From positions 5,080 through 69,079 of the forward strand of contig NJDH01000003.1 of assembly GCA_002254405.1 (NCBI GenBank): a DNA stretch of 64,000 bases, in the 5' to 3' direction. Numbering within the stretch: the first letter of the stretch is position 1; every line of letters begins with the position of its first letter. The DNA comes from Candidatus Altiarchaeales archaeon ex4484_96. Lineage in GTDB: Archaea; Altiarchaeota; Altiarchaeia; IMC4; QMZM01. Position numbers and translations under genes: made by a program. Below the pieces are notes generated by a model. The model ran no database searches. It saw nothing but the letters and a program-made list of their open reading frames with translations, and was not told where the DNA came from. Positions 1-64,000 of the stretch are shown here, piece after piece.

Positions 1-949
1 CCTGGTTGATTTATTCAGCCCCACGTATTCATCTGGGCTCTCTTGGACCTGCGCGAGCGGGACCGAGAGTGACATAATTGATTTAATAAACTATACCCTT
101 TGCACGGTTAAGAATGTTCTTGTGGCGGTGGCGGGTTTAATCGCTACCATTGCTTTGATAGCCTCCGCTTTCATCTGGATTACCTCGGGCAGCCCGGAGG
201 CGAGGGCGTCTGCGAAATATGCCTCTATTGTGGCTATTATGGGCTTGATTGTGGCTATTGTTGGTCTGCAGTATCTTGGCACCGTATTTGGCGGGTCTGC
301 TTTGTCGTTTACCTGTGGTGTTGGAGTAACACCCTCTAATATTGTTTCTCTTGTTGAGAATGTTTTGTGCATAATCTATAATGTTCTTCGTTCGGTTGTG
401 GCTGTTGTTGCGGCGATTATGGTGTTGTTTGGTGGTTTCATGTTTATTAGCTCAGATAGCGACCGCGATAGGGCCCGGGGCAAGAACATGGTTGCTGCGG
501 CGATTATCGGCTTTATTATTGCCTTGATTGCGATACAGTTCATCCAGGCTGTTGTTACCCAAGCAGGCATGGGGGTATCAACGTGTGATGATGCCTACAA
601 GCTCTGTGTGGATGATTGTATCGACAACCACGGGGAGCCAAGCCCCATACCCGGCGGAGGCGGCGGCACGACGACCACCACAGCTACGACCACCACCACC
701 GGTGTTACAACCACAACGTTAAGTTGCATACAAGTTTGTGCCGCCGTCGGCTCCTGCGGTGACGCACCATATGCTTGTGGTCAAGCATCATATTGTATGG
801 TTGGTTCAGCGGGTTGTGACATATCTGTGGGTATTCCTGGGGCTTGTACAGGACCTACCTTCACGCTAACGCACACTCCAGCCGGCGATGCTTGGTGTGA
901 AGCACAATCCTATGCTGGTCCTGGCTATCAATGTTGTTGTTGTCCGTAA
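1..949 (+). CDS. Membrane protein, 5'-truncated by window edge (frame open to nt 2). It has two copies of the helix-loop-helix module (..AFIWITSGSPEARASAKY.. and ..FMFISSDSDRDRARGKNM..), a Thr-rich linker, and a Cys-rich C-terminal domain ending CCCCP
   Basis: Back-translation of frame 2 from nt 122 to nt 2 has no stop, so the ORF listed at 122 continues upstream. The hydrophobic helices and SDS-x-x-R-x-x-A-K loop match the repeats of the next gene. The poly-Thr tract is encoded around 652-716. The last 80 aa contain 12 Cys. Confidence 0.6.
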   Translation, partial: LVDLFSPTYSSGLSWTCASGTESDIIDLINYTLCTVKNVLVAVAGLIATIALIASAFIWITSGSPEARASAKYASIVAIMGLIVAIVGLQYLGTVFGGSALSFTCGVGVTPSNIVSLVENVLCIIYNVLRSVVAVVAAIMVLFGGFMFISSDSDRDRARGKNMVAAAIIGFIIALIAIQFIQAVVTQAGMGVSTCDDAYKLCVDDCIDNHGEPSPIPGGGGGTTTTTATTTTTGVTTTTLSCIQVCAAVGSCGDAPYACGQASYCMVGSAGCDISVGIPGACTGPTFTLTHTPAGDAWCEAQSYAGPGYQCCCCP

Positions 950-988
950 AATGAGAAACATTAAAAAATATGGAGTTGAAATATCAAT

Positions 989-3900
989 ATGAAGGTGTTT
1001 AATAGGGTGTTTAGGTGCCAGAAACTGTTATTGTTTCTCTTAGCATTCATGCTGTTTGGCTCCATGGTATACACTGTATCAGCCCAATCTGGGTTGGATG
1101 ACTGCTTAAAGACATGTAAGAGCAGTGCGGGCGGGGAGATAATTCATCTGGTGCGCTACACCATCTGCATCATCCTTAGGTTGGTTCAGTTGTTGTGTGT
1201 TATCGCATCTGTTCTGGCAATAACCCTAGCGGGTATTATGTGGATTTCATCCGACAGCAGCAGCCAGAGAGCCCTAGCCAAAAAAATAGTGATGTTCGCT
1301 TTGCTCGGGCTTATCGTGACGATGATAGTAATCCAGCTTGTGAATGCCTTTATATCCTTTGGGATTGATACAGGAAAAATATTTGTCATAGGATGTGAGA
1401 CCACCTGGGATACAACAATATATAACCCCATAAATACTGTGGCCTGCGTTCTTTATCGGGTGCTTCAGCTGGGTGCCATACTTTTAGCTGCTGTGGTCTT
1501 GACTCTGGCGGGCATCATGTGGGTTGGCTCAGACAGCCCGGAAGACAGGATACGCGCCAGAAACATCATGGTGTATGTAGTAATAGGTTTTCTGGTGGTG
1601 AATCTGGTGCTCTTGCTTCTGGGCTCTATCATTGATTCAGCAATACCCTACACATTCGATTGTAATTTGATGGCAAATGCCCCCCCGGGGATATCAGACA
1701 CCATCACCTATGTTGCCTGCATTGGATTAAGATTATTCCAGTATTCTGCGATATTGCTTGCAGTAGCGATAGTTGCCTTATCCGGGGTCCGCTTTATTTT
1801 ATCGGATAGCCCTGAGGAACGAATCAAGGCCCGCAACATGATAGCCTACACAATAGTGGGATTTCTGGTGGTTTTCACCGCAATAGCCTTTATTAACACG
1901 GCTCTCTCTGGTGTGGTGGGCACCCTGTCTTTGAACTCAATTGACTGTTCCATAACATCCTCTGCTCCAATTGACTTAGAAAATATCCGGATGACCTTGC
2001 ATAATGTTGCCTGCATTGTGATAGTTATTGTCTACTTCGTTGCTGCAGTACTCGCATCACTTGTCATCATTCTATCGGGAATATATTTTTATTCAAGCGA
2101 CGACCCGGTTGCGAGAAACCGGGCTAAAATCCTGGCAGCGCAGACGGTTGTCGGGTTGATTATTATACTTATCGCCATGAATCTCATATCAGCTCTCTTC
2201 AGCGGTGGGGGTATTACCTCAATTGAGGATGCTACTGCTGCGATATTCACCAACAACTGTGTTGCTCAAATAGGTGCGGGCACCTTCTCAGAGCTTCTAA
2301 AAGTTACAGACCCAATAAACACGGTGTTATGTGTTATTATTACACTCTTCCAGTCGCTTTCTGCTTTGATTCTTGTCTTGGTTATTATGGCTGCCGGATT
2401 CAGGTGGGCTATCTCCGACAGCCCCGAGGACAGGCTGCAGTCCAAGAGGATGGTGGTCTATGGTATAATAGGAATACTGGTTATACTGATTTCAACAAAC
2501 ATCATCTATGCCCTGATAAGCGCCGTCTCCGGGGGGGTGATAGACGACACATTCATCGCACCCGGGATGACTGGAACCCAATGCCAGATAGCTTCTGACG
2601 AGTTGGATGATGTTCTGGACATAGTCAAGGCGTTCTTGTGTATCATCCTTCTCGGGGGTTTCTTTTTGTCGGGCATAATCATAGCCTTGATTATAGTATA
2701 TGCCGGCTTGAGGTGGATTGCATCGGACAGTCCCCAAGACCGTAATGTTGCTAAGTGGATTATCATCAAGGCCTTGATTGGGTACATCCTGATTCAGGTA
2801 GCCTCGCAGCTTGTTATGGCCTTATCCACTGCATTGGTTTCAGGGGCTTTTGGTATGGGGGGCTTCTTTGACTTCCTGGGTTCCCTATTCGGTGAGCCCT
2901 ACATCATAACCTGTTTTTATTACCTGGGTGCTGGGGGTGGAACCGATGCATTCATTGGATTGGGCATCTTGTTCGCCCAGCTGTGGTTTATCTTCTGCTA
3001 TATTCTTCGGATGCTGCAGATTGTGGCAATAGCGGCTGCTGCCATAATCATTGTGGTGGCTGGCTTGAAGTGGATTGGCTCGGATTCAACAGAGCAAAGG
3101 TCTTATGTTAAGGCCCGGGTGCTTCATGCCCTGATAGGGTTGATTATTGTCATACTCGCCACATCCATAGTGGATGCCCTCTCCCTGATAGCTTTACTAT
3201 CTGATATGGTGGATGTTATACCTATTATCGGCCCGCTGATAAGCGGGATATTCGATTCTATTCTGGTAGACTTCTTCCACGTGGATGAACTATACACTAA
3301 CCTGTGTCCCGGGTGGGTTGACATACTTGGCATATTCTTCAATGAGCAGTTGAGGTTGCTTGCCTGTATCATCATCAGGATACTTCAGGGTGTTGCCGCC
3401 ATACTCGCCACGATAGTGATACTATTATCCGGCATAGCGTGGATGAGTTCTGAAAGCTATGAGGGGCGGACTAAGGCCCGGGACCGGTTGCTTCATGCCA
3501 TAATAGGTCTGTTGATTGTTATGGTAGCCTTGCAGTTGGTTAATGTTTTTGTTGTAACCGGCTTGGATTCCGCGCTCTCCTTGGACTGTAGCGGCACAGA
3601 CACCGGAGAGGTAGTTACACTGGCTAACACGCTGGGTTGTTTGATGGTTAAAATACTTGAGTCAATAGCTGGGATGATAGCGGCCATATTGATTATTGTT
3701 GCAGGATACCGGTGGATGACATCAGAAAGCCCCGAGCAAAGAGTCAAGCAGAGGAATAGAATCATCACCATACTCGTCGGGCTCACTGTCACCATAATAG
3801 CCCTGCAGCTGGTGCAGTTATTCGTCAGCGAACATGGCTTCATGCAGATTAACCCCGAGTGTATCCCCCTTTCCATAGCTCCTGTAGACTGCAGCAGCCC

Positions 3901-4168
3901 CGCAGACGAGCTGGAGGAGGTGGTATGCACCGCCCTCTATGTTGGTTGCCTCTTCATCAGGGTGCTTATGTATATCATCGCAGCGGTTGGGTTGTTGATG
4001 ATACTATGGGCCGGTATTACCTGGATTGTCTCCGATTCACCCGCGCAAAGGACTAGGGCGAGAAACATGCTCATCTCGGTTATTATAGCATTGATGGTTA
4101 TACTGCTGGCATTGGCTTTAATAAACTACCTGGTCACCGGGACGAGGATACTGAGCTTTTATTGCTGA
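989..4168 (+). CDS. 1059-aa signal-peptide membrane protein made of 10 tandem ~100-aa units. Each unit is a Cys-containing helix, a hydrophobic helix ending A-G-x-x-W, an S-D-S-P-E-x-R-x-x-A-[KR] loop, a hydrophobic helix, then a Cys-pair linker. Function unknown
   Basis: Ten W/F-x-x-S-[DE]-S motifs recur at ~100-aa spacing (ITLAGIMWISSDSSSQRALAKK, LTLAGIMWVGSDSPEDRIRARN ... ILWAGITWIVSDSPAQRTRARN). The N-terminal signal is LLLFLLAFMLFGSMVYTVSA. Confidence 0.7.
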   Translation: MKVFNRVFRCQKLLLFLLAFMLFGSMVYTVSAQSGLDDCLKTCKSSAGGEIIHLVRYTICIILRLVQLLCVIASVLAITLAGIMWISSDSSSQRALAKKIVMFALLGLIVTMIVIQLVNAFISFGIDTGKIFVIGCETTWDTTIYNPINTVACVLYRVLQLGAILLAAVVLTLAGIMWVGSDSPEDRIRARNIMVYVVIGFLVVNLVLLLLGSIIDSAIPYTFDCNLMANAPPGISDTITYVACIGLRLFQYSAILLAVAIVALSGVRFILSDSPEERIKARNMIAYTIVGFLVVFTAIAFINTALSGVVGTLSLNSIDCSITSSAPIDLENIRMTLHNVACIVIVIVYFVAAVLASLVIILSGIYFYSSDDPVARNRAKILAAQTVVGLIIILIAMNLISALFSGGGITSIEDATAAIFTNNCVAQIGAGTFSELLKVTDPINTVLCVIITLFQSLSALILVLVIMAAGFRWAISDSPEDRLQSKRMVVYGIIGILVILISTNIIYALISAVSGGVIDDTFIAPGMTGTQCQIASDELDDVLDIVKAFLCIILLGGFFLSGIIIALIIVYAGLRWIASDSPQDRNVAKWIIIKALIGYILIQVASQLVMALSTALVSGAFGMGGFFDFLGSLFGEPYIITCFYYLGAGGGTDAFIGLGILFAQLWFIFCYILRMLQIVAIAAAAIIIVVAGLKWIGSDSTEQRSYVKARVLHALIGLIIVILATSIVDALSLIALLSDMVDVIPIIGPLISGIFDSILVDFFHVDELYTNLCPGWVDILGIFFNEQLRLLACIIIRILQGVAAILATIVILLSGIAWMSSESYEGRTKARDRLLHAIIGLLIVMVALQLVNVFVVTGLDSALSLDCSGTDTGEVVTLANTLGCLMVKILESIAGMIAAILIIVAGYRWMTSESPEQRVKQRNRIITILVGLTVTIIALQLVQLFVSEHGFMQINPECIPLSIAPVDCSSPADELEEVVCTALYVGCLFIRVLMYIIAAVGLLMILWAGITWIVSDSPAQRTRARNMLISVIIALMVILLALALINYLVTGTRILSFYC

Positions 4169-4176
4169 TTTTTTTT
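4169..4176 (+). terminator. T8 tract immediately after the stop codon of the repeat protein. It sits in a convergent gene junction
   Basis: tgattttttttatcc at 4166-4180. Archaeal terminators are oligo-T tracts. Confidence 0.3.
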
Positions 4177-5983
4177 ATCCTATGGTGTATATTAGGAGAT
4201 AGATTAGTAGTATTATCGTTAAAAGGAAAACAGCCATCCCGATGGTTATCTGCTCTTCCCTGCTGAAATGCAAGGCCTTCTGTTGCTCTATTCTTTTTTC
4301 AAACGCGCCTGCTTTATCTGAGCCAGCCATCTCAAGTACTGTGACATAAAGCATGTCCCTGAAAACCCCGATCGCGTTCACCGGGTTCTTGGTGAACCAA
4401 AGAAAAATGTATGCTGTTCTGGAGGCTGTATCATCTATTTTTTTGGCATAATAGGTGAGGGGTTTCTCACAATACCACATAAATCCTTTCGCAAGTTTCC
4501 GGTAAAACCAGTCTGTGTCCAGTGATATGGTGTTTTTTCTTTTAAGCAGCGGGAGCATCACGAAAAAAGCAAGAGCTGAATAAAATAATAGCTCAAGCTG
4601 CTGCACGACGTGGTCTATTGTGTAGGCGTTGTATTCGATTTGAGCGGGCAGAATATTATACAACAGCTGCGGGTACACTCCCAGAAGTATGCAAAGGAAT
4701 GCTGCTCCTCCCATAGCATAAAGCATGTTTTTCGGGGGCTCTGTTGTTCTGATGCCTGAGTCTTTGGCGAAAAACACAAAATAAGGGAATTTTATCCCCG
4801 CATGAAGGAATACTCCTGCTGAGGCAAGCTGCAGCAGCATGAACACAGGTATCAGATGCTGGTTGGCTGCGGCTGATATTATCATGGATTTGGTTGTGAA
4901 ACCGCTGAATAGCGGGAACGCAGATATGGATGCCGCCCCTATGAGGCAGAATATTAATGTCAACGGCATGCTCTTGTATAGTCCCCCCAGCTCGGTGCAT
5001 TTTCTTTTGCCGGTCATGTATAATACTGCTCCAGCAGACATCCAAAGCAGCCCCTTGTATAATATGTGGCCGAACGCGTGTGCTGTGGAGCCGTTGAGTG
5101 AGAGCGCTGTTCCGATGCCTACGCCTGCGACCATAAACCCTACCTGGTTTATTATGCTGTAGGCGAGTATCCTGCGCATGTCGTTTTCCAGGATAGCGTA
5201 TATTATGCCGTATATTGACATTATTGTTCCCAGCCAGATTAGTATCTCCCACCCGGGGTATCCTCTTATGAGAACGTATACTGCTGTTTTGGTTGTGAAG
5301 GCGCTCAGGAACACGGCCCCGGTTACAGTGCCCTCGGGGTACGCATCAGATAACCATGCATGCAGCGGCGGAACAGCTGCATTAACAAGGAACCCAAGGA
5401 GTATAAGATTTGATGATAGCATTCCGCTGTCAGCCGCATCGAATGCGATTGAACCTGTTTGGGCTACCTGCATTATTATGCCAGCCAGCAGCACGGAGCC
5501 TCCGAATGCGTGCACCATGATGTATCTATATCCTGCCTTCCTTGAGGGTTCATCTCTTTTGTACCATATCAGCATAAGGGATGCGAGCGCCATAATCTCC
5601 CAGCAGATGAATAAAGTGAAGTAGTCTCCTGTGAAAACCACACCCAAAGCGCTTCCAACGTAAAGCAGTGCTGAAATATGCTGTCCGTCATCGTCCAGGT
5701 GCAGGGAGTATACCATCCCAAGTGTGGCCATTAACGTGAAAATGTATCCAAAGCACAGGCTTAGGTTGTCTACTCTGCCGAATATCAGCTCATAGCCCAG
5801 GAAATCAAATCCCCAGTGTGCTCCGTGTGGTAGAAACATTAGGCTGATGAAGGCTGCTGCGGGTATTAATACGAGAACTGCTTTCTTTAGCTTGCCTCCG
5901 AAAAGCGGGATGAGGGAAGCACCCAAAACTAAGATTATTCCTGGGTGGATTCCGCTGTTCAAAAGTGATGATAGCTCACTCAT
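4175..5983 (-). CDS. Mrp/Mbh antiporter large subunit. It is MrpA/NuoL-family and lacks the MrpB-like C-terminal extension
   Basis: 602 aa with about 14 TM segments. It is the NuoL/MrpA-like proton-pumping antiporter family, and it is the last gene of the mrp cluster. Confidence 0.8.
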   Translation of the reverse strand: MSELSSLLNSGIHPGIILVLGASLIPLFGGKLKKAVLVLIPAAAFISLMFLPHGAHWGFDFLGYELIFGRVDNLSLCFGYIFTLMATLGMVYSLHLDDDGQHISALLYVGSALGVVFTGDYFTLFICWEIMALASLMLIWYKRDEPSRKAGYRYIMVHAFGGSVLLAGIIMQVAQTGSIAFDAADSGMLSSNLILLGFLVNAAVPPLHAWLSDAYPEGTVTGAVFLSAFTTKTAVYVLIRGYPGWEILIWLGTIMSIYGIIYAILENDMRRILAYSIINQVGFMVAGVGIGTALSLNGSTAHAFGHILYKGLLWMSAGAVLYMTGKRKCTELGGLYKSMPLTLIFCLIGAASISAFPLFSGFTTKSMIISAAANQHLIPVFMLLQLASAGVFLHAGIKFPYFVFFAKDSGIRTTEPPKNMLYAMGGAAFLCILLGVYPQLLYNILPAQIEYNAYTIDHVVQQLELLFYSALAFFVMLPLLKRKNTISLDTDWFYRKLAKGFMWYCEKPLTYYAKKIDDTASRTAYIFLWFTKNPVNAIGVFRDMLYVTVLEMAGSDKAGAFEKRIEQQKALHFSREEQITIGMAVFLLTIILLIYLLIYTIG

Positions 5984-6203
5984 AGTATTCCTCCCTTTTC
6001 TGCAGCCATATGCCCAGTAACTTGGATACGAGTACTATTAGCACGCAGCTTAGGAAACCGTATATTGAGTAGAAACCGGGAAGTGCCTCCCATGAGACGA
6101 CGATATGGTGTTTGGGTATGAGCAGATCCGCTAGATAGATTAATACGAGAGATGCGATAAACATTTTTTTCAGGTTCCCGTATGTGAGTATTTTATTTAT
6201 CAT
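5976..6203 (-). CDS. Small membrane subunit associated with the Mrp cluster. The start is probably at the internal Met, giving 75 aa
   Basis: A hydrophobic 2-TM protein lying between the MrpD-like and MrpA-like genes. The ATG at 6201-6203 abuts the upstream stop at 6205. Confidence 0.4.
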   Translation of the reverse strand: MINKILTYGNLKKMFIASLVLIYLADLLIPKHHIVVSWEALPGFYSIYGFLSCVLIVLVSKLLGIWLQKREEYYE

Positions 6204-6204
6204 A

Positions 6205-7686
6205 TCATATGCCTCCGAATATGTTTTTTGCCATGAGCTCAACAAGCCCGTAGAAGAACCCGGGTGCATCAGGCCATAAACCGAGTATAATCGATATTGC
6301 TGCTGTCAGGGTTAAAGGTATGAGCATGAGTGCTGGTGCCTCATTCTTTTTTGTTTTGGTTTTTGCTTGCTTAAAGTAGGCACGGTATATTATCGGGAAA
6401 AAATAGGCGACGTTAAGCAGCGCGCTTGAGAGCAAAACCGCGACCAAGGGCAGCTGGTTTGCTTCAACAGAGCCTAAAAGCAGATACCATTTGCTGAGGT
6501 ATCCGCAGACGGGCGGGAAACCCGCCATACCAAAAGCAGCTATGCTGAAGGCGGCCATGGTGTAAGGCATGCTTTTGCCTATGCCGTCCAGCTCGCTTAT
6601 GTTTTTCTTTTTTGTTGCCACATATATTGCTCCGGCGCAGAAAAACAATGTTATCTTCATGAAGGCATGGTGTGCGATATGCATGACCCCGCCAAAAAGC
6701 CCTGCTGGGTTGACGTATGCCGCCCCAAGGATGATGTATGACAGCTGGCTTATGGTGGAGTAGGCTAGCATCTTTTTCAGGTTATCCTGCGTTAACGCAA
6801 ACATTGAGGCCACGAGTATTGTGTAGGCTACGAAATAGGCTAGTGGTATGCCCACGCCCAGCTTGGATACGAGTGTGGGTCCGAAGACGAAAAATATTGT
6901 TCTCACCACGCCGAATACGCCGGCTTTCACAACCGCTACCGCATGCAGTAGTGCGCTAACCGGTGTTGGGGCTACCATGGCTGATGGAAGCCAGGAGTGC
7001 AGTGGCATGAAAGCCGCCTTCACACCAAAGCCTACGATGTATGCTGCGAACAGTATCTGCAGGCCTAATACGCTGCCGTATCCGTATAGGAAACCCCCTG
7101 GTGTGAAACCCAGCGATCCTGTCAACGAGTATGTTGCTATTATGGCGAAAAGCAATACAACCCCTCCGCTGAGGGTGTAGACGAGGTATTTTCTGCCCGC
7201 TGATTTGGCTTTGGCGCTCTGTTTGTGTATGACAAGAGGGTATGTTATGAGGGTCAGTATCTCGTAGAACACGAAAAGCGTCAGCAGGTTGGCTGCGAAG
7301 GCAACCCCTATTGTTGAGGATAATGCTATTGCAAAGGATGCGAAGTATCGGGTCTGGGCGTGTTCGGCAAGTCCTCTCACGTACCCTATCGAATAAACTG
7401 ATGTCAGAATCCAAAGAAACGATGCGAGCACACCGAAAAGCAGGCCGAAGGCGTCAACCCTGAATGCGAAGGGTATCCCTGGCAGTATGTTGAATAGCTT
7501 ATAGTATATGTTGTTTCCCTCTAAAACAGCGGGTATCATTGATGCTATTATTATGAACTTTAATGTGGCTGCTATCATGGTCCATGTTTCGCGCAGGTTT
7601 CTTTTTTTATCGCTTAATAAAATCAGCACCGAGGCTGCCGCTGATATGAAAACAGCTAGCAGGGGCTTGATTGATATTACATCCAT
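6205..7686 (-). CDS. mrpD: Mrp antiporter subunit D-like (NuoM/N family), paralog 2
   Basis: 493 aa polytopic protein with NuoM/N-type conserved core segments (e.g. the ..WLPxAM..P.P.SAL.H.. region). Confidence 0.8.
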   Translation of the reverse strand: MDVISIKPLLAVFISAAASVLILLSDKKRNLRETWTMIAATLKFIIIASMIPAVLEGNNIYYKLFNILPGIPFAFRVDAFGLLFGVLASFLWILTSVYSIGYVRGLAEHAQTRYFASFAIALSSTIGVAFAANLLTLFVFYEILTLITYPLVIHKQSAKAKSAGRKYLVYTLSGGVVLLFAIIATYSLTGSLGFTPGGFLYGYGSVLGLQILFAAYIVGFGVKAAFMPLHSWLPSAMVAPTPVSALLHAVAVVKAGVFGVVRTIFFVFGPTLVSKLGVGIPLAYFVAYTILVASMFALTQDNLKKMLAYSTISQLSYIILGAAYVNPAGLFGGVMHIAHHAFMKITLFFCAGAIYVATKKKNISELDGIGKSMPYTMAAFSIAAFGMAGFPPVCGYLSKWYLLLGSVEANQLPLVAVLLSSALLNVAYFFPIIYRAYFKQAKTKTKKNEAPALMLIPLTLTAAISIILGLWPDAPGFFYGLVELMAKNIFGGI

Positions 7687-7696
7687 CTTTTTTTTT

Positions 7697-9163
7697 TTAT
7701 TGAATCAATGATATTGCCGTGTATTGCACATAGGGTAGTATCATGTAAACCAGTATCCCGAATACTATGCACGCTGCCGCTAATACCAGCATGGGTATTA
7801 GCATGCTTGCTGGAGCTATTGTTTTATCTATTTTATTTTGTTCCCCGAAGTATGCTTTCTCAAGAACCCTGAAGAAGTACCCGGCGTTTAATAGGCTGCT
7901 TGATAGTATCACGAGCGCGAAAATCCATCTGCCGGCTTCGATTGAGCCGAGAGCAAGATACCACTTGCTAAAAAAACCGCAAAGCGGCGGTACTCCGACC
8001 ATGGAAAGTGAGGCGATGGCGAAAAAAGCCATGGTGTAAGGCATTTTTTTCCCTAGGCCGTTGAAGTCCCCTATGTTTTTTATCCCTGTCTTGTATATGA
8101 TTGCTCCAACAGCCAGAAACAGGCACCCCTTCATCAGCGCATGGTTTAGTATGTGCAGGAGGCTTCCGGTCAACCCGGCTGTGTTAGCTAATCCTATGCC
8201 CAATACAATGTATCCTATCTGGCTTATGCTGCTGTAGGCGAGCATTCTTTTGATGTTTTTCTGGGCTATTGCGCTTATGGAGCCGGCTATTATGGCTATG
8301 GCGGCCGTCCATGAGAGTATTTCTCCGACAGGCATGGTTTCGATAAAAAAGTTTATAGTGAAAACATCATAGAGTAATCTTATCATCATGTATGCGCCTA
8401 CCTTGGACATGAGGGCGGCTATTAGGGCGCTCACCGTTGATGGGGCGTGGGTGTATGCGTTGGGCAGCCAGCTGTGAAGCGGGAAGAGCGCTATTTTTAT
8501 GCTTAAGCCTACGACTATCAGTACCGCGGCTGCGTGAACAACCCTTGAGCCGTAGAGTTCCTCAAGATGAAGCGACATGTCTGCCATGTTTAGTGTGCCT
8601 GTTACGGCATATAGGAATCCGATACCGATGAGGATGAATGAGGCCGCTATTGTTCCCAGTATAAGGTACTTGAAGCTTGCTGTAAGCGCCTGTCTTTTTT
8701 CTCCCAGGGCTATGAGAGCGTAAGCGGATAGCGAGCTTATCTCAAGGAAAACATACAGGTTGAATATGTCGCCTGTTACGACGATACCCAGCAATCCCGT
8801 CAGAAGCAGCATATGCAGCGTATAGTAGAATACAAGATTTTTGTTTAGTTCTTTTTCTATGCTTTTCTTGGAGTACACGCTTATGGATAATCCGATGAAG
8901 GCTATGATTGCAGCCATATAAGCTCCGAGGTTGTCTATGACATATTCTATGCCCCAGGGGGGCTCCCAGTTCCCCAGGTGATAGCTTAAAGTCCCGTGTA
9001 ATGTAACGTTTTTGATTAGCATTATTGCCAGGATGAAAACAGCCGAGGTTGCTATAAACGATAGGATATGGCAGTATCTTCTGCGTATTAAACCCACAAC
9101 AGGCATTATGAATGAGCTCATCAGGGGTATTATGACTATGAGTACCGGGAGGTTTGTGTTCAT
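7697..9163 (-). CDS. mrpD: Mrp antiporter subunit D-like (NuoM/N family), paralog 1
   Basis: 488 aa. Contains HSWLPNAYTHAPSTVSALIAALMSKVG and is homologous to the adjacent paralog. Confidence 0.8.
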   Translation of the reverse strand: MNTNLPVLIVIIPLMSSFIMPVVGLIRRRYCHILSFIATSAVFILAIMLIKNVTLHGTLSYHLGNWEPPWGIEYVIDNLGAYMAAIIAFIGLSISVYSKKSIEKELNKNLVFYYTLHMLLLTGLLGIVVTGDIFNLYVFLEISSLSAYALIALGEKRQALTASFKYLILGTIAASFILIGIGFLYAVTGTLNMADMSLHLEELYGSRVVHAAAVLIVVGLSIKIALFPLHSWLPNAYTHAPSTVSALIAALMSKVGAYMMIRLLYDVFTINFFIETMPVGEILSWTAAIAIIAGSISAIAQKNIKRMLAYSSISQIGYIVLGIGLANTAGLTGSLLHILNHALMKGCLFLAVGAIIYKTGIKNIGDFNGLGKKMPYTMAFFAIASLSMVGVPPLCGFFSKWYLALGSIEAGRWIFALVILSSSLLNAGYFFRVLEKAYFGEQNKIDKTIAPASMLIPMLVLAAACIVFGILVYMILPYVQYTAISLIQ

Positions 9164-9525
9164 TGGTTTGCCTCCATTATTTTGTCTTCGTCCAGTGTCC
9201 TGTATTCCTGGTATATCTTGATTATTATTGTGAGAGCTACTGCTGTGGTGCTAACCGAAACCACGATGGCTGTCAGAATCAGCACTTGGGGGAGTGGGTT
9301 TACGTATCCTGTCGCGTGCTCGACCAGTATGGGGGCCGAAAGCTCCTTGATGTATCCCGCGGATATGTAAAACAGGAAGATGGCTGTCTGCATTATGTTC
9401 ATGCCGATAATCTTTTTTATCAGGTTTTTTTTGGATGTCATGGCATAGAATCCTATGACCACCAATAAAACGAAAACCCAGTAATTGTATTTACCAATTA
9501 TCCATTCCAGCTCCAATTCTCTCAC
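9160..9525 (-). CDS. mrpC: Mrp antiporter subunit C (NuoK-like)
   Basis: 121 aa with 3 TM segments. Its position and the NuoK/MnhC-like sequence support the call. Confidence 0.75.
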   Translation of the reverse strand: MRELELEWIIGKYNYWVFVLLVVIGFYAMTSKKNLIKKIIGMNIMQTAIFLFYISAGYIKELSAPILVEHATGYVNPLPQVLILTAIVVSVSTTAVALTIIIKIYQEYRTLDEDKIMEANQ

Positions 9526-9946
9526 CCGCTAAGTATATGAAAAGTATTATCGTCGCCGACATAACGGTTAATCCAATCCCCAGTTCCACCCCGAGTATTG
9601 AGAGTGCCGTTGTCTCGTGGGCGTCAACAGGCAGGGGCAAGCTATCGTATTGCAGGTATTTGCCCCCGGAAAGCATATCCATTAAACCAATCCCTGAATA
9701 TATCAATACTCCTAGGCTTATGAGGATTATGAGGTGCTTTTTTGATACCCGTTTTTTTGCTTTAGACAGGCCGTATACTATGCCATATAATATCATGCTT
9801 GTTCCAAGAATCACCCCGCCCTGGAATCCCCCGCCGGGTGATGTTTCCCCGTGCACTATTACGTAGATGCCGAATAATTGGATGAATGGAATCATTATCC
9901 TTGATATTGTTCTGGCTACCAGAGATTCCACTTCTTTTTCACCCAT
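9491..9946 (-). CDS. MrpB C-terminal portion (MbhF-like)
   Basis: PFIQLFGIYVIVHGETSPGGGFQGGVILG matches the conserved MrpB/MnhB C-terminal motif. Confidence 0.7.
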   Translation of the reverse strand: MGEKEVESLVARTISRIMIPFIQLFGIYVIVHGETSPGGGFQGGVILGTSMILYGIVYGLSKAKKRVSKKHLIILISLGVLIYSGIGLMDMLSGGKYLQYDSLPLPVDAHETTALSILGVELGIGLTVMSATIILFIYLAGERIGAGMDNW

Positions 9947-10223
9947 TATTCCACCTCATAAACAATATCATCACCGCTATCCCTGCCGTGAATATGACTG
10001 TTGTCTCCCCTAGGGTATCGTATCCCCTGTAGTTGGCTAGTATTGCTGTTACAATGTTTGGGGCTCCGCCTTCTGTTTCTGAGTTATTTATGTATCTTGG
10101 TATTACGTGTTTGTTTGCTGGGTTATCCGGGTCACCGAAGCTGGGCATGTCCTCTACCACGTATATCAGGATGGCGCTCACGGCCAAAAGCGACATCAGC
10201 GAAGCGTATTTGATTTTAGTCAT
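9939..10223 (-). CDS. MrpB core portion (MbhE-like)
   Basis: NIVTAILANYRGYDTLGETTVIFTAGIAV matches the MnhB signature. Confidence 0.7.
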   Translation of the reverse strand: MTKIKYASLMSLLAVSAILIYVVEDMPSFGDPDNPANKHVIPRYINNSETEGGAPNIVTAILANYRGYDTLGETTVIFTAGIAVMILFMRWNNG

Positions 10224-10471
10224 TTCTCTTCCATCACCATTGTTTTAGATAATGCTGCTATGAAAAGGAAGGTCGTCACCCCGGCTCCTACCGCGGCTTC
10301 GGTGAACGCGACATCAGGGGAGTTGAGCACCACCCAAGTTAATGCCATGATGAGGCTGTATCCGGACAGCAGTATTGTGGCGCTTAATAGGTTTTTCATC
10401 CTTATGGCGGCATAGGATATTAATACCAGAAAAACCAGCAGTATGAAATCTATTTCTATCGGAGAGTTCAT
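10220..10471 (-). CDS. DUF4040/MrpB N-terminal-like small membrane protein (MbhD-like)
   Basis: DVAFTEAAVGAGVTTFLF motif, with position between mrpG and mrpB as in Mbh clusters. Confidence 0.6.
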   Translation of the reverse strand: MNSPIEIDFILLVFLVLISYAAIRMKNLLSATILLSGYSLIMALTWVVLNSPDVAFTEAAVGAGVTTFLFIAALSKTMVMEEK

Positions 10472-10785
10472 CCGTCCACCTCCCTTACCCAGGGCTTAAC
10501 TCCTTTGTTGTATACTGCCCTGGATATCGTATGTGTTGCCACCGGGGATGTGAGCATTATGAATATCATCATTATGAGAAGCTTTGCTGTTGTGGTTGAT
10601 ATGCCAGAATATAATCCAAGCCCGAGCAATATTAGGCTTGCTCCTAGGGTGTCTCCTTTCCCGGTCGCATGAAGTCGGGTGTAGAGGTCTGGGAATCTAA
10701 GCAATCCTATGGTGGCGGTTATGAAAAAAAACAACCCCCCGGCAAGAAACAATACCGTCACCCCATCCATAATACAATCCATCAT
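10468..10785 (-). CDS. mrpG: Mrp antiporter subunit G
   Basis: RLHATGKGDTLGASLILLGL motif typical of MnhG. Confidence 0.75.
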   Translation of the reverse strand: MMDCIMDGVTVLFLAGGLFFFITATIGLLRFPDLYTRLHATGKGDTLGASLILLGLGLYSGISTTTAKLLIMMIFIMLTSPVATHTISRAVYNKGVKPWVREVDG

Positions 10786-10788
10786 TTC

Positions 10789-11052
10789 CTATAATCCCCC
10801 GAACTCTATTTGTTTAGATAGTGCCACCGTTAATATGAAATTAAATAGCGCGTATACTATTGCGACATCGACAAAATAGAGGCTGTCAAACAGGTAGCCT
10901 ATGAGCACCACTATTATGATTGTTTTAGTGCCTACTACGTTTATGGCTATCGCCCTGTCCCATGGTTCGGGTCCTACTATCGCCCGGTAGAGGCAGAGCA
11001 GGGTGGTGGCCAGCAGGCATAATGTTGTGTACTCGAATATTTCTTGCATCAT
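10789..11052 (-). CDS. mrpF: Mrp antiporter subunit F
   Basis: 87-aa 3-TM protein in the expected position and of the expected size for MnhF. Confidence 0.6.
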   Translation of the reverse strand: MMQEIFEYTTLCLLATTLLCLYRAIVGPEPWDRAIAINVVGTKTIIIVVLIGYLFDSLYFVDVAIVYALFNFILTVALSKQIEFGGL

Positions 11053-11540
11053 GTTTCGTCCTCAAATATCTCCACCAATCTGGTTCTCATCGTGCCATCT
11101 AATAGCTCCTGCGCCGATTTATCCGATAGTGAGTGGACAAAATACCTGTTTTTCTTTACGTCTATGGTTATTGTCCCGGGTGTGAGTGTTATTGAGTTGG
11201 CGAGTGTTGTTTTCCCTATATCCCCTTTAAGCTGCGTATCGAATTCTATAATCTTGGGGTTGATGGGCATGCTGGGATGTAAAACCCGATACGCTACATC
11301 CAGGTTGGCGAGTATTATGCTGTATCCCAGGTAAATCAGGTATTTGAGGGCTTGGATTATTTTTTTTAGTGAGGTGTTTGTTTTATCTTCTGCTATCAGT
11401 AAATCGCTGGAGTAGTACGCTACGAGCAGACTACCGATTACTCCGGCGCTGATATGCAGTAAGTCGATTCTTGCGGACAGCAGCATCCAGAATAACACCA
11501 TGATTGCGAATGTTAGAGTAAAGGGCTTTATCTTTACCAT
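11049..11540 (-). CDS. mrpE: Mrp antiporter subunit E
   Basis: 163 aa with N-terminal TM segments. It is the first gene of the cluster, as in Mbh/Mrp (E-F-G-B-C-D order). Confidence 0.6.
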   Translation of the reverse strand: MVKIKPFTLTFAIMVLFWMLLSARIDLLHISAGVIGSLLVAYYSSDLLIAEDKTNTSLKKIIQALKYLIYLGYSIILANLDVAYRVLHPSMPINPKIIEFDTQLKGDIGKTTLANSITLTPGTITIDVKKNRYFVHSLSDKSAQELLDGTMRTRLVEIFEDET

Positions 11541-11627
11541 TTTTATTACTTCATTTACTATAATTGAGTTATAATTATCTGTAACTATAATTAATTATAA
11601 TGATAAATTAAATCAATAATATCTACG
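11541..11627. promoter_or_regulatory. AT-rich divergent intergenic region between the mrp cluster (minus) and atpI (plus). It is expected to carry the two promoters
   Basis: ttttattacttcatttactataattgagttataattatctgtaactataattaattataatgataaatt contains several TATA-like hexamers on both strands. Confidence 0.4.
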
Positions 11628-13646
11628 ATGTTCAAACCAGTGTCCATGAAGAAGGTTCGATTGGGGGTCTTAGACCGCTACGTTGAGGATGTCATGCGTG
11701 AACTCAGCAAAATGGGGGTCGTTCATATATTGGATATAAAGGACACCAAAATAGAGGTGGAGCAGGAACCCATGGATTCTGAGCAATGTACTGAGCTTTT
11801 ACGCAGGATAAACCATGTTATTGATTTACTGGGCATAACAGAAGAACACGACGCCTTTGGCGAGCTAAAAATCATTGAAGACAAGATTGCGGTAACCGAG
11901 AAATCCTCAACCGAGCAGTTATCGGGGGTGGCAGATAAATTCCAAAAAATCGAAGCCAAAACTCTTGCTGCAAACGATAAGCTCATTGAGTTATCTGCTA
12001 GAGAAGAGGAAATCAAAGGCGATATCGAGCGGCTTAGGGTGCTTAAGGCTGTTGACTTAAAAGCTGATTGGGTTGGGGCTTCAGGGATGCTGGTTACATT
12101 ATCCGGTCTTCTTGCACCAGAGTACCGATCTAAACTGGTTGCGAAACTGGATGAAGCCTTCGGGAAGGAGTATATCTTTCATGCCTCAAAGCAGAATATC
12201 GGCGGTCTCATACCCTCTGTCGTTTCAACTCTGATAGAAAACACAGATAAACTGGATGAGCTAATATCTGGCATTGATTTCAGGCCCGTTGCATTAAAAG
12301 GTTACGTGGGCGACCCCGTTAGAGCCATAGATGAGTTAAACACAGAGCTTGATGACATAAAAAAGGAGAAGGAGAAACTAACGGCAGGGCTTAGAAGTCG
12401 AAGCGAACAATACAGGATTGATTTGCTGGTTATGCGAGAGCTTGTTTTAATAGAGAAAAACATAGATGACGCCGAGAACCTGCTGGGTAAAACAAAAAGG
12501 GTTTATGTTTTGCAGGGCTGGGTTCCTGAAAGAAGCATACAGGATATTTTGCGCAGGATAAGAAAGATAACAGATGAGAATGTGTTCATCAGGGTCGAGA
12601 ACCCAAAGGAAGATGATAGGGTTCCAACCTTTTTGGATAATCCCAGCGTTTTCAAGCCTTTTGAGGTTATTACCTCCACATTTGGCTTACCTTCATATAA
12701 TGAGCTGGATCCCACCCCTGTTCTGGCTTTGACTTTCCCCTTCATATATGGTTTGATGTTCGGGGATGTAGGACATGGTTTCATGGTGGGGTTGATTGGC
12801 TTGATTCTTTTTTCCATGGCCAGTAAGGGCACTAGGGATCTGGGTTTTGTTTTAACCGTTTCTGGTTTGTCTGCGATGGTTTTCGGCGTATTGTATGGTG
12901 ATTTTTTCGGTTTACATGGTATAATTCATCCGGTCTGGACATCACCTCTTGAGGCTCCTACGACCCTGTTGTTGTTTATTTTTGGCGTGGGGATGGTTCA
13001 CATCGGTCTTGGTTTGTTTATGGATGTGGTGAAGCTTCTGGCTAAGGGGGAATTACTTCATGCGTTGTTTGAGCCGATAACCAAGCTCTGGCTTTACTAT
13101 GGTACGGTTGCTTTTGGTTTAATGAGTTTCCAGTCTTATGGGATGGACGTAATAAGCTGGGTGGGGAATATGGCTTTCCTGCCTCTTATTGTGCTGCCTC
13201 TTGTGGTTCTTGCATTCTCGGGGGTTCTGGTTCATCTGCCCAGGATTGATGTGAGCAAAATCGGGGCTCAACTGGCTGAGGGGGGCTTTGAGGCGTTTGA
13301 CACGGTTTTGATTTTTCTTTCGAATACCTTATCCTATGGCCGTATGTTTGCCTTGTTGCTTGTTCATGCCGGGCTTTTTGTTGCCTTGTTCAGTGTTGTG
13401 GGGACGTTTACGGGCATAAATCATCATAATCTGGTTTTGGGTGAGATGGTTTCTGTTGAGGGTATTATATGGTTTGTTTTTATTTTTATCGGCACTTTTT
13501 TGATTATTGGATTGGAGGGTCTTATTGTTTTCCTGCACACTCTGAGGCTTCACTATTATGAGTGGTTCACGAAGTTTTTTGACGCGGAGGGAAATAAATA
13601 TCAGCCATTCACAATAAAAAGAATATATACTCTGATTGGACGATAA
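11628..13646 (+). CDS. atpI: A-type ATP synthase subunit I (a-subunit of the V/A-ATPase family)
   Basis: 672 aa with an N-terminal soluble coiled-coil region and C-terminal TM helices. The essential Arg motif LSYGRMFALLLVHAGL matches the subunit-a consensus LSYxRLxALxLAH. Confidence 0.85.
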   Translation: MFKPVSMKKVRLGVLDRYVEDVMRELSKMGVVHILDIKDTKIEVEQEPMDSEQCTELLRRINHVIDLLGITEEHDAFGELKIIEDKIAVTEKSSTEQLSGVADKFQKIEAKTLAANDKLIELSAREEEIKGDIERLRVLKAVDLKADWVGASGMLVTLSGLLAPEYRSKLVAKLDEAFGKEYIFHASKQNIGGLIPSVVSTLIENTDKLDELISGIDFRPVALKGYVGDPVRAIDELNTELDDIKKEKEKLTAGLRSRSEQYRIDLLVMRELVLIEKNIDDAENLLGKTKRVYVLQGWVPERSIQDILRRIRKITDENVFIRVENPKEDDRVPTFLDNPSVFKPFEVITSTFGLPSYNELDPTPVLALTFPFIYGLMFGDVGHGFMVGLIGLILFSMASKGTRDLGFVLTVSGLSAMVFGVLYGDFFGLHGIIHPVWTSPLEAPTTLLLFIFGVGMVHIGLGLFMDVVKLLAKGELLHALFEPITKLWLYYGTVAFGLMSFQSYGMDVISWVGNMAFLPLIVLPLVVLAFSGVLVHLPRIDVSKIGAQLAEGGFEAFDTVLIFLSNTLSYGRMFALLLVHAGLFVALFSVVGTFTGINHHNLVLGEMVSVEGIIWFVFIFIGTFLIIGLEGLIVFLHTLRLHYYEWFTKFFDAEGNKYQPFTIKRIYTLIGR

Positions 13647-13660
13647 TACACAATTTTATT

Positions 13661-13717
13661 CGATTAATATTTTAAAAAAACATAATATTTTAAACAAATA
13701 GAGGTGAACGACAAAAA
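13661..13717 (+). promoter_or_regulatory. Candidate promoter/5'UTR of atpK, with a TATA-like element atattttaaa and a Shine-Dalgarno gaggtga 10 nt upstream of the ATG
   Basis: Seen in sequence at 13685-13707. Confidence 0.35.
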
Positions 13718-14023
13718 ATGAAGCTAGGAAAGATATTGATGGCATGCACTACACTGCTTTTGCTAGCGGGGATAGTCGCAGCGCAAGAAAACACGGAATC
13801 AGCAACACCATCAGGTAAAGAGATGGCAGCCGCATTGGCTATCGGTGTTGCAGCTCTCGGAGCCGGATACGGTGTTGGCGTAGCAGGCTCGGCTTCGGTT
13901 GGAGCCATAGCAGAGAAACCCGAGGTTTTCGGCAGAGCACTTGTGTTTGTGGCCTTCGCAGAGACAATAGCCATATACGGACTATTGGTTGCTTTAATGA
14001 TACTCTTCGGAATAGGTGCCTGA
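13718..14023 (+). CDS. atpK: A-type ATP synthase proteolipid subunit K (c-subunit)
   Basis: GxGxGxG-rich hairpin with the ion-binding Glu in AFAETIAIYGL. 101 aa, including an extra N-terminal hydrophobic segment. Confidence 0.85.
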   Translation: MKLGKILMACTTLLLLAGIVAAQENTESATPSGKEMAAALAIGVAALGAGYGVGVAGSASVGAIAEKPEVFGRALVFVAFAETIAIYGLLVALMILFGIGA

Positions 14024-14048
14024 TGCATCCTTTCAACAAAATAAAGAT

Positions 14049-14087
14049 GCGCAGATAGTATTTATTCTGCGCAGTCTTGTTTTTATT
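14049..14087 (+). terminator. 7-bp stem-loop (GCGCAGA..TCTGCGC, 10-nt loop) followed by a TTTTTATT tract, lying between atpK and atpC. It could be an intra-operon terminator/attenuator
   Basis: gcgcagatagtatttattctgcgc at 14049-14072, T-tract at 14080-14087. Confidence 0.4.
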
Positions 14088-14106
14088 ACCTAGATTTGGT
14101 GAGAAC

Positions 14107-15132
14107 ATGAGTATCGCGCAAATAAAAAATTATGCTTACGCCAACGCCCGCATAAGGGCCATGAAAAGCAATCTGTTATCCAAAGCCGATTTAGAGAGGG
14201 CTTGCAGGCTTGAGGATTTAAGCAGCTTCATGGGTTTTCTGGAAGAGCACAGTTATCCGGAGCTCTTTGACATAAAAAAACACACCCAGAAGGTGGTTGA
14301 ACATGCGTTACACACCCATCTTGTGAATAACTCAAACAAAATTTATTCACTCACCCATGATAGAGCCAAGCCTTTTATGGGTGCTAGAACAAACAGAAAC
14401 GAAATCAACGCCATAAAGGGTATAATAAACTCTAAACCCCAGAACAGGGAACCATTTAAGGTTCTTTTATCCAGGAAGATGGCCAACGGTTTCAGCCGGG
14501 TAAAAGATGCTAATGACATGGAGAAGCTGGTGACCGGTTTCAAGGGGACAAAATACGAGAAAATACTGGAGTCTGTATCAGAGGATTATGCGAAAACAAA
14601 CAATATTTTCCTCTACAGCATTATGCTGGATAAACACCACTTTAGCCTACTCTATGAAACCATGAATCTGCTTGATTCATCCGATAAAAGCAAAGCACGA
14701 GATATCATCGGATTAGAGGTCGATACCTTAAACATCTCAACTGTTTTCAGAACCCTTGGCATGGAGAACTCAGCTGATTATATCATACCCCACTATCATA
14801 AACTACGCAGGCAGTTGATTGATGAGTGTTTGAGGTGCAAGGATGTGGCTGATGTTGTCTCCAAAATGTCTGATACTCAATACGGTGAATTATTGGGTAA
14901 TGGCTTATCTGTTTACGAGAAAACAGGCAGTGTTTTTATCTTTGAGCGGGTGCTGAAAGAAAATCTTTTGCTTGCTAACAGGATGCTTCTTGTAAAAAAC
15001 ATATTCAATATCGGCGTTTTGCTTGCGTTTCTTAACATAAAAGAGGCTGAGATACTGAATCTGCGCAGAATAGCTGTTGGACTGAACCATAAGCTGCCGG
15101 CAGAGGAAATCAAGGATCTTGTTGTTTACTGA
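14107..15132 (+). CDS. atpC: A-type ATP synthase subunit C (V-ATPase d-subunit family). The start was moved from the listed 14077 to the Met following the T-tract
   Basis: N-terminus MSIAQIKNYAYANARIRAMKSNLL matches the YAYxNARIRAMKSxLL start of the AtpC/V0-d family. About 340 aa. Confidence 0.7.
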   Translation: MSIAQIKNYAYANARIRAMKSNLLSKADLERACRLEDLSSFMGFLEEHSYPELFDIKKHTQKVVEHALHTHLVNNSNKIYSLTHDRAKPFMGARTNRNEINAIKGIINSKPQNREPFKVLLSRKMANGFSRVKDANDMEKLVTGFKGTKYEKILESVSEDYAKTNNIFLYSIMLDKHHFSLLYETMNLLDSSDKSKARDIIGLEVDTLNISTVFRTLGMENSADYIIPHYHKLRRQLIDECLRCKDVADVVSKMSDTQYGELLGNGLSVYEKTGSVFIFERVLKENLLLANRMLLVKNIFNIGVLLAFLNIKEAEILNLRRIAVGLNHKLPAEEIKDLVVY

Positions 15133-15334
15133 ATCTTTTTGTTGTCCTATACAGGAAGTATATCAACCCAAGGGTTGCTCCCATAAACATGCCCAGGGCT
15201 TTAGCGATTTCGTTAAATAATCCCCCCACCAGATACCCCACCGCTATCAGGATGATTACTGCGCCAGCCAGCTCCACCGCATAAGGCAGGGAGCTGATTA
15301 TTATTGTTTTGTCGAATTTGATTTTTTTCACCAT
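15110..15334 (-). CDS. Small 2-TM membrane protein, function unknown
   Basis: 74-aa ORF with two hydrophobic helices, tightly placed upstream of carS on the same strand. Confidence 0.3.
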   Translation of the reverse strand: MVKKIKFDKTIIISSLPYAVELAGAVIILIAVGYLVGGLFNEIAKALGMFMGATLGLIYFLYRTTKRFSKQQDP

Positions 15335-15906
15335 GGTTTTTTCTTCATCTTAAGAGCCCATGCCATGATATTACCAAGAACATGTATTGCGGGGGTTATG
15401 AATATCAGAACATAAAAGCGCGGATAGTCTATTTCACCTAAGAGAAACCATGAGGCCAGCACAGCACCTAAAACGAAATCAAGCTGGTCGAGCAGGGGAG
15501 CCGGGTGCCCTCTTTTTAGACTGGATTGTCTTTTAATAAAGCTTGCGACCATATCCCCTAAAAGCGCCCCCAAGCTGAGAATAAAAGCCAGTTCCACGCT
15601 CATATGAGGTAGTGTTAGCTGGGGTTCATGAAGTATTGACCTCAGAAACAACATGGCTTTTAGGTGAGTATTTTGTTGTATGAATCCCGCTATCGTACCG
15701 CCTGCTACCCCAAAAAACAAACCCCTCCATGTTTTTCCATCCCCCAGTATCCTATGACCCAATAACTTTCTGTTCCCGTCTATTGGTTTCCCCATCCACT
15801 CTAGTTCCTTTATTTTTGAGACATTAACAGGAAGCGAATTAGCAAAATAAGCCGGCAGAATAAACCATGAGGCATCTATTATCCTGATTCCCGTATCCAG
15901 AAACAT
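15328..15906 (-). CDS. carS: CDP-archaeol synthase (CDP-2,3-bis-O-geranylgeranyl-sn-glycerol synthase)
   Basis: PIDGNRKLLGHRILGDGKTWRG and KRGHPAPLLDQLDF motifs typical of CarS/DUF46. 192 aa, polytopic. Confidence 0.75.
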   Translation of the reverse strand: MFLDTGIRIIDASWFILPAYFANSLPVNVSKIKELEWMGKPIDGNRKLLGHRILGDGKTWRGLFFGVAGGTIAGFIQQNTHLKAMLFLRSILHEPQLTLPHMSVELAFILSLGALLGDMVASFIKRQSSLKRGHPAPLLDQLDFVLGAVLASWFLLGEIDYPRFYVLIFITPAIHVLGNIMAWALKMKKKPW

Positions 15907-15955
15907 TCTCTTTATTGTAATTATGGAATAAAGAGGTTATAACATAAAACATAAA

Positions 15956-17257
15956 CTAGGGAGTTAGTCTGTGCCTGTCCCTCGGGAAGTAAACCACCTC
16001 CCTGATGGATAAATCCAGAAGCTGCATCAGCAGTCTATCGATCCCTAAACCGAACCCACCGTGCGGCGGCATCCCGTACCTGAAGCATTTGAGATAGTAT
16101 TCGAAGTTGTCTGGGTTAAGGTTATGGTAATTGATTCTTGCCTTTAAAAGAACAGGGTCGTGTATTCTCTGGCTCCCGGATGATATCTCCACACCCTTAT
16201 ATCCTAAATCAAAGGACCGGGATATTTTTTTGTCATCGGGCATGGTATAAAATGGTTTGCTTTCGAGGGGGTATTTGGTTATGAAATAAATCTCTGTATT
16301 GTGTTTTTCTTGCATAACTTCCCCGAGCAGTTTTTCCCCTTCAGTGTCTATGTCCTCGCCCCAGGTTATTTTTTTATTTTTTTCGGCTAGTAAATCAAGA
16401 GCTGAATCGTATGTGATTCTTTTTATCGGCAGGGTGGGGTTATTTATTTTTTTATCCAGTATACTAAGCTCTTTCTCACAGCCTGATGCCTCCTTAATCA
16501 TCTCGCAGACAAGTTTCTCCAGCACCCTCATCACGTCTTCCTCGTCTTCTATGAATGCCATCTCCAGGTCCACCGCAGACACCTCGTTTAGATGCCTTCT
16601 GGTGTCATGTTCTTCTGCACGGAAATATGTGGTTGTCTCATAGACTTTGTCTAATCCTGTTGCCATCATCATCTGCTTGTATAGCTGGGGGCTTTGAGCC
16701 AGAAACGCTTCTCTGTCGAAATATGATATCGGGAATAAATCGGTTCCTCCCTCAGATGCTGAGGCGATAATCTTGGGGGAACACATTTCAATAAAACCTT
16801 TTTCTCCAAGATATTCTCTTGCCCTGTTGATTAGTATGCTTCTTATCTTGAAAATAGAGGCTATTTTGGGTTTCCTAAGGTCCATGAACCTGTTGTTTAG
16901 ACGGGTGTCGGTATCGGCTGGCACCTTTCCTGTGACATCAAGCGGCAGGGGGGATTCAGAGGAATTGATTAAAACAATCTTTTCTGGGTTAATCTCCAGC
17001 CCGTTGGGTGCTTTCTGGTTTAATTTAACCCTGCCTTTGACCTGGATAACGGATTCCTTGCTGATTGAGTCAATCACTTCAAGCATTTCATCATCTGTTG
17101 CGCCTTTCTTGGCTGTGACCTGTATGAAGCCTTCTCGGTCTCTTAAAACAAGGAACTTGACTTTCCCCAGATTGCGTTTCTCGTGAACCCACCCACATAA
17201 TAATACTATCTCATCCTCAAGCTTTGATGTTATGTTAGCAGAGTAATGGGTTCTCAT
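15956..17257 (-). CDS. aspS: Aspartyl-tRNA synthetase, archaeal/eukaryotic type
   Basis: 433 aa with an N-terminal OB anticodon-binding domain. The class II motifs include FRAEEHDTRRHLNE and GGFGLGIDRLLM. Confidence 0.9.
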   Translation of the reverse strand: MRTHYSANITSKLEDEIVLLCGWVHEKRNLGKVKFLVLRDREGFIQVTAKKGATDDEMLEVIDSISKESVIQVKGRVKLNQKAPNGLEINPEKIVLINSSESPLPLDVTGKVPADTDTRLNNRFMDLRKPKIASIFKIRSILINRAREYLGEKGFIEMCSPKIIASASEGGTDLFPISYFDREAFLAQSPQLYKQMMMATGLDKVYETTTYFRAEEHDTRRHLNEVSAVDLEMAFIEDEEDVMRVLEKLVCEMIKEASGCEKELSILDKKINNPTLPIKRITYDSALDLLAEKNKKITWGEDIDTEGEKLLGEVMQEKHNTEIYFITKYPLESKPFYTMPDDKKISRSFDLGYKGVEISSGSQRIHDPVLLKARINYHNLNPDNFEYYLKCFRYGMPPHGGFGLGIDRLLMQLLDLSIREVVYFPRDRHRLTP

Positions 17258-17260
17258 CTT

Positions 17261-17749
17261 TCAGGCAAAGACTATTTCCATATTTTCTTCTGTGAGGGAT
17301 TTAATCAGTTTCTCTATTTCGTTGATGTCCATCCTGAGTTTTTTCCTGTCTTTTTTCTCTATCTTCACTCTCTTGATGATGGATCCGTCTGTCTTGTATA
17401 CTTTGTTGACGTTTTTAACCCTTGCTGGGGCGACGAAATCATATAGTATCTCCTCTAGATTGCCTGTTCCGATAACCCTGATTTGTTTGCCTAATGTGTT
17501 GGATAGGTGTCTGATGTTGTCCCCGCCTTTGCCTATGATTTTACCTATGTTTTTTTTGTCTGTTAGGATTATGATAAAGTTTTGGGTGTCGATTGCTCTC
17601 TCAAACCCGATTTCTCCCTCTCCCAGCTCAAAAAGAAGCTTTGATATTTCAACGTCTAATTCGCTTATTTTACCTTCCTGAAGCTTTGACTCGCATTTGT
17701 TGCACAGGACTTTTGTTTTCGCGCATATATCGCATATTGGTAAACTCAT
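17261..17749 (-). CDS. Zn-ribbon plus KH-domain RNA-binding protein
   Basis: N-terminal CDICAKTKVLCNKCE, and a KH GxxG motif in IGKIIGKGGDNIRHL. Confidence 0.5.
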   Translation of the reverse strand: MSLPICDICAKTKVLCNKCESKLQEGKISELDVEISKLLFELGEGEIGFERAIDTQNFIIILTDKKNIGKIIGKGGDNIRHLSNTLGKQIRVIGTGNLEEILYDFVAPARVKNVNKVYKTDGSIIKRVKIEKKDRKKLRMDINEIEKLIKSLTEENMEIVFA

Positions 17750-17801
17750 TTTTTATTTTACAATAAAATAATGCATTAACCTGCTGGGTGGTTTTTTTTT
17801 T

Positions 17802-17987
17802 TTATTCGGTTATTTTGATGCATCCAACAGGGCAGGTTGTCTCACAGGCACGGCATAAAACACAGGTGTCTACGTTTCCCGTAACCTTTGATTTCTCCTC
17901 AACGAGTTCATATAGTGAAACTGGGCAAACATTAACGCATGCTCCACAACCTATACATCGCTCCCGATCGATTTCTATTCTCACCAT
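17802..17987 (-). CDS. 2x[4Fe-4S] ferredoxin
   Basis: CIGCGACVNVCP and CVLCRACETTCP cluster motifs in a 61-aa protein. Confidence 0.75.
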   Translation of the reverse strand: MVRIEIDRERCIGCGACVNVCPVSLYELVEEKSKVTGNVDTCVLCRACETTCPVGCIKITE

Positions 17988-18041
17988 TTTGAACGTGTGG
18001 GTGAAGTATTTTATTTATTTATATTTCATGTTTAAAAAACT

Positions 18042-18605
18042 TCAGCTTATCTTCATCTCAATGTATGGTACAAAAAGATAGTACTTGCTTTCGTTTTTTA
18101 GTTCGTCGATTATTTTTTCCGCTATTATCTTGGTTGGGTCGGGCATGTTTTTAACCCTCTCCTGGAGGTTTTTGAAGTCCTCAAACGGTTTAATCTCTCT
18201 TTCAGTTAATATGTCTTGTCTGTGTCTTTTACCTATTCTGGGTAGTGTCTCAAGCTTATGGAGTCTGGTGCTTATGATACCCGCCGTGTTGAAGAATTCA
18301 ATGTATGCTTTTTCCTTGTCTTTTATTATTTCCATGAGTATTATTTTGAGTTCTGTTTTGGCTGTTGGGGTAAGCCACTCGTATTTGATTCGTCTCTCTA
18401 TGTGGTCTACTTTGTCTCTGGTTCCCTCTCCTATGTAAAGCCTGCTCCCTACTTCGAGTTTCATGTCTTTTCTGGGTGCGAGCTCCAGCAACGAAAAATG
18501 TTTTTCTCCCACCACCTGGGCTATGGGTTTCCTTTTGTGGGGTGGGACCTCTGATTTGCCCATGGGCAGAAAGTCGAGTACGCGAACATATTCGTCCTTT
18601 TTCAT
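18042..18605 (-). CDS. COG1491/DUF655-family predicted nucleic-acid-binding protein (OB fold plus HhH)
   Basis: N-terminus DEYVRVLDFLPMGK is typical of this archaeal family. 187 aa. Confidence 0.6.
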   Translation of the reverse strand: MKKDEYVRVLDFLPMGKSEVPPHKRKPIAQVVGEKHFSLLELAPRKDMKLEVGSRLYIGEGTRDKVDHIERRIKYEWLTPTAKTELKIILMEIIKDKEKAYIEFFNTAGIISTRLHKLETLPRIGKRHRQDILTEREIKPFEDFKNLQERVKNMPDPTKIIAEKIIDELKNESKYYLFVPYIEMKIS

Positions 18606-18647
18606 TTTAATCCTGTTTATTTATTACGAGAACGATAAAATATCAAA

Positions 18648-19058
18648 CTAGCGGTACTGGTCTAATACATCGATTATTTTTTTTATTTCTTCTTCGTTGT
18701 ATTTGAACCGCTCTTTAGCGAAAACAGCTCTTATGTCGTCGACGGTTTCCGGCAGTATGTTGCAGATTTTGATTAGTTGTTCCTCTGACAGTCCCAGATC
18801 TAGTTCAGCCAGTTTCTGCTTCATTTCATTGACTTCTTTGGACGTTAATTTCGATGCTCTTCTGGCGTGCTCTAATGCTCTTTTCTGCTCGTAAAGCATT
18901 TCTTTTTCTTCTGTCTGGTATTCTTTTTCTTTTTTCTCCAGTATTTTTCTGACATCTACGAGGGGTATGTATTTATCGTCTATGATTTCCATTTTATATC
19001 TTTTATTGGGTGGGGGTGAGGTGTTCTGGTTCCTGCGGTATCCTTTTGAGCCCTTCAT
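18648..19058 (-). CDS. rpoF: DNA-directed RNA polymerase subunit F (Rpb4 homolog). The true start is probably the internal MEIIDD Met
   Basis: LEHARRASKLTSKEVNEMKQKLAELDL..ICNILPETVDDIRAVFAKER matches the RpoF pattern. Confidence 0.6.
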   Translation of the reverse strand: MKGSKGYRRNQNTSPPPNKRYKMEIIDDKYIPLVDVRKILEKKEKEYQTEEKEMLYEQKRALEHARRASKLTSKEVNEMKQKLAELDLGLSEEQLIKICNILPETVDDIRAVFAKERFKYNEEEIKKIIDVLDQYR

Positions 19059-19088
19059 TTTTTTGTGGAAATAAATATGAGATTACGT

Positions 19089-19523
19089 CTATAAAAGATA
19101 TCTTTCTTCGATGCCGTATTGTTTGACGAGTTTTTTGAGGTGTGCTAGATAGAGTTTTGCGAAGGTTTCAATGCTTTCGCGCATTTTTTTGTCTTCGAGT
19201 TTTTCCGGGTCGTGTAGTAATAGAATCAGCCATTGCATGTTTTCAGCCACCTTCAGGTATTTACTCCAGTTGGTTTTTTTCTCCATTCCTTCTTTGAGAA
19301 CCTCTAGTCTCACAAGTTCTTTGATGTGGTGTATTATGGTCTTGTTGGAGTAGTCAAGCGATTTAATGAGGTTTTTTTGGTATATTTTTTCTTTAACCCC
19401 TTCTTTATCGCAGAATTTTTTCAGTATCTGGATTTTTACCTCAGACCCGAAAAGAGATTGTAGGAGATTTATTCTTTCTTCTGTTTTTTTTGGTAAAAAT
19501 ACGATGCATGGGATGTGTTCCAT
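19089..19523 (-). CDS. Putative winged-helix DNA-binding protein
   Basis: Helix-turn-helix-like segment KNLIKSLDYSNKTIIHHIKELVRLEVL. The call is weak. Confidence 0.3.
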   Translation of the reverse strand: MEHIPCIVFLPKKTEERINLLQSLFGSEVKIQILKKFCDKEGVKEKIYQKNLIKSLDYSNKTIIHHIKELVRLEVLKEGMEKKTNWSKYLKVAENMQWLILLLHDPEKLEDKKMRESIETFAKLYLAHLKKLVKQYGIEERYLL

Positions 19524-19596
19524 TTATTATTTATTTGGTTTTAATATATAAAAGATGAATGTAATAGATAACATAATAGTGTAATAAACTACACAG

Positions 19597-20259
19597 GTGA
19601 TTTTTATGCCCGAGCAAAATAACAAAACACCACCAACACTGAAATTTACCATAGCCGCGGTTTTCGCAGCATTGACCCTCATTCTCTCAATAGCACCGCT
19701 TCCCTCCATAGGAGCCGGAGCAATCCTGTTCAACCTATACAAGCCCAGCGAATTATTCCTCCAGCTTGGTTTTCTAACAATGGCTTTAGGTTCCTTCACC
19801 ATAACTCTCCTAATGATTCGGCGTAAATGGATTGCCATCAGCCTGGCAGTAATACTGCAAATTCTTTTCTTTATAGCACCAGGAAACGTCTTTGTTCCAG
19901 CATGGGCTCTATGGGATAAGTTCCTGGCAATCCTATTAATCTATCCGGCCTCGGTTCTGGTGGATAAAACATTCAAATCAGAAATAAACGCTAAACTCCT
20001 ATTCCCCACAGTCCTCCTTTTGGCTTTCATAGGATTGGAGGTGGATGCTATGGCCGGTAACCTGCTTTTCGGGGTCTATGGATACGAGCTCATCGGCGTA
20101 AGCGCCGAACAGGTCGCTGGGATGTATCAGCCCTTTGCCTTCGCTGCGGCAGAAGAACGTCTGGCAGTAGCTTTAGTGTCTGCTTTTTTGACAACACCCC
20201 TAGTTTGGGCTGTGAAAGCTAACCCGCAGATTAGCTGGCTTATTGTAAGGGGAAGGTAA
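19597..20259 (+). CDS. Polytopic membrane protein, candidate ECF-transporter S component
   Basis: About 6 TM, about 200 aa. It is immediately upstream of, and abutting, the ECF ATPase and T genes. Confidence 0.45.
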   Translation: MIFMPEQNNKTPPTLKFTIAAVFAALTLILSIAPLPSIGAGAILFNLYKPSELFLQLGFLTMALGSFTITLLMIRRKWIAISLAVILQILFFIAPGNVFVPAWALWDKFLAILLIYPASVLVDKTFKSEINAKLLFPTVLLLAFIGLEVDAMAGNLLFGVYGYELIGVSAEQVAGMYQPFAFAAAEERLAVALVSAFLTTPLVWAVKANPQISWLIVRGR

Positions 20260-21674
20260 TGGCGTTAGAGGTAGATGATTTATCTTATTGTTTCTTTGGG
20301 GGTAAGCCGGTACTGAAAAACCTGAACTTCAGGATAGAGGACGGGGAGTATGTAGCACTTCTTGGACCCAACGGTTCAGGGAAAACAACCCTGGCTCTCT
20401 GTCTATGCGGGGTCATACCCCATTATTATGCGGGCTCCTTAAGCGGCCAAATTAAAATAGATGACATTGATTCAACAAAAGAAAGCCCATCTCAGGCGGC
20501 CTTTAAAGTGGGTTTTTTGTTTCAGGACTATGAATCTCAGCTTTTTCTGCAGACTCTAAGACAGGAGCTCGAATTCAGCCTCGAAAACCTGGGTCTAAAC
20601 GTAGAGCAAAACATCAAACGCCTTGATAAAATGCTTGATTTAGCTCATTTATTGGATAGAAACCTCACATCGCTTTCGGAGGGAGAGAAACAGAAGGCGG
20701 CGCTGGCATCGGTTTTGGCCCCGGACCCTGATGTATTGATTCTTGATGAGCCATCCTCCCAGCTTGATGTCCGGGCGAGAAAAAAACTCCTTAAGCTTTT
20801 AGACAAGCTTAACTCCCGTGGCAAGACCATAATACATGCAACCCATGAAACCGAATCTGTAGCCGAATGCTCACGGTTTCTCGTGTTAAAAGATGGTTGT
20901 CTGGTTGTTGATTCAACAGATAATTCCTTTTTACGTAAGGAAAAAACCGCAAGCCTGGGTGTGGAGCCCCTCAATCATTTTATTAAAGGGGATGCATCAG
21001 AAACTCTAATAAACGATAAAACTGTTTTAAGAACCCAGGATCTTGGATTTATCCGGGGGGAGATGAGTGTTTTAAGGCAGGTGGATTTAGATTTTAAGCA
21101 GGGTCAATTCACGGTCATTGGGGGCTTAAATGGTTGCGGCAAGACCACATTATTGAAGCTTTTAATCCGGTTGCTTAAGCCTCAGCAGGGGAGTATTTAT
21201 CTGAACGGCAAAGATGTTTCATCCATCAAAAGAAGTATTTTATCCTCCCGGCTTGGTTTCATTTTTCAAAACCCATCCCATCAACTGTTTAGGAACACTC
21301 TAAGAGACGAGCTAGACTATACGCTTCGGGTTCAAAACAGTATCAGGGAAGGTGCTGTTGACCAGATAATCTCCCGCTTTAAGCTTAAATCCATTGATAA
21401 AAGAAGCCCTCAGTCTCTTTCCGTGGGCGAAAAACAAAAAACCGCCTTAGCCAGCGTCCTGGTATCTGACCCGGATGTGTTGCTTTTAGATGAACCCTTA
21501 ACCTGCCTTGATTATGAGGCTAAAATAAACCTCCTAGATTACCTTAAAAGGCTTAAGGGGGAAGGCAAGACCATAATAGTAGCATCACATCACAGCAGAT
21601 ACTACATTAACCTGGCCGACAGGCTTATCCAACTAAAAGATGGGGCTATCATCGTAAATGAAGGAATTAATTGA
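20259..21674 (+). CDS. ECF transporter ATPase with fused tandem ABC domains (EcfA1-EcfA2 type)
   Basis: Two Walker A motifs (GPNGSGKTT, GLNGCGKTT), two signature motifs (LSEGEKQKAALA, LSVGEKQKTALA) and two Walker B motifs (ILDEPSS, LLDEPLT). Confidence 0.85.
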   Translation: MALEVDDLSYCFFGGKPVLKNLNFRIEDGEYVALLGPNGSGKTTLALCLCGVIPHYYAGSLSGQIKIDDIDSTKESPSQAAFKVGFLFQDYESQLFLQTLRQELEFSLENLGLNVEQNIKRLDKMLDLAHLLDRNLTSLSEGEKQKAALASVLAPDPDVLILDEPSSQLDVRARKKLLKLLDKLNSRGKTIIHATHETESVAECSRFLVLKDGCLVVDSTDNSFLRKEKTASLGVEPLNHFIKGDASETLINDKTVLRTQDLGFIRGEMSVLRQVDLDFKQGQFTVIGGLNGCGKTTLLKLLIRLLKPQQGSIYLNGKDVSSIKRSILSSRLGFIFQNPSHQLFRNTLRDELDYTLRVQNSIREGAVDQIISRFKLKSIDKRSPQSLSVGEKQKTALASVLVSDPDVLLLDEPLTCLDYEAKINLLDYLKRLKGEGKTIIVASHHSRYYINLADRLIQLKDGAIIVNEGIN

Positions 21675-22365
21675 ATACATTGAAGGCAAAGGCCCCCTTT
21701 ATAACCTAAACCCTTTAACTAAATTATTTCTGGTTCTGATTTTTTGGGTTATCGCCTTTTATTCAGGATTTCATATCCTGACACTTATGACATTATTTCT
21801 TTTTATTCTGGCTTTTTGCTCTGGGATGGGAGACCGTTTTATGAAACAAGCCAGTATTTTTTCTTTATATGTGATTCCCTTTATATTCGCTTTGCATGTT
21901 TTTTTCCCTGAAAGCTATGGAACCCAGTATCCTCCCTTGTTCCCCTTCGAGTTTAATCCATCCTTTGAAAAAATTTATTCGGCTGCAAACGCGAGTCTGA
22001 GGCTTTACGTGCTTTTTTGCTCTTCCCTGGTTTTTGTTTCCACCACCAATCCGCTCACTCTTCTCAGGGTTATCTCCTCCAAGCGCTTTTTTGGTTTATG
22101 TATCCCCTATGGGGTGGTTTTTTTCCTGTTGTTCGTGAACCGCAGCATTTATCTGATACTATATGATTTAGAGCAGATACTGGATGCCCAGAAGGCAAGG
22201 GGGTTTTCCCTCAAGGAGGCTTCCTGGCGCAATAAAATATCAGGCTACGCCTCTCTTCTAGTTCCTCTATTGACCTTGGCCTTGGAGCGTGCTCAAAGAC
22301 AGGCTGTGGCCCTGGACCTTAAGGGATTTCGTGTAAGAAGTGAGCGCGGTAATATAAAAACATAA
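21658..22365 (+). CDS. ecfT: ECF transporter transmembrane T component (CbiQ family)
   Basis: 5-TM protein with the C-terminal QKARGFSL ... ALERAQRQAVALDLKGF motifs resembling the EcfT coupling helices. Confidence 0.7.
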   Translation: MKELIEYIEGKGPLYNLNPLTKLFLVLIFWVIAFYSGFHILTLMTLFLFILAFCSGMGDRFMKQASIFSLYVIPFIFALHVFFPESYGTQYPPLFPFEFNPSFEKIYSAANASLRLYVLFCSSLVFVSTTNPLTLLRVISSKRFFGLCIPYGVVFFLLFVNRSIYLILYDLEQILDAQKARGFSLKEASWRNKISGYASLLVPLLTLALERAQRQAVALDLKGFRVRSERGNIKT

Positions 22366-22393
22366 TCCTAATCTCTTAGACCTAAAAAATAAA

Positions 22394-23353
22394 ATGGAAT
22401 TTGTTACTTCGATGGCGGGAAGCTATCCTCGCCCTGACTGGTTTAAGCTTCATCTAAAAAAACAGGAGGGTTCGCAGAAGGGGGTGGCAGGTTTAATCGA
22501 CGACCGGTATGTGAAGGCCTTAAAGCAGGTGTTGGATGAGCAGGATAAGGCGCAAATCCAGCTTAAAACCGACGGCCAGCTCCTATGGCATAACATGTTA
22601 TGTCATCTTTGCTATAAGATTGAGGGTTTTGCACCCGGCGGCCTAATCAGGTTTTATGACAACAACATGTATTATCAAAAACCAAGGGTTGAGTCCGAGC
22701 TTAAACGAAAAAATTCAATTATATTAAGCGAATACCTGAAAGCCAGGGAATCAGGCCATGATATCAAACCTGTTTTATCCTGTTATACTCTGACTAAATT
22801 ATCCTCAAACAGTTTTTATTCCTCTGATGATGATTTTCTTCAGGCTTTAGCCTCTGTTTTAAACCAGGAAGCCAGGGATTTAGCGGATGCTGGAGCCCGG
22901 GTGATTCAGGTGGACGAGCCGGCGCTTTTATCTGCGGATAAAGAAGGTCTTGAGATAGCAAAAAAAGCCTTTGAGGTTTTGGTTAAAGATGTTGACGCCT
23001 CCTTCGTATTATCCACCTATTATGCGGATGCTTCGAAGGCATTCGCTGAGCTTCTTGAGTTTCCGGTTCAGGGTATTGGCCTTGATTTCGTAGAAGGTAA
23101 AGACATTAACCTTAAACTAATAAAGGAGCATGGATTGGATTTGGATTTACAGGCGGGGGTGGTGGATGCCAGGACAACAAGAATGGAGGACCCGGCAAAT
23201 GTCTCTAAACTCGTTTCTGAAATAACCAAAGCAGTTGATTCAGATAGATTATATGTTTGCCCTAATATGGGATTAGAGTATCTGCCTTATGTGAAGGCGG
23301 CTCAGAAGCTGAGTGTTTTATCTGATTCGATAAGGGGGGGTGTGCTGAGATGA
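22394..23353 (+). CDS. Half-size cobalamin-independent methionine synthase paralog lacking the zinc ligands (like the MetE N-terminal domain)
   Basis: Homologous to the next gene (VIQVDEPALL vs FIQIDDPAIS), but HxCYG and DxDCG are replaced by LSTYYAD and CPNMG. Confidence 0.7.
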   Translation: MEFVTSMAGSYPRPDWFKLHLKKQEGSQKGVAGLIDDRYVKALKQVLDEQDKAQIQLKTDGQLLWHNMLCHLCYKIEGFAPGGLIRFYDNNMYYQKPRVESELKRKNSIILSEYLKARESGHDIKPVLSCYTLTKLSSNSFYSSDDDFLQALASVLNQEARDLADAGARVIQVDEPALLSADKEGLEIAKKAFEVLVKDVDASFVLSTYYADASKAFAELLEFPVQGIGLDFVEGKDINLKLIKEHGLDLDLQAGVVDARTTRMEDPANVSKLVSEITKAVDSDRLYVCPNMGLEYLPYVKAAQKLSVLSDSIRGGVLR

Positions 23354-24318
23354 AAAATAAGTTGCTGCCTACGACGGTTGTTGGAAGTCATCCGAAGCCT
23401 AAGTGGCTTAATCACCTGATAGTTGAATTTGAGCAGGGTAACCTTGATAAGGGAGTCATGGAGAGTGCATTCAATGATTCGGTCAGGGCGGTGGTCAAGG
23501 TTCAGGAGCTCGCTGGATTGGATATCTTCTGGGACGGGGAGATGAGAAGAGAAGAAATGACCTCTTATTTCGCGGAAAACATTGATGGTTTCACGGTATA
23601 TGGTCCTGTGAGGGTTTGGGGCAACAATTACTATAAAAAACCGGCGATAACCGGTGAGCTCAGATACCGGGACGAATTTAGTTTATCAGATTATCGCTTC
23701 CTATCCAGCTTAACAGACCGCGGGATTAAGGTGCCTTTAACAGGCCCTTATACGATAGTTGATTGGAGTTTCAATGAACACTATAATACTAAAGAGGATG
23801 CTGTTTATGCTCTAGCCGAGGTCATAAACGAGGAGCTTAAGGCTCTTGTTGCGGCCGGAGCGGATTTTATCCAGATAGATGATCCTGCGATATCCACCCA
23901 CGTAGACGAGCTTGAGGTAGCGAAAAAATCGGTTGAAATCGCAACAAAAGGGGTTAAAGCCTATATTGGCCTGCACATCTGCTATGGGGATTACTCTAAA
24001 CTGTATCCGCAGGTTCTTGATTTCCCGGTGGATCAGCTGGATTTCGAGCTGGCGAACAAAAACTTCGAGGACATTAAAATCTTCAGGGAGCATGATTTCA
24101 CAAAAGACATCGGGTTCGGATGCGTTGATGTTCATACTAAACGGGTTGAGTCTGTGGCTGAAATAAAAGAGAACATCACCAAATCCTTTGAGATGGTCGA
24201 ACCCAAGCAGGTTTACGTGGACCCGGATTGTGGTGTTAAGCTTTTAAGCCCGCAGAAAGCCTTCGAGAAACTAAAAAACATGTGTGATGCGGCGGAGGAA
24301 CTTAGAGAGGAATTGTAG
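23350..24318 (+). CDS. metE: Cobalamin-independent methionine synthase catalytic (C-terminal-type) domain protein
   Basis: Zinc-binding motifs GLHICYGDY and VDPDCGVKLL. IQIDDPA substrate-binding region. Confidence 0.8.
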   Translation: MKNKLLPTTVVGSHPKPKWLNHLIVEFEQGNLDKGVMESAFNDSVRAVVKVQELAGLDIFWDGEMRREEMTSYFAENIDGFTVYGPVRVWGNNYYKKPAITGELRYRDEFSLSDYRFLSSLTDRGIKVPLTGPYTIVDWSFNEHYNTKEDAVYALAEVINEELKALVAAGADFIQIDDPAISTHVDELEVAKKSVEIATKGVKAYIGLHICYGDYSKLYPQVLDFPVDQLDFELANKNFEDIKIFREHDFTKDIGFGCVDVHTKRVESVAEIKENITKSFEMVEPKQVYVDPDCGVKLLSPQKAFEKLKNMCDAAEELREEL

Positions 24319-24320
24319 AT

Positions 24321-25160
24321 TTACTCCCAGCTCATCCATTTATTATATAATGTTTCTCTAGTCAAAAGAGCCTTTGTTTTATCGAATTCCATCACATCCG
24401 CTCCTTTTCGAAGCTCTTTGATGGTTGGTATGTATATCCTGGTTTTTGGGTTCTTGAATGGGCACACGGGATAGTTGGGGTGTTGTTTGCCTGATCTCAC
24501 TCCTGTGACGTTGTTCTCCGGGCAGCAGCCTCTCATGTATCCCCTGCACCCGATTAGGTCATCTACTTCGGGTATAGACTCCTTAAGCTTAAAGTAGAGT
24601 TGAGCTGCTATGCACCTGAGCTCAGGGGAGGAGCGAACGCACAACCGCAGCGACAGCATGTTGATAAGAGAGCGCAGGTTCATGCTAACGTGATACACCC
24701 CCACGGCTTGAGCGAAAGATAAAACATATCTGGCTACTTCTCTTGGCACCTGCTCATCCAGCAGCGTCCTATATGTTTCAATCGAATTACTTATGCTGTC
24801 CGTTAATTTTTTCCCATCATCAATCAGGTGTAGTGGTATTATCACCTCGTATGCTTGCTCTTTTTTATCGACACCCTCGCTTACCTCAACGTATCTGGTA
24901 GAATACCCGCTGTGGCTTGCCATACGGTGCTCGAGAAACTCTGGTGCGTTGCCTTTGGACATCTTGATATCGTATTTGACGATGATGTGTTCTAGGGCGG
25001 AGCTGTAGTCGTTTTCTATCATCATACGAAAGCAGTCTTTGTCTTTGACCTGGGGGGGCACGCCGCTCATTCTCGCAGAATAAACAACCTCCCGCCAGGC
25101 CTCATCACCCTTAACAAGCTCAAAATTCCATACCCGCGGCTTAACGACCTTGATTTTCAT
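24321..25160 (-). CDS. thyX: Flavin-dependent thymidylate synthase ThyX, with a ~60-aa Cys-containing C-terminal extension
   Basis: SALEH..., the ThyX signature EHRMASHSGYSTRYV (RHRxxSxxxxSxRY), and a downstream LRSLINMLSLRLCVRSSPELRCIAAQL helix. Confidence 0.8.
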   Translation of the reverse strand: MKIKVVKPRVWNFELVKGDEAWREVVYSARMSGVPPQVKDKDCFRMMIENDYSSALEHIIVKYDIKMSKGNAPEFLEHRMASHSGYSTRYVEVSEGVDKKEQAYEVIIPLHLIDDGKKLTDSISNSIETYRTLLDEQVPREVARYVLSFAQAVGVYHVSMNLRSLINMLSLRLCVRSSPELRCIAAQLYFKLKESIPEVDDLIGCRGYMRGCCPENNVTGVRSGKQHPNYPVCPFKNPKTRIYIPTIKELRKGADVMEFDKTKALLTRETLYNKWMSWE

Positions 25161-28100
25161 CTATTTTCCTCGACTGCTATATTAACCTTGTTTTTCTCGA
25201 TAACCCACTCTTTAACGAAACCCGCTTTCTTCCCGTAAGACAGCCTGCTTCTTGTTTCTTTTTCAATATAATCCTTGTTTTCAGTGAGATGTTTACTGAA
25301 TTTACTATCGCATTCTATTGCCACATTAACCTTAGCCGTCTCCTCTAAATCCAGTTCTTTTCTCATCTCCTGTATCCTTCTTATCGTTTCTCTTGCCATA
25401 GCCTCAGAGTACAGCCCCTCATCAAGTTTAGAGTCTATGTATACTACTCCCCCGCTGTATTCCTTAGCCACCAGCTCTTCGCTTATCCTGGACTCAAATA
25501 TCAGGTCTTCTCTACTCAACTCAAACCCGTTAATCACGTATTTATTCTTTTCATTTATCGCTTTTTTAATTTCATCTGCATTCGTTTTCTCAAGCCCCTT
25601 CTTTAATTTACTCATATTCCCTTTGAGTTTAGGGCCTAATACTGCGTAGTTTAACTTGACAAAGGTTTTGGTTTCAACCTCTTTGATTTTTAGCTCTTTT
25701 GCGTTGCTCATCTTCAGGATAAGCTGCTCGAATTTATCCAGATCCCATGCTTGCTTGGGGGCTACCATAACCCTTCTAATAGGCCACCTGAGCTTTATCT
25801 GCGAATCCTGCCTTGCGGATATCACAGCCTCTATTATCTGCTGGGCGACCTGCATTTTTTCCTCCAACTCAGGATAAATAGCTGATTTATCCGCACGGGG
25901 CCAGGATGTGAGGTGAACGCTTTTTTCTTTGCTTAAATCCAGAATTATTTTTTCTGTGATATGCGGGGCTATGGGAGCCATAAGCTTGCATAAGCCGACT
26001 AAAACATGATATAGTGTGTGATATACTGCCATCTTTCTTGGGTCTTCGCCTTCAATCCATACCCTGTCTCTTATGTTTTTCACATAAAAACGACTTAACT
26101 CCAGAATAAATGACTGTATCCTCCTGCAGACCTCGAATAGATGAAGGTTCTCATAATCTTGTGTTACTTCCTCTATTAGAGTATTGTATCTTGACAGTAT
26201 GTAGTTGTCTTCTAGGCTGAATTCAAGCCTGTATTCTTTATCATTACTGTATTCATCTAGTTTCATGTATGTCTGGCTGAAGCTGTGGACATTATAGAGT
26301 ATGTGCATTAACCGGTTTATTATTTTCAGGTTATCGTATGAGAACCTGAGATCCTCCCATGGGACTGAAGCCCATAGCATATAGTATCTCATGACATCTG
26401 CCCCGTATTTGTCTGTTACCTCAAAGGGGTCGATTACGTTTCCAAGTGATTTGCTCATTTTTCTGCCTTCCTCATCCAACGTGAAACCATGATATAATAC
26501 CCTCTTATAGGCTTTCTCGTCGAATGCTATTATCGAGGAAACCAGAAGCGAATAAAACCATCCTCTGGTCTGGTCGCTTCCCTCTGTTATGAAATCCGCG
26601 GGAAAATATTGCTCGAATTTGTCTTTTCTGTGGGGGTACTCCAGGTTAGCCCATGAGGCGCATCCTGAGTCAAGCCATACATCCAGTACATCTGGGACCC
26701 TGCTCATTTCTTTACCGCAGACGCATTTAAGCTTAATCTCATCTATTGAAGGCCGGTGTAGGTCTATGTTATCTGGCTCTATTTTCGTTGTAGCCTCCTT
26801 TTGCAGTTCACTTAGGCTTCCTATAACCTTTATTTCACCGCAGCTGCAGCGCCAGACGGGCAGCGGGGTATTCCAGTATCTTTGCCTGGAGATGCACCAG
26901 TCTCTTGCGTTAGCAAGCCAGTTTTTGAATCTCCCCGAGCCTATCCATTCAGGAACCCAATCTATTTCCTTGTTTTTTTCCAACAGAGTATCCCTTATTT
27001 CTGATACCGCCAGAAACCATTGCTTGGTTGCTCTCAGAAGCAGCGGCTCTTTGCAGCGCCAGCAGTGGGGGTATGAGTGGCTTATGCTGCCGGCGTATAG
27101 TATCTTATCCTGTTTTTTCAGCTGCTCTATTATTGTGTTGTTTGCGTTTCTTATGTATGTTCCCTTATATGGTTTGATTGTGAAACATCCTGCTTCGTCG
27201 ACAGGAGAGAGCATCATCAGATTATTTTTTTTGCCCAGCTCATAGTCTTCCACTCCATGCCCGGGGGCTATGTGCACGCAGCCTGTTCCTTCCTCCAGGT
27301 TCACATGCTGCTCATCCACAACAATCTTTCGTCTCACACCCTGCTGTATTTCGAGCTCAAGCATAGGCTCATATTCTTTATCTGTAAGCTTTAATCCCGG
27401 AAATTCATCGGTTATCCGGTAGTCTTGCTCCGGGAAAATGATTTCACTTATTTCTTTAAGTCTTTTTTTTGCAAGAATATACTCAACTCCCTTGTATTCG
27501 ACTTTAACGTATTCGTGTTTTGGGTGCACTGCTATCGCTGTGTTGGAGGGCAGGGTCCATGGTGTTGTGGTCCATATCAAGATAAATGTGTCTTCGTCTT
27601 TTAGCCTGGCTTTGACGTAAATCGAGTGGTCGGTTACGTCCCTGTATTCGTCTCGCACCTCGTATCCGGCCATTGCGGTCTCGCATCTTGGGCACCAGTG
27701 TATTACCTGCTTGTCTTCGTAGAGCAGTTTTTTTTCATGGGCTTTTTTTATTAGAAACCAAACCCCCTCCATGTATCTGCTGTCTATGGTCATATATGGG
27801 TCATCCCAGTTAAGCCACGCCCCCAATCTTATGAGCTGAGAACTCATGTTGTTCATGTTTTGGAGGGCGAATTTTTTGCATTCTGTGATGAAGTTTTCGA
27901 TACCGTATTCCTCTATCTCTTTTTTGCTTCTGCTTTTCAGCACCTCCTCCTCTACTTTAACCTCGATTGGCAGGCCGTGCATGTCCCAACCGGCTCTCCG
28001 ATAGACATCAAATCCCTGCATGGTCTTGTATCTTATGACCGCGTCTTTAATGGCGTGATTCCAGGCATGCCCTATGTGGGCTGTTCCGGAGGTGAAAGGC

Positions 28101-28228
28101 GGCCCCTGGCAGAAGTAGTATTTTTCTCTACCCTGATTTAACTCGCATACACTTCGGATTATGCTTTTCTCATCCCAGTATTTTTGTATATCCTCCTCGA
28201 GTTCGGGGAGATTCAGTCTCTTACTCAT
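25157..28228 (-). CDS. ileS: Isoleucyl-tRNA synthetase
   Basis: 1023 aa with HIGH motif PFTSGTAHIGHAWN and KMSKS motif KMSKSLGN, plus editing-domain-sized insertions and Zn-finger-like Cys pairs. Confidence 0.95.
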   Translation of the reverse strand: MSKRLNLPELEEDIQKYWDEKSIIRSVCELNQGREKYYFCQGPPFTSGTAHIGHAWNHAIKDAVIRYKTMQGFDVYRRAGWDMHGLPIEVKVEEEVLKSRSKKEIEEYGIENFITECKKFALQNMNNMSSQLIRLGAWLNWDDPYMTIDSRYMEGVWFLIKKAHEKKLLYEDKQVIHWCPRCETAMAGYEVRDEYRDVTDHSIYVKARLKDEDTFILIWTTTPWTLPSNTAIAVHPKHEYVKVEYKGVEYILAKKRLKEISEIIFPEQDYRITDEFPGLKLTDKEYEPMLELEIQQGVRRKIVVDEQHVNLEEGTGCVHIAPGHGVEDYELGKKNNLMMLSPVDEAGCFTIKPYKGTYIRNANNTIIEQLKKQDKILYAGSISHSYPHCWRCKEPLLLRATKQWFLAVSEIRDTLLEKNKEIDWVPEWIGSGRFKNWLANARDWCISRQRYWNTPLPVWRCSCGEIKVIGSLSELQKEATTKIEPDNIDLHRPSIDEIKLKCVCGKEMSRVPDVLDVWLDSGCASWANLEYPHRKDKFEQYFPADFITEGSDQTRGWFYSLLVSSIIAFDEKAYKRVLYHGFTLDEEGRKMSKSLGNVIDPFEVTDKYGADVMRYYMLWASVPWEDLRFSYDNLKIINRLMHILYNVHSFSQTYMKLDEYSNDKEYRLEFSLEDNYILSRYNTLIEEVTQDYENLHLFEVCRRIQSFILELSRFYVKNIRDRVWIEGEDPRKMAVYHTLYHVLVGLCKLMAPIAPHITEKIILDLSKEKSVHLTSWPRADKSAIYPELEEKMQVAQQIIEAVISARQDSQIKLRWPIRRVMVAPKQAWDLDKFEQLILKMSNAKELKIKEVETKTFVKLNYAVLGPKLKGNMSKLKKGLEKTNADEIKKAINEKNKYVINGFELSREDLIFESRISEELVAKEYSGGVVYIDSKLDEGLYSEAMARETIRRIQEMRKELDLEETAKVNVAIECDSKFSKHLTENKDYIEKETRSRLSYGKKAGFVKEWVIEKNKVNIAVEENR

Positions 28229-28299
28229 TGTCTTAATGATTAGAGTATGGCATTAAATTTCAACCCCTTAATTAATGCTGCCTCCATATATTTGATGTT

Positions 28300-38026: not shown

Positions 38027-39232
38027 ATGAAGCCTTGTTGGAATAAGCTTGTGGCGTCGTTGATTGTGCTGGCTTTATTTTTTAATATGGTGCAGCTTGT
38101 TTCCTCTGATGCTCACAGCCATCCTAAATTAGACCCTACCTCCTTGTTAGGCAGTTTAGAGAAAACCAAGACCGGTTCTGTTGTTGCAGAGCTTTTCACT
38201 AAATCAAATGTTATGCTGGCGCAGCGCGCGTTTTATATTTTTGTTGTTGGATATATCATCAACACGATTGCTGAAGACATTGAAAATAATTTTTCCAAGC
38301 ATATCCTATTAAATCCAGATTTGAAAAACCCGGCGGCATTAAACCTGCTTCGTTACTTTATCGGGTTGCTTTATCCCGTGTATATTCTTGCGATTGTTGT
38401 CACAGGGTTTTATATTATTTTTATCCCTGGCTCTCCTGTCGGCAGGTTCAGGGCGAAGTCGTTGCTGGGTAAGCTTATCATTAGTATGGTTTTGGTTTCA
38501 ATATCCCCTGAGCTGATGGGGTGGCTGCTTTTGTTGACTGAGGAATCCACCCGGGAGATAATAGGGGATGATGAAAACATCAGGGCTTATGTTAGAATAG
38601 CTGCTAATGAGTTTTCCTCTATGATAAAGACCATCCGCAACCTGATTATTTTAGGTAATGCACCGAATCTTTTATGGGCTGGGGCAGGAACTCTAAGCAG
38701 CGTTTTAGGTATATTGAAAGGAAGCGCCCATGGTTTTCTGGGCAACGCAGGGCATTTTATGCACGCTATTGAGATTTTTGAGATAGAGACTGTGTGGACT
38801 GTCCCCCTTCTTATGCTGATGGTTCTTGTGATAATCGGGGTCTATGGTCTGCTTGCCATAAGGTATTTTATGGTATTGCTTTGGGCTATGCTGCTGCCTT
38901 TCACTATTTTTCTCTCATCTTTCGAGTTCACGCGCGGTTTCGGGAAGACCATGCTTGAGCAGACCCTCTTATGGAGCAGCCTGCAGGTTTTTTATGGCAT
39001 CACTATAGTGGTTATTGCCGTGGGTATCACGATTGTTCCATCAAGCATGTATGAGTCCTATGGTATAGGCATCTATAAGGGTGATGTCATAGGATTAGGC
39101 TCGGTTATGGAGTCATTGGATATAGCTGGAGAGCCTTTTTTTGTCAGCATATTCACATGGTCCAGCATGTTTATGTTGTTTTTGGGACCTATTTTGATGT
39201 TCACTTTTTTCCAGAAACTACTTCCACCGTAA
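38027..39232 (+). CDS. Polytopic membrane protein, paralog 1 of 5. It has a signal peptide, a ~90-aa ectodomain, a hairpin module (TGFYIIFIPGSPVGRFRAKSLLGKLIISMVLVSISP) and a C-terminal multi-TM domain
   Basis: Shared motifs with the paralogs: PxYxxAxxxTGFYxxF..SP.GR.KAKS.L.KL..S.VL.S.SP, and later RYF.VLLWA.L.PF..F.SSF.FTR..G..MLEQT.LWSS.Q. Confidence 0.65.
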   Translation: MKPCWNKLVASLIVLALFFNMVQLVSSDAHSHPKLDPTSLLGSLEKTKTGSVVAELFTKSNVMLAQRAFYIFVVGYIINTIAEDIENNFSKHILLNPDLKNPAALNLLRYFIGLLYPVYILAIVVTGFYIIFIPGSPVGRFRAKSLLGKLIISMVLVSISPELMGWLLLLTEESTREIIGDDENIRAYVRIAANEFSSMIKTIRNLIILGNAPNLLWAGAGTLSSVLGILKGSAHGFLGNAGHFMHAIEIFEIETVWTVPLLMLMVLVIIGVYGLLAIRYFMVLLWAMLLPFTIFLSSFEFTRGFGKTMLEQTLLWSSLQVFYGITIVVIAVGITIVPSSMYESYGIGIYKGDVIGLGSVMESLDIAGEPFFVSIFTWSSMFMLFLGPILMFTFFQKLLPP

Positions 39233-39233
39233 T

Positions 39234-40181
39234 ATGAGAAACAAAAGTTTTATTGTTGTTGCCATGGTACTGGCTTTGATGTTTGTTCCCTTAGTGCATC
39301 ATGTAGAGGCATCACATGATTCTCCCGGGCAGGCGTTCGCTAAAAATGTTCCAGACACCTTAACCTTTCTCCTAAAAAGAGTTTTATACTATACTGTGGC
39401 GTTTAATTACGCCAGCCGCGGTCTTGATGTTCTATCATCCAGCCTGGAGGAATTTATCCTCATGAATCCCTCACCCCAGCACCCGGTTGTACTGGATATT
39501 ATCCGGTTTTTTGTCTCGCTTCTGCAACCCTTTTATGTGCTTGCTATTTCTATAACAGGGTTTTATCTTATCTTTGTCTCATCATCTCCTGCAGGAAGAA
39601 ACAAGGCTAAAAGCACATTAATTAAGCTGGTTTTCTCTCTCGTCATCATATCCCTGACTCCTCAGGTGATGACCATAGCATTATATACTACCGAAAATAT
39701 CACCAGCTCTATATTAGGCCAGGCTGACATATCCTACTATACCTATGCGTTAAATGAGGCGATGAACACATTACAGTGGATTCATCTGTGGGCTTCATTG
39801 ATTAACATTGAGATGGGTTATTATTCTTTTCTGCCGCCTTTTTTCATAGTATGGGGTACTTATGTGATGCTTACCTTAAGGTTTATCGCTGTTTTATTGT
39901 GGATTGTTATGTTTCCGCTTGCTGTTTTCCTTTATTCATTTACTTTCACGAAAAACATCGGGAGAAACATGCTTGAGCAAACAATTTTATGGAGCAGCAT
40001 GCAAATATTCAATGCTTTATTGGTGGCTGTGGCAGCAATAGGCATGATATCCAAGGAACCTGGGTTTATGCACATACAAGCCCTTATTTCCGGAATAGAT
40101 ATTATTTTGATTGCGGGTGTGTTTAGTTTGGTTGTTGCTCCCGCTTTGATGTTGATTTGGTTCAGGAATTTTTTGCCTTAA
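39234..40181 (+). CDS. Polytopic membrane protein, paralog 2 of 5 (hairpin SSSPAGRNKAKSTLIKLVFSLVIISLTP)
   Basis: Same motif set as paralog 1. The start is 2 nt after the previous stop. Confidence 0.65.
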   Translation: MRNKSFIVVAMVLALMFVPLVHHVEASHDSPGQAFAKNVPDTLTFLLKRVLYYTVAFNYASRGLDVLSSSLEEFILMNPSPQHPVVLDIIRFFVSLLQPFYVLAISITGFYLIFVSSSPAGRNKAKSTLIKLVFSLVIISLTPQVMTIALYTTENITSSILGQADISYYTYALNEAMNTLQWIHLWASLINIEMGYYSFLPPFFIVWGTYVMLTLRFIAVLLWIVMFPLAVFLYSFTFTKNIGRNMLEQTILWSSMQIFNALLVAVAAIGMISKEPGFMHIQALISGIDIILIAGVFSLVVAPALMLIWFRNFLP

Positions 40182-40185
40182 AAAA

Positions 40186-41367
40186 ATGAAAAAAAACAAA
40201 ATAAGGGTTCGAAAGATTGCAATGGTTTTGCTCATCATTATTGTTTTATCGTTGAATGTTAACTCCCAGTTTTTAACGGATTTATGGAGCAACACAAAAA
40301 AACACTTCAAGGGTGAAGGATTACTTAACCCTAAATCGTTTTTCGGTGAGAGCATCGGGTACTTCATCAGGATGATTCTGGTGGTGAAGGTGATATACGG
40401 GGGATTTATCCCAAAATATGCATTGTCCTTCCCGCATAATTTTTATGAGGCTATAATGTCTAATCCATCCCCTTATGACCCTGGCATATTTAATCTGCTG
40501 GTGTTCATGATTAAAATACTTCAACCGGTTTATATCATGCTTATTCTGGCTGCCGGGTTTTATGTGCTTTTCATGCAGTCGTCTCTTTCATCACGCTCTA
40601 AGGCGAAGAATCTGCTTATCAGACTTTTGATTTCGATGCTTGTTTTATCGCTTTCCATCCCGATAATAAATCTTTTGCTGGGTTTATCAGAGGGTGTTAC
40701 TGAATCGGTTTTTGGCCTTATTAGCAGGCAGGAGATAAAGCATACATTGGGCGGTGCAGTCCATAATCTTTTTTGGGTTTATGCTTTGACAGCAGTTCCT
40801 CACACAGACATAGGACTACCTTATTTAACCCTTCTTTTTGCGATGGCGTTTCTCCCATATATAGTTCTTGGTTTGCGTTATATACTAATAACCATGTTCA
40901 TGGTCTTGTTCCCTCTTGGAGTGTTTTTCTACACCCTCCCCTGGCTTAAGGGGATAGGCAAAAAGATACTAGAACAGCTTATTGTGTGGATCTTTTTGCA
41001 GATTTTTATTGCATTGATTATTGTGGTGTTCGTCGGTATCGGCTTGACCATAGAAGATCATGTAGTCTATAACGCCAAGATATCCTTATCTAATCTTAGG
41101 GGCATGTATGATGTTACCGGAATGCTTGCTTTAACCCCAACAGGTATTGATGTCGGTAAATATTTTGGTTTCTGGGGTGTGCTGCTTGGTGGAGTAATCG
41201 GCGCGGGTGTGGGGGTTGCCCCGATAGAGTTTCTCCTGTGCCACTTTTATGAGGCCCTGCCGGCAACCATAAACATCGTGTATTTCGTACTGGGGGCTAC
41301 AATATATGCAATGCTCGCTATTTTCCCTCTCATATGGTCCCATCACCTCCATGATTTCCTACCATGA
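40186..41367 (+). CDS. Polytopic membrane protein, paralog 3 of 5 (hairpin QSSLSSRSKAKNLLIRLLISMLVLSLSIP), with a Gly-rich extra C-terminal TM domain
   Basis: Same motif set. Ends with GVLLGGVIGAGVGVAPIEF. Confidence 0.65.
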   Translation: MKKNKIRVRKIAMVLLIIIVLSLNVNSQFLTDLWSNTKKHFKGEGLLNPKSFFGESIGYFIRMILVVKVIYGGFIPKYALSFPHNFYEAIMSNPSPYDPGIFNLLVFMIKILQPVYIMLILAAGFYVLFMQSSLSSRSKAKNLLIRLLISMLVLSLSIPIINLLLGLSEGVTESVFGLISRQEIKHTLGGAVHNLFWVYALTAVPHTDIGLPYLTLLFAMAFLPYIVLGLRYILITMFMVLFPLGVFFYTLPWLKGIGKKILEQLIVWIFLQIFIALIIVVFVGIGLTIEDHVVYNAKISLSNLRGMYDVTGMLALTPTGIDVGKYFGFWGVLLGGVIGAGVGVAPIEFLLCHFYEALPATINIVYFVLGATIYAMLAIFPLIWSHHLHDFLP

Positions 41368-42440
41368 AAAACAAAACAAAAACCCTGGTATTGGCTTTGA
41401 TTTTGGTTTATTTAGCGGGGGCGCTCTCGTTGGATGTGTTAGCCACTAAAATGAAGGGCGCTTATTCCAAGGCACCCTGGGGTGAGGGATTCATTAATGT
41501 CTTTACCTCGGAAGCGGCTAAGTTTTCCAGGAAAGGTCTTATAATCTGGTCTGGTAGTCTGGTTCATGATTTTTATCTCAGCATTTACCCTAACATGCCC
41601 ACATTAATAACAGCTAATCCCCCTATGTGGAGTATCAAGCATTTCATGGGTTTCTTCATCAATCTCATAGAGCCGTTTTATATTGTGGCTATTATGTTAA
41701 CGGGGTTTTATATTATTTTTGTCTCACAGTCTCCTGTAAACCGGGCTAAGGCAAAAAAATGGTTTGGGAAGCTTATAATAGGGTTGGTTCTCATCTCCAT
41801 ATCACCCCTCCTCGTTGAAGTACTGTATTTTATCTCCAGCAACCTCTCAAAGCAGATTATGAATCTCGCTGACGTGGAGCTGGCCTTGGGTTCGTTTAAG
41901 GCAGCCTCGCAGGGTTTATGGGATATGTTCAAATATCTGACAATGATACACAGATACGGTGGCGTGGAGATATTCCTCATTGATACCGTGGTAATGATGG
42001 CATTGTATCTTATCATGTTTATGAGATATATTATGGCTGGTTTATTGGCTGTGCTTTTGCCTGCAGCATTGTTTTTTTATTCATGGGATTTAACCAGAAA
42101 CGTGGGGAAGATGATGTTTGAGCAATTGATTATATGGATTTTCATGCAGATGGGTTGGGCTGTTGGGTTGGTTATTGTCTCTGTTGCAGTGGTTACGTTA
42201 CCGTCTGTTGCTCCTAGTATGCCGATAGAGTTCTTGTATATCACATCGCTTCTTTTTATGATGGCTGTTCCGTTCATGATACTTGGTGTTATGAACTGGA
42301 TGGGTTTGTCGATTTTCATGTTCGAGGTTGTGCAGGCCGCTCCCTTAAGCAGCGGTGCTGTGTTGTTTGGTGAAACCACGATAGAGAGGAAACCCGTGGT
42401 TGAGGAGGAGGTGATTGTTAAGCCACCGGAGGATTACTGA
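41364..42440 (+). CDS. Polytopic membrane protein, paralog 4 of 5 (hairpin SQSPVNRAKAKKWFGKLIIGLVLISISP)
   Basis: Same motif set. 4-nt overlap with the upstream gene. Confidence 0.65.
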   Translation: MKNKTKTLVLALILVYLAGALSLDVLATKMKGAYSKAPWGEGFINVFTSEAAKFSRKGLIIWSGSLVHDFYLSIYPNMPTLITANPPMWSIKHFMGFFINLIEPFYIVAIMLTGFYIIFVSQSPVNRAKAKKWFGKLIIGLVLISISPLLVEVLYFISSNLSKQIMNLADVELALGSFKAASQGLWDMFKYLTMIHRYGGVEIFLIDTVVMMALYLIMFMRYIMAGLLAVLLPAALFFYSWDLTRNVGKMMFEQLIIWIFMQMGWAVGLVIVSVAVVTLPSVAPSMPIEFLYITSLLFMMAVPFMILGVMNWMGLSIFMFEVVQAAPLSSGAVLFGETTIERKPVVEEEVIVKPPEDY

Positions 42441-42445
42441 ATAAA

Positions 42446-43942
42446 ATGAATCAATACCCTAAAAGTATCTGGTTTGTTGTTTTCCTTATTATTCTAGCCT
42501 TAACCCTAAACGCCAGCTCATTAAACCTGGGTGAATCATCTCCTTCAAGCGAGTCGGCTGCGGGGGTGGAACAAAGCAGCTGTCGCATTCTGCCGGGCAC
42601 CCCGGAATACGATGAATACATCGAGCCATGCGAGATAGACAGCGATTGCGTGAGGTTTATGAAAGAATACAGCAACCTGATGCAAAAAGACACCTGCGAC
42701 GCATTAAGGGAGACGATAATCGAAGCCTGCGATATAGCCGAAGCCGAGGAAAAGGAGGTATTGATTGCCGTGCAGCTGGGATTAGACCCCCCGGGCGGAA
42801 CAGAGCAAACAGAAAGTCCGCTTGTTGAAGGCAGGGGAGTGAGGTTTTACTCTGACACACCCCTGGCGATGCCCCATGAAAGGCTTTCTGATATCGCAAC
42901 CAACTATTTTGATTTCACGATGAACGAGGGCACCCACATCTATGCTTCGGTCATTGGGGAGAGGGAGGGGCTGAATCCGACAGAATGCTCTACCACGGTT
43001 GAAACATGGAATGAAGGTATTCATTCCTCTGATCATACGGTGAACGAGATGGTGGACAGCGCACTCGCTATTATTCTAAGCGCTGAAGGGAAACATCATA
43101 GTGGTCTAATCAAGTGGATGGAAAGTGTAACAGGTTTTATTCATTTACCCCTCACCGAGGCTGTTAAGTCAGAGTTCGCTAAGTCTTTCGGGGGCAGGTT
43201 TCTTGTCGGATGGCTTGGGGTTAAAATAGGAATACTCGACAAGCTTGAGGTAATGTGCAATGACATAGACTACTTCATTTTGCTTAAACCTAACCTGACC
43301 GAACCGGTTGTAGTGAACACCCTGGATTTTTTCATCAACCTGCTTGAGCCATTTTATCTGCTGGCCATCGGCGCAACAATATTTTATCTACTATCCACGT
43401 CATCATCCCCGCTTGGTCGGGCGCGGGCTAAATCCACGCTTCTTAGGATGATAATATCGGTGGGTTTCATCATCCTCACCATACCAATATTCCAACTCCT
43501 ATTGGATTTAACTCACATAATATCAGCCTATACAATGGATTTGGTTGACATCAATATCACCAAAACCTTTTTATGCACTGAATGCATCAACGCCCTCAAC
43601 TACGAGTATCTTGTTATCATGCTGATAGCCTTCTTCACGGGATTGTTTATCGCTTTATTCCAGATAATCTTTTATTTGGGTGCGATGATTATACTGGTTT
43701 TAAGGTATTTTATGGTGATAATGTGGGCGATTTTCTTCCCCTTCACGATTTTTTTCAACTCGTTTCATCTAACCCGGCGTCTGGGTCATGAGATGCTTTT
43801 TCAGACCGGCTGGTGGATTGCGATGCAGTTTATTGAGGCGCTGGTTTTCCTGGTGGATGGCTATGATGATTGTATCGTTTTCGGCTCTGGAGGTGCCCTG
43901 GCTTTCAGGCACAGCCGATATGGCAGAGGAAGCCGAGTTTGA
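42446..43942 (+). CDS. Polytopic membrane protein, paralog 5 of 5, with a ~270-aa Cys-containing N-terminal ectodomain (hairpin TSSSPLGRARAKSTLLRMIISVGFIILTIP)
   Basis: Signal peptide. The ectodomain has CRILPGTPEYDEYIEPCEIDSDC. The motif set is the same as the paralogs (RYFMVIMWAIFFPFTIFFNSFHLTRRLGHEMLFQTGWW). Confidence 0.65.
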   Translation: MNQYPKSIWFVVFLIILALTLNASSLNLGESSPSSESAAGVEQSSCRILPGTPEYDEYIEPCEIDSDCVRFMKEYSNLMQKDTCDALRETIIEACDIAEAEEKEVLIAVQLGLDPPGGTEQTESPLVEGRGVRFYSDTPLAMPHERLSDIATNYFDFTMNEGTHIYASVIGEREGLNPTECSTTVETWNEGIHSSDHTVNEMVDSALAIILSAEGKHHSGLIKWMESVTGFIHLPLTEAVKSEFAKSFGGRFLVGWLGVKIGILDKLEVMCNDIDYFILLKPNLTEPVVVNTLDFFINLLEPFYLLAIGATIFYLLSTSSSPLGRARAKSTLLRMIISVGFIILTIPIFQLLLDLTHIISAYTMDLVDINITKTFLCTECINALNYEYLVIMLIAFFTGLFIALFQIIFYLGAMIILVLRYFMVIMWAIFFPFTIFFNSFHLTRRLGHEMLFQTGWWIAMQFIEALVFLVDGYDDCIVFGSGGALAFRHSRYGRGSRV

Positions 43943-44061
43943 ATCATACAAGAAGGAGGAAATCACGCCACCGGATTCGGTTGGCCCCCCCAAGGGGCCT
44001 TTGTGGTGATAATACTATTTTACCTGTTTAAACCAAATAATTAATTCAATGGGGAAATAAG

Positions 44062-44586
44062 ATGAGATTGGATAAATCCGATTTAAGGGCGTTGGGGTAT
44101 AAGGGTATTGCGGCTGGGTTCATTATTGCAGCGGTTTTGGCTTTCATCTATCAGCTTCTGACTGGAATGCCTTTTATTGTTGGTTTATTGGCGATGTTGT
44201 TGGCGGTTTTCGGGAGTTATCTGGTTTTCATGTCCTTTGAGAAAGAGGTGGTTCCCCCGAAAATGGATGAAGGCGAGTCGATATTACTGGAGAGCATAGA
44301 CCAGGGTTATGTGTTGTTTCCCTCCAGAAGAGGCCGTCTGCTGGGTCGGCGCTCACATAAGTATATGGGCCTTTATCTCACCAACAAGAGAATAATCGGC
44401 AAGGAGATTGATGTGGTCTTGGATATTCCTCTTGAATCCATCAAGTCTGTGGTTTTGGAGAGTAAGCTTTTTAGGGATTATCTGAGAATAAATTATCTTG
44501 TGAACAATGTGGAAAAGGATGTTTTGGTTGTTCCAGGGGATAGCGCTTTATGGAATCAGAAACTAAGAGAGCTTGGAGTGGGCTGA
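44062..44586 (+). CDS. 2-TM membrane protein with a C-terminal PH-like (bacterial PH/GRAM-type) domain
   Basis: Two N-terminal TM helices, then YVLFPSRRGRLLGRRSHKYMGLYLTNKRIIG reminiscent of bPH_2 domains. The call is weak. Confidence 0.4.
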   Translation: MRLDKSDLRALGYKGIAAGFIIAAVLAFIYQLLTGMPFIVGLLAMLLAVFGSYLVFMSFEKEVVPPKMDEGESILLESIDQGYVLFPSRRGRLLGRRSHKYMGLYLTNKRIIGKEIDVVLDIPLESIKSVVLESKLFRDYLRINYLVNNVEKDVLVVPGDSALWNQKLRELGVG

Positions 44587-45338
44587 AGAGGCTTATTTTT
44601 TTGTTGGTTTTGTTTACCCTGTTCCCCCCCTTCCAAGCACATGCTCAGTGTACTGGATCACCCCAGCCGGGTGCTTCATGCCACGGGTACATCCTCAGCA
44701 GCGCAGATATAAGCAACCCAACGGCTCAATGCAGTGATATGTCGCCTAAGCTTGTTGAGCTGCTTAACTGCATGGAGGGCTATCTACCTGAGAAGGCGAA
44801 GGTTATAAGCTCGGTCTCTGATTCACAGGGCATGGATCGGTGCATTCCAAGTGAACACAGCAGACCACCTTGTGCTCATGTCATTTATTCATGCCACTAT
44901 GGGGGGAGGGATTGCATTGGCCAATCCTATGCGGTGGATTTTAAAAACAGCGAATGCTATGCTGAGATAAGGCAGGCTTTGGCTTACTGCGGCGGAGGCA
45001 GGATTAAAACATACTCAACACACATCCACGTAAGTGTGGGGTGTGAAAATGGATGCAACTGTGACTGCGGTTTGACTAAAGTAAACCCTGTCACACCAGA
45101 ATTTAATGCTGTGGCGAAGGTGGGGAAAACAGCAACCAGCATTGAAGAGAAAAACGTTATTGTTAAAGTGGGGGATATGGTCTATTTTGATGCCAGTGAT
45201 TCCGTTGGCGTGGGCAGTTTCAGTTGGGATTATGCTGACGGGAACACAGCAACGGGAGCATCCCCCTCACACAGTTTTTCCTCTGAGGGAACCTATACTG
45301 TGGCCTTGACTTTCACCGGAAACCTCAACCTCGGTTAA
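44550..45338 (+). CDS. Secreted Cys-rich protein with one PKD repeat. It is probably the 5' segment of a longer gene interrupted by a frameshift
   Basis: Signal LIFLLVLFTLFPPFQAHA. 14 Cys. PKD motif SFSWDYADGNTATG. The stop is at 45336-45338, while frame +1 stays open from 45310 through 46107. Confidence 0.55.
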   Translation: MESETKRAWSGLKRLIFLLVLFTLFPPFQAHAQCTGSPQPGASCHGYILSSADISNPTAQCSDMSPKLVELLNCMEGYLPEKAKVISSVSDSQGMDRCIPSEHSRPPCAHVIYSCHYGGRDCIGQSYAVDFKNSECYAEIRQALAYCGGGRIKTYSTHIHVSVGCENGCNCDCGLTKVNPVTPEFNAVAKVGKTATSIEEKNVIVKVGDMVYFDASDSVGVGSFSWDYADGNTATGASPSHSFSSEGTYTVALTFTGNLNLG

Positions 45339-45512
45339 TCAAAAAACAATCACCATAGGCGTTGGGGACACAGCTTTCTTTGACGCAAGCCAGTCTATCG
45401 GAACCGGAAGTTTCAGTTGGGATTATGCTGACGGGAACACAGCAACGGGAGCATCCCCCTCACACAGTTTTTCCTCTGAGGGAACCTATACTGTGGCCTT
45501 GACTTTCACCGG
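45216..45512 (+). repeat. Two perfect 104-bp direct repeats (45216-45319 and 45409-45512) inside the PKD-coding regions, in different reading frames
   Basis: agtttcagttgggattatgctgacgggaacacagcaacgggagcatccccctcacacagtttttcctctgagggaacctatactgtggccttgactttcaccgg is present twice. Confidence 0.85.
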
Positions 45513-46107
45513 GTTAACCGCTCAGGCGGCGGTTAGAAGCAGCTGGGAATCAGAACAGGTTCAGGAGGTAGAGTGCTGTGAAATATGCATAGAGATATGG
45601 GGTGAGATGTGCGGCGGATACGCGAATTGCTCGAAAGACTGTGAATCATGCTGCGGGGACTGGTGCAAGGATTTGGATGACGAACCGGTTAAAAAACAGT
45701 GCGAGGCCGTGTGCGAAGGCAGATGCAAAAGCTATTTTGCTGTAAGTGAAATACTTGGTTTGATTTCCACGGTATCCATTATCCTTGCGGCAATAATCTT
45801 TGCACTCCATGCAATAGCATTATTGGTTTCTTTCGGACCCTATGAGCGAAGCGAAGCGAAAAGATCAATTAAGTATGTGATTATTGTCTTGGTCCTGTTT
45901 GCTCTAATATTTCATATAGTCAACATTTTGTATGCACCTTTTAGGGTTCCTGGGGGGGAAACCACCAACCCAACATGTCTAGATTGCTCTAATATACAAA
46001 CATGCAGTGATTATAACATGTATCTGGGTTACCAGGATTGCATATTAAATGTATGTGATGTTCACGATACCTGTTATGTGGATAAAGACCAACAGTGTGC
46101 GAGCTGA
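45310..46107 (+). CDS. Continuation segment in frame +1 relative to the previous CDS. It has a second PKD repeat, a Cys-rich region (CCEICIEIWGEMCGGYANCSKDCESCCGDWC), a C-terminal hairpin module (FGPYERSEAKRSIKYVIIVLVLF) and a Cys-rich tail
   Basis: There is no ATG before the GTG at 45493. The frame is open from 45310. The PKD copy is identical over 104 nt to the copy in the upstream segment. Confidence 0.45.
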   Translation, partial: LSPETSTSVNQKTITIGVGDTAFFDASQSIGTGSFSWDYADGNTATGASPSHSFSSEGTYTVALTFTGLTAQAAVRSSWESEQVQEVECCEICIEIWGEMCGGYANCSKDCESCCGDWCKDLDDEPVKKQCEAVCEGRCKSYFAVSEILGLISTVSIILAAIIFALHAIALLVSFGPYERSEAKRSIKYVIIVLVLFALIFHIVNILYAPFRVPGGETTNPTCLDCSNIQTCSDYNMYLGYQDCILNVCDVHDTCYVDKDQQCAS

Positions 46108-46251
46108 AGTATAATCCCCCATATAGCTGCGATTATTATGGGGTGGCAAGCTGCACCATGAACCCCTGTGAAATAGAGGGAAGTTGCATGGGGGATATAA
46201 CAAATAGTGTGTGTGTTTCTGATTAAAGCAGTTAACTCCCTTTGTTAATAT

Positions 46252-47346
46252 TTGTTTTATCATATTCTTGGTCTATATTATACTATAATGGATTACCTGA
46301 AGCAGCCCGGGCGGCTTTATATTTATCTCATCGGTCTGGTGCTTTTTTTTGTTACATTATCGGTTATGCTAAGATTTTTTGATGTATTCGTTTACGCCCT
46401 CTTCATATACTACATCACCCAGCCGATTAAGAAAAGACTAGACAATCGTATTAAATCCCCAAACCTGGTTATCGCAGTATCGCTTTTCGTTCTCGTACTC
46501 CCTGTTATACTCGCAGGGTTATATGCGATGAGCGTGGCATCATACGAGCTGAACCTGCTATTATCCGCCAACAGCCTGCTTGTGGATGAATACCTCAGCA
46601 GCGGATTAACCAGGCTTGAGGAAATCTATCTCAATATGCAAGCCGTGGACCTGCTATACTACCTAAAAGAAGGAAGCATAGCAGTATACGATAACCTCAT
46701 ACTCCTCCTATACCATATCGCGGACATAATATTCAAGCTAATAATAACGTTTATTCTATCATACTATTTCCTGAGATACCACACCCAAATCAAAAAATAT
46801 TATACTGAAACATTCACCCCATCCGGGGGCAAGACGCTAACCGCATACACCGAAGCCGTGGACGCAGCATTACAGAAGATATTCTTCGGTAACATAATCA
46901 CCATCATGGTAACATCGCTTATCGGGGTGCTGGTGTTTCATCTATTCAATGCTTTCGCCAGCCCGCAGATGCAGATACCCTACCCCCTACTATTCGGCAT
47001 ACTATGCGGTTTGGGGACGCTTGTGCCGGCGGTGGGTATTAAAATCATCTGGGTGCCCTTGTTCGCTTACATGGGATTAGAGGCTTACCTTAATAATCTG
47101 CTGGCTTCCGAGTGGCCTATATTATTAGGTTATCTTATCGTAGTCAATGTTTTCGTTGACTTCACGCCTGACCTGCTGCTTAGGCCTCTTGTAAGCGGCA
47201 AAGACATGCACAAGGGGTCCCTGATGCTGGCCTACATCTTCGGTCCGGCGGTATTCGGTTTCATGGGCTTGTTTCTGGGGCCGATTATTCTGATTCTTAT
47301 AATAAAATTCTCTAAGATTATTGTCCCGGAACTCAAAGATGGATGA
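46252..47346 (+). CDS. AI-2E family (UPF0118/PerM-like) transporter
   Basis: 8-TM, 364-aa protein with the characteristic C-terminal LLRPLVSGKDMHKGSLMLAYIFGPAVFGFMGLFLGP motif. Confidence 0.6.
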   Translation: MFYHILGLYYTIMDYLKQPGRLYIYLIGLVLFFVTLSVMLRFFDVFVYALFIYYITQPIKKRLDNRIKSPNLVIAVSLFVLVLPVILAGLYAMSVASYELNLLLSANSLLVDEYLSSGLTRLEEIYLNMQAVDLLYYLKEGSIAVYDNLILLLYHIADIIFKLIITFILSYYFLRYHTQIKKYYTETFTPSGGKTLTAYTEAVDAALQKIFFGNIITIMVTSLIGVLVFHLFNAFASPQMQIPYPLLFGILCGLGTLVPAVGIKIIWVPLFAYMGLEAYLNNLLASEWPILLGYLIVVNVFVDFTPDLLLRPLVSGKDMHKGSLMLAYIFGPAVFGFMGLFLGPIILILIIKFSKIIVPELKDG

Positions 47347-48637
47347 GAAAATATTCGGCACCTCAGGGGTCAGAAGACTGGTTGAAGACATGCCTAAAGC
47401 GTTTATATTATCCCTGGCTGCAGCTCTGGCAGCAGCATCAAAAGACGAGTTTATTGCAGTGGGAGCTGACCCGAGGAAAAGCTCCCCTGAAATAAAACAA
47501 AGCTTTATTTTAGGCCTTATAAACTGCGGTAAAAAAGTCGTTGATTTAGGTATGGTGCCCACCCCGACCACGGCGATGGCCTCAGAGCAGTACGGCACAT
47601 CGGTGATGATAACAGCATCACATAATCCACCCGAATATAATGGATTTAAGTTCTGGGCTGAGGGCAGAGCATTCACACCAGAACAAGAGAAGCATATTGA
47701 GAGACTGTTTTTTTCAGGGAAAACCAACGAAGCTGAGATTAAAGACACGAAGACAATTAAAGTCGATTATTTGCCTAAACACGAAAGCAGGATACTTAAA
47801 GCCTTAGGCGGGGTTGATATGAAAGTGGATATCCTGGTTGACTGCGCTAACGGCGCCGGCTGCGTTATCACCCCACGGCTTCTTGAGAAGATGGGATGTT
47901 CGGTCACAGGCATAAACACGCGAACAGATGGGGTTTTCGCTCACGGGCTTGAGCCCACCCGAGAAAACCTAGCTGAAGTGTGCGATATGGTTAGGGAAGC
48001 AGGAGTTGATGTCGCGGTAGCGCATGACGGGGACGCCGACCGCACCGCAGCAATAGACGCAGATGGTAAACTGGTTGACTGGGATTCTTTTCTTTCGGTG
48101 TTGGCTTACGGTAAAGATAAGGTTGTTACAACAGTAGATGCCTCCATGAGGATAGAAGAAGTCTGCGGGCAGGTTATCCGTACCCCAGTGGGCGATGTTC
48201 ACGTGGCTAATGCGGTTGAGAAATATAAAGCGGATTTTGGGGGGGAACCCTCTGGCTCATTTATTTATCCAAGCGTGCATTTATTCCCTGACGGGGTTTA
48301 TACGGCCGCGTTAACAGCCAAGATGGTTTCAGAAAACAGGTTCTATGAGATACTTGACTTGATAAAAGAGTATCCTACCTCAAGGCTTAAGCTGCCGTGC
48401 GCCGAATCAGACAAAAAAAGGATAATGGATTTGGTCTCGCATAAAGCCTCTAAACTGGATTATGAGCTTAACACCATAGACGGAGTCAGGTTATCAAGTG
48501 ATGAAGGCTGGTTTCTTATCCGCCCCTCTGGAACCGAATCCTTTATCAGAATAACAGCAGAAGCTCAAACAAAAAAACAGCTTAACTCTTTGTTAAAGGT
48601 GGGCAGGGAGCTGGTTGAGATGTCCAGCACACGTTAG
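47321..48637 (+). CDS. Phosphohexomutase (GlmM/ManB family: phosphoglucosamine or phosphomannomutase)
   Basis: Active-site phosphoserine loop TASHNPPEYNGFKF and metal-binding DGDADR. 438 aa. Confidence 0.85.
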   Translation: MSRNSKMDEKIFGTSGVRRLVEDMPKAFILSLAAALAAASKDEFIAVGADPRKSSPEIKQSFILGLINCGKKVVDLGMVPTPTTAMASEQYGTSVMITASHNPPEYNGFKFWAEGRAFTPEQEKHIERLFFSGKTNEAEIKDTKTIKVDYLPKHESRILKALGGVDMKVDILVDCANGAGCVITPRLLEKMGCSVTGINTRTDGVFAHGLEPTRENLAEVCDMVREAGVDVAVAHDGDADRTAAIDADGKLVDWDSFLSVLAYGKDKVVTTVDASMRIEEVCGQVIRTPVGDVHVANAVEKYKADFGGEPSGSFIYPSVHLFPDGVYTAALTAKMVSENRFYEILDLIKEYPTSRLKLPCAESDKKRIMDLVSHKASKLDYELNTIDGVRLSSDEGWFLIRPSGTESFIRITAEAQTKKQLNSLLKVGRELVEMSSTR

Positions 48638-49062
48638 ATATCGCAAAGTATCTGGCTAATCCATAAACCATCCTTTTTTTTGACAAAAAAATCATGTAAT
48701 GTGACTGCCTTAATCCCTGATTTCAGTGTGTGTTTATCCGGGTTGATTTTCTCCCCAAAAGCCTTCACTTTAAGGTAGTATTTTTTTTTCTTATCGAGTG
48801 TTATCTGGTATTCGCTGTAAAGCATTTTTTTTGTCTCGAAAAGATAAATTAGCTCCGAGAGAAAATCATGAAGGAGCATGTCTAGATCAAAGCATTCGAA
48901 TTCTAATACAGTGGATGTTTTTTTCCCTATGGAATCAAGGTCCGCTATGCTGTGCGTTAATGCTTTAGCTGAGTTGATAAAGCATTCATCAAGCGTTTTA
49001 CCGTAAGCCCGGTATTTGAGGTCAGCGCTGTGTTTTAGAAACCTGAATTCTTTCAATTTCAC
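48634..49062 (-). CDS. Archease (the RtcB activator)
   Basis: 142 aa. The FRFLKHSADLKYRAYGKTLDECFINSAKAL start matches the archease family (FEFLEHTADIKF..). Confidence 0.8.
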   Translation of the reverse strand: MKLKEFRFLKHSADLKYRAYGKTLDECFINSAKALTHSIADLDSIGKKTSTVLEFECFDLDMLLHDFLSELIYLFETKKMLYSEYQITLDKKKKYYLKVKAFGEKINPDKHTLKSGIKAVTLHDFFVKKKDGLWISQILCDI

Positions 49063-49232
49063 TTATCTACTACATCCAGTTTCTCTGCTTTGATGTCGGC
49101 GATACAGCCTTTTGGTTCGGCAAGTATCTTATCGCATACAAGGCACCTGATGACGGTAGAAGCTCTCTCAAATATAACCTGCTCGTTTCCGCAGTCGGTG
49201 CATTTAATCCTTAGAAACCTGCTTTCGCTCAT
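49059..49232 (-). CDS. rps27e: Ribosomal protein S27e (57 aa). It is absent from the supplied ORF track, being under 60 aa
   Basis: The manual reverse-strand translation is MSESRFLRIKCTDCGNEQVIFERASTVIRCLVCDKILAEPKGCIADIKAEKLDVVDK. This is a C4 zinc ribbon typical of eS27. The TGA stop overlaps the archease ATG (ATGA). Confidence 0.75.
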   Translation of the reverse strand: MSESRFLRIKCTDCGNEQVIFERASTVIRCLVCDKILAEPKGCIADIKAEKLDVVDK

Positions 49233-49510
49233 AGTATCTCAGTCCTCTTCCTGCTTCTGGACCTGTAGTTTTTCTGGTGTTTTTTGCCGCAGTTTTTGCA
49301 CTTAAGTACTGCAACAGTTCTTTTACCTATCTTGTATACGTCTTTTTTGGGTGTTCGGGGGGAGCCCTTGTATCCCTTCTTGACCTGCTCGTATTTTCTC
49401 CTGCCCTCTTTCATACCTGTTTCCTTTCCTTTCTTGTTAAGCGACACATCATGCTGTGTGTGTTTTTTACAGCTTGGGCAGTATGCGCTCATAATTTTGG
49501 GTAGTTTCAT
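49229..49510 (-). CDS. rpl44e: Ribosomal protein L44e (eL42)
   Basis: MKLPKIMSAYCPSCKKHTQHDV...CKNCGKKH zinc ribbon with a Lys/Arg-rich tail. The L44e-S27e gene pair is conserved in archaea. Confidence 0.8.
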   Translation of the reverse strand: MKLPKIMSAYCPSCKKHTQHDVSLNKKGKETGMKEGRRKYEQVKKGYKGSPRTPKKDVYKIGKRTVAVLKCKNCGKKHQKNYRSRSRKRTEIL

Positions 49511-49559
49511 CTTGGAGATAATATTAATGTATTATACCAATAAAAGTTATTTAAGCTAT

Positions 49560-50612
49560 TCAAACCCTTTTTTTATCCTCCTGGGTTAATTTAGAGACAT
49601 TAACTCCCAGATAAAAGGCAGCTATGACCCCGATAATCGAGGGTATCAGATAAATAAAGACCCGGTTCATCAGGGTGCCCATCGTCGCGTATTCTCTGCT
49701 GATAATCACACCAGTGTAGGGTGATATGATACTAAATAACTCCACAGAGGTCCACTCCCATATACCGAGTGCCCCGGGCAGAAGAGGCAGAAACGAAACC
49801 GTTGAGACCATGGTTTCCACCACGACAATGGTAGGTAATGCGATGCTGATTCCAAGCGCCATAAAGGATACGTAAAGCCTTAGCACACGAAGTATCCATA
49901 CAAGCATCGAGATGAATATCCCCTGGCTGATAATCCATTTATCAAGGAGCTGCAGTTTCATGGCTTCATCGAATCTATTTGTTATCTCATCGAAGTTGTC
50001 TTCTATTTTATCGCTGTATCTTTTGAAAAAAGGCATTATTGATATTATTTTGGTTAATAGCCTAAGCAGGGTGCTTGAATAGGTTTTATGGTATGTTATG
50101 CCGATGACGGCGGCAAATAAGACACCCAAAATCAAAGCCATTAATAGCAGCAAAAACGATACTGCGGCAGGCACACCGCTTGAGAGGACTATGCCAATCG
50201 ATAATAGTATCATGATAAAAATCGGAAGAATCTCCAGGGCAAGATCCACGATAACGGATGAGGCAGCCGTAGGCATGCTGATTTCATCCGTCTTATAGAG
50301 GAGATAAGCCCTTATTGGCTCTCCGCCTGCTAATCCCACGGGTGTTATGTTGTTAACCAGGTAGCCTATGAATGTTGATGGGATGATGTTTTTCATGCTG
50401 ACCTTCGAGTATCTTAAAACCACCCGCCATTTAAGGGCAGCAAGTACCATGATAGCAACCTGGATGGTTAAAAGCCCGCTTAGATAAAAGATTAGCTCTC
50501 CTCTGGGCATTTCAGCTAGCTTATCCTGGATTTTTGTGAGGTCAAGTGTCTGGAAAAGCGCGATTATCAGTATAATCCCGACCAAGAAAAAAACCATAGT
50601 CCGCCGCTTCAT
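49560..50612 (-). CDS. UPF0104/LPG-synthase-TM-like (flippase-like) membrane protein
   Basis: 8-TM, 350-aa protein with KWRVVLRY...GYLVNNITPVGLAGGEPIRAYLL matching the family motif. It is divergent from a GT2 gene. Confidence 0.55.
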   Translation of the reverse strand: MKRRTMVFFLVGIILIIALFQTLDLTKIQDKLAEMPRGELIFYLSGLLTIQVAIMVLAALKWRVVLRYSKVSMKNIIPSTFIGYLVNNITPVGLAGGEPIRAYLLYKTDEISMPTAASSVIVDLALEILPIFIMILLSIGIVLSSGVPAAVSFLLLLMALILGVLFAAVIGITYHKTYSSTLLRLLTKIISIMPFFKRYSDKIEDNFDEITNRFDEAMKLQLLDKWIISQGIFISMLVWILRVLRLYVSFMALGISIALPTIVVVETMVSTVSFLPLLPGALGIWEWTSVELFSIISPYTGVIISREYATMGTLMNRVFIYLIPSIIGVIAAFYLGVNVSKLTQEDKKRV

Positions 50613-50659
50613 TTTACATATATTTATATCGCCTAGTAGAATAACTTTATACTTTCAAA

Positions 50660-51370
50660 ATGAAGGTATCAGTTATCATTCCCGCATACAACGAGGAAAA
50701 AGACATAGGTAAATGCCTTAAATCAATTAAGGAAAACAAGTATAAAAATTTTGATGTAATAGTCGTAGACGCGGGCTCAACCGACAAGACGATTGAGATT
50801 GCGAAAGAATACACGGATAGGGTTTTAAGCGTTCATACCTCAGCCCCGGGGCCTGCAAGAAACATTGGTGTTAAGGAATCTGATGCTGAGGTAGTGGCCT
50901 TCACGGATGCTGATACTGTGGTTGCAGCTAATTGGGTGGCAGAGATGGCCGCTAAATTCACAGACCCTGATGTCGTGGGGGTCGGGGGTGTTCTTAGGCC
51001 GCTTGAACCGCGTTTGCTGGATAAGATTATGTTTAAGATTAACTCCGATTTATGGTATCGTTTCACCGCAATCTTTGGTTTTTTCCAGCTTGGAACACCA
51101 AACTGCGCCTACAGGCGGGATGCTTTCCTTGAGGTGGGGGGATTTGATGAGACCATGAGCATGCTTGAGGATACCGAGCTCTCTCTTAGAATGGGTCGCG
51201 AAAAAAGGGGCAAAATAATCATAGATAAGAGTTTAATTGCCTATAACTCGGCGAGGCGCTTTAAGCAGGAAGGCTATCTGCGGGTGTTTTTGCGCTATCT
51301 TAAGGCTTACTTTAATATGTTCACGAAAAGAGGGGTTAAATCAGAGCACTTTGATGTGATAGACCACTAG
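50660..51370 (+). CDS. Family 2 glycosyltransferase
   Basis: VSVIIPAYNEE, VVDAGSTD and FTDADTVV (DxD) motifs. Confidence 0.8.
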   Translation: MKVSVIIPAYNEEKDIGKCLKSIKENKYKNFDVIVVDAGSTDKTIEIAKEYTDRVLSVHTSAPGPARNIGVKESDAEVVAFTDADTVVAANWVAEMAAKFTDPDVVGVGGVLRPLEPRLLDKIMFKINSDLWYRFTAIFGFFQLGTPNCAYRRDAFLEVGGFDETMSMLEDTELSLRMGREKRGKIIIDKSLIAYNSARRFKQEGYLRVFLRYLKAYFNMFTKRGVKSEHFDVIDH

Positions 51371-52659
51371 CTTTCCCCGTTGTTTTCGTTTGCCGCCAGA
51401 ACATCAGCTACAGGCTCGAATAAAAAGTATTTTTCCACATATTTTTTCATCTCATCATCCGATATAGATGAGCGCCTGCCTTCTTTGTCGTATAGCTTGT
51501 GTATTTTGTTGTGTATTTTTATTATTCTAGGGTCTCTTTTGTCGACCTTGACTTTGACGTCTATCAGGGCTTCGACTATCTCTTCGACCTTGTTTCTGAT
51601 TACCTCAGCCCCTGATGTGTCTCCGACCACAAGCCTTCTTTCTCCGCCAACAAGCTTGGGGGGAAACGGCTCGTAGGTGAAAGGGTTTTTTATGACGCCT
51701 GCGGTGTGGATTCCTGATTCGTGCGCGAAGATGTTTCTGCCGACAACAGCCTTGTTTCTGGGAACAAAGAAACGTGTCTCTTTTTCCATGTATCTTGCGA
51801 ATTCCACAAGCTTTTCGGCGTTGTATCTCTCAAAGCCTTCAACCCTCCATATGAGGAAAAGCAGTATTTTCTCAAGCTCTGCGTTGCCTGCTCGCTCACC
51901 TATCCCAAGGAAGGTGACATTAGACCAGTTTGCTCCGTGAATATATCCGGCAAGTGAGTTGGCTATCGCTAGACCAAAATCATCATGCATGTGGGTTTCG
52001 ATATCTCTAACTCCCGCTTCCTTCATTACCTCTATCATCTTTGGTATGCTATAAGGTAGCGGGCTGTTTTCGTAGGGCAGCCCTAAACCCAGGGTATCGC
52101 ATAACCTTATTATCGTATCCGGAGCTATCTCGATTATCTTTTTTGTGAACTCCGAAACAAAAGAGAAATCGGCGCGTGTTATGTCCTCCATGTGGCATCT
52201 GACCTTCAGTCCATGGTCTTTCGCATACTCGAGGGCGTTGAGGTATTTTTCGGTTGCCTTATCCCTGCTTTTAAGCCCTAGTTTATCGTAGATATGCGTA
52301 TCCGAGATGGACATGAGTATGCCTGTTTCCTTGATGCCGTCCATCTCAAGAATCAAATCGATGTCTTTTGGGTTTGCTCTCGCCCACCCGGTTACCTCAG
52401 GTTTATCATATCCCAGCTTGAGCATGTCTTTGGCTACTTTCTTGTCTCGTTCGTTGAACAGGAAGCATTCCAGCTTTTCTATTCCGATGTCGTGCAGGTA
52501 TTCGTATATTTTAAGCTTGTGTTTTCTTGTCAGAACAACCCCGGTCATCTGGGCGCCGTCTCTTAGTGTGCTGTCGCTTATTTTAATCTCCCCTGCATTG
52601 GGCAGCCCTATCTTTGGCATTTCATCATAACTACGATACATTTTCTGAAGAAATCTCAT
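51367..52659 (-). CDS. DRE-TIM metallolyase of the 2-isopropylmalate / homocitrate / citramalate synthase family
   Basis: ISDSTLRDGAQM, HMHDDFGLAIANSLAG and GIGERAGNAELE motifs. 430 aa. Which of the three synthases it is cannot be told from sequence alone. Confidence 0.8.
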   Translation of the reverse strand: MRFLQKMYRSYDEMPKIGLPNAGEIKISDSTLRDGAQMTGVVLTRKHKLKIYEYLHDIGIEKLECFLFNERDKKVAKDMLKLGYDKPEVTGWARANPKDIDLILEMDGIKETGILMSISDTHIYDKLGLKSRDKATEKYLNALEYAKDHGLKVRCHMEDITRADFSFVSEFTKKIIEIAPDTIIRLCDTLGLGLPYENSPLPYSIPKMIEVMKEAGVRDIETHMHDDFGLAIANSLAGYIHGANWSNVTFLGIGERAGNAELEKILLFLIWRVEGFERYNAEKLVEFARYMEKETRFFVPRNKAVVGRNIFAHESGIHTAGVIKNPFTYEPFPPKLVGGERRLVVGDTSGAEVIRNKVEEIVEALIDVKVKVDKRDPRIIKIHNKIHKLYDKEGRRSSISDDEMKKYVEKYFLFEPVADVLAANENNGES

Positions 52660-52705
52660 ATATTTAGGCTGTCAGTATAAGATATTACATTAAATCTTTA
52701 ATAAA

Positions 52706-53590
52706 TCAAAGGGCTTTAATCTTCCTGCCCTCTATGACCTGTATAATCGAATCAAAAAGCGGCTTATCCGATGTAACAGAATAAAAATCAACGCCAGCAT
52801 CCTTGCATATTTCCTGGAGGCTGAATATGTGGTTTCTGATTTTTTTCAGGTAGTCTTTTTTAAATCCCGGGCTCAGATAGGTTCGCTCATATTCGCTGCT
52901 TTCCATATCCTCAAAATTCACGTCCTCCCGGTAGCTTAGATTAATCTCGCCCGGGTCAAGCACCTGAATCAAAATAGCCTCCTTGGAGTATTTAGCTATC
53001 TGGAAGACAGCGTGCTCAAGCGACTCAATGGGTTCGATGAAATCAGATAATACTATGACAAAAGAGCGGTGTTTTATCATCTTCGTGTATTCCTCAACAG
53101 ACCTTTTAAGGTCGGTTTCTCCCTCCTGGCTTGACCTGTCGATTAACTCAATAAGCCTGAAAAAGTGTGTCTTGCTTTTCTTGGGCTGTATTATCTCGTT
53201 TATGCCGTTAGAAAATAAAGCTGAACCGAATTTCTCATATTTTCTCACTGAAAGAAAAGCGAAACCGGCTGCCAGATTAGCTGCGTAGTTGAATTTCCTC
53301 AATCCGCCTAATGCGAAGTCCATGCTGGAGCTGGAATCCAAAAGTATGTGGGTTATGAGATCTTTTTCTTCCTCGAATCTGCGGATATAAAGTCTTTCAG
53401 TCCGCCCGTATAAACGCCAGTCTATGGCTTTAAAGTCGTCTCCGGGATAGTATTGCCTGTGGTCTGATATCTCGATGCCTTTACCGGTCTGAATGGAGCG
53501 CTTACTGCCCACGTTTATGTTAGAAACTCTTTTTCTTGCTATCAGTTCCAGGTTACCCAGCTGGTTTAGGAACTCGGGGTCGACAACCAC
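52706..53590 (-). CDS. DUF58-family protein (vWA-like, MoxR partner)
   Basis: GxxIEISDHRQYYPGDDFKAIDWRLYGRTERLYIRRFEEE is the DUF58 signature. The start abuts the MoxR stop. Confidence 0.8.
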   Translation of the reverse strand: MVVDPEFLNQLGNLELIARKRVSNINVGSKRSIQTGKGIEISDHRQYYPGDDFKAIDWRLYGRTERLYIRRFEEEKDLITHILLDSSSSMDFALGGLRKFNYAANLAAGFAFLSVRKYEKFGSALFSNGINEIIQPKKSKTHFFRLIELIDRSSQEGETDLKRSVEEYTKMIKHRSFVIVLSDFIEPIESLEHAVFQIAKYSKEAILIQVLDPGEINLSYREDVNFEDMESSEYERTYLSPGFKKDYLKKIRNHIFSLQEICKDAGVDFYSVTSDKPLFDSIIQVIEGRKIKAL

Positions 53591-54621
53591 TAACCCACCT
53601 CTTTGAGTATTTTGTCTATCACATCATCGGTGGATACGCCTTTTCTCTCGGATTCGAAGTTTAGTATAATCCTGTGCCGCAACACCGGGTAAGCCATTTT
53701 TTCTATATCCTCTTTGCTGACATAGTTTCTACCCCTCACCAGCGCCCTGGCCTTGGAGGCTAAAACCAATCCAATGGATGCCCTAGGAGACGCTCCGTAG
53801 TCCAGGTATTCGCGGGCGACTCCATCATCTACCGGGCGTGTTCTGGTTACTATATCCAAAACAATATCCTTGTTTTCCTGGGATATGGGCACCTTGCGGG
53901 TCAGGTTTTGGATGTTCAGAAACTCGTCCCTGTGTATGAGCTGCTTCACATCCACCTTTTTATCTCCCGTGAACAAGTCTATTATCCTGCCTTCATCATG
54001 TTTCTCAGGATAGCTTATAACAATCTTCAGAAGGAATCGGTCCAGCTGAGCCTCGGGCAGGGGATAAGTGCCTTCCATTTCAATAGGGTTCTGGGTTGCG
54101 AGAACAAAAAAAGGCGAATCCAGTTTATGGGTTTTATTCCCTGATGAAACCTGTCTCTCCTGCATAGCCTCAAGCAGAGCTGACTGGGTTTTTGGGGTTG
54201 CACGGTTTATCTCATCAGCCAATAGGATGTTCGTGAACACCGGGCCTTTCTCGAATTTAAATGTTTTTCTCCCATCGCCTTCCTCCACGATGTAGGTTCC
54301 TGTGATATCTGAGGGCATAAGGTCTGGTGTGCACTGCACTCTTTTGAAGTCTAGATCCAGTATCTGGGACAGTGTGGAAACTGTGAATGTCTTACCCAGT
54401 CCAGGGTATCCCTCCAGCAGAGCGTGGTTTTTGGAGAAAATAGACACCAGTATCTCCTCTATAACATTATCCTGTCCCACTACCACCTTCCCCATCTCCG
54501 ACATAATGGAGTTGTAGATGTCTTTCATCTTGGGGAAGATTATCTCCAGGTCTCGTTCTTTAACCTTTTCCTCTCCTCTTATTACCTCTATTTCTTTCCA
54601 GAGGCTTCCTCCTTTTTTCAT
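53590..54621 (-). CDS. MoxR-family AAA+ ATPase
   Basis: Walker A GYPGLGKT, Walker B LLADEINRA, TQSALLEAMQE sensor region. Confidence 0.9.
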   Translation of the reverse strand: MKKGGSLWKEIEVIRGEEKVKERDLEIIFPKMKDIYNSIMSEMGKVVVGQDNVIEEILVSIFSKNHALLEGYPGLGKTFTVSTLSQILDLDFKRVQCTPDLMPSDITGTYIVEEGDGRKTFKFEKGPVFTNILLADEINRATPKTQSALLEAMQERQVSSGNKTHKLDSPFFVLATQNPIEMEGTYPLPEAQLDRFLLKIVISYPEKHDEGRIIDLFTGDKKVDVKQLIHRDEFLNIQNLTRKVPISQENKDIVLDIVTRTRPVDDGVAREYLDYGASPRASIGLVLASKARALVRGRNYVSKEDIEKMAYPVLRHRIILNFESERKGVSTDDVIDKILKEVG

Positions 54622-54655
54622 TGTTATTTCATATAATCGAATTAGATCTTATTAA

Positions 54656-55606
54656 TTATCTACCCTGCACTTCCTCCTGCATTGCCTCAAAGTATCTTTT
54701 AATAAATTCCTTGTATTTAACCGGTTCCTGCTGGGGCATCCCGGATGCTTCCCCGCTTAAATCCCGCTCGGGTATCTCCCAACCCTCTGCTTGCTCGTTC
54801 ACTTCACGCAGCTCAATGTTTCCGCCGTATTCCGGGTTGAGTTTCATATCAACGTTTCTTCCCTCTATCGAGGCTGTGGTTGGGTCCCCGAATATGTCTT
54901 CATCGGATGCTGTGCCTGCTCCTCCCCCCGCATCCGGTATGTTTCCTTCATCAAATCCCGGGATGACTCCCCCGTGCTGTGAGCCGATATCCTGTCTTTC
55001 CAGATCATCCTCGTATCTGTCATCGGCTGTGAAATCTTTTTTCTCCCCTGTCCCGGAAAGCCCCTCCCTTAAATCAAAACCAGTTGTGTCTCTTATCGAA
55101 TCAAGTAATTTGTTTATCTGCTCGTTGTCCAGCAGTGAGTTCATCAAATTCATATCGAATCCGATGAAGTTTATGCTCAACAGGATGAAAGACAAAAAAA
55201 CAGCCAGCATAGTCTTATAGGCCAGCCTGTTGCTGTCTATTAGAGATGAGACACCTGTTTTTTCCAGTAACTTGGAGACTTCACGGTTAAGCGACCGTAA
55301 AACAACGTTTTTCCCCATCTGTTTTCTGTTGTCGTAGGCTGTCTTGATTTTCTCGCTTAAATCCGGGTTTTTCAGCGATATTTTTTGCACTAGGGCGTTT
55401 TCATTAATCCTGCCTGAGATATAATAAGCGTATATCAGGTATGCGACTGTGGGTACGGCGGCGAACCAGATGTTTGATATGATAAACCTAAGGATTAAAG
55501 CCGAAACCAAAAACACAAGCACGGCATTTATTATATCAACGTATAGGCTTAGTTTATGCTGCTCCTGCTTAATCTCCTTTATTTCACCGATAAGCTTGGC
55601 TTTCAT
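54656..55606 (-). CDS. Membrane protein with an acidic/Gly-rich C-terminal region, in the MoxR-DUF58 operon
   Basis: Three TM segments and a low-complexity D/E/G-rich tail. No recognizable motif. Confidence 0.35.
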   Translation of the reverse strand: MKAKLIGEIKEIKQEQHKLSLYVDIINAVLVFLVSALILRFIISNIWFAAVPTVAYLIYAYYISGRINENALVQKISLKNPDLSEKIKTAYDNRKQMGKNVVLRSLNREVSKLLEKTGVSSLIDSNRLAYKTMLAVFLSFILLSINFIGFDMNLMNSLLDNEQINKLLDSIRDTTGFDLREGLSGTGEKKDFTADDRYEDDLERQDIGSQHGGVIPGFDEGNIPDAGGGAGTASDEDIFGDPTTASIEGRNVDMKLNPEYGGNIELREVNEQAEGWEIPERDLSGEASGMPQQEPVKYKEFIKRYFEAMQEEVQGR

Positions 55607-55631
55607 ATTGATTCTTTTTTTATTACCTGGA

Positions 55632-56348
55632 TTAAATATCCTCTATCTTGGCGTTTATTGAGCGTATTAAGTCAAGCAGGTTGTTGCTTGAATCCAGCTT
55701 GTTTGATAAATCATTGACGCCCCCGTCAACCCTGTTCACATCACTTTTGCTTACATTTTTGTTCTTATCAAGGTCATCTTTTATATCCTCTAGCTCAGGG
55801 CTTATGTCGTCGTCTATTATTTTATCCATCTCGTCCAGGTTCATGCTCAGACTGTGGATTATAGAGCTCATGTTCCCTGCTTTGCCTTTGGCTATTGACA
55901 GCCTATCTGACACATCAGCTAATTCATTTTGGATTAATCCCTTGTTTTTCTCGCACACCTCAAGTTCCTTGATTTTCTCATCTAATCCAAGCTTGAAGTT
56001 GTCTCTTGCGCTTTCAGCCTCATCCAGACTGGTTTCCAGCACCTCTTTCTCCCCCCTGAGGTTCTGGTAGTAGTCCCCAAGCGAGGAAACCTTCTGTTTG
56101 GAGATATTCAACTCGTTTATTATTTCAATCAGCTCTTTCTCTTGAGCATCAAGTTCCAGGCTTTTCTTTATCATCTCGTCTTTTGTCTCGTTTAGGCTGT
56201 ATTCTGTTTCCTTGATTTTATCCATGGCCTTCTTATGGCTCACGTCCAGTGACTTGTATGTTTCCTGATAATACAGGGTCAGACCGAGCATGCTGAAAAG
56301 CAAAAAAATCACCAGCCCGAAGAGCACCAGATTCACATCTTTTTTCAT
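55632..56348 (-). CDS. N-terminally anchored coiled-coil protein
   Basis: One N-terminal TM, then a heptad-rich, Glu/Lys/Leu-rich sequence. First gene of the MoxR operon. Confidence 0.35.
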   Translation of the reverse strand: MKKDVNLVLFGLVIFLLFSMLGLTLYYQETYKSLDVSHKKAMDKIKETEYSLNETKDEMIKKSLELDAQEKELIEIINELNISKQKVSSLGDYYQNLRGEKEVLETSLDEAESARDNFKLGLDEKIKELEVCEKNKGLIQNELADVSDRLSIAKGKAGNMSSIIHSLSMNLDEMDKIIDDDISPELEDIKDDLDKNKNVSKSDVNRVDGGVNDLSNKLDSSNNLLDLIRSINAKIEDI

Positions 56349-56384
56349 TGTTTACTTATAGGGTATTTCATATAATTATTTATC

Positions 56385-57197
56385 ATGGCAGTTAAACCCA
56401 AGGTAGCTGATTACATGACCCCTGAGGTGGACTACATAGACTCTGATGTTAGGGTTAGCGATGCTATTGAAACAATTATCTCCTCGACCCATGAGAATTT
56501 CCCGGTGGTTAAAGACGGTGAATTAATTGGTTTTCTAACAGCCAAGCAGCTGCTTAAACACTACGACAAGCAGGATGCGAAAATCGAGACGATACTGAAG
56601 AAAAAAAAGAAGCTGGTTGTCGCAAGGCCGGAGCTTGATTTAGAGGACACCGCCAGGGTAATATTCCGTAACGGATACAAAAAGCTCCCTGTGGTGAATG
56701 GCAATGGCATGCTGGTTGGTATTATCTCCACGCTTGATATACTGCGTTCCCATATCGAGCGGGTGACTCCGGGTAAGGTCAATATGGTGAAAAACCTTCT
56801 TGAAAGCGAGTATGGTGTCAGGGTGAGGTTAGGGAAGAGGCTGGTTCCCGTGAACAAACTACATCCAACGCAAAGGAAAATATACGCGGATGAGCTTGAG
56901 GGCAGGAAATATGAGCTGGAGAAAAAGCTTGCTGAACCTATTATTGTCGTGAAGAGAAAAAACTATTTTGTTCTGGTCGACGGTCATCATCGGGCTGTTG
57001 CGGCATTGAATCTGGGCATGGATGAGTTGATGGCTCATCTATTGGAGATGGAGCCTGAGGTGGAGTTGAGGATGGAAAAAGCAGCGAAAGAAAAAGACCT
57101 TATAACCCTCAACGACATCGAGGTGATGGATTACGCCCAGCATCCCCTGATGGAGATAACCACTAAGCTGGTGGACAAGGATAATAGAAATGCATAA
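56385..57197 (+). CDS. CBS-pair plus ParB/Srx-like domain protein
   Basis: Two CBS motifs (ENFPVVKDGELIGFLT; YKKLPVVNGNGMLVGIIS), then a ParB-like nuclease-fold segment (LHPTQ ... YFVLVDGHHRAVAA). Confidence 0.6.
   Translation: MAVKPKVADYMTPEVDYIDSDVRVSDAIETIISSTHENFPVVKDGELIGFLTAKQLLKHYDKQDAKIETILKKKKKLVVARPELDLEDTARVIFRNGYKKLPVVNGNGMLVGIISTLDILRSHIERVTPGKVNMVKNLLESEYGVRVRLGKRLVPVNKLHPTQRKIYADELEGRKYELEKKLAEPIIVVKRKNYFVLVDGHHRAVAALNLGMDELMAHLLEMEPEVELRMEKAAKEKDLITLNDIEVMDYAQHPLMEITTKLVDKDNRNA

Positions 57198-64000: not shown

Follow-up and report, generated by a model that had tools for sequence, protein, structure and literature searches.

Ten diverged VirB2/TrbC-type pilin modules encoded head to tail in one chromosomal gene of a Candidatus Altiarchaeales archaeon

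VirB2-type pilins are viewed as small single subunits that the T4SS extracts one at a time from the membrane. The known VirB2, TrbC and TraA pilins each consist of one unit that carries a leader peptide of its own, and they are encoded in T4SS operons; VirB2, like TrbC, is cyclised. In TrbC the two ends are tied by a peptide bond (RP4 pilus, PMC13434634). Archaeal VirB2-like helix-turn-helix pilins are represented by CedA1 and TedC of the Ced and Ted DNA-import systems, which form 5-start pili with bound lipid, TedC having a cleavable signal peptide (PMC9905601). A different arrangement is seen in Patescibacteria/CPR, where 441 arrays of 2-11 sequence-divergent VirB2-like pilin genes have been described, the members of an array being ~25% identical to each other (PMC12102498). 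One such array of six genes is essential in Ca. Southlakia epibionticum (PMC10633639, PMC12857230), and CPR pilin arrays are thought to build a pilus (PMC12857230). Their members are separate genes with their own signal peptides, often located near virB4.

The gene described here lies on the chromosome of a Candidatus Altiarchaeales archaeon, and its product is one Sec-targeted polytopic membrane protein consisting of ten diverged VirB2/TrbC-type modules head to tail. The gene is near one end of the window, by which we mean the entire 64-kb stretch of DNA analysed, in a setting of housekeeping genes that includes archaeal ones (CDP-archaeol synthase, A/V-type ATPase). The features are as follows.

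2-949, + strand: 3' part of an upstream paralogue, truncated by the window edge; last 2 of 5 pilin units
989-4168, + strand: ten-unit pilin gene; complete ORF with ATG start, 1059 aa; a signal peptide followed by ten VirB2-like (T4SS_pilin) hairpins
989-1087, + strand: predicted Sec-type signal peptide, aa 1-33, from sequence inspection and an AF2 helix at 3-24
1133-1384, + strand: pilin unit 1, aa 49-132; unit HMM independent E-value 7e-28; PF18895 18.1 bits alone, under the cut-off
1412-1663, + strand: pilin unit 2, aa 142-225; PF18895 30.3 bits; AF2 unit model with core pLDDT >90
1685-1936, + strand: pilin unit 3, aa 233-316; PF18895 33.2 bits
1979-2230, + strand: pilin unit 4, aa 331-414; unit HMM independent E-value 3e-27; PF18895 19.7 bits alone, under the cut-off
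2297-2548, + strand: pilin unit 5, aa 437-520; PF18895 36.8 bits and PF04956 TrbC/VirB2 36.1 bits, each over the cut-off
2606-2857, + strand: pilin unit 6, aa 540-623; PF18895 30.6 bits
2963-3214, + strand: pilin unit 7, aa 659-742; PF18895 31.2 bits, PF04956 25.9 bits
3332-3583, + strand: pilin unit 8, aa 782-865; PF18895 35.2 bits, PF04956 26.6 bits
3605-3856, + strand: pilin unit 9, aa 873-956; PF18895 32.5 bits, PF04956 22.7 bits
3914-4165, + strand: pilin unit 10, aa 976-1059, ending at the C-terminal Cys; PF18895 40.7 bits

The 1059-aa product is 100% identical to a "hypothetical protein" of Candidatus Altiarchaeales archaeon ex4484_96 at NCBI, where the start is placed 20 codons further downstream (1039 aa); the ATG at 989 is preceded by a GGAG at a distance of 13 nt. 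The predicted signal peptide has a basic n-region (K2, R6, R9, K12) and a hydrophobic core (L13-V27), ends in TVSA|QS, and is followed C-terminally by a conserved CxxxC (C39, C43). The last residue of the protein is a Cys, as it is in the orthologues.

An earlier note on this DNA, made from the sequence alone, had read the ORF as a single protein of ten tandem pilin-like units, and both a motif anchor and a unit HMM confirmed this. The expression A/S-G-x-x-W/F-x-x-S-D/E-S/D occurs in exactly ten copies (aa 81, 174, 265, 363, 469, 572, 691, 814, 905 and 1008), and the HMM placed ten domains, at independent E-values between 5e-26 and 5e-31. The units are ~84 aa long with pairwise identities of 22-41%, and Tandem Repeats Finder detected no DNA-level repeat over positions 1-4300, which indicates ancient duplications rather than an artefact of assembly. 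Orthologues were found in independent samples at 74%, 72%, 45% and ~40% identity, all of them keeping the full reading frame and the unit order. A mis-assembled repeat or non-coding ORF, which the missing DNA-level repeat also opposes, is refuted by this conservation, and its probability is negligible. Compared unit by unit with the 45%-identical orthologue, identities were 42-67% on the diagonal and 20-43% off it, by which all ten units are positionally orthologous.

The VirB2/TrbC-type identity proposed in the earlier note is supported by three curated HMMs. The whole protein matched PF18895 T4SS_pilin with 191 bits (E=3e-57, 10 stretches; gathering cut-off 26.6), PF04956 TrbC/VirB2 with 70.3 bits (E=1.6e-19, 4 stretches; cut-off 27.9) and the NCBIfam model NF045849 (pilin-like conjugal transfer protein) with 108.6 bits (9 stretches; cut-off 40). 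When the units were scanned singly, 8 of the 10 exceeded the PF18895 cut-off, and unit 5 that of PF04956. NF045849 represents the Mbov_0395 family of a Mycoplasma ICE, and nine units match its 80-position model; its members are single-unit proteins from the mobile elements of wall-less bacteria, so the match is one of domain and not of equivalence. Searching PDB sequences with the unit profile retrieved no solved pilin, only two chance matches to RNase P protein. Likewise, Foldseek of the unit against the PDB gave no match with E <1; fold searches do not separate this hairpin from thousands of others. A separate NCBIfam match to the CPR pilus protein PamR was traced to a PKD/Ig domain encoded by a different gene and not to the pilin units, and a link to Pam pili was rejected, as these are Ig-fold donor-strand pili unrelated to T4SS_pilin units.

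Each unit had been described in the earlier note as a Cys-containing signal-like helix, a hydrophobic helix ending in A-G-x-x-W, a polar loop, a second hydrophobic helix and a linker with a Cys pair. The helix-1 Cys, which is invariant across the units, the A-G-x-x-W, the conserved loop S-D-S-P-E-x-R-x-x-A-K/R, the second helix and a linker Cys were all retained, but neither the three helices nor the linker Cys pair were. In AlphaFold models, the supposed signal-like helix and the A-G-x-x-W helix form one continuous helix of ~39 residues. The AF2 unit model contains helices at 14-52 and 56-87 with a core pLDDT >90, and the full-length model shows ten two-helix hairpins at low confidence (pLDDT 63, pTM 0.49). 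With two helices per unit, the protein would have about 20 membrane helices and one N-terminal signal peptide, and the alternative of about 30 TM segments was not borne out. Lys and Arg make up 31 of 150 loop residues vs 8 of 368 linker residues, and the linkers contain 43 Asp or Glu. From this composition we infer that the basic loop is cytoplasmic and that the hairpin ends and all Cys-bearing linkers are outside. The hairpin resembles VirB2, TrbC and TraA (PF04956, PF18895) in its length (~70-85 aa), its two hydrophobic helices joined by a short basic loop and its predicted topology with termini out and loop in, and VirB2 in the A-G-x-x-W end of helix 1.

There is one conserved linker Cys per unit, numerically matched to the helix-1 Cys of the same unit, with the exception of the linker preceding unit 10, which holds an extra Cys pair. 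Both Cys are present in 255 of 266 units of Cys-type relatives, and these two, with no other Cys, are present in five single-unit relatives that have a signal peptide. Judging from these counts, the helix-1 Cys and the tail Cys after helix 2 most likely form a disulfide that closes the hairpin; in the AF2 unit model the tail bearing the second Cys is poorly predicted (pLDDT ~50). By analogy, a disulfide-closed hairpin may be comparable to the head-to-tail cyclisation of TrbC and VirB2, the ends being tied here by a likely disulfide and in TrbC by a peptide bond.

The linkers are 17-38 aa long and less conserved than the hairpins (29% vs 52% identical to the 45%-identical orthologue, P0004). 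The nine linkers share no motif, one Cys being their sole common feature, and there is no relationship among the residues that follow the tail Cys (ETT, NLM, SIT, VAQ, QIA, FYY, PGW, SGT, IPL). No internal signal peptides or hydrophobic leaders were found in the units or linkers. Linkers 6-7 and 7-8 are hydrophobic and partly helical, and are common to distant 7-unit relatives. These features bear on whether the protein is a polyprotein precursor, inserted through Sec and subsequently cleaved at its external linkers to yield about ten different mature pilins that co-polymerise. Between a tail Cys and the helix-1 Cys of the following unit there are 17-28 aa, approximately the length of the mature N-terminus in single-unit relatives, so the chain resembles mature pilins joined end to end. 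Helix 2 of each unit runs in-to-out, as a signal peptide does, and its last residues are often small, and a weak retropepsin-like gene is present in one related multi-pilin cluster (L004 3686-4090). Against these stand the missing motif in linkers and past the tail Cys, the absence of a conserved protease gene beside the locus in the related loci compared, and the two long, hydrophobic, conserved linkers, which are what structured elements would look like. Relatives that fuse the array to terminal extensions, and a fusion of 17 units, further suggest selection for covalent linkage. We consider a precursor of this kind quite unlikely, and processing into about ten subunits, as envisaged in the earlier note, found no support given the lack of internal signal peptides and of a linker motif and the fusion of relatives' arrays to large ectodomains.

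The upstream paralogue ends only 39 nt before the ten-unit gene, and the two are thus probably co-transcribed. C-terminal of its units it has a Thr-rich linker and a Cys-rich ectodomain ending in CCCCP, and full-length 5-unit orthologues of it occur at L001 8044-9906 (620 aa) and L003 644-2455 (603 aa); beyond the window edge, the upstream flank was read from such orthologous contigs. The pair of 5-unit and 10-unit genes is kept in three genomes with differing flanking genes, and in a fourth, syntenic genome both genes are fused (6+11 = 17 units), which points to a functional link between them. One candidate arrangement, stacked pentameric layers of 5 + 10 units as in C5 conjugative pili, was ruled out by the 6 + 11 orthologue and by numbers of 4, 6, 7, 8 and 11 elsewhere. 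No fixed geometric stoichiometry is evident, as the unit number varies (5 or 6; 10 or 11; 4, 6 and 7 elsewhere).

Mrp antiporter genes adjoin the ten-unit gene on the opposite strand, in convergent orientation. Together with twenty hydrophobic helices and internal repeats, they could be taken to mean that the protein is a polytopic transporter or channel functionally unrelated to pilins. Such a role is very improbable: every repeat matches pilin HMMs, there was no significant match to a transporter family (best per-unit E=0.0035, under its cut-off), and the helices lack the charged or polar residues that transporters typically have within the membrane. Moreover, the Mrp genes are convergent, and the flanking genes change between genomes where the pilin pair is kept.

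Among the scanned ORFs of the window, no Pfam match to VirB4, VirB6 or other T4SS genes was found, nor any VirB4/HerA-like ATPase or Ced/Ted gene. T4SS genes were also missing from flanks of up to 10 kb around the related loci in L001, L003, L004/L005 and L006. The gene thus differs from VirB2/TrbC/TraA pilin genes in being chromosomal with no T4SS gene nearby and in having one signal peptide for ten units, and the chain differs from CedA1 and TedC, which are small individual proteins whose genes accompany those for CedA/CedB (VirB6- and VirB4-like). The tRNA and Rfam scans of the window gave no matches. Elsewhere in the window, a 965-aa protein (30266-33163) consists of a single pilin hairpin fused to a large ectodomain with PKD and transglutaminase-like domains, and further single hairpins are fused to additional TM helices.

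Relatives were collected in an exhaustive unit-profile search of 1.84 billion representative proteins, the query entry (P0001) being left out of the counts; a word-indexed protein search with the same profile gave 1 match. A whole-protein search of genome contigs matched only ex4484_2. Among the matches listed, the unit number ranged from 1 to 17, with 2-17 units in 130 of 149 relatives, and 44 of the 149 had N- or C-terminal extensions beyond the array. Pfam or precomputed annotation identified PKD in the extensions of the two relatives checked (P0004 and P0023). On the two bacterial contigs examined (L007, L008), one of them from an unclassified bacterium, the fused genes, of 7 and 4 units, are flanked by single T4SS_pilin genes as members of the same rows, and a separate 6-unit relative belongs to Candidatus Andersenbacteria. 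By these sequence matches, fused pilin chains are common in uncultivated archaea and bacteria. The earlier note had regarded a ten-fold fusion as unfamiliar; this holds for the literature, where no description of fused pilin arrays was found, but the architecture itself is not unique.

The CPR arrays are the closest parallel. In both, many diverged pilin modules of the same Pfam family stand side by side at an identity level of ~25%; here, unlike in the CPR arrays, they occur in a single archaeal ORF, each unit has a Cys pair, and no virB4 is nearby. By this comparison the ten-unit protein is a single-polypeptide equivalent of the single-gene pilin arrays of CPR/Patescibacteria.

The reading we put forward, at roughly even odds, is that of an intact, covalently concatenated pilin array acting as a pre-ordered subunit block. 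The ten-unit chain would stay uncut and would function jointly with the 5-unit paralogue, whose gene ends 39 nt before its own. It may serve as a block of neighbouring subunits in a heteromeric VirB2-type filament or tube, or in its membrane base, the covalent linkers fixing the order and neighbourhood of the subunits, and the terminal ectodomains of the paralogue and orthologues would be displayed on the surface. That no T4SS gene occurs among the scanned ORFs of the window or in the flanks of the related loci counts against a filament of intact chains.

The absence of T4SS ATPase or channel genes near any archaeal locus examined would be expected if the protein were instead a membrane-resident scaffold or anchor, a 20-helix bundle that never leaves the membrane and that, with no involvement of a T4SS or pilus, organises or anchors ectodomains and surface proteins. 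The terminal extensions that many relatives carry outside the array, and the single hairpins fused to large ectodomains (the 965-aa protein) or to more TM helices, fit this as well. By HMM, however, the module belongs to the pilus-forming VirB2/TrbC family, and on the two bacterial contigs the fused genes lie within single-pilin gene arrays like those of CPR (PMC12857230). Ten positionally conserved, disulfide-closed units would also be needless for a simple anchor, and we hold such a role to be doubtful.

If the chains do act as intact subunit blocks, those of 5, 10 or 17 units might be fixed-order segments that assemble, perhaps several abreast along 5-start strands such as conjugative pili typically have, into a short tube or a conduit at the surface whose length and composition are defined, with no T4SS ATPase encoded nearby. 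We think this unlikely; were it true, it would represent a new class of archaeal envelope structure and would offer a rationale for the CPR multi-pilin arrays, in which the order within the array would match that of neighbours along the filament.

Covalently linked chains of 2-17 modules, conserved unit by unit in Altiarchaeales and found also in a CPR bacterium, imply that neighbouring members of an array are physical neighbours in whatever structure they build. Tethering of the pilin hairpin through its external ends is either tolerated or favoured by selection, and the Cys pair of each unit suggests a disulfide analogue of pilin cyclisation. The chain is a natural tandem-subunit construct for structural work and provides testable predictions for heteromeric T4SS-type pilus architecture. 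It also places VirB2-like modules in a chromosomal setting that is apparently independent of a T4SS, in an archaeal lineage outside those with Ced and Ted.

The 10-unit ORF at 989..4168 (+) starts with ATG and encodes 1059 aa, a protein that matches at 100% identity a "hypothetical protein" from Candidatus Altiarchaeales archaeon ex4484_96. A search anchored on the motif A/S-G-x-x-W/F-x-x-S-D/E-S/D retrieved exactly ten copies (aa 81, 174, 265, 363, 469, 572, 691, 814, 905, and 1008). An HMM trained on the ten aligned 84-aa units of this ORF together with two units of the upstream ORF found ten domains in it with independent E-values of 5e-26 to 5e-31, which confirms the array of ten units proposed in an earlier note. 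Three positions are invariant in the unit alignment, namely the helix 1 Cys, a Ser, and the loop Arg, and G34, S42, and G59 are nearly so; the conserved unit features listed in that note were accurate. Identity between the ten units is only 22–41%, and Tandem Repeats Finder revealed no DNA-level tandem repeat in the gene, which points to an ancient repeat at the protein level and not to an assembly artefact. The idea of an artefact is also refuted by conservation; ten units are kept in orthologues of 74%, 72%, and 45% identity.

The resemblance of the units to VirB2/TrbC-type pilins, previously suggested from the sequence, was borne out by profile HMMs. The protein matched T4SS_pilin (PF18895; E = 3.2e-57, 191 bits) in ten stretches and TrbC/VirB2 pilin (PF04956; E = 1.6e-19, 70.3 bits) in four, both far beyond the curated Pfam cut-offs, and the NCBIfam entry for Mbov_0395-family pilin-like conjugal transfer protein in nine. 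When the units were scanned singly, eight of the ten passed the PF18895 cut-off, with units 1 and 4 alone being sub-threshold, and unit 5 passed that of PF04956. A transporter is one rival reading, which is disfavored by the lack of any significant match to a transporter family. An AlphaFold2 model of unit 2 and its flanks, based on an input alignment of 32 rows of paralogous and orthologous units, comprises helices 14–52 and 56–87 with a three-residue turn between them (core pLDDT 94–97). The full-length AlphaFold2 model, which is weaker (pLDDT 63, pTM 0.49), contains ten hairpins, and short additional helices occur in it only in linkers 6–7 and 7–8. The Cys helix and the helix ending AGxxW, which the earlier note lists separately, thus form a single helix of ~39 residues in the model. 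This puts the predicted count at a signal-like helix at the N-terminus and about 20 membrane helices after it and speaks against the alternative of a protein with ~30 TM helices.

On inspection, the protein appears to begin with a Sec signal peptide (MKVFNRVFRCQKLLLFLLAFMLFGSMVYTVSA/QS). The NCBI start of the gene lies 20 codons downstream (window position 1049; 1039 aa) and would drop the basic n-region, whereas the ATG at 989 restores the n-region, agrees with the orthologue P0002, and has GGAG 13 nt upstream. The ten loops (150 residues in all) contain 31 Lys/Arg, whereas the N-terminal segment and the nine linkers (368 residues) contain 8 Lys/Arg and 43 Asp/Glu. Under the well-established positive-inside rule, this distribution would place the loops in the cytoplasm and all linkers outside. 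VirB2-type pilins have the same topology before assembly, with loops in and ends out.

When 1.84 billion representative proteins were searched exhaustively by HMM, 15,956 matched at E 1e-3 or better. The 150 matches listed were ranked by summed score, which favors multi-unit proteins, and exclusion of P0001, the database entry of the query itself, leaves 149. Fifty-seven of these are "Cys-type" with 1, 2, 4, 5, 6, 7, 10, 11, or 17 units and 92 are "Cys-free" with 2–8 units. Among the matches listed, named members belong to Candidatus Altiarchaeales for the Cys-type and to Candidatus Andersenbacteria or unclassified bacteria for the Cys-free proteins, and all are annotated as hypothetical. A stoichiometry based on multiples of five was tested via the unit counts of relatives and rejected. 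A related archaeal genome (L004/L005, 40–13356) harbors four adjacent multi-pilin genes of 7, 4, 6, and 7 units, all with a terminal extension outside the array (PKD annotated in one). Scattered among them are small DUF5678 genes and, at 3686–4090, a weak retropepsin-like gene (Asp_protease_2); no ATPase was found within 10 kb of the multi-pilin genes. In the two bacterial contigs examined, one of them from an unclassified bacterium, fused 7-unit and 4-unit genes occur amid rows of single-unit T4SS_pilin genes.

All 26 Cys of the 10-unit protein lie on the predicted external side, and 24 of them are conserved in orthologues. The conserved set consists of a CxxxC ahead of unit 1, an extra pair ahead of unit 10, and, in every unit, one Cys at the start of helix 1 and one in the tail after helix 2, that of the last unit being the C-terminal residue of the protein. 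In Cys-containing relatives among the matches listed, 255 of 266 units carry Cys at both positions, in helix 1 and in the tail, as do 59 of 64 last units. The same two Cys, and no others, occur in five single-unit relatives that have a normal signal peptide, as exemplified by P0126 (...DIFC...TTKNVC-end). From this pattern we infer a unit-intrinsic disulfide, one per unit, that would link both external ends of the hairpin; the tail carrying the tail Cys is of low confidence in the AlphaFold2 unit model. VirB2 undergoes cyclization, and the putative disulfide of the fused units would be a functional analogue of the head-to-tail cyclization of TrbC and VirB2. TrbC is described as cyclic in a study of the RP4 pilus (PMC13434634).

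Compared with P0004, the 45% identical orthologue, each unit is closest to the unit at the same position (diagonal 42–67%, off-diagonal 20–43%), and the hairpins are 52% identical versus 29% for the linkers. These values indicate that order and identity of the units are under selection and that linkers behave as tethers, except for linkers 6–7 and 7–8, which are hydrophobic, partly helical, and recognizable in distant 7-unit relatives. Apart from Cys, no motif is common to the linkers of the 10-unit protein. At its N-terminus, P0004 carries an additional ectodomain of ~470 aa that contains PKD domains.

The upstream ORF is truncated by the window edge and its end lies 39 nt from the 10-unit ATG; the part inside the window encodes two further pilin units together with a Thr-rich linker and, at the C-terminus, a Cys-rich domain. 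Full-length orthologues of this gene encode a signal peptide and five units (orthologous loci L001, 8044–9906, and L003, 644–2455). The pair of 5-unit and 10-unit genes is kept in three genomes with differing flanking genes. In a fourth, syntenic genome (GCA_975902405.1) the pair is a single 1775-aa ORF of 6 + 11 units, in which the first gene's ectodomain and the second gene's signal peptide are missing, and this fusion is an argument for a joint role of the two proteins in one assembly. A conserved membrane protein of 123–135 aa is encoded 5' of the pair (L002, a further orthologous locus, 3983–4390; L003, 175–546; L001, 7793–8017); no Pfam match is on record for it.

Neighbors of the 10-unit gene are housekeeping archaeal genes, namely a convergent Mrp antiporter operon, A/V-type ATPase subunits, AspRS, IleRS, and CDP-archaeol synthase. 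The Mrp operon lies 6 nt from the pilin stop, and the same Mrp gene is found downstream of the fused 17-unit orthologue (L006, GCA_975902405.1). The ORFs scanned in the 64-kb window yielded no T4SS ATPase or channel gene.

Other features of the window
4175–11540, minus strand: complete-looking Mrp-type cation/proton antiporter operon with three Proton_antipo_M subunits, MnhB, and MnhE
30266–33163, minus strand: 965-aa surface protein with signal peptide, T4SS_pilin-like hairpin (aa about 42–111), then ectodomain
33229–38025, plus strand: 1598-aa secreted protein, very Cys-rich, with C-terminal TM anchor, directly upstream of the five hairpin paralogues
38027–43942, plus strand: five tandem paralogous genes (401, 315, 393, 358, and 498 aa), 29–35% identical to the first
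44550–45338, plus strand: 262-aa Cys-rich secreted protein with PKD domain, adjoining the 204-aa hairpin protein
45493–46107, plus strand: 204-aa protein with Cys-rich segments flanking one pilin-like hairpin (PF18895 E = 1e-4; NF045849 E = 1e-5)

Each of the five paralogues has a signal-like N-terminus, one pilin-like hairpin with F-Y-x-I-F-x-x-S-S-P-x-G-R-x-K-A-K, and then 3–4 more TM helices, and they share the invariant pattern R...P...F...G...Q...W...Q. All five fall below the PF18895 threshold (E = 6e-5 to 0.013; unit HMM iE 3e-7 to 4e-3), no family matches other than these weak pilin ones were found, and they could be a novel polytopic partner of the pilin proteins, possibly VirB6-like. 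The 1598-aa protein has no significant Pfam match. In the 965-aa protein, whose ectodomain contains Gly/Asp spacers, two PKD domains, and a transglutaminase-like core, the pilin hairpin serves as membrane or filament anchor for the large ectodomain.

The 10-unit protein is a Sec-type polytopic protein of ten VirB2-family hairpins, whose unit order is conserved, as is its partner gene. We infer that the chain is not processed. A polyprotein cleaved into about ten subunits, envisaged in the earlier note, would fit the end-to-end layout of the units, apart from which no positive evidence favors it. Likely, the intact chain would form a pre-ordered block of neighboring subunits in a heteromeric VirB2-type filament or tube, or its membrane base, acting jointly with the 5-unit paralogue; it corresponds to an array of pilin genes in fused form. 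Both pilin termini lie on the outer surface of conjugative and Ced/Ted pili, with subunits in 5-start strands (PMC9905601), so that external tethers of 17–38 residues could bridge neighboring subunits. That such a chain builds a pilin tube of genetically fixed order and length, assembled without an adjacent T4SS, seems rather unlikely. A less likely rival to the filament or tube reading is a membrane-resident scaffold or anchor, which is favored by the lack of T4SS genes among the nearby ORFs scanned and by the many fusions to terminal extensions.

The modules belong to the TrbC/VirB2–T4SS_pilin superfamily on the basis of their HMM matches, predicted hairpin, and topology, and this shared superfamily is the only demonstrated relation of the 10-unit protein to Ced/Ted. 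A conjugative pilin, however, consists of one unit that has a leader of its own and is encoded in a T4SS gene neighborhood. Neither applies to the 10-unit protein, which should be regarded as a new architectural variant and not be classed as "a VirB2". Arrays like the rows of single-unit genes in the two bacterial contigs are known: in Patescibacteria, 441 arrays of 2–11 separate VirB2-like genes with ~25% identity within an array have been described (PMC12102498), and Ca. Southlakia has an essential 6-gene pilin array (PMC10633639, PMC12857230). CPR pilin arrays follow a similar logic, and the 10-unit case differs in being one ORF, archaeal, and, as predicted, disulfide-bearing. No literature was found on pilin modules joined in one polypeptide. 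The interpretation in the earlier note is supported in part. The fused pilin array is real, conserved, and apparently undescribed, and the ten units seen here (17 in a relative) mark the extreme end of a widespread, unremarked architecture.

Follow-up and report, generated by a model that had tools for sequence, protein, structure and literature searches.

Three genes for subunits of an A-type ATP synthase, atpI, atpK and atpC, stand together on a contig of Candidatus Altiarchaeales archaeon ex4484_96 from the Guaymas Basin. Most probably they constitute the membrane-sector (Ao) operon of a single A-type ATP synthase whose catalytic and stalk genes lie elsewhere in the genome. The enzyme would then be encoded in two places, as the product of a rearranged operon and not as a crippled machine: I, K and C would have been gathered into a transcription unit of their own within a clade of Altiarchaeales, with E, F, A, B, D and probably the small H at other positions. 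The metagenome-assembled genome (MAG) is 67.6% complete (Dombrowski 2017 supplement); the supplement provides MAG statistics without ATPase rows, and a literature search found no mention of ex4484_96 in main texts.

Layout of the I-K-C block

The canonical A1Ao operon, for example in Methanosarcina, reads ahaHIKECFABD or atpHIKECFABD, an order that was also met in 40-50 of the loci in this analysis. This arrangement, with E between K and C and F-A-B-D directly after C, does not occur at the block. In the window, the 64,000-nucleotide stretch of DNA analysed here, the plus strand carries atpI (11628-13646, 672 aa, PF01496), atpK/c (13718-14023, 101 aa, PF00137) and atpC/d (14107-15132, 341 aa from the ATG at 14107, PF01992). 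A reading made from the sequence alone had recognized only these three ATPase genes, and the ORF listing and Pfam confirm all of them together with the positions at which they end. The same reading had E missing between K and C and F, A, B and D absent nearby, and both points hold. The K-C spacer of 53-83 bp leaves no room for E, and tblastn searches for A, B, D, E and F gave no match at E<=1e-4 in the 64 kb window and extensions of about 10 kb on each side, taken from other assemblies (L003 and L007). Pfam or NCBIfam scans of 43 window ORFs, among them most of the large ones, likewise identified no further ATPase genes.

Upstream of atpI, a spacer of 87 bp (11541-11627) is followed by the divergent, minus-strand mnhE, and H is therefore absent as well. 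Direct reading of the sequence gives this spacer an A+T content of 84%, and the equivalent spacers of relatives have 65-89%; it is likely to be a bidirectional archaeal promoter region. A sigma-70 promoter and terminator scan, whose model is inapplicable to archaea, returned counts at or below shuffle expectation. A cluster encoding an Mrp Na+/H+ antiporter divergently adjoins the block in the window and in the related locus L011, whereas in L090 an ArsB/CitMHS-type permease and Usp occupy the Mrp position. Downstream of atpC follow a 74-aa minus-strand ORF (referred to as S), CarS and AspRS; pilin genes, CarS and AspRS make up the flanking synteny common to the relatives.

The three subunits

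AtpI matches PF01496 in Pfam with 157.5 bits (cutoff 30.7, E 5e-46), and its residues 1-668 align with positions 1-676 of the 680 in the NCBIfam model NF004428, with a score below the equivalog cutoff (320 vs 766 bits). The match spans both the cytoplasmic N-terminal domain (approximately residues 1-340) and the C-terminal membrane domain. In PDB alignments with Enterococcus NtpI and eukaryotic subunit a, the conserved essential arginine Arg572 (codon 13341-13343, motif LSYGRMFALLLVH) lies in SYGRMFALLLVH and is aligned with the arginine of SYLRLWALSLAH, while Arg640 in LHTLRLHYYEW is aligned with LHALRLHWVEF. These features identify AtpI as subunit I (a), the stator and ion channel of the enzyme. 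An NCBI protein of ex4484_96 has a sequence 100% identical to it. No Shine-Dalgarno sequence precedes atpI, so that a leaderless transcript or a short leader is possible.

AtpK matches PF00137 with 72.9 bits (cutoff 24, E 2.6e-20) and positions 7-100 of the 102 in an NCBIfam model, below the equivalog cutoff. It consists of an N-terminal hydrophobic, signal-like segment and one helical hairpin. Glu82 (codon 13961-13963, motif FAETIAIYGL) aligns with the conserved carboxylate in the second helix of V-type c subunits of known structure in the PDB, which identifies AtpK as the proteolipid c subunit with Glu82 as its ion-binding residue. The Na+-binding signature of c subunits comprises a glutamine in helix 1 and Glu-Thr or Glu-Ser in helix 2. 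AtpK has Glu-Thr in the window and Glu-Ala in the orthologues, and the helix-1 glutamine is not seen; H+ seems the more likely coupling ion.

A GAGGTGA Shine-Dalgarno sequence precedes atpK and is kept in all four lineages that share the block. Just 3' of the gene, on the plus strand, a hairpin (GCGCAGA...TCTGCGC) with a T-rich run occupies 14049-14087, and the K-C spacer folds at -22.3 kcal/mol. A comparable hairpin and T-run occur in L090 and L092 and are absent from the AT-rich L011. The element is possibly a partial terminator that lifts the c-subunit transcript over that of atpC.

AtpC matches PF01992 with 195.2 bits (cutoff 29, E 2.4e-57) over 1-338 of 339 and TIGR02923 (AhaC) over positions 3-348 of 348, the latter below the equivalog cutoff (168 vs 240.5); a weak full-length match to Thermus subunit C (1r5z) was also obtained. 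The longest atpC ORF extends from 14077 to 15132 and, if read from the in-frame TTG at 14077, would encode a protein of 351 aa. The most likely start is the ATG at 14107 (341 aa), given the starts of the orthologues, a GGTGA Shine-Dalgarno sequence before it and the same call in another assembly. The protein is very divergent, with 11 word-sharing homologues in all; the best matches outside the clade are 25-29% identical, the closest of them from L093. Its family matches identify it as A-type subunit C (V-type d), the socket that links the D/F shaft to the c-ring.

In the proposed enzyme, AtpK would form the c-ring, and AtpC would cap or plug the ring and receive the D/F shaft. Ions would cross between Arg572 of I and Glu82 of c and thereby rotate the ring, C would hand the torque to D/F inside A3B3, and the E/H stalks would tie A3B3 to the N-terminal domain of I. 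Together with the hairpin and T-run, the strong Shine-Dalgarno sequence of atpK could raise the output of c towards the stoichiometry of the ring, and S may assist the membrane sector.

Conservation of the I-K-C order

The I-K-C order, without E and without F-A-B-D, was found in the window, in L011, L001, L002 and L014, in L090 and L091, and in L092; L016 has I-K and the start of C before its contig ends. The AtpI proteins of the relatives are 42-53% identical to that of the window, and the four lineages fall into one clade with 99-100% bootstrap. In unrelated atpC loci with enough flanking sequence, F or A comes right after atpC in 42 of 43, and E or K right before it in 50 of 52. The I-K-C order is no accident: it marks an operon that is conserved and kept under selection within a clade of Altiarchaeales.

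The dN/dS ratio, calculated for a single pair of 98%-identical relatives and with small counts, is about 0.15 for atpC and 0.27 for atpI, similar to the 0.23 of CarS; only this pair was used because synonymous sites would be saturated at approximately 50% protein identity. Among the window, L011 and L090, the identity of AtpC relative to the membrane domain of I was set against canonical operons, giving 47.5-52% compared with a baseline of 54+/-2%; for the N-terminal domain of I the corresponding values are 48-50% and 52+/-3%. The conservation of both is thus at or slightly below the canonical baseline. Comparisons with L092 give 55-61% identity for the membrane domain, a level at which canonical operons have a baseline of 46-58% for the cytoplasm-facing parts; here these parts are 29-33% identical and have thus diverged more than the membrane domain predicts. 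This excess, the strong divergence of AtpC and the scores of all three proteins below the equivalog cutoffs weigh against the reading as one enzyme encoded in two places.

Head genes in the wider group

With 86% identity to the protein of L090, the AtpI of ex4484_2 (OYT54715.1) falls inside the I-K-C clade, and phylogenetic bracketing suggests that ex4484_2 also has the I-K-C arrangement. In a published COG count table, NtpA, B, I, E, D, F, C and c are each credited once to ex4484_2; of the 9 Altiarchaeota genomes in the table, 7 have A and 7 have B, and in published counts I, C and c occur once each in most Altiarchaeota sampled. Alpha, beta, D and c are common to Altiarchaeales (Bird et al.), and according to published tables most of the Altiarchaeales or Altiarchaeota genomes sampled have A, B and D. 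The single-copy head genes of ex4484_2 and the conserved I-K-C clade together support the suggestion, made from the sequence alone, of a scattered ATPase gene set. The accompanying hint at reduced or symbiotic archaea fits loosely: Altiarchaeota are often placed with DPANN, yet they are considered free-living autotrophs.

In two genomes of Bird et al., E and F lie five pegs apart. A cluster bounded by E and F is only a hint, since the intervening pegs are not listed. The sister lineage P0020, with 42% AtpI identity, has all subunits in one rearranged, Altiarchaeales-like cluster of the order x-C-E-F-A-B-D-K-x-CBS-CBS-I; the group therefore probably descends from an ancestor with a complete set whose order was already non-canonical. 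A scan of a genome collection returned a single relative. A search with AtpB of L093 gave 1141 matches, and among the 120 listed, those named by organism were Bathyarchaeota only, with no Altiarchaeales.

Alternative explanations

The sequence-only reading had offered loss of the catalytic head as the other way to account for the block. In a fuller form of this view A, B, D, E and F would be gone, and the membrane sector would conduct ions, passively or under regulation, perhaps with the adjacent Mrp. The lack of any head gene within about 85 kb and the divergent Mrp cluster here and in L011 speak for this view, as do the partial ATPase gene sets published for many DPANN genomes. However, the ion residues are intact, and the N-terminal domain of I, which binds the stalks, is kept at full length and conserved. 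The same is true of AtpC, which is under purifying selection and is not known to have any role besides coupling the shaft to the ring. Moreover, isolated Vo sectors have been reported to be closed to ion flow, which counts against a conduit; A and B are credited to ex4484_2, whose AtpI nests in the clade; and the Mrp adjacency is not conserved, L090 having other genes in its place. Head loss is unsupported and improbable. A functional coupling between Mrp and Ao was likewise not adopted, as L090 and L091 do not have the two side by side.

Two A/V-type operons are present in some archaea and bacteria. The block could be a second, specialised sector, a paralogous partial copy, if a full canonical operon including another I, K and C stood elsewhere in the genome. 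Several metagenome loci in this analysis show two copies, and the proteins of the block are unusually divergent. Nonetheless, I, C and c are counted once each in ex4484_2 and in most Altiarchaeota sampled; all AtpI homologues with more than about 33% identity fall into a single Altiarchaeales-like clade in which no lineage is duplicated; and none of the related loci showed a second copy. Together these points make a paralogue very unlikely.

Although the sequence is a metagenome assembly, a chimeric contig or binning error that parted I-K-C from the remaining operon has next to no probability: the identical layout is present in at least four independent assemblies of this organism (JGI, two or more from ENA, and Logan) and is therefore not an assembly artefact, and the same order, with shared flanking synteny, recurs in four divergent lineages from other samples.

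Comparison with known ATPases

The block shares with the canonical operon homologous I, K and C genes, the same essential arginine and glutamate and the I-K adjacency and order. It differs in lacking E between K and C, H upstream and F-A-B-D downstream, and in the PF09527-like gene that abuts it. The preferred reading, a membrane-sector operon of one enzyme, has a structural counterpart in Thermus thermophilus, whose isolable Vo consists of a, c12 and d, i.e. exactly I (a), K (c) and C (d); the gene split thus follows a natural assembly module. In eukaryotic V-ATPases, Vo likewise assembles independently. PDB entries matched in the alignments of I, c and C were 5gar, 6qum and 1r5z. In Thermus a single operon encodes every subunit, whereas here the boundary of the module has become that of the operon.

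Nanoarchaeum equitans, which has a scattered, reduced set of only A, B, D, I and c according to a published table, resembles the present case in its dispersed ATPase genes and in being another archaeon assigned to the proposed DPANN grouping. It differs in the absence of C, E and F and in having an enzyme that is considered inactive, whereas C is present and conserved in the block and relatives have a full set. Other rearranged loci are L089 (I alone with S), L015 (C alone) and L093, from Bathyarchaeota (A-B-D-C). None of the clusters in P0020, L089, L015 and L093 groups exactly I, K and C. The order of the ATPase genes is thus not fixed in Altiarchaeales-like lineages or in some other archaea, and is unusually fluid in the former.

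A small membrane protein beside atpC

ORF S (15110-15334, minus strand) encodes a protein of 74 aa for which two transmembrane helices are predicted. The ORF lies downstream of CarS and is convergent with atpC, overlapping its 3' end by 23 nt. Orthologues that are 31-48% identical to the window protein adjoin atpC in L001, L002, L011, L014, L090, L091 and L092, and in L089 S directly follows atpI on the same strand. The Pfam family PF09527 is weakly matched by 5 of 6 and by 7 of 8 relatives of S (best E 1.3e-5 and 4.9e-6), while the window protein itself has no match at E<=1. Because S stands beside atpC or atpI at all related loci and its relatives show weak matches to PF09527, the earlier view of this minus-strand ORF as an unrelated gene was probably wrong. 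The family is confined to 8 representative clusters in 1.84 billion proteins, and a family HMM found no copy near the canonical operons of other loci.

The small membrane protein AtpQ, or 'ATPase gene 1' (PF09527), belongs to bacterial F-type and N-ATPase operons (Dibrova et al. 2010, PMC2881411). Like AtpQ, S is small and hydrophobic, of similar size and located beside genes of an ATPase membrane sector; unlike AtpQ, it accompanies an A-type and not an F-type enzyme and is convergently encoded. These likenesses make S a candidate accessory membrane protein of the AtpQ/'ATPase gene 1' type. A more tentative idea, which we regard as possible but rather doubtful, is that the clade has made an assembly boundary genetic, an Ao-only I-K-C operon being permanently paired with a lineage-specific, AtpQ-like S. 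If so paired, S would to our knowledge be the first accessory or assembly factor of the PF09527 family tied to an A-type (archaeal) membrane sector.

Implications

It is important to point out that a truncated-looking ATPase cluster on a metagenomic contig should not be taken for loss of the head, especially in a 68%-complete MAG. The fluid gene order of Altiarchaeales-like archaea could likewise affect automated calls of complete or incomplete ATP synthases. The block offers a clean example of an operon split along a physical subcomplex boundary, Ao on one side and A1 with the stalks on the other, and bears on ideas about the modular assembly and evolution of rotary ATPases. S provides a testable lead for an archaeal Ao accessory protein; if the pairing is true, its role might be, for example, that of a c-ring chaperone or of a plug for free Ao.

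The atpI-atpK-atpC block and its surroundings

The window encodes three subunits of an A-type ATPase, which according to the ORF listing and Pfam lie co-directionally on the plus strand: atpI (11628-13646, 672 aa; PF01496, 157.5 bits), atpK, encoding the c subunit (13718-14023, 101 aa; PF00137, 72.9 bits), and atpC, encoding the V-type d homologue (listed at 14077-15132; PF01992, 195.2 bits). This bears out the incomplete cluster that the sequence-only reading had described, with the amendment that atpC most likely starts at ATG 14107, giving 341 aa, because orthologues start there, a GGTGA precedes this ATG and one other assembly carries the same call. All three proteins score under the strict NCBIfam equivalog cutoffs; I and C align with their profiles over nearly the full length, and K over positions 7-100 of 102. 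AtpI carries Arg572, which faces the c-ring, and a second conserved Arg640, and the c subunit has the ion-binding Glu82. To judge from these sequences, AtpI, AtpK and AtpC are complete though divergent proteins.

The K-C spacer is too short for an E gene, so that the reported gap at this position stands, and the mere 87 bp (84% A+T) between atpI and the divergent mnhE leaves no H. The absence of F, A, B and D from the neighbourhood likewise holds: Pfam or NCBIfam revealed no A/B, D, E or F domain in 43 window ORFs, most large ones included, and tblastn, for which subunits A, B, D, E and F of canonical operons served as references, gave no match in the window or in flanking extensions of about 10 kb on each side, taken from other assemblies (L003, L007).

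Downstream of atpC, the minus strand carries a 74-aa ORF followed by CDP-archaeol synthase (CarS) and AspRS. Across the 87-bp spacer, atpI diverges from a stand-alone Mrp/Mbh-type Na+/H+ antiporter cluster of eleven genes without hydrogenase subunits (4175-11540, minus strand; MnhE, F, G, MbhD, MbhE, MnhB, MnhC, two MnhD-like proteins, a 75-aa ORF and a 602-aa NuoL-like protein). In the related locus L011 the two are neighbours as well; L090/L091 have an ArsB/CitMHS-type permease and Usp there, and the Mrp cluster was therefore rejected as part of the ATPase system. Cation-transport genes (TrkA-like channel, Na+/Ca2+ exchanger) flank the block instead in L090 and L092. The stretches 122-4168, 41364-42440 and 45493-46107 encode proteins of repeated T4SS_pilin/TrbC-like domains (275 aa, then 1059 aa with eight matched stretches) along with further weak pilin-like ORFs; L090 has these pilin genes too, upstream of atpI with two genes in between, and they are thus part of the conserved synteny.

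Elsewhere in the window, six co-directional plus-strand ORFs at 33229-43942 (1598, 401, 315, 393, 358 and 498 aa), five without any Pfam match and the 358-aa ORF weakly pilin-like, may form a lineage-specific surface-structure locus. Two MetE-like genes of half size lie side by side and overlap (22394-23353 and 23350-24318, plus strand; 319 and 322 aa); both match the Meth_synt_1 as well as the Meth_synt_2 profile, and an ECF/CbiQ-type ABC transporter pair precedes them. ARAGORN detected no tRNA gene anywhere in the 64 kb.

A derived gene order fixed in one clade

Relatives whose AtpI is 42-53% identical to that of the window (L001/L002, L011, L014; L090/L091; L092) share the I-K-C order followed by the same small convergent ORF, without E and without F-A-B-D; the short contig L016 holds I-K and the beginning of C. 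Neighbour joining of AtpI places these lineages in one clade, supported by bootstrap values of 99-100%. As a control, 75 metagenome loci with distant atpC homologues were annotated: among those with enough flank, F or A immediately follows atpC in 42 of 43, and E or K immediately precedes it in 50 of 52. The layouts of the nearest AtpI and AtpC relatives outside the clade vary, including a single rearranged cluster of all subunits with two CBS-domain genes inside (x-C-E-F-A-B-D-K-x-CBS-CBS-I; contig of P0020, 42% AtpI identity), atpI followed by unrelated genes (39%; LarA in L095 3-1709), a lone atpI followed by the same small ORF (L089 700-2951, 33%) and, for the nearest AtpC, a lone atpC (L015 589-1623). 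In this group the order of the ATPase genes is therefore unusually fluid; I-K-C is a derived state that has become fixed and is stable in one clade.

L093 (1-3896), whose AtpB shares 87-89% identity with proteins that bear the name Bathyarchaeota, departs from the canonical order as well: it has A-B-D-C, with atpC last and then convergent genes. Nine unrelated metagenome contigs (L013, L021, L022, L025-L028, L043, L085) carry two convergent V/A-type ATPase gene sets, C-F-A-B-D facing D-B-A-C, which are duplicated head operons arranged tail to tail.

The convergent small ORF

The minus-strand ORF after atpC (15110-15334, 74 aa, two predicted transmembrane helices), here called S, shares 23 nt with the stop region of atpC. 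It is indeed present, and its description as unrelated is probably wrong: an orthologue adjoins atpC in every I-K-C locus, even in L092, though there a Na+/Ca2+ exchanger replaces CarS, and relatives weakly match PF09527 'ATPase_gene1' (5 of 6 and 7 of 8 S-family members; best E 4.9e-6). The window copy itself has no PF09527 match. In L089 the orthologue lies directly 3' of atpI on the same strand, and an S-family HMM found no copy beside the canonical operons of other loci. An exhaustive search of 1.84 billion proteins returned only eight representative clusters. PF09527 corresponds to AtpQ, a small membrane protein encoded in the F-type and N-ATPase operons of bacteria (Dibrova et al. 2010, PMC2881411). 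A role of S with the membrane sector is plausible.

Proposed working and expression of the block

In the Thermus enzyme, the isolated Vo/Ao sector consists of exactly I(a), c and C(d), the same composition as that encoded by the block, so the operon has most likely split along a physical assembly boundary, that of the membrane sector. Upstream of atpI lies the AT-rich divergent spacer without a Shine-Dalgarno motif. A strong GAGGTGA precedes atpK in all four lineages, and a stable hairpin with a T-run follows it in three of them (window 14049-14087); both features would fit a higher output of the multi-copy c subunit.

A probable single enzyme with its genes in two places

Two readings had been offered for the missing genes, a scattered gene set or loss of the catalytic head, and it is the former that is well supported. 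Under head loss, a membrane sector alone would persist. The E/H stalks attach at the N-terminal domain of I, and we know of no function of AtpC beyond linking the ring with the D/F shaft; the retention of both argues that the head is still there to be coupled. In one pair of relatives (98% DNA identity, hence small counts) dN/dS is 0.15 for atpC and 0.27 for atpI; the neighbouring CarS gives 0.23. How well the cytoplasm-facing parts are conserved relative to the AtpI membrane domain was also examined, taking canonical operons at equal membrane-domain identity as the baseline. Among the window, L011 and L090, AtpC (47.5-52% versus 54±2%) and the N-terminal domain of I (48-50% versus 52±3%) are at or slightly under the canonical range. 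In pairs of L092 with these three, the AtpI membrane domain is 55-61% identical, whereas the N-terminal domain and AtpC (called short in L092, 321 aa) reach only 29-33%, below the canonical 46-58%; cytoplasm-facing parts may have evolved faster in that lineage.

Head genes are, moreover, recorded within the clade. OYT54715.1 of 'Ca. Altiarchaeales archaeon ex4484_2' belongs to the cluster of AtpI P0018, a protein with 52% identity to the window AtpI. OYT54715.1 itself is 86% identical to L090 AtpI and nested within the I-K-C clade; we infer that the ex4484_2 genome itself has the I-K-C layout. In a COG count table, NtpA, B, I, E, D, F, C and c each appear once for this genome, and of nine Altiarchaeota genomes seven have A and seven have B (Mahendrarajah et al. 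2023, PMC10656485, Supplementary Data 4); alpha, beta, D and c are listed as common to Altiarchaeales genomes (Bird et al. 2016, PMC4975002). Head loss is thus not supported. A second, paralogous I/K/C set is argued against by the single copies of I, C and c in ex4484_2. An assembly artefact is ruled out, since JGI, ENA and Logan assemblies of this organism, made independently, agree in the gene order.

An NCBI protein of 'Candidatus Altiarchaeales archaeon ex4484_96' matches the window AtpI at 100% identity; the authors of this MAG from the Guaymas Basin put its completeness at 67.6% (0.92 Mb, 65 scaffolds, 44.1% G+C; window G+C 44.7%). The case for a head in ex4484_96 is built on its relatives and on what the block retains, which leaves a small overall uncertainty. 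The single-copy counts and the A and B records favour a single enzyme whose genes lie in two places, an ordinary A-type ATP synthase whose gene arrangement is unusual and specific to the clade.

Follow-up and report, generated by a model that had tools for sequence, protein, structure and literature searches.

Five tandem VirB6-like membrane protein genes, conserved in number and order, in Altiarchaeota

Gene content of the locus

The window analyzed here is a 64,000-nucleotide stretch of DNA from an uncultivated archaeon of the Altiarchaeota. It contains a row of five genes (p1 to p5) coding for polytopic membrane proteins that share 25 to 35% identity with one another (Table 1). An earlier note on this DNA had described five tandem paralogs at this place, and the ORFs were found on the plus strand exactly as described, with alignment, BLAST and HMM searches in agreement. 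In a MAFFT alignment, identity to paralog 1 was 29 to 35%. BLAST between paralog pairs gave 105 to 150 bits, and a family HMM, whose source alignment contains the five window paralogs themselves, matched each of them at 1e-95 to 1e-110. The paralogy of the five far exceeds chance. The p1 orthologs P0002 and P0003 are 65 to 66% identical.

Table 1. Features of the five-gene locus and its surroundings (positions in the window).
Feature	Position	Strand	Description
965-aa protein	30266-33163	-	Divergent; PKD domains, transglutaminase-like core, weak N-terminal pilin-like hairpin
Giant Cys-rich surface protein	33229-38025	+	1598 aa, 69 Cys; signal-like N-terminus, C-terminal TM anchor, short basic tail
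Paralog 1 (p1), VirB6-like	38027-39232	+	401 aa; 43-aa insertion ahead of TM core
Paralog 2 (p2), VirB6-like	39234-40181	+	315 aa; minimal version; AF2-modelled
Paralog 3 (p3), VirB6-like	40186-41367	+	393 aa; longer C-terminal TM extension
Paralog 4 (p4), VirB6-like	41364-42440	+	358 aa; 4-nt overlap with p3; acidic C-terminal tail; AF2-modelled
Paralog 5 (p5), VirB6-like	42446-44009	+	Window ORF 42446-43942 (498 aa); Cys-containing N-terminal ectodomain of ~270 aa
174-aa protein	44062-44586	+	Two N-terminal TM helices, then a soluble domain of ~115 aa
Secreted Cys-rich PKD protein on VirB2/T4SS_pilin-like hairpin anchor	44550-46107	+	Broken into ORFs 44550-45338 and 45493-46107

Every paralog has a hydrophobic signal-like N-terminal segment, a variable region of about 60 to 270 aa and several transmembrane (TM) helices, which corresponds to the common domain order proposed for them (signal-like segment, ectodomain of 60 to 270 aa, multi-TM domain). 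The two shared conserved blocks that had been reported were both recovered in the MAFFT alignment of the five, as LL.PFYILAI..TGFY.IF.SSSP.GR.KAKS and LRY..V.LW..LFP...F.YSF..TR..G..MLEQT..W...Q. Starting from the junction of the giant gene with p1 and proceeding in order to p5, the recomputed gene junctions were +1, +1, +4, -4, and +5 nt, within the -4 to +5 nt given previously. Tight coupling to the 1598-aa gene, also claimed before, was borne out: a single nucleotide separates it from p1, and the synteny is conserved.

The window ORF of p5 stops at 43942 because 128 nt are absent at 43853/43854. Two further assemblies of the same population (99.8 to 100% identical) carry these additional nucleotides, and with them restored p5 is a 563-aa protein that includes the C-terminal TM region. 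In the window, its true C-terminus lies in another frame, with the stop at 44007-44009. A reading of p5 as a pseudogene was rejected, the sister assemblies being intact, and an assembly gap or strain variant is preferred. The large p5 ectodomain is restricted to one sub-lineage.

The giant gene is the first of the module. Counterparts precede the five genes in L001, L004, L005, L007, L012, and L015, and wide conservation is limited to the C-terminal ~450 aa of the protein and its anchor. The final ~170 aa are encoded as a separate gene in L007 and L015, and the counterpart in L010 has just 523 aa. Except for a weak Ig-like match, searches of the giant protein against Pfam, NCBIfam, and PDB sequences gave nothing. 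We considered whether it could be a VirB5 analogue and rejected this, its C-terminal part looking beta-rich and Ig-like.

Immediately 3' of p5 in the pentad loci, and nowhere else, lies the gene for the 174-aa protein. By eye, its soluble domain looks like a PH/GRAM-like domain with an 'LTNKRI' pattern. Searches against Pfam and NCBIfam gave nothing significant, and it was not retained as a VirB3 or VirB8 candidate, with no match to either family. The next gene, broken in the window, is intact in sister assemblies, where it codes for 592 aa; L022 carries 83 and 138 additional nt within this region and a single 592-aa gene. The protein matched PKD_4 (E 8e-12), T4SS_pilin (E 1.1e-4) and an NCBIfam pilin-like conjugal transfer protein (E 1e-5). 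The DNA repeats coding for PKD are spaced 193 nt apart, which is not a multiple of 3. Homologs occupy the same position in other genomes (L005_224, L007_442 with a pilin hairpin and SLT, and L015_202). On the other side of the giant gene, relatives at the position of the 965-aa protein bear SLT or Amidase_3 domains, and this conserved position suggests that the 965-aa protein belongs to the module. The conserved partners of the pentad are the giant protein, the 174-aa protein and a pilin-like-hairpin-anchored protein. Pilin-hairpin proteins are encoded at three places in the window (122-4168, 30266-33163, and 44550-46107).

Conservation of the number five and selection on the paralogs

Exactly five tandem members were observed in seven genomes (the window, L001, L004, L005, L007, L010, and L015). 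A genome scan with an alignment of paralog-2 orthologs returned only seven loci. The best cross-genome match was always the protein at the same position, and a neighbor-joining tree recovered five positional orthogroups in six genomes (bootstrap 52 to 96%). Number and order are thus fixed, with one member per orthogroup, in six of the seven five-copy genomes. The five copies of Ca. Altiarchaeum IMC4 cluster together (64% bootstrap) and not with the positional groups.

In the comparison of L001 with L004, dN/dS was 0.09 to 0.33 in the hairpin, mid-loop, TM core, and C-terminus. The paralog cores evolve under purifying selection. Change is fastest in the N-terminal segments, where dN/dS is 0.53 pooled, 0.75 in p2, 0.63 in p4, and 1.57 in p1; this last value, above 1, comes from one short segment (68 codons) in a single pairwise comparison. 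The alignment, phylogeny and per-domain dN/dS analysis that the earlier note had proposed yielded positional orthogroups in six genomes, constrained cores and faster N-termini.

Resemblance to VirB6 and to VirB2-type pilins

The five window proteins had no match to Pfam TrbL at E ≤ 1, and the curated thresholds of TrbL (PF04610) and TrbL_3 (PF19590) were not reached. Three distant family members matched Pfam TrbL/VirB6 below threshold (3.9e-4, 4.1e-3, and 8.9e-3; 16 to 21 bits for a cut-off of 25.9). Precomputed tables listed TrbL_3 matches for the L001 ortholog of paralog 3 (weak), L009_596, and P0123. The family profile had no match among PDB sequences. With hhalign, the family (165 sequences) aligned to TrwI-like proteins (61 sequences) over 186 collinear columns at a probability of 2.4% (P 0.019), which is not significant, and to a single TrwI sequence at 0.15%. 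No end-to-end transporter profile match was found for permease families (MmpL/RND and others); such a match, which the earlier note had named as evidence against its own reading, appeared in neither Pfam nor NCBIfam.

The N-terminal hairpin gave matches to Pfam T4SS_pilin in 11 of 25 family members (best E 1e-5), all under the 26.6-bit cut-off. Conversely, the family HMM picked up bona fide pilins in L009 and L021, and it matched the window poly-pilin at E 1.3e-20 over the whole protein, the best single stretch reaching only 1.9e-5. The loop motifs agree between p2 (SSSPAGRNKAKS) and the window poly-pilin (SDSPEDRIRARN). The sub-threshold T4SS_pilin matches, the family HMM, and the loop motif suggest that the N-terminal region shares homology with the cognate VirB2-type pilin, and published work describes CedA and VirB6 as having a pilin-like N-terminus (Beltran et al., 2023, PMC9905601). 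The hairpin previously named after its P-x-Y...TGFY residues is more aptly called the VirB2-pilin-like N-terminal hairpin typical of VirB6/CedA proteins. A classification of the paralogs themselves as VirB2/T4SS_pilin (PF18895) was rejected: a pilin would be a small two-helix protein of ~100 to 150 aa passing the family threshold, whereas the paralogs score at best 23.4 bits against 26.6, measure 315 to 563 aa, and have at least four additional TM helices.

The AF2 models of p2 and p4 were confident (pLDDT 86.8 and 89.4). Modelled separately, both ranked TrwI first among 48,164 chains, with DotA also high. The five best Foldseek matches were all TrwI chains (probability 0.99 to 1.00, E 6.5e-3 to 2.9e-2, 279 to 305 alignment columns), at low TM-scores (0.30 to 0.41). 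As modelled, p2 and p4 appear to have the fold of the solved VirB6. All-helical membrane folds tend to give spurious structural matches.

Type IV secretion context in Altiarchaeota

L021, an Altiarchaeota-like contig, carries two family members (E 2e-47 and 5.7e-32) clustered with type IV secretion system (T4SS) genes, namely a PrgI/TraC-like (VirB3-like) gene, four T4SS_pilin genes, and a gene for a 761-aa VirB4-type ATPase that exceeds the Pfam thresholds (TraG P-loop 95.7 bits, AAA_10 63.1, DUF87 55.1). This linkage to VirB4-type, VirB3-like and pilin genes therefore suggests that the family represents the VirB6 proteins of the lineage. Co-encoding with both a VirB4-type ATPase and a VirB2-type pilin was seen for the family in L021; the window locus has pilin-hairpin proteins and no ATPase. 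No VirB4-type ATPase was found in the 64-kb window, nor at a distance of up to 10 kb from any pentad locus. T4SS-type loci of Altiarchaeota have two or three family members and not five, and the family therefore does not need five copies in general. Other Altiarchaeota members have 600 to 2000 aa, with long extensions. Homology of the giant protein to these C-terminal extensions was rejected, BLAST against L009_1749 giving no similarity.

Members of the Altiarchaeota fix carbon and are abundant in the subsurface; they have a double membrane and bear unusual appendages on their surface (PMC4460559). In the literature searched, we found no published mention of T4SS components in this phylum, and the present family would extend T4SS-derived machinery to it. 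A role of the locus in encoding or anchoring the hami grappling hooks was considered and dropped for lack of evidence, as nothing ties the hamus subunit, a soluble, 97-kDa, S-layer-like protein (PMC4460559), to the locus.

Proposed organization and alternative explanations

To our knowledge, no core component of the T4SS is less well understood than VirB6, which is seen only in the R388 structure, as a pentamer thought to load pilins. In R388, VirB6 forms a pentamer at the base of the stalk, its alpha1 recruits VirB2, and it assembles VirB2 pilins (PMC9259494). We propose, at about even confidence, that the five proteins are VirB6/CedA-type subunits of a T4SS-derived, Altiarchaeota-specific surface apparatus and assemble as a 1:1:1:1:1 heteropentamer. 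A heteropentameric platform in this ratio is suggested by the homopentameric state of R388 VirB6 together with the conservation here of number, gene order, and position identity. In this proposal, the signal-like N-terminus of each subunit is followed by a variable segment that faces outward, then by a TM hairpin resembling VirB2 pilin, whose cytoplasmic loop is basic (SSSP.GR.KAKS), and finally by additional TM helices forming a core with the FP...F.YSF..TR..G..MLEQT motif. Translational coupling would provide equal amounts of the five. The asymmetry of such a ring could create a unique docking site for the co-translated giant Cys-rich protein, held by its single C-terminal anchor, and one for the pilin-like-hairpin-anchored protein encoded downstream. 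The motor, if one is required, would be a VirB4-type ATPase from another region of the genome, and the function could be DNA exchange, adhesion or cell-cell contact. A VirB6 split into five fixed, position-specific subunits would be a natural experiment, in which ring positions could be separately distinguished, mutated, and mapped, and neighbor contacts within the ring read from co-evolution.

A bolder version, which we consider unlikely, is that the pentad locus is a self-contained T4SS exaptation with no dedicated ATPase, whose asymmetric heteropentamer socket would anchor the giant protein and display hairpin-held PKD/hydrolase-type proteins. The displayed proteins would have PKD domains and domains of the peptidoglycan-hydrolase type (SLT, Amidase_3, transglutaminase-like). 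Since archaea have no murein, the device would be aimed at bacterial neighbors, for contact-dependent attack, feeding or DNA capture.

The proteins might also be VirB6-like and form no mixed ring, acting as separate homo-oligomeric platforms or alternating subunits for different hairpin proteins, cargos or conditions, a long-standing suggestion for the five RvhB6 proteins of Rickettsia. We view this as a possible though rather doubtful explanation. The very unlike ectodomains, the many distinct pilin-hairpin proteins, the other Altiarchaeota loci that work with two or three members, and the clustering of the IMC4 copies, compatible with a lineage-specific expansion, are all consistent with it. 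However, copy number would be expected to vary if the subunits were alternative or redundant, and here five copies recur in seven genomes, with same-order orthogroups in six. Purifying selection on every core and junctions that suggest equimolar co-translation also argue against separate platforms.

Of the two readings offered by the earlier note, a stoichiometric hetero-oligomer of VirB6/TrbL-like components is favored over diversifying selection, its VirB6-like part being strengthened by the fold, the L021 context, the positional orthogroups, and the purifying cores. Tandem duplication with diversifying selection on exposed parts, for antigenic or host-range variation as for trwL and trwJ-I-H of Bartonella, seems improbable: the faster N-terminal segments weakly favor it and the p5 ectodomain, large in one sub-lineage only, would fit, but copy number varies and orthology is blurred by recombination in Bartonella (PMC2883598), whereas here the number is invariant and the orthogroups separable, and the dN/dS above 1 has the narrow origin given above. 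That the VirB6 likeness is a helical-fold coincidence among Altiarchaeota-specific transporters or membrane anchors with no relation to type IV secretion is very improbable, since the non-significant sequence comparisons with VirB6, low TM-scores, and lack of an ATPase at the locus are set against TrwI ranking first for two independent models, family members embedded between pilins and the VirB3/VirB4 pair in L021, a recognizably T4SS_pilin-like hairpin, and no matching permease family.

Comparison with known systems

The proposed VirB6/CedA-type pentad differs from TrwI/VirB6 of R388 (PDB 7o3v, 8rt9; PF04610) in several respects. R388 has one gene and a homopentamer, whereas five diverged genes are present here; the virB operon that contains trwI is complete and also encodes VirB4, VirB11, and VirD4, unlike the ATPase-free window locus. 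The window proteins have signal-like N-termini and variable ectodomains, and no significant sequence similarity to R388 TrwI. CedA and TedA of the Ced and Ted DNA import systems are archaeal, chromosomal, domesticated T4SS derivatives, as the present proteins may be. Ced and Ted occur in Sulfolobales, Desulfurococcales, and Thermoproteales, and we know of no giant Cys-rich partner described for them. Both CedA and TedA are polytopic VirB6-like proteins with an N-terminal region homologous to the VirB2-like pilin of their own system (PMC9905601), exactly the relation seen here between hairpin and T4SS_pilin. Unlike the pentad, a single CedA or TedA gene adjoins or lies near the gene for the VirB4-like CedB or TedB.

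Rickettsia has an 'extraordinary five copies' of VirB6 across the lineage (RvhB6a-e), whose flanking regions diverge and are often very large (674 to 1154 aa; PMC2653234). Five conserved copies with divergent flanks are common to both cases, and Altiarchaeota family members reach similar or greater lengths. The RvhB6 proteins are bacterial, are recognized by Pfam TrbL, and come from a genome that has the complete rvh set, and the two expansions are evidently independent. No paper linking RvhB6 to a pentamer was found in the literature searched, and the Altiarchaeota pentad offers an independent parallel to these five unexplained genes. In the Bartonella Trw system, trwL and trwJ-trwI-trwH, including the VirB6 homolog trwI, were amplified in tandem (PMC2883598), and several TrwI paralogs per Bartonella genome were among the TrwI-like sequences that we gathered. 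The Bartonella copies are recent and recombining, differ in number among species, and have diversified mainly in TrwL and TrwJ, whereas those of Altiarchaeota are ancient, fixed at five, and position-specific.

Five Tandem Membrane-Protein Genes

The gene for the giant protein, a Cys-rich surface protein of 1598 aa, is followed by five consecutive genes for paralogous membrane proteins. Both the ORFs and the alignment bore out this tandem, which the earlier note had described, and the two sequence blocks that it held to be shared are present in all five paralogs. The junctions, from the giant gene to paralog 1 and then from paralog to paralog, were +1, +1, +4, -4, and +5 nt, so that the claimed range of -4 to +5 nt was also confirmed by the gene coordinates. 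Identity to paralog 1 was 29-35% in the alignment of the five proteins, and BLAST scores between paralogs ranged from 105 to 150 bits. All five have a hydrophobic signal-like N-terminal segment, then a variable region of approximately 60-270 aa and several transmembrane (TM) helices. The extreme C-terminus of several paralogs, and of most of the orthologs, also shows the conserved motif F-x-x-(F/L)-L-P (window 39215-39229, 40164-40178, and 41353-41364 in paralogs 1-3). Its proline was nearly invariant in the family alignment, and the motif could be a sorting or interaction signal.

Coordinates of the five paralogs and of related features in the window and in other loci
Feature	Location	Strand	Remarks
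Giant gene	window 33229-38025	+ (with paralogs 1-5)	ends 1 nt ahead of paralog 1
Paralog 1	window 38027-39232	+	401 aa
Paralog 2	window 39234-40181	+	315 aa
Paralog 3	window 40186-41367	+	393 aa
Paralog 4	window 41364-42440	+	358 aa
Paralog 5 (as in window)	window 42446-43942	+	498 aa
Peptidoglycan-hydrolase-type/transglutaminase-like proteins	L001 2738-4714, L004 794-4684, L007 14823-16151, window 30266-33163		
Five tandem members of Ca. Altiarchaeum IMC4	L010 6987-12572		fifth copy uncalled in source annotation
Chromosomal T4SS-like cluster	L021 9406-22342; also L009 9597-18599, 25138+		Altiarchaeota-like contig
ORF, C-terminal part of poly-pilin protein	window 122-949	+	full-length counterpart 617 aa in L018
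Poly-pilin, 1059 aa	window 989-4168	+	Pfam E 3e-57; NCBIfam pilin-like conjugal transfer protein E 9e-32

The window lacks 128 nt of paralog 5, at 43853/43854, and the gene therefore stops early there. These nucleotides are present in L022 and L023, two sister assemblies of the same population that are 99.8-100% identical to the window elsewhere, and in which paralog 5 has 563 aa and its C-terminal TM region is restored. Likewise, window ORFs 44550-45338 and 45493-46107 form a single 592-aa gene in L022 and L023. This gene is interrupted in the window within near-identical PKD repeats, with a spacing of 193 nt (not a multiple of three), and 83 and 138 nt are absent from the repeats (window 45319-45513) as compared with the sister assemblies. 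The missing nucleotides thus led to a false truncation of paralog 5 and a false split of the downstream gene, and we ascribe the two breaks to gaps in the assembly or to minor variation between strains, not to gene decay.

Assignment to VirB6

The AlphaFold2 models of paralog 2 (pLDDT 86.8, pTM 0.75, 24-sequence alignment) and paralog 4 (pLDDT 89.4, pTM 0.74, 58-sequence alignment) were all-helical. In an independent Foldseek search, the best five matches were all chains of TrwI, the VirB6 of plasmid R388, with probabilities of 0.99-1.00, end-to-end alignments and low TM-scores (0.30-0.41). The sequence evidence is weaker than the fold evidence but points in the same direction. A profile-profile comparison of the family with TrwI was collinear across 186 columns (P 0.019, probability 2.4%), and the family profile found no match among PDB sequences. 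Pfam TrbL/VirB6 was matched below threshold by three distant family members, and precomputed tables listed TrbL_3 for three members, namely the L001 ortholog of paralog 3 (weak), L009_596, and P0123. None of the five window proteins reached the Pfam TrbL threshold; hence, their formal membership rests on fold and context and not on sequence.

The Pfam family T4SS_pilin matched the hairpin P-x-Y...TGFY in 11 of the 25 family members and, in the reverse direction, the family HMM detected genuine pilins as well as the poly-pilin encoded in the window. Their loop motifs are similar, SSSPAGRNKAKS in paralog 2 vs. SDSPEDRIRARN in the poly-pilin. A pilin-like N-terminal region is a published property of the CedA/VirB6 class (Beltran et al., PMC9905601).

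Contig L021 carries two family members (family-HMM E-values 2e-47 and 5.7e-32) clustered with a PrgI/TraC-like gene, four T4SS_pilin genes and the gene for a 761-aa ATPase. This ATPase scored above the Pfam cut-offs of TraG P-loop, AAA_10, and DUF87, predicted domains whose combination is of the VirB4 type. The gene order is a pilin, a 1650-aa VirB6-like protein, a 154-aa protein, a 590-aa VirB6-like protein, a 168-aa protein, the 360-aa PrgI/TraC-like protein, the VirB4-type ATPase, and three pilins. In this cluster, two genes seem to share what is otherwise a single VirB4; could the 360-aa protein be VirB3 plus the N-terminal domain of VirB4? The cluster is flanked by eRF1, PheT, and TGT genes and is syntenic with L009, an Altiarchaeota contig from NCBI (eRF1 proteins 71% identical). 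Taking fold, sequence, hairpin and gene context together, we are confident that the family is the VirB6 of T4SS-like systems of Altiarchaeota. The VirB6/TrbL guess of the earlier note was a good one.

When 1.84 billion representative proteins were searched exhaustively by profile, 460 clusters passed E ≤ 1e-3 and 112 passed E ≤ 1e-30; in many of them, the domain is N-terminal in a protein of 600-2000 aa. The named matches were from Altiarchaeota in every case, and family loci turned up solely in Altiarchaeota or unclassified archaeal MAGs when one genome of each GTDB species was scanned. Paralog 2 shows 100% identity to a protein from Candidatus Altiarchaeales archaeon ex4484_96. In the window, the neighbors are ordinary archaeal housekeeping genes (RFC, IleRS, ThyX, split MetE, archease, RtcB, and subunits of the A-type ATPase and of Mrp).

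Conservation of Five Copies

Exactly five tandem members were found in seven genomes (the window, L001, L004, L005, L007, L015, and L010 from Ca. Altiarchaeum IMC4), while two further contigs stop too early for a member count. In cross-genome BLAST with the window, L001, L004, L005, and L007, the best match was always the protein at the same position. A neighbor-joining tree of six genomes likewise resolved five positional orthogroups (bootstrap 66, 52, 53, 94, and 96%), indicating that the duplication is old and that number and order have been retained. In the close pair L001 and L004, the hairpin had a dN/dS of 0.15, the mid-loop 0.09, the TM core 0.33, and the C-terminus 0.19; the N-terminal segment reached 0.53 (1.57 for paralog 1, on only 68 codons). 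Thus, all five paralogs are maintained, and the N-terminal part, which faces outward, is less constrained.

The stalk base of the R388 system is a VirB6 pentamer, in which the alpha1-alpha2 hairpin of VirB6 lies in the membrane, alpha1 is the proposed VirB2 recruitment site, and the five-fold symmetry corresponds to a five-start pilus (PMC9259494). Since the five paralogs of this pentamer-forming protein are fixed in number, non-interchangeable and translationally coupled, the simplest reading is that they would assemble as a heteropentamer. We give about an even chance to the five forming one such heteropentamer within a T4SS-derived surface apparatus. A point against it is that the T4SS-type loci L009, L020, and L021 hold two or three family members each and not five. 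The IMC4 result is ambiguous: its copies cluster together in the tree (64% bootstrap), outside the five positional groups that the other six genomes form, and in BLAST they show mixed affinities. Long-branch attraction, concerted evolution or an expansion to five that took place independently could each account for this pattern; the last, if so, would be a strong argument for five as a structural requirement.

Among known systems, R388 TrwI/VirB6 is nearest in fold. The archaeal Ced/Ted systems, chromosomal T4SS derivatives whose VirB6-like protein has a pilin-like N-terminus (PMC9905601), are nearest in biology. In gene-family behavior, the closest is Rickettsia RvhB6 with its five genes (PMC2653234); the variable Bartonella trw amplifications are less alike (PMC2883598). 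In the library searched, no paper joined Altiarchaeota with VirB4, and in the seven papers where both "Altiarchae" and "type IV secretion" occurred in the text, neither term was in the title or abstract. The finding here is a lineage-specific, fixed set of five VirB6 paralogs, within a module that encodes a giant surface protein and no ATPase.

Other Components of the Module

Comparison of the loci revealed a conserved order of giant protein, five VirB6-like genes, a 174-aa protein and a protein with a T4SS_pilin-like hairpin. The giant protein contains 69 cysteines; a signal-like segment lies at its N-terminus and one TM anchor at its C-terminus. It is widely conserved only in the C-terminal ~450 aa and the anchor; its tail is a separate gene in some genomes, and the protein has only 523 aa in IMC4. 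The 174-aa protein (window 44062-44586), found solely in loci with the five genes, matched no family model. Its two TM helices precede a soluble domain, which by sequence resembles a PH/GRAM domain (GLYLTNKRIIG ... IPLESIKSV). Accessory domains of the hairpin-anchored protein differ, with PKD in the window and an SLT lytic transglycosylase in L007.

Upstream, divergent genes encode PKD proteins with SLT or Amidase_3 in relatives and a transglutaminase-like core in the window. These domains are fused to PKD domains or, in L007, to a pilin-like hairpin. An archaeon should have no murein, and bacterial neighbors are a possible target of the peptidoglycan-hydrolase-type domains. No VirB4-type ATPase was found in the window or within 10 kb of any five-gene locus; the apparatus either uses an ATPase from another locus or works without one.

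No ATPase is near the two poly-pilin genes either, which lie next to each other and are flanked by Mrp antiporter genes. The 1059-aa poly-pilin contains eight T4SS_pilin/TrbC hairpin units in tandem, each of ~120-130 aa with conserved Cys and an AG..W..SDSPE.R..AR loop. It is unusual for conjugative-type pilins to be fused in tandem; a polyprotein precursor and a 16-TM protein are two possible readings.

Follow-up and report, generated by a model that had tools for sequence, protein, structure and literature searches.

Sequence-specific errors in Illumina reads are triggered by two features, GGC motifs and inverted repeats, and hinder assembly (Nakamura et al., 2011, PMC3141275). A second system that bears on the locus described here comes from the Patescibacteria, which have arrays of VirB2/TrbC-type pilins (bioRxiv 10.1101/2025.01.22.634366). 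Our subject is a surface-protein gene at 44550–46107 of a 64,000-nt stretch of Altiarchaeota DNA, referred to below as the window, in which the gene is distributed over two reading frames. A sequence-only reading had proposed that it is a single gene, split between two PKD repeats by a genuine pseudogene or phase-variable lesion, by programmed frameshifting, or by an assembly or recombination artefact. We show that the two open reading frames (ORFs) are one gene, that 83 nucleotides restore its frame and that the gaps are unique to this version of the sequence. With a probability of roughly 0.85, the two ORFs belong to one gene whose 83-nt and 138-nt gaps arose in assembly.

The first fragment spans 44550–45338, encodes 262 amino acids and ends in ..TFTGNLNLG, with its TAA at 45336–45338. 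In frame +1, a stop codon at 45307–45309 is followed by an open frame from 45310 to the TGA at 46105–46107. Its translation begins with a second PKD domain, continues through a Cys-rich stretch and a hydrophobic hairpin of two helices, and finishes in a tail that is again rich in Cys. The frames have 29 nt in common (45310–45338), and the earliest ATG, GTG or TTG of frame +1 is the GTG at 45493. Nucleotides 45216–45319 and 45409–45512 are 100% identical over 104 nt and are embedded in a 152-nt repeat family with 86% identity. As they stand in the window, the repeat copies are spaced 193 nt start to start, which corresponds to 64 codons plus one base, and it is this extra base that sets the two ORFs out of frame. 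Reading the window sequence confirmed four earlier observations, namely the ORF end at 45338, the frame open from 45310 with its PKD, hairpin and Cys-rich parts, the lack of an ATG before the GTG at 45493, and the perfect identity of the two repeat copies. The features of the gene are as follows:

44550..45338, + strand: first gene fragment; codons 1–256 are genuine; the fragment matches residues 1–257 of the 592-aa gene of contig L020 identically
44550..44645, + strand: predicted signal peptide MESETKRAWSGLKRLIFLLVLFTLFPPFQAHA, read from sequence, with a putative cleavage site
44727..45056, + strand: Cys-rich domain with a Hedgehog/LAS-like motif set (SCHYGG...SYAVD...HxHxS) of invariant alignment columns
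45156..45317, + strand: PKD domain 1 without its last strand (PKD_4, E 8e-12, profile positions 12–69 of 85)
45216..45319, + strand: repeat copy 1, the initial 104 nt of a 144-nt perfect repeat
3' end of 44550..45338, + strand: end of the first fragment, NLNLG and stop; tail of the PKD1–PKD2 linker read out of frame
45319..45320, no strand: junction dD, 83 nt absent; block present in L020, L025 and L001, and its insertion restores one ORF
45320..45512, + strand (frame +1): linker tail (..TSTSVNQ) and PKD domain 2 without its last strand (PKD_4, E 3e-11, positions 12–69 of 85)
45409..45512, + strand: repeat copy 2, 104 nt, matching copy 1
45512..45513, no strand: junction dE, 138 nt absent, in frame; block present in L020 and L022
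45513..46107, + strand: C-terminal part with Cys-rich region, membrane hairpin and Cys-rich tail; same stop as L020
45748..45930, + strand: VirB2/T4SS_pilin-like two-helix hairpin with loop SFGPYERSEAKRSIKY; PF18895 below cut-off

Over all 64 kb, the window agrees at 99.9–100% with independent assemblies of the same Altiarchaeota population, apart from five gaps that it alone has. Within this gene those assemblies carry 83 additional bases between 45319 and 45320 and 138 between 45512 and 45513. L020 is 100% identical to the window over 43854–54365 save for these two blocks and encodes a single ORF of 592 amino acids, with both its start and its stop at those of the window's two-part gene. The 83-nt block (CTCAGGAGCTGATGCC...GCTTATGTTGGGA) encodes SGADAGKSDTDTVEVGVVGFKAIAYVGK; in the window, the dD junction reads CACCGG directly followed by AAACCTCAACC (45314–45330). 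Because 83 equals 27 × 3 + 2, the loss of this block shifts the frame, and it is the sole source of the frame change. Inserting the 83 nt alone in silico produced an uninterrupted ORF of 546 codons (546 aa), and inserting both blocks produced the exact 592-aa protein of L020. The 138-nt block encodes the last strand of PKD2, a spacer and a conserved C.CTG.CHG.E motif, which is kept in the homologues P0002, P0003 and P0005. Its break lies at the same repeat position in copy 2 as the dD break does in copy 1. With the blocks restored, the PKD repeat recurs every 276 nt (92 codons) and has a core of 144 nt that is perfectly repeated; the 104 nt shared by the two copies in the window are what is left of this core, the remainder of which is absent there.

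The 83 nt are also present in L025 and in the low-coverage contig L001, which come from other samples and another assembler. None of the three other contigs that cross 45319 carries the dD junction, and no contig in the JGI collection has a junction of the window type; two metagenome scans returned only the known JGI contig. Overall, the window junction was absent from all other assemblies compared, which represent at least six samples or runs. The sources of the contigs include Logan runs SRR7051284 and SRR6301444, JGI 3300021471 and the ENA assemblies ERZ23491060, ERZ27248172 and ERZ2433807. The 262-aa product of this gene and a 498-aa product of the window have no exact match on record. The proposal of one split gene is borne out by the single 592-aa ORF in L020 with its 100% identical flanks, while the lesion is not the 1-nt indel error that had been envisaged; it is the loss of an 83-nt block plus an in-frame loss of 138 nt. 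A suspected second lesion near ~46100 proved to be a frame break common to all assemblies, hence genuine and unrelated.

A contig from another genus, L002, is syntenic at about 72% DNA identity and has the same architecture and 276-nt period. Its gene is broken by a 100-N scaffold gap inside the same repeat, and replacing the Ns with the 8 nt that the second repeat copy predicts gave one ORF of 934 amino acids. The comparison with relatives that had been recommended for this locus thus upholds a single gene, read in one frame once L002 is repaired. In the genome-contig scan, L002 was the only further archaeal genome, and the remaining matches were to Patescibacteria or unclassified bacteria. 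Our first homology search was dominated by generic PKD proteins; the informative matches were P0001, P0002, P0003, P0005 and the patescibacterial fusions.

The five blunt gaps peculiar to the window measure 229, 81, 128, 83 and 138 nt. The three that lie outside the gene, together with the other gene split by one of them, are:

19029..19030, no strand: junction dA, 229 nt absent; takes out most of the gene for ribosomal protein L21e
19713..19714, no strand: junction dB, 81 nt absent, in frame, within a 244-aa membrane-protein gene
42446..44009, + strand: upstream 563-aa membrane-protein gene, in the window a 498-aa ORF plus a tail ORF, split by dC
43853..43854, no strand: junction dC, 128 nt absent; block present in 6/6 other contigs

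The L21e gene is intact (94 aa) in all seven other contigs, and the gene directly upstream (42446–44009) is broken in the same manner as the gene at 44550–46107. An apparent further gap at 18997 is in fact a 10-N gap of a comparison scaffold. The comparison contigs have faults as well: the SPIRE scaffold contains 10-N gaps and has lost 20 nt, the PKD repeat of L022 may be collapsed, and L001 ends 3' in foreign sequence.

The lesion occurs in one assembly only and a similar lesion hits the indispensable L21e gene, as would be expected of an assembly artefact. The sequences at the breakpoints point in the same direction. Each of the five left flanks has GG as its last two bases; three of the five junctions are of the type GG/C, and the other two abut inverted repeats. 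That dD and dE start at the same nucleotide in the two repeat copies is expected of a technical break determined by sequence. We infer a technical cause, in which reads would drop out past a GGC motif or an inverted repeat where coverage is low, and the flanking pieces would then be joined without a gap marker. In the gene at 44550–46107, such a process may have removed 83 nt just 3' of repeat copy 1, shifting the frame, and 138 nt in frame at the matching position of copy 2. Assemblers do not usually join contigs that share no overlap without introducing Ns, which counts against this route. The sequence GTTAAC was found at three breakpoint ends, an association for which read dropout does not account. 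Deletion mediated by microhomology (CCGG or GG, suggested by the comparison with L001) was dropped, as all five junctions have 0–1 nt of microhomology against L020.

The most serious alternative, which we nevertheless consider unlikely, is a real deletion variant: a strain that truly lacks the 83-nt, the 138-nt and the three other blocks, and in which the surface-protein gene is a pseudogene. The junctions are clean, with flanks 100% identical to the other assemblies, and three of the five gaps fall in two adjacent envelope-protein genes, a kind of gene often eliminated by pressure from phages or hosts. L001 and L022 moreover represent other structural versions of the gene, whether circulating or assembled. 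Such a strain would, however, also have lost most of L21e while showing essentially no point substitutions in 64 kb, and its junction occurs in none of the other assemblies, which cover six or more samples or runs. The shared starting nucleotide of dD and dE and the GG before all five left ends argue for a sequence-dependent technical process instead. The genuine pseudogene proposed earlier accordingly found no support, with a junction seen in no other assembly and four more gaps of the same kind, L21e included.

It is very improbable that the five losses are real and sequence-directed in a sub-population, each following a GG and three having ends at GTTAAC; a candidate mechanism would be cutting by a nuclease or a restriction-type enzyme, after which the ends are joined. 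The window would then represent an archaeal genome with targeted short deletions, two adjacent envelope-protein genes being among those inactivated.

Less probable still is a repeat-mediated rearrangement or a phase or length variation, in which recombination or slippage between the identical PKD cores turns the gene off. A perfect in-frame repeat of 144 nt lends itself well to recombination, and the JGI contig L022 is one 276-nt unit shorter, with a 500-aa gene; this single-copy version may itself be a collapse, since the repeat exceeds the usual assembly k. Recombination between the copies would change the length by 276 nt and keep the frame; it cannot produce an 83-nt loss with its right end in unique sequence. 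The earlier suggestion of an assembly or recombination artefact holds for the kind of event, an artefact, and for the same reason fails for recombination or a mis-join between the copies. No homopolymer or short tandem tract was found in 45310–45338, and with no simple repeat at the junction and a difference consisting of an 83-nt unique coding block, the idea of a phase-variable gene falls away.

A programmed +1 ribosomal frameshift joining the frames within 45310–45338 during translation is hardly credible: the 29-nt overlap and the downstream frame without an ATG start would suit it, yet a single frame is native both to L020, from the same population, and to the repaired L002 of the other genus, PKD1 would be left without its last strand in a shifted product (its Pfam match ends at 69/85), and the overlap (CTTTCACCGGAAACCTCAACCTCGGTTAA) contains neither an X XXY YYZ heptamer nor a stop-adjacent re-pairing codon (e.g. 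CUU UGA), so that the frameshift scenario of the sequence-only reading is left with no slippery motif and with relatives that read one frame.

We therefore reject phase variation, a programmed frameshift and a pseudogene common to the whole population. To take the locus at face value and annotate it as pseudogene, phase-variable gene or site of recoding is unwarranted. The preferred reading, one gene with gaps from assembly, carries a warning for the whole 64-kb sequence, in which no fewer than five gaps are hidden without a marker (at 19029, 19713, 43853, 45319 and 45512). The genes beside them (L21e, the 244-aa and 563-aa membrane proteins and the 592-aa gene) should be read from intact alleles.

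In the natural population, the intact gene encodes 592 amino acids. A signal peptide is followed by the Hedgehog/LAS-like domain, which is rich in Cys and disulfides, and by two PKD domains of 92 residues each; after these come a Cys-rich module, the VirB2-like hairpin of two membrane helices and a tail that is again rich in Cys. The N-terminus is conserved (L002, MDSETKGAGRGL..; P0003, MDSETKGAWRGL..). H116, D130, H158 and H160 are invariant among two archaeal and four patescibacterial sequences. A profile search of the PDB with the Cys-rich domain returned Sonic hedgehog N-domains as its sole matches (E 0.4–0.9), and a Foldseek search with a model of this domain (pLDDT 69) gave no match. The domain may tentatively be viewed as a Hedgehog/LAS-like putative zinc peptidase.

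The PKD matches (PF18911/PF00801) score 45.5 and 43.6 bits in the window, against a cut-off of 27. In the intact gene, the score is 88.6 bits for two full-length copies, covering profile positions 12–85 of 85. The region 45513–46107 is 51% identical to P0002 residues 16–330. Within the intact protein, the hydrophobic segments 468–506 and 509–540 flank the short charged loop SFGPYERSEAKRSIKY. The hairpin scores 21–22 bits for PF18895 (22.1 in the window), below the cut-off of 26.6; the homologues P0003, P0005 and P0023 carry PF18895, and homologues with 52–56% identity in this region bear that annotation. Further PF18895 proteins are encoded in the same genome at 989–4168 and 41364–42440, and the other operon genes at 33229–44586 had no Pfam or NCBIfam match, apart from weak PF18895. 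Judged from its sequence, the protein would be anchored in the membrane in the manner of a pilin and would present a hydrolase-like domain on its PKD spacers. The interest of the intact gene lies in an Altiarchaeota protein that unites a Hedgehog/LAS-like Cys-rich domain with a VirB2-like hairpin. The same two modules occur in Patescibacteria in the reverse order.

Compared with known systems, the lesion resembles the breaks of short-read assemblies at tandem repeats. The break in the gene lies inside the 144-nt perfect repeat, the MEGAHIT contig L021 stops 141 nt into this repeat (k = 141), and the L002 scaffold has 100 Ns at the same place. Three of the five window gaps, in contrast, lie outside repeats. 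Gaps caused by Illumina sequence-specific errors (PMC3141275) are matched by the left breaks in the window, which follow GG and lie at a GGC or an inverted repeat; unlike such gaps, the window flanks abut with no Ns and no overlap, and the GTTAAC at several break ends is not predicted by the published model.

The hairpin resembles T4SS pilins of the VirB2/TrbC type (PF04956, PF18895) in its two helices and short charged loop, in the annotation of homologues as PF18895, and in the patescibacterial proteins P0023, P0027, P0046, P0049 and P0078, in which this hairpin and the Cys-rich domain likewise occur together. The Altiarchaeota protein differs from these pilins in being about six times longer, with a large extracellular N-terminal extension, and in its archaeal host; among the operon genes at 33229–44586, within this window, Pfam and NCBIfam searches found no VirB4-type ATPase. 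With LAS zinc peptidases and the Hedgehog N-domain (H-x-D, H-x-H), the Cys-rich domain shares the invariant set SCH116YGG...AVD130...H158-x-H160-x-S, which aligns with the Sonic hedgehog stretches SLHYEGRAVD...HIHCSV, whose aligned residues are the zinc ligands of Hedgehog. It departs from them in that seven additional residues, Cys among them, separate the His from the Asp, and in its 14 Cys in about 140 residues. Finally, a tandem pair of canonical 92-residue PKD units behind a signal peptide is also found in archaeal PKD-repeat surface proteins, and the PKD homology matches include proteins of Bathyarchaeota and Methanoregula. In the present protein, unlike in these, the units serve to space a catalytic-looking domain from a membrane hairpin, and within each genome homogenisation has made the 3' halves of the units 100% identical.

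In the window, the surface-protein gene at 44550–46107 is read in two frames, as the sequence-only reading had described:

44550–45338: first ORF, 262 aa, ending in TYTVALTFTGNLNLG before the TAA at 45336–45338
45310–46107: frame +1, open to 46107 after a stop at 45307–45309, reading TSTSVNQKTITIGVGDTAFFDAS and containing the second PKD domain

Downstream of PKD2, frame +1 encodes a stretch rich in Cys, then a pair of long hydrophobic helices and a Cys-rich tail. Its earliest candidate start is the GTG at 45493, with no ATG ahead of it, as had been stated, and the two 104-bp repeat copies (45216–45319 and 45409–45512) indeed show no difference. Both copies lie inside a 152-nt repeat of 86% identity. 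They are 193 nt apart in the window (64 × 3 + 1) and are therefore one base out of frame. PKD_4 was matched in both pieces (Pfam; E 8e-12 and 3e-11), each match ending at profile position 69/85. The gene closes a row of unannotated envelope genes on one strand (33229–46107), two of which have weak matches to T4SS_pilin (PF18895).

Exact matches to the neighbouring protein of 174 aa led to six contigs of the same population, from other samples and assemblers. The 57-kb scaffold L020 is 100% identical to window 43854–54365 and 99.8% identical to 34178–43853, where the two differ only by a 10-N gap in L020 and by 12 nt that L020 lacks next to that gap. L020 contains three blocks that the window does not, of 128 nt (at 43853/43854), 83 nt (45319/45320) and 138 nt (45512/45513). 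Its gene is one 592-aa ORF sharing start and stop with the window, which bears out the proposal of a single split gene. Inserted in silico, the 83 nt alone gave an uninterrupted 546-codon ORF and both blocks together the exact L020 protein; with the 138 nt only, the stop stayed at codon 263. The 83-nt block is thus the whole cause of the split. It codes for SGADAGKSDTDTVEVGVVGFKAIAYVGK, the last strand of PKD1 plus a linker; the 138-nt block codes for the last strand of PKD2, a spacer and the motif C.CTG.CHG.E, which is kept in the homologues P0002, P0003 and P0005. With the blocks restored, the repeat has a period of 276 nt (92 codons) and a perfect core of 144 nt, and the PKD matches extend to 85/85. 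The 83 nt were also present in L025 (MEGAHIT, another sample) and L001 (SPAdes).

Contig L022 (JGI Ga0190359_1013495, 2180–3682) contains the 138 nt and one PKD unit only; its gene (500 aa) is shorter by exactly one 276-nt unit, either because the 144-nt perfect repeat collapsed during assembly or because the allele truly has a different copy number. L001 (ERZ2433807 NODE_130210) is a low-coverage contig (2.5x) that departs from the locus exactly before GTTAAT (L001 position 1251). Past the linker, at 1252–2460, it holds the upstream region and coding sequence of an NMT1-family binding protein absent from the window, and is either chimeric or a rearranged allele. Elsewhere, a 965-aa PKD and transglutaminase-like gene (30266–33163, minus strand) is split into several called genes in the comparison scaffold (L026 5086–8984), which, unlike the window, lacks 20 nt at window ~30620–30640. 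There are 10-N gaps in the public comparison scaffold as well, and neither assembly is free of faults.

Relatives were sought with the conceptually joined protein as query, and few specific ones were found. P0002 (664 aa, 48% identity) is encoded on L002, a contig of a different Altiarchaeota-like MAG whose DNA is ~72% identical to the window in full synteny. Here no gene was called for the N-terminal half, an ORF (1719–2600) that enters a 100-N scaffold gap inside PKD1, and P0002 starts directly after this gap. The PKD cores of L002 are mutually identical, with a period of 276 nt from landmark spacing. With the 8 nt that copy 2 predicts in place of the 100 Ns, the locus became one 934-aa ORF. 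Assemblies of two genera therefore break at the same repeat, and the relative's gene is a single one.

We compared all 64 kb of the window with independent contigs, which cover every part of it at 99.9–100% identity. Structurally, the window itself departs from them in only five places, each a blunt loss with no Ns at the join:

19029/19030 (dA): 229 nt, most of the ribosomal protein L21e gene removed
19713/19714 (dB): 81 nt (27 codons), in frame in a 244-aa membrane-protein gene
43853/43854 (dC): 128 nt, splitting the upstream 563-aa multi-pass membrane-protein gene
45319/45320 (dD): 83 nt, frame change in gene 44550–46107
45512/45513 (dE): 138 nt, in frame in gene 44550–46107

L21e is intact (94 aa) in 7/7 other contigs, and dA also yields a false 136-aa ORF (18648–19058), an extension of RpoF/Rpb4. 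Through dC, the 563-aa gene reads as a 498-aa ORF (42446–43942) and a tail ORF (43788–44009), so that this gene, like 44550–46107, is falsely split.

The junctions have 0–1 nt of microhomology, a value that rules out a de Bruijn mis-join and speaks against slippage. GG ends the left flank at all five junctions, as GG/C at three (dC, dD, dE), and inverted repeats adjoin the other two: TTCTGG-GTTAA-CCAGAA at dA and TACGTTAACGTA at dB, where the missing block starts at this palindrome. GTTAAC, with only 13 sites in the 64 kb, coincides with three gap ends exactly or to within 4 nt. Both dD and dE begin at the identical nucleotide of the two repeat copies; the right ends of the five gaps revealed no common pattern. 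Breakpoint position is sequence-dependent. Illumina sequence-specific errors, which lead to coverage loss and assembly gaps, have two published triggers, the GGC motif and the inverted repeat (PMC3141275), and the GG and inverted-repeat part of the breakpoint pattern, apart from its GTTAAC part, fits such errors. L021 (MEGAHIT) ends 141 nt into the 144-nt repeat, showing that other assemblers stall there too. No contig in the JGI collection has the window-type junction.

The split of 44550–46107 is most probably technical, and our confidence that the organism itself does not have the frameshift is roughly 0.85. The artefact scenario put forward earlier probably holds as to its technical origin and fails as to a 1-nt indel, since it is an 83-nt block that restores the ORF. 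A real strain with genuine losses, L21e included, is implausible: it would be viable without L21e yet show essentially no point differences across 64 kb, and the shared starting nucleotide of dD and dE is predicted by a sequence-determined break, not by two independent deletions. Three further proposals of the sequence-only reading fall away. Recombination between the repeat copies would alter the length by 276 nt in frame, the pattern of L022 and not of the window. Phase variation is rejected because the junction has no simple repeat and what differs is a unique block of 83 nt. Programmed frameshifting is dismissed, as the native L020-type allele and the other genus are both in one frame, the frame overlap has no slippery motif and a PKD strand would be absent from the shifted product.

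In PKD1 and in PKD2 alike, the 5′ third is orthologous across the two genera (for PKD2, KTITIGVG.TA.FDAS is common to both). At the two loci compared (window 45168–45512; L002 2421–2910), the 3′ cores are 100% identical within each genome and only 72–84% identical between genera, which indicates repeated, lineage-specific intragenic gene conversion (concerted evolution), a process ordinary for tandem surface-protein domains. Past the genuine stop, window 46086–46226 reads, in frame −1 relative to the gene end, CELKYNPPYSCDYYGVASCTMNPCEIEGSCMGDITNSVCVSD followed by a stop, and is 52% identical to P0002 residues 329–359. The stretch recurs in every assembly and is thus a real remnant, now decayed. 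In the relative, the gene runs on for ~300 further residues, a C-terminal region with AHQDDD and GHIHH motifs that the window species has lost.

The intact protein has 36 cysteines and hydrophobic helices at 468–506 and 509–540, with the loop SFGPYERSEAKRSIKY between them. This hairpin scored 21–22 bits against T4SS_pilin, below the 26.6 threshold; the family is annotated on the homologues P0003, P0005 and P0023. In the alignment, the invariant residues of the N-terminal domain are SCHYGG...SYAVD...HxHxS. Against PDB profiles, the sole hits of this domain were Sonic hedgehog N-domains (E 0.4–0.9), its invariant residues lining up with SLHYEGRAVD and HIHCSV of Hedgehog, the stretches that hold the Hedgehog zinc site. 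Modelling of the domain gave a mediocre structure and the fold search no match, so a possible LAS/Hedgehog-like identity is only a lead.

The same hairpin and Cys-rich domain occur in reverse order in five patescibacterial proteins (P0023, P0027, P0046, P0049, P0078), and the patescibacterial SCHYGG..AVD..HxH domain forms the C-terminal end of pilin-hairpin proteins (loci L004–L019). This domain is otherwise almost confined to Patescibacteria, with only two archaeal genomes among the GTDB species representatives scanned. Co-occurrence in reversed order supports a probable functional pairing of hairpin and Cys-rich domain. In the predicted topology, the signal peptide would be removed, the putative hydrolase-like domain and the two PKD spacers would lie outside the cell, the hairpin in the membrane or a pilus-like polymer, and the Cys-rich tail again outside.

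The window is archaeal, with RFC, archease, RtcB and IleRS genes and a GC content of 44.7%. Its IleRS shares 74–75% identity with proteins under the names Candidatus Altiarchaeota or Altiarchaeales; the ~40 hits that follow are Altiarchaeota as well. It also encodes a larger hairpin protein:

989–4168, plus strand: pilin-hairpin array protein, 1059 aa, ~10–11 tandem VirB2/T4SS_pilin hairpins in one polypeptide

Profile scores for this protein were E 3e-57 for PF18895 (10 stretches) and E 1.6e-19 for TrbC (6 stretches). The first helix of each hairpin unit ends in ..AGxxWxxSDSPExR.., and the upstream ORF (window 122–949; 617 aa in L031) also has PF18895. Whereas the pilin arrays of Patescibacteria consist of separate genes, the units of the 989–4168 protein are fused in one protein, in an archaeal host.
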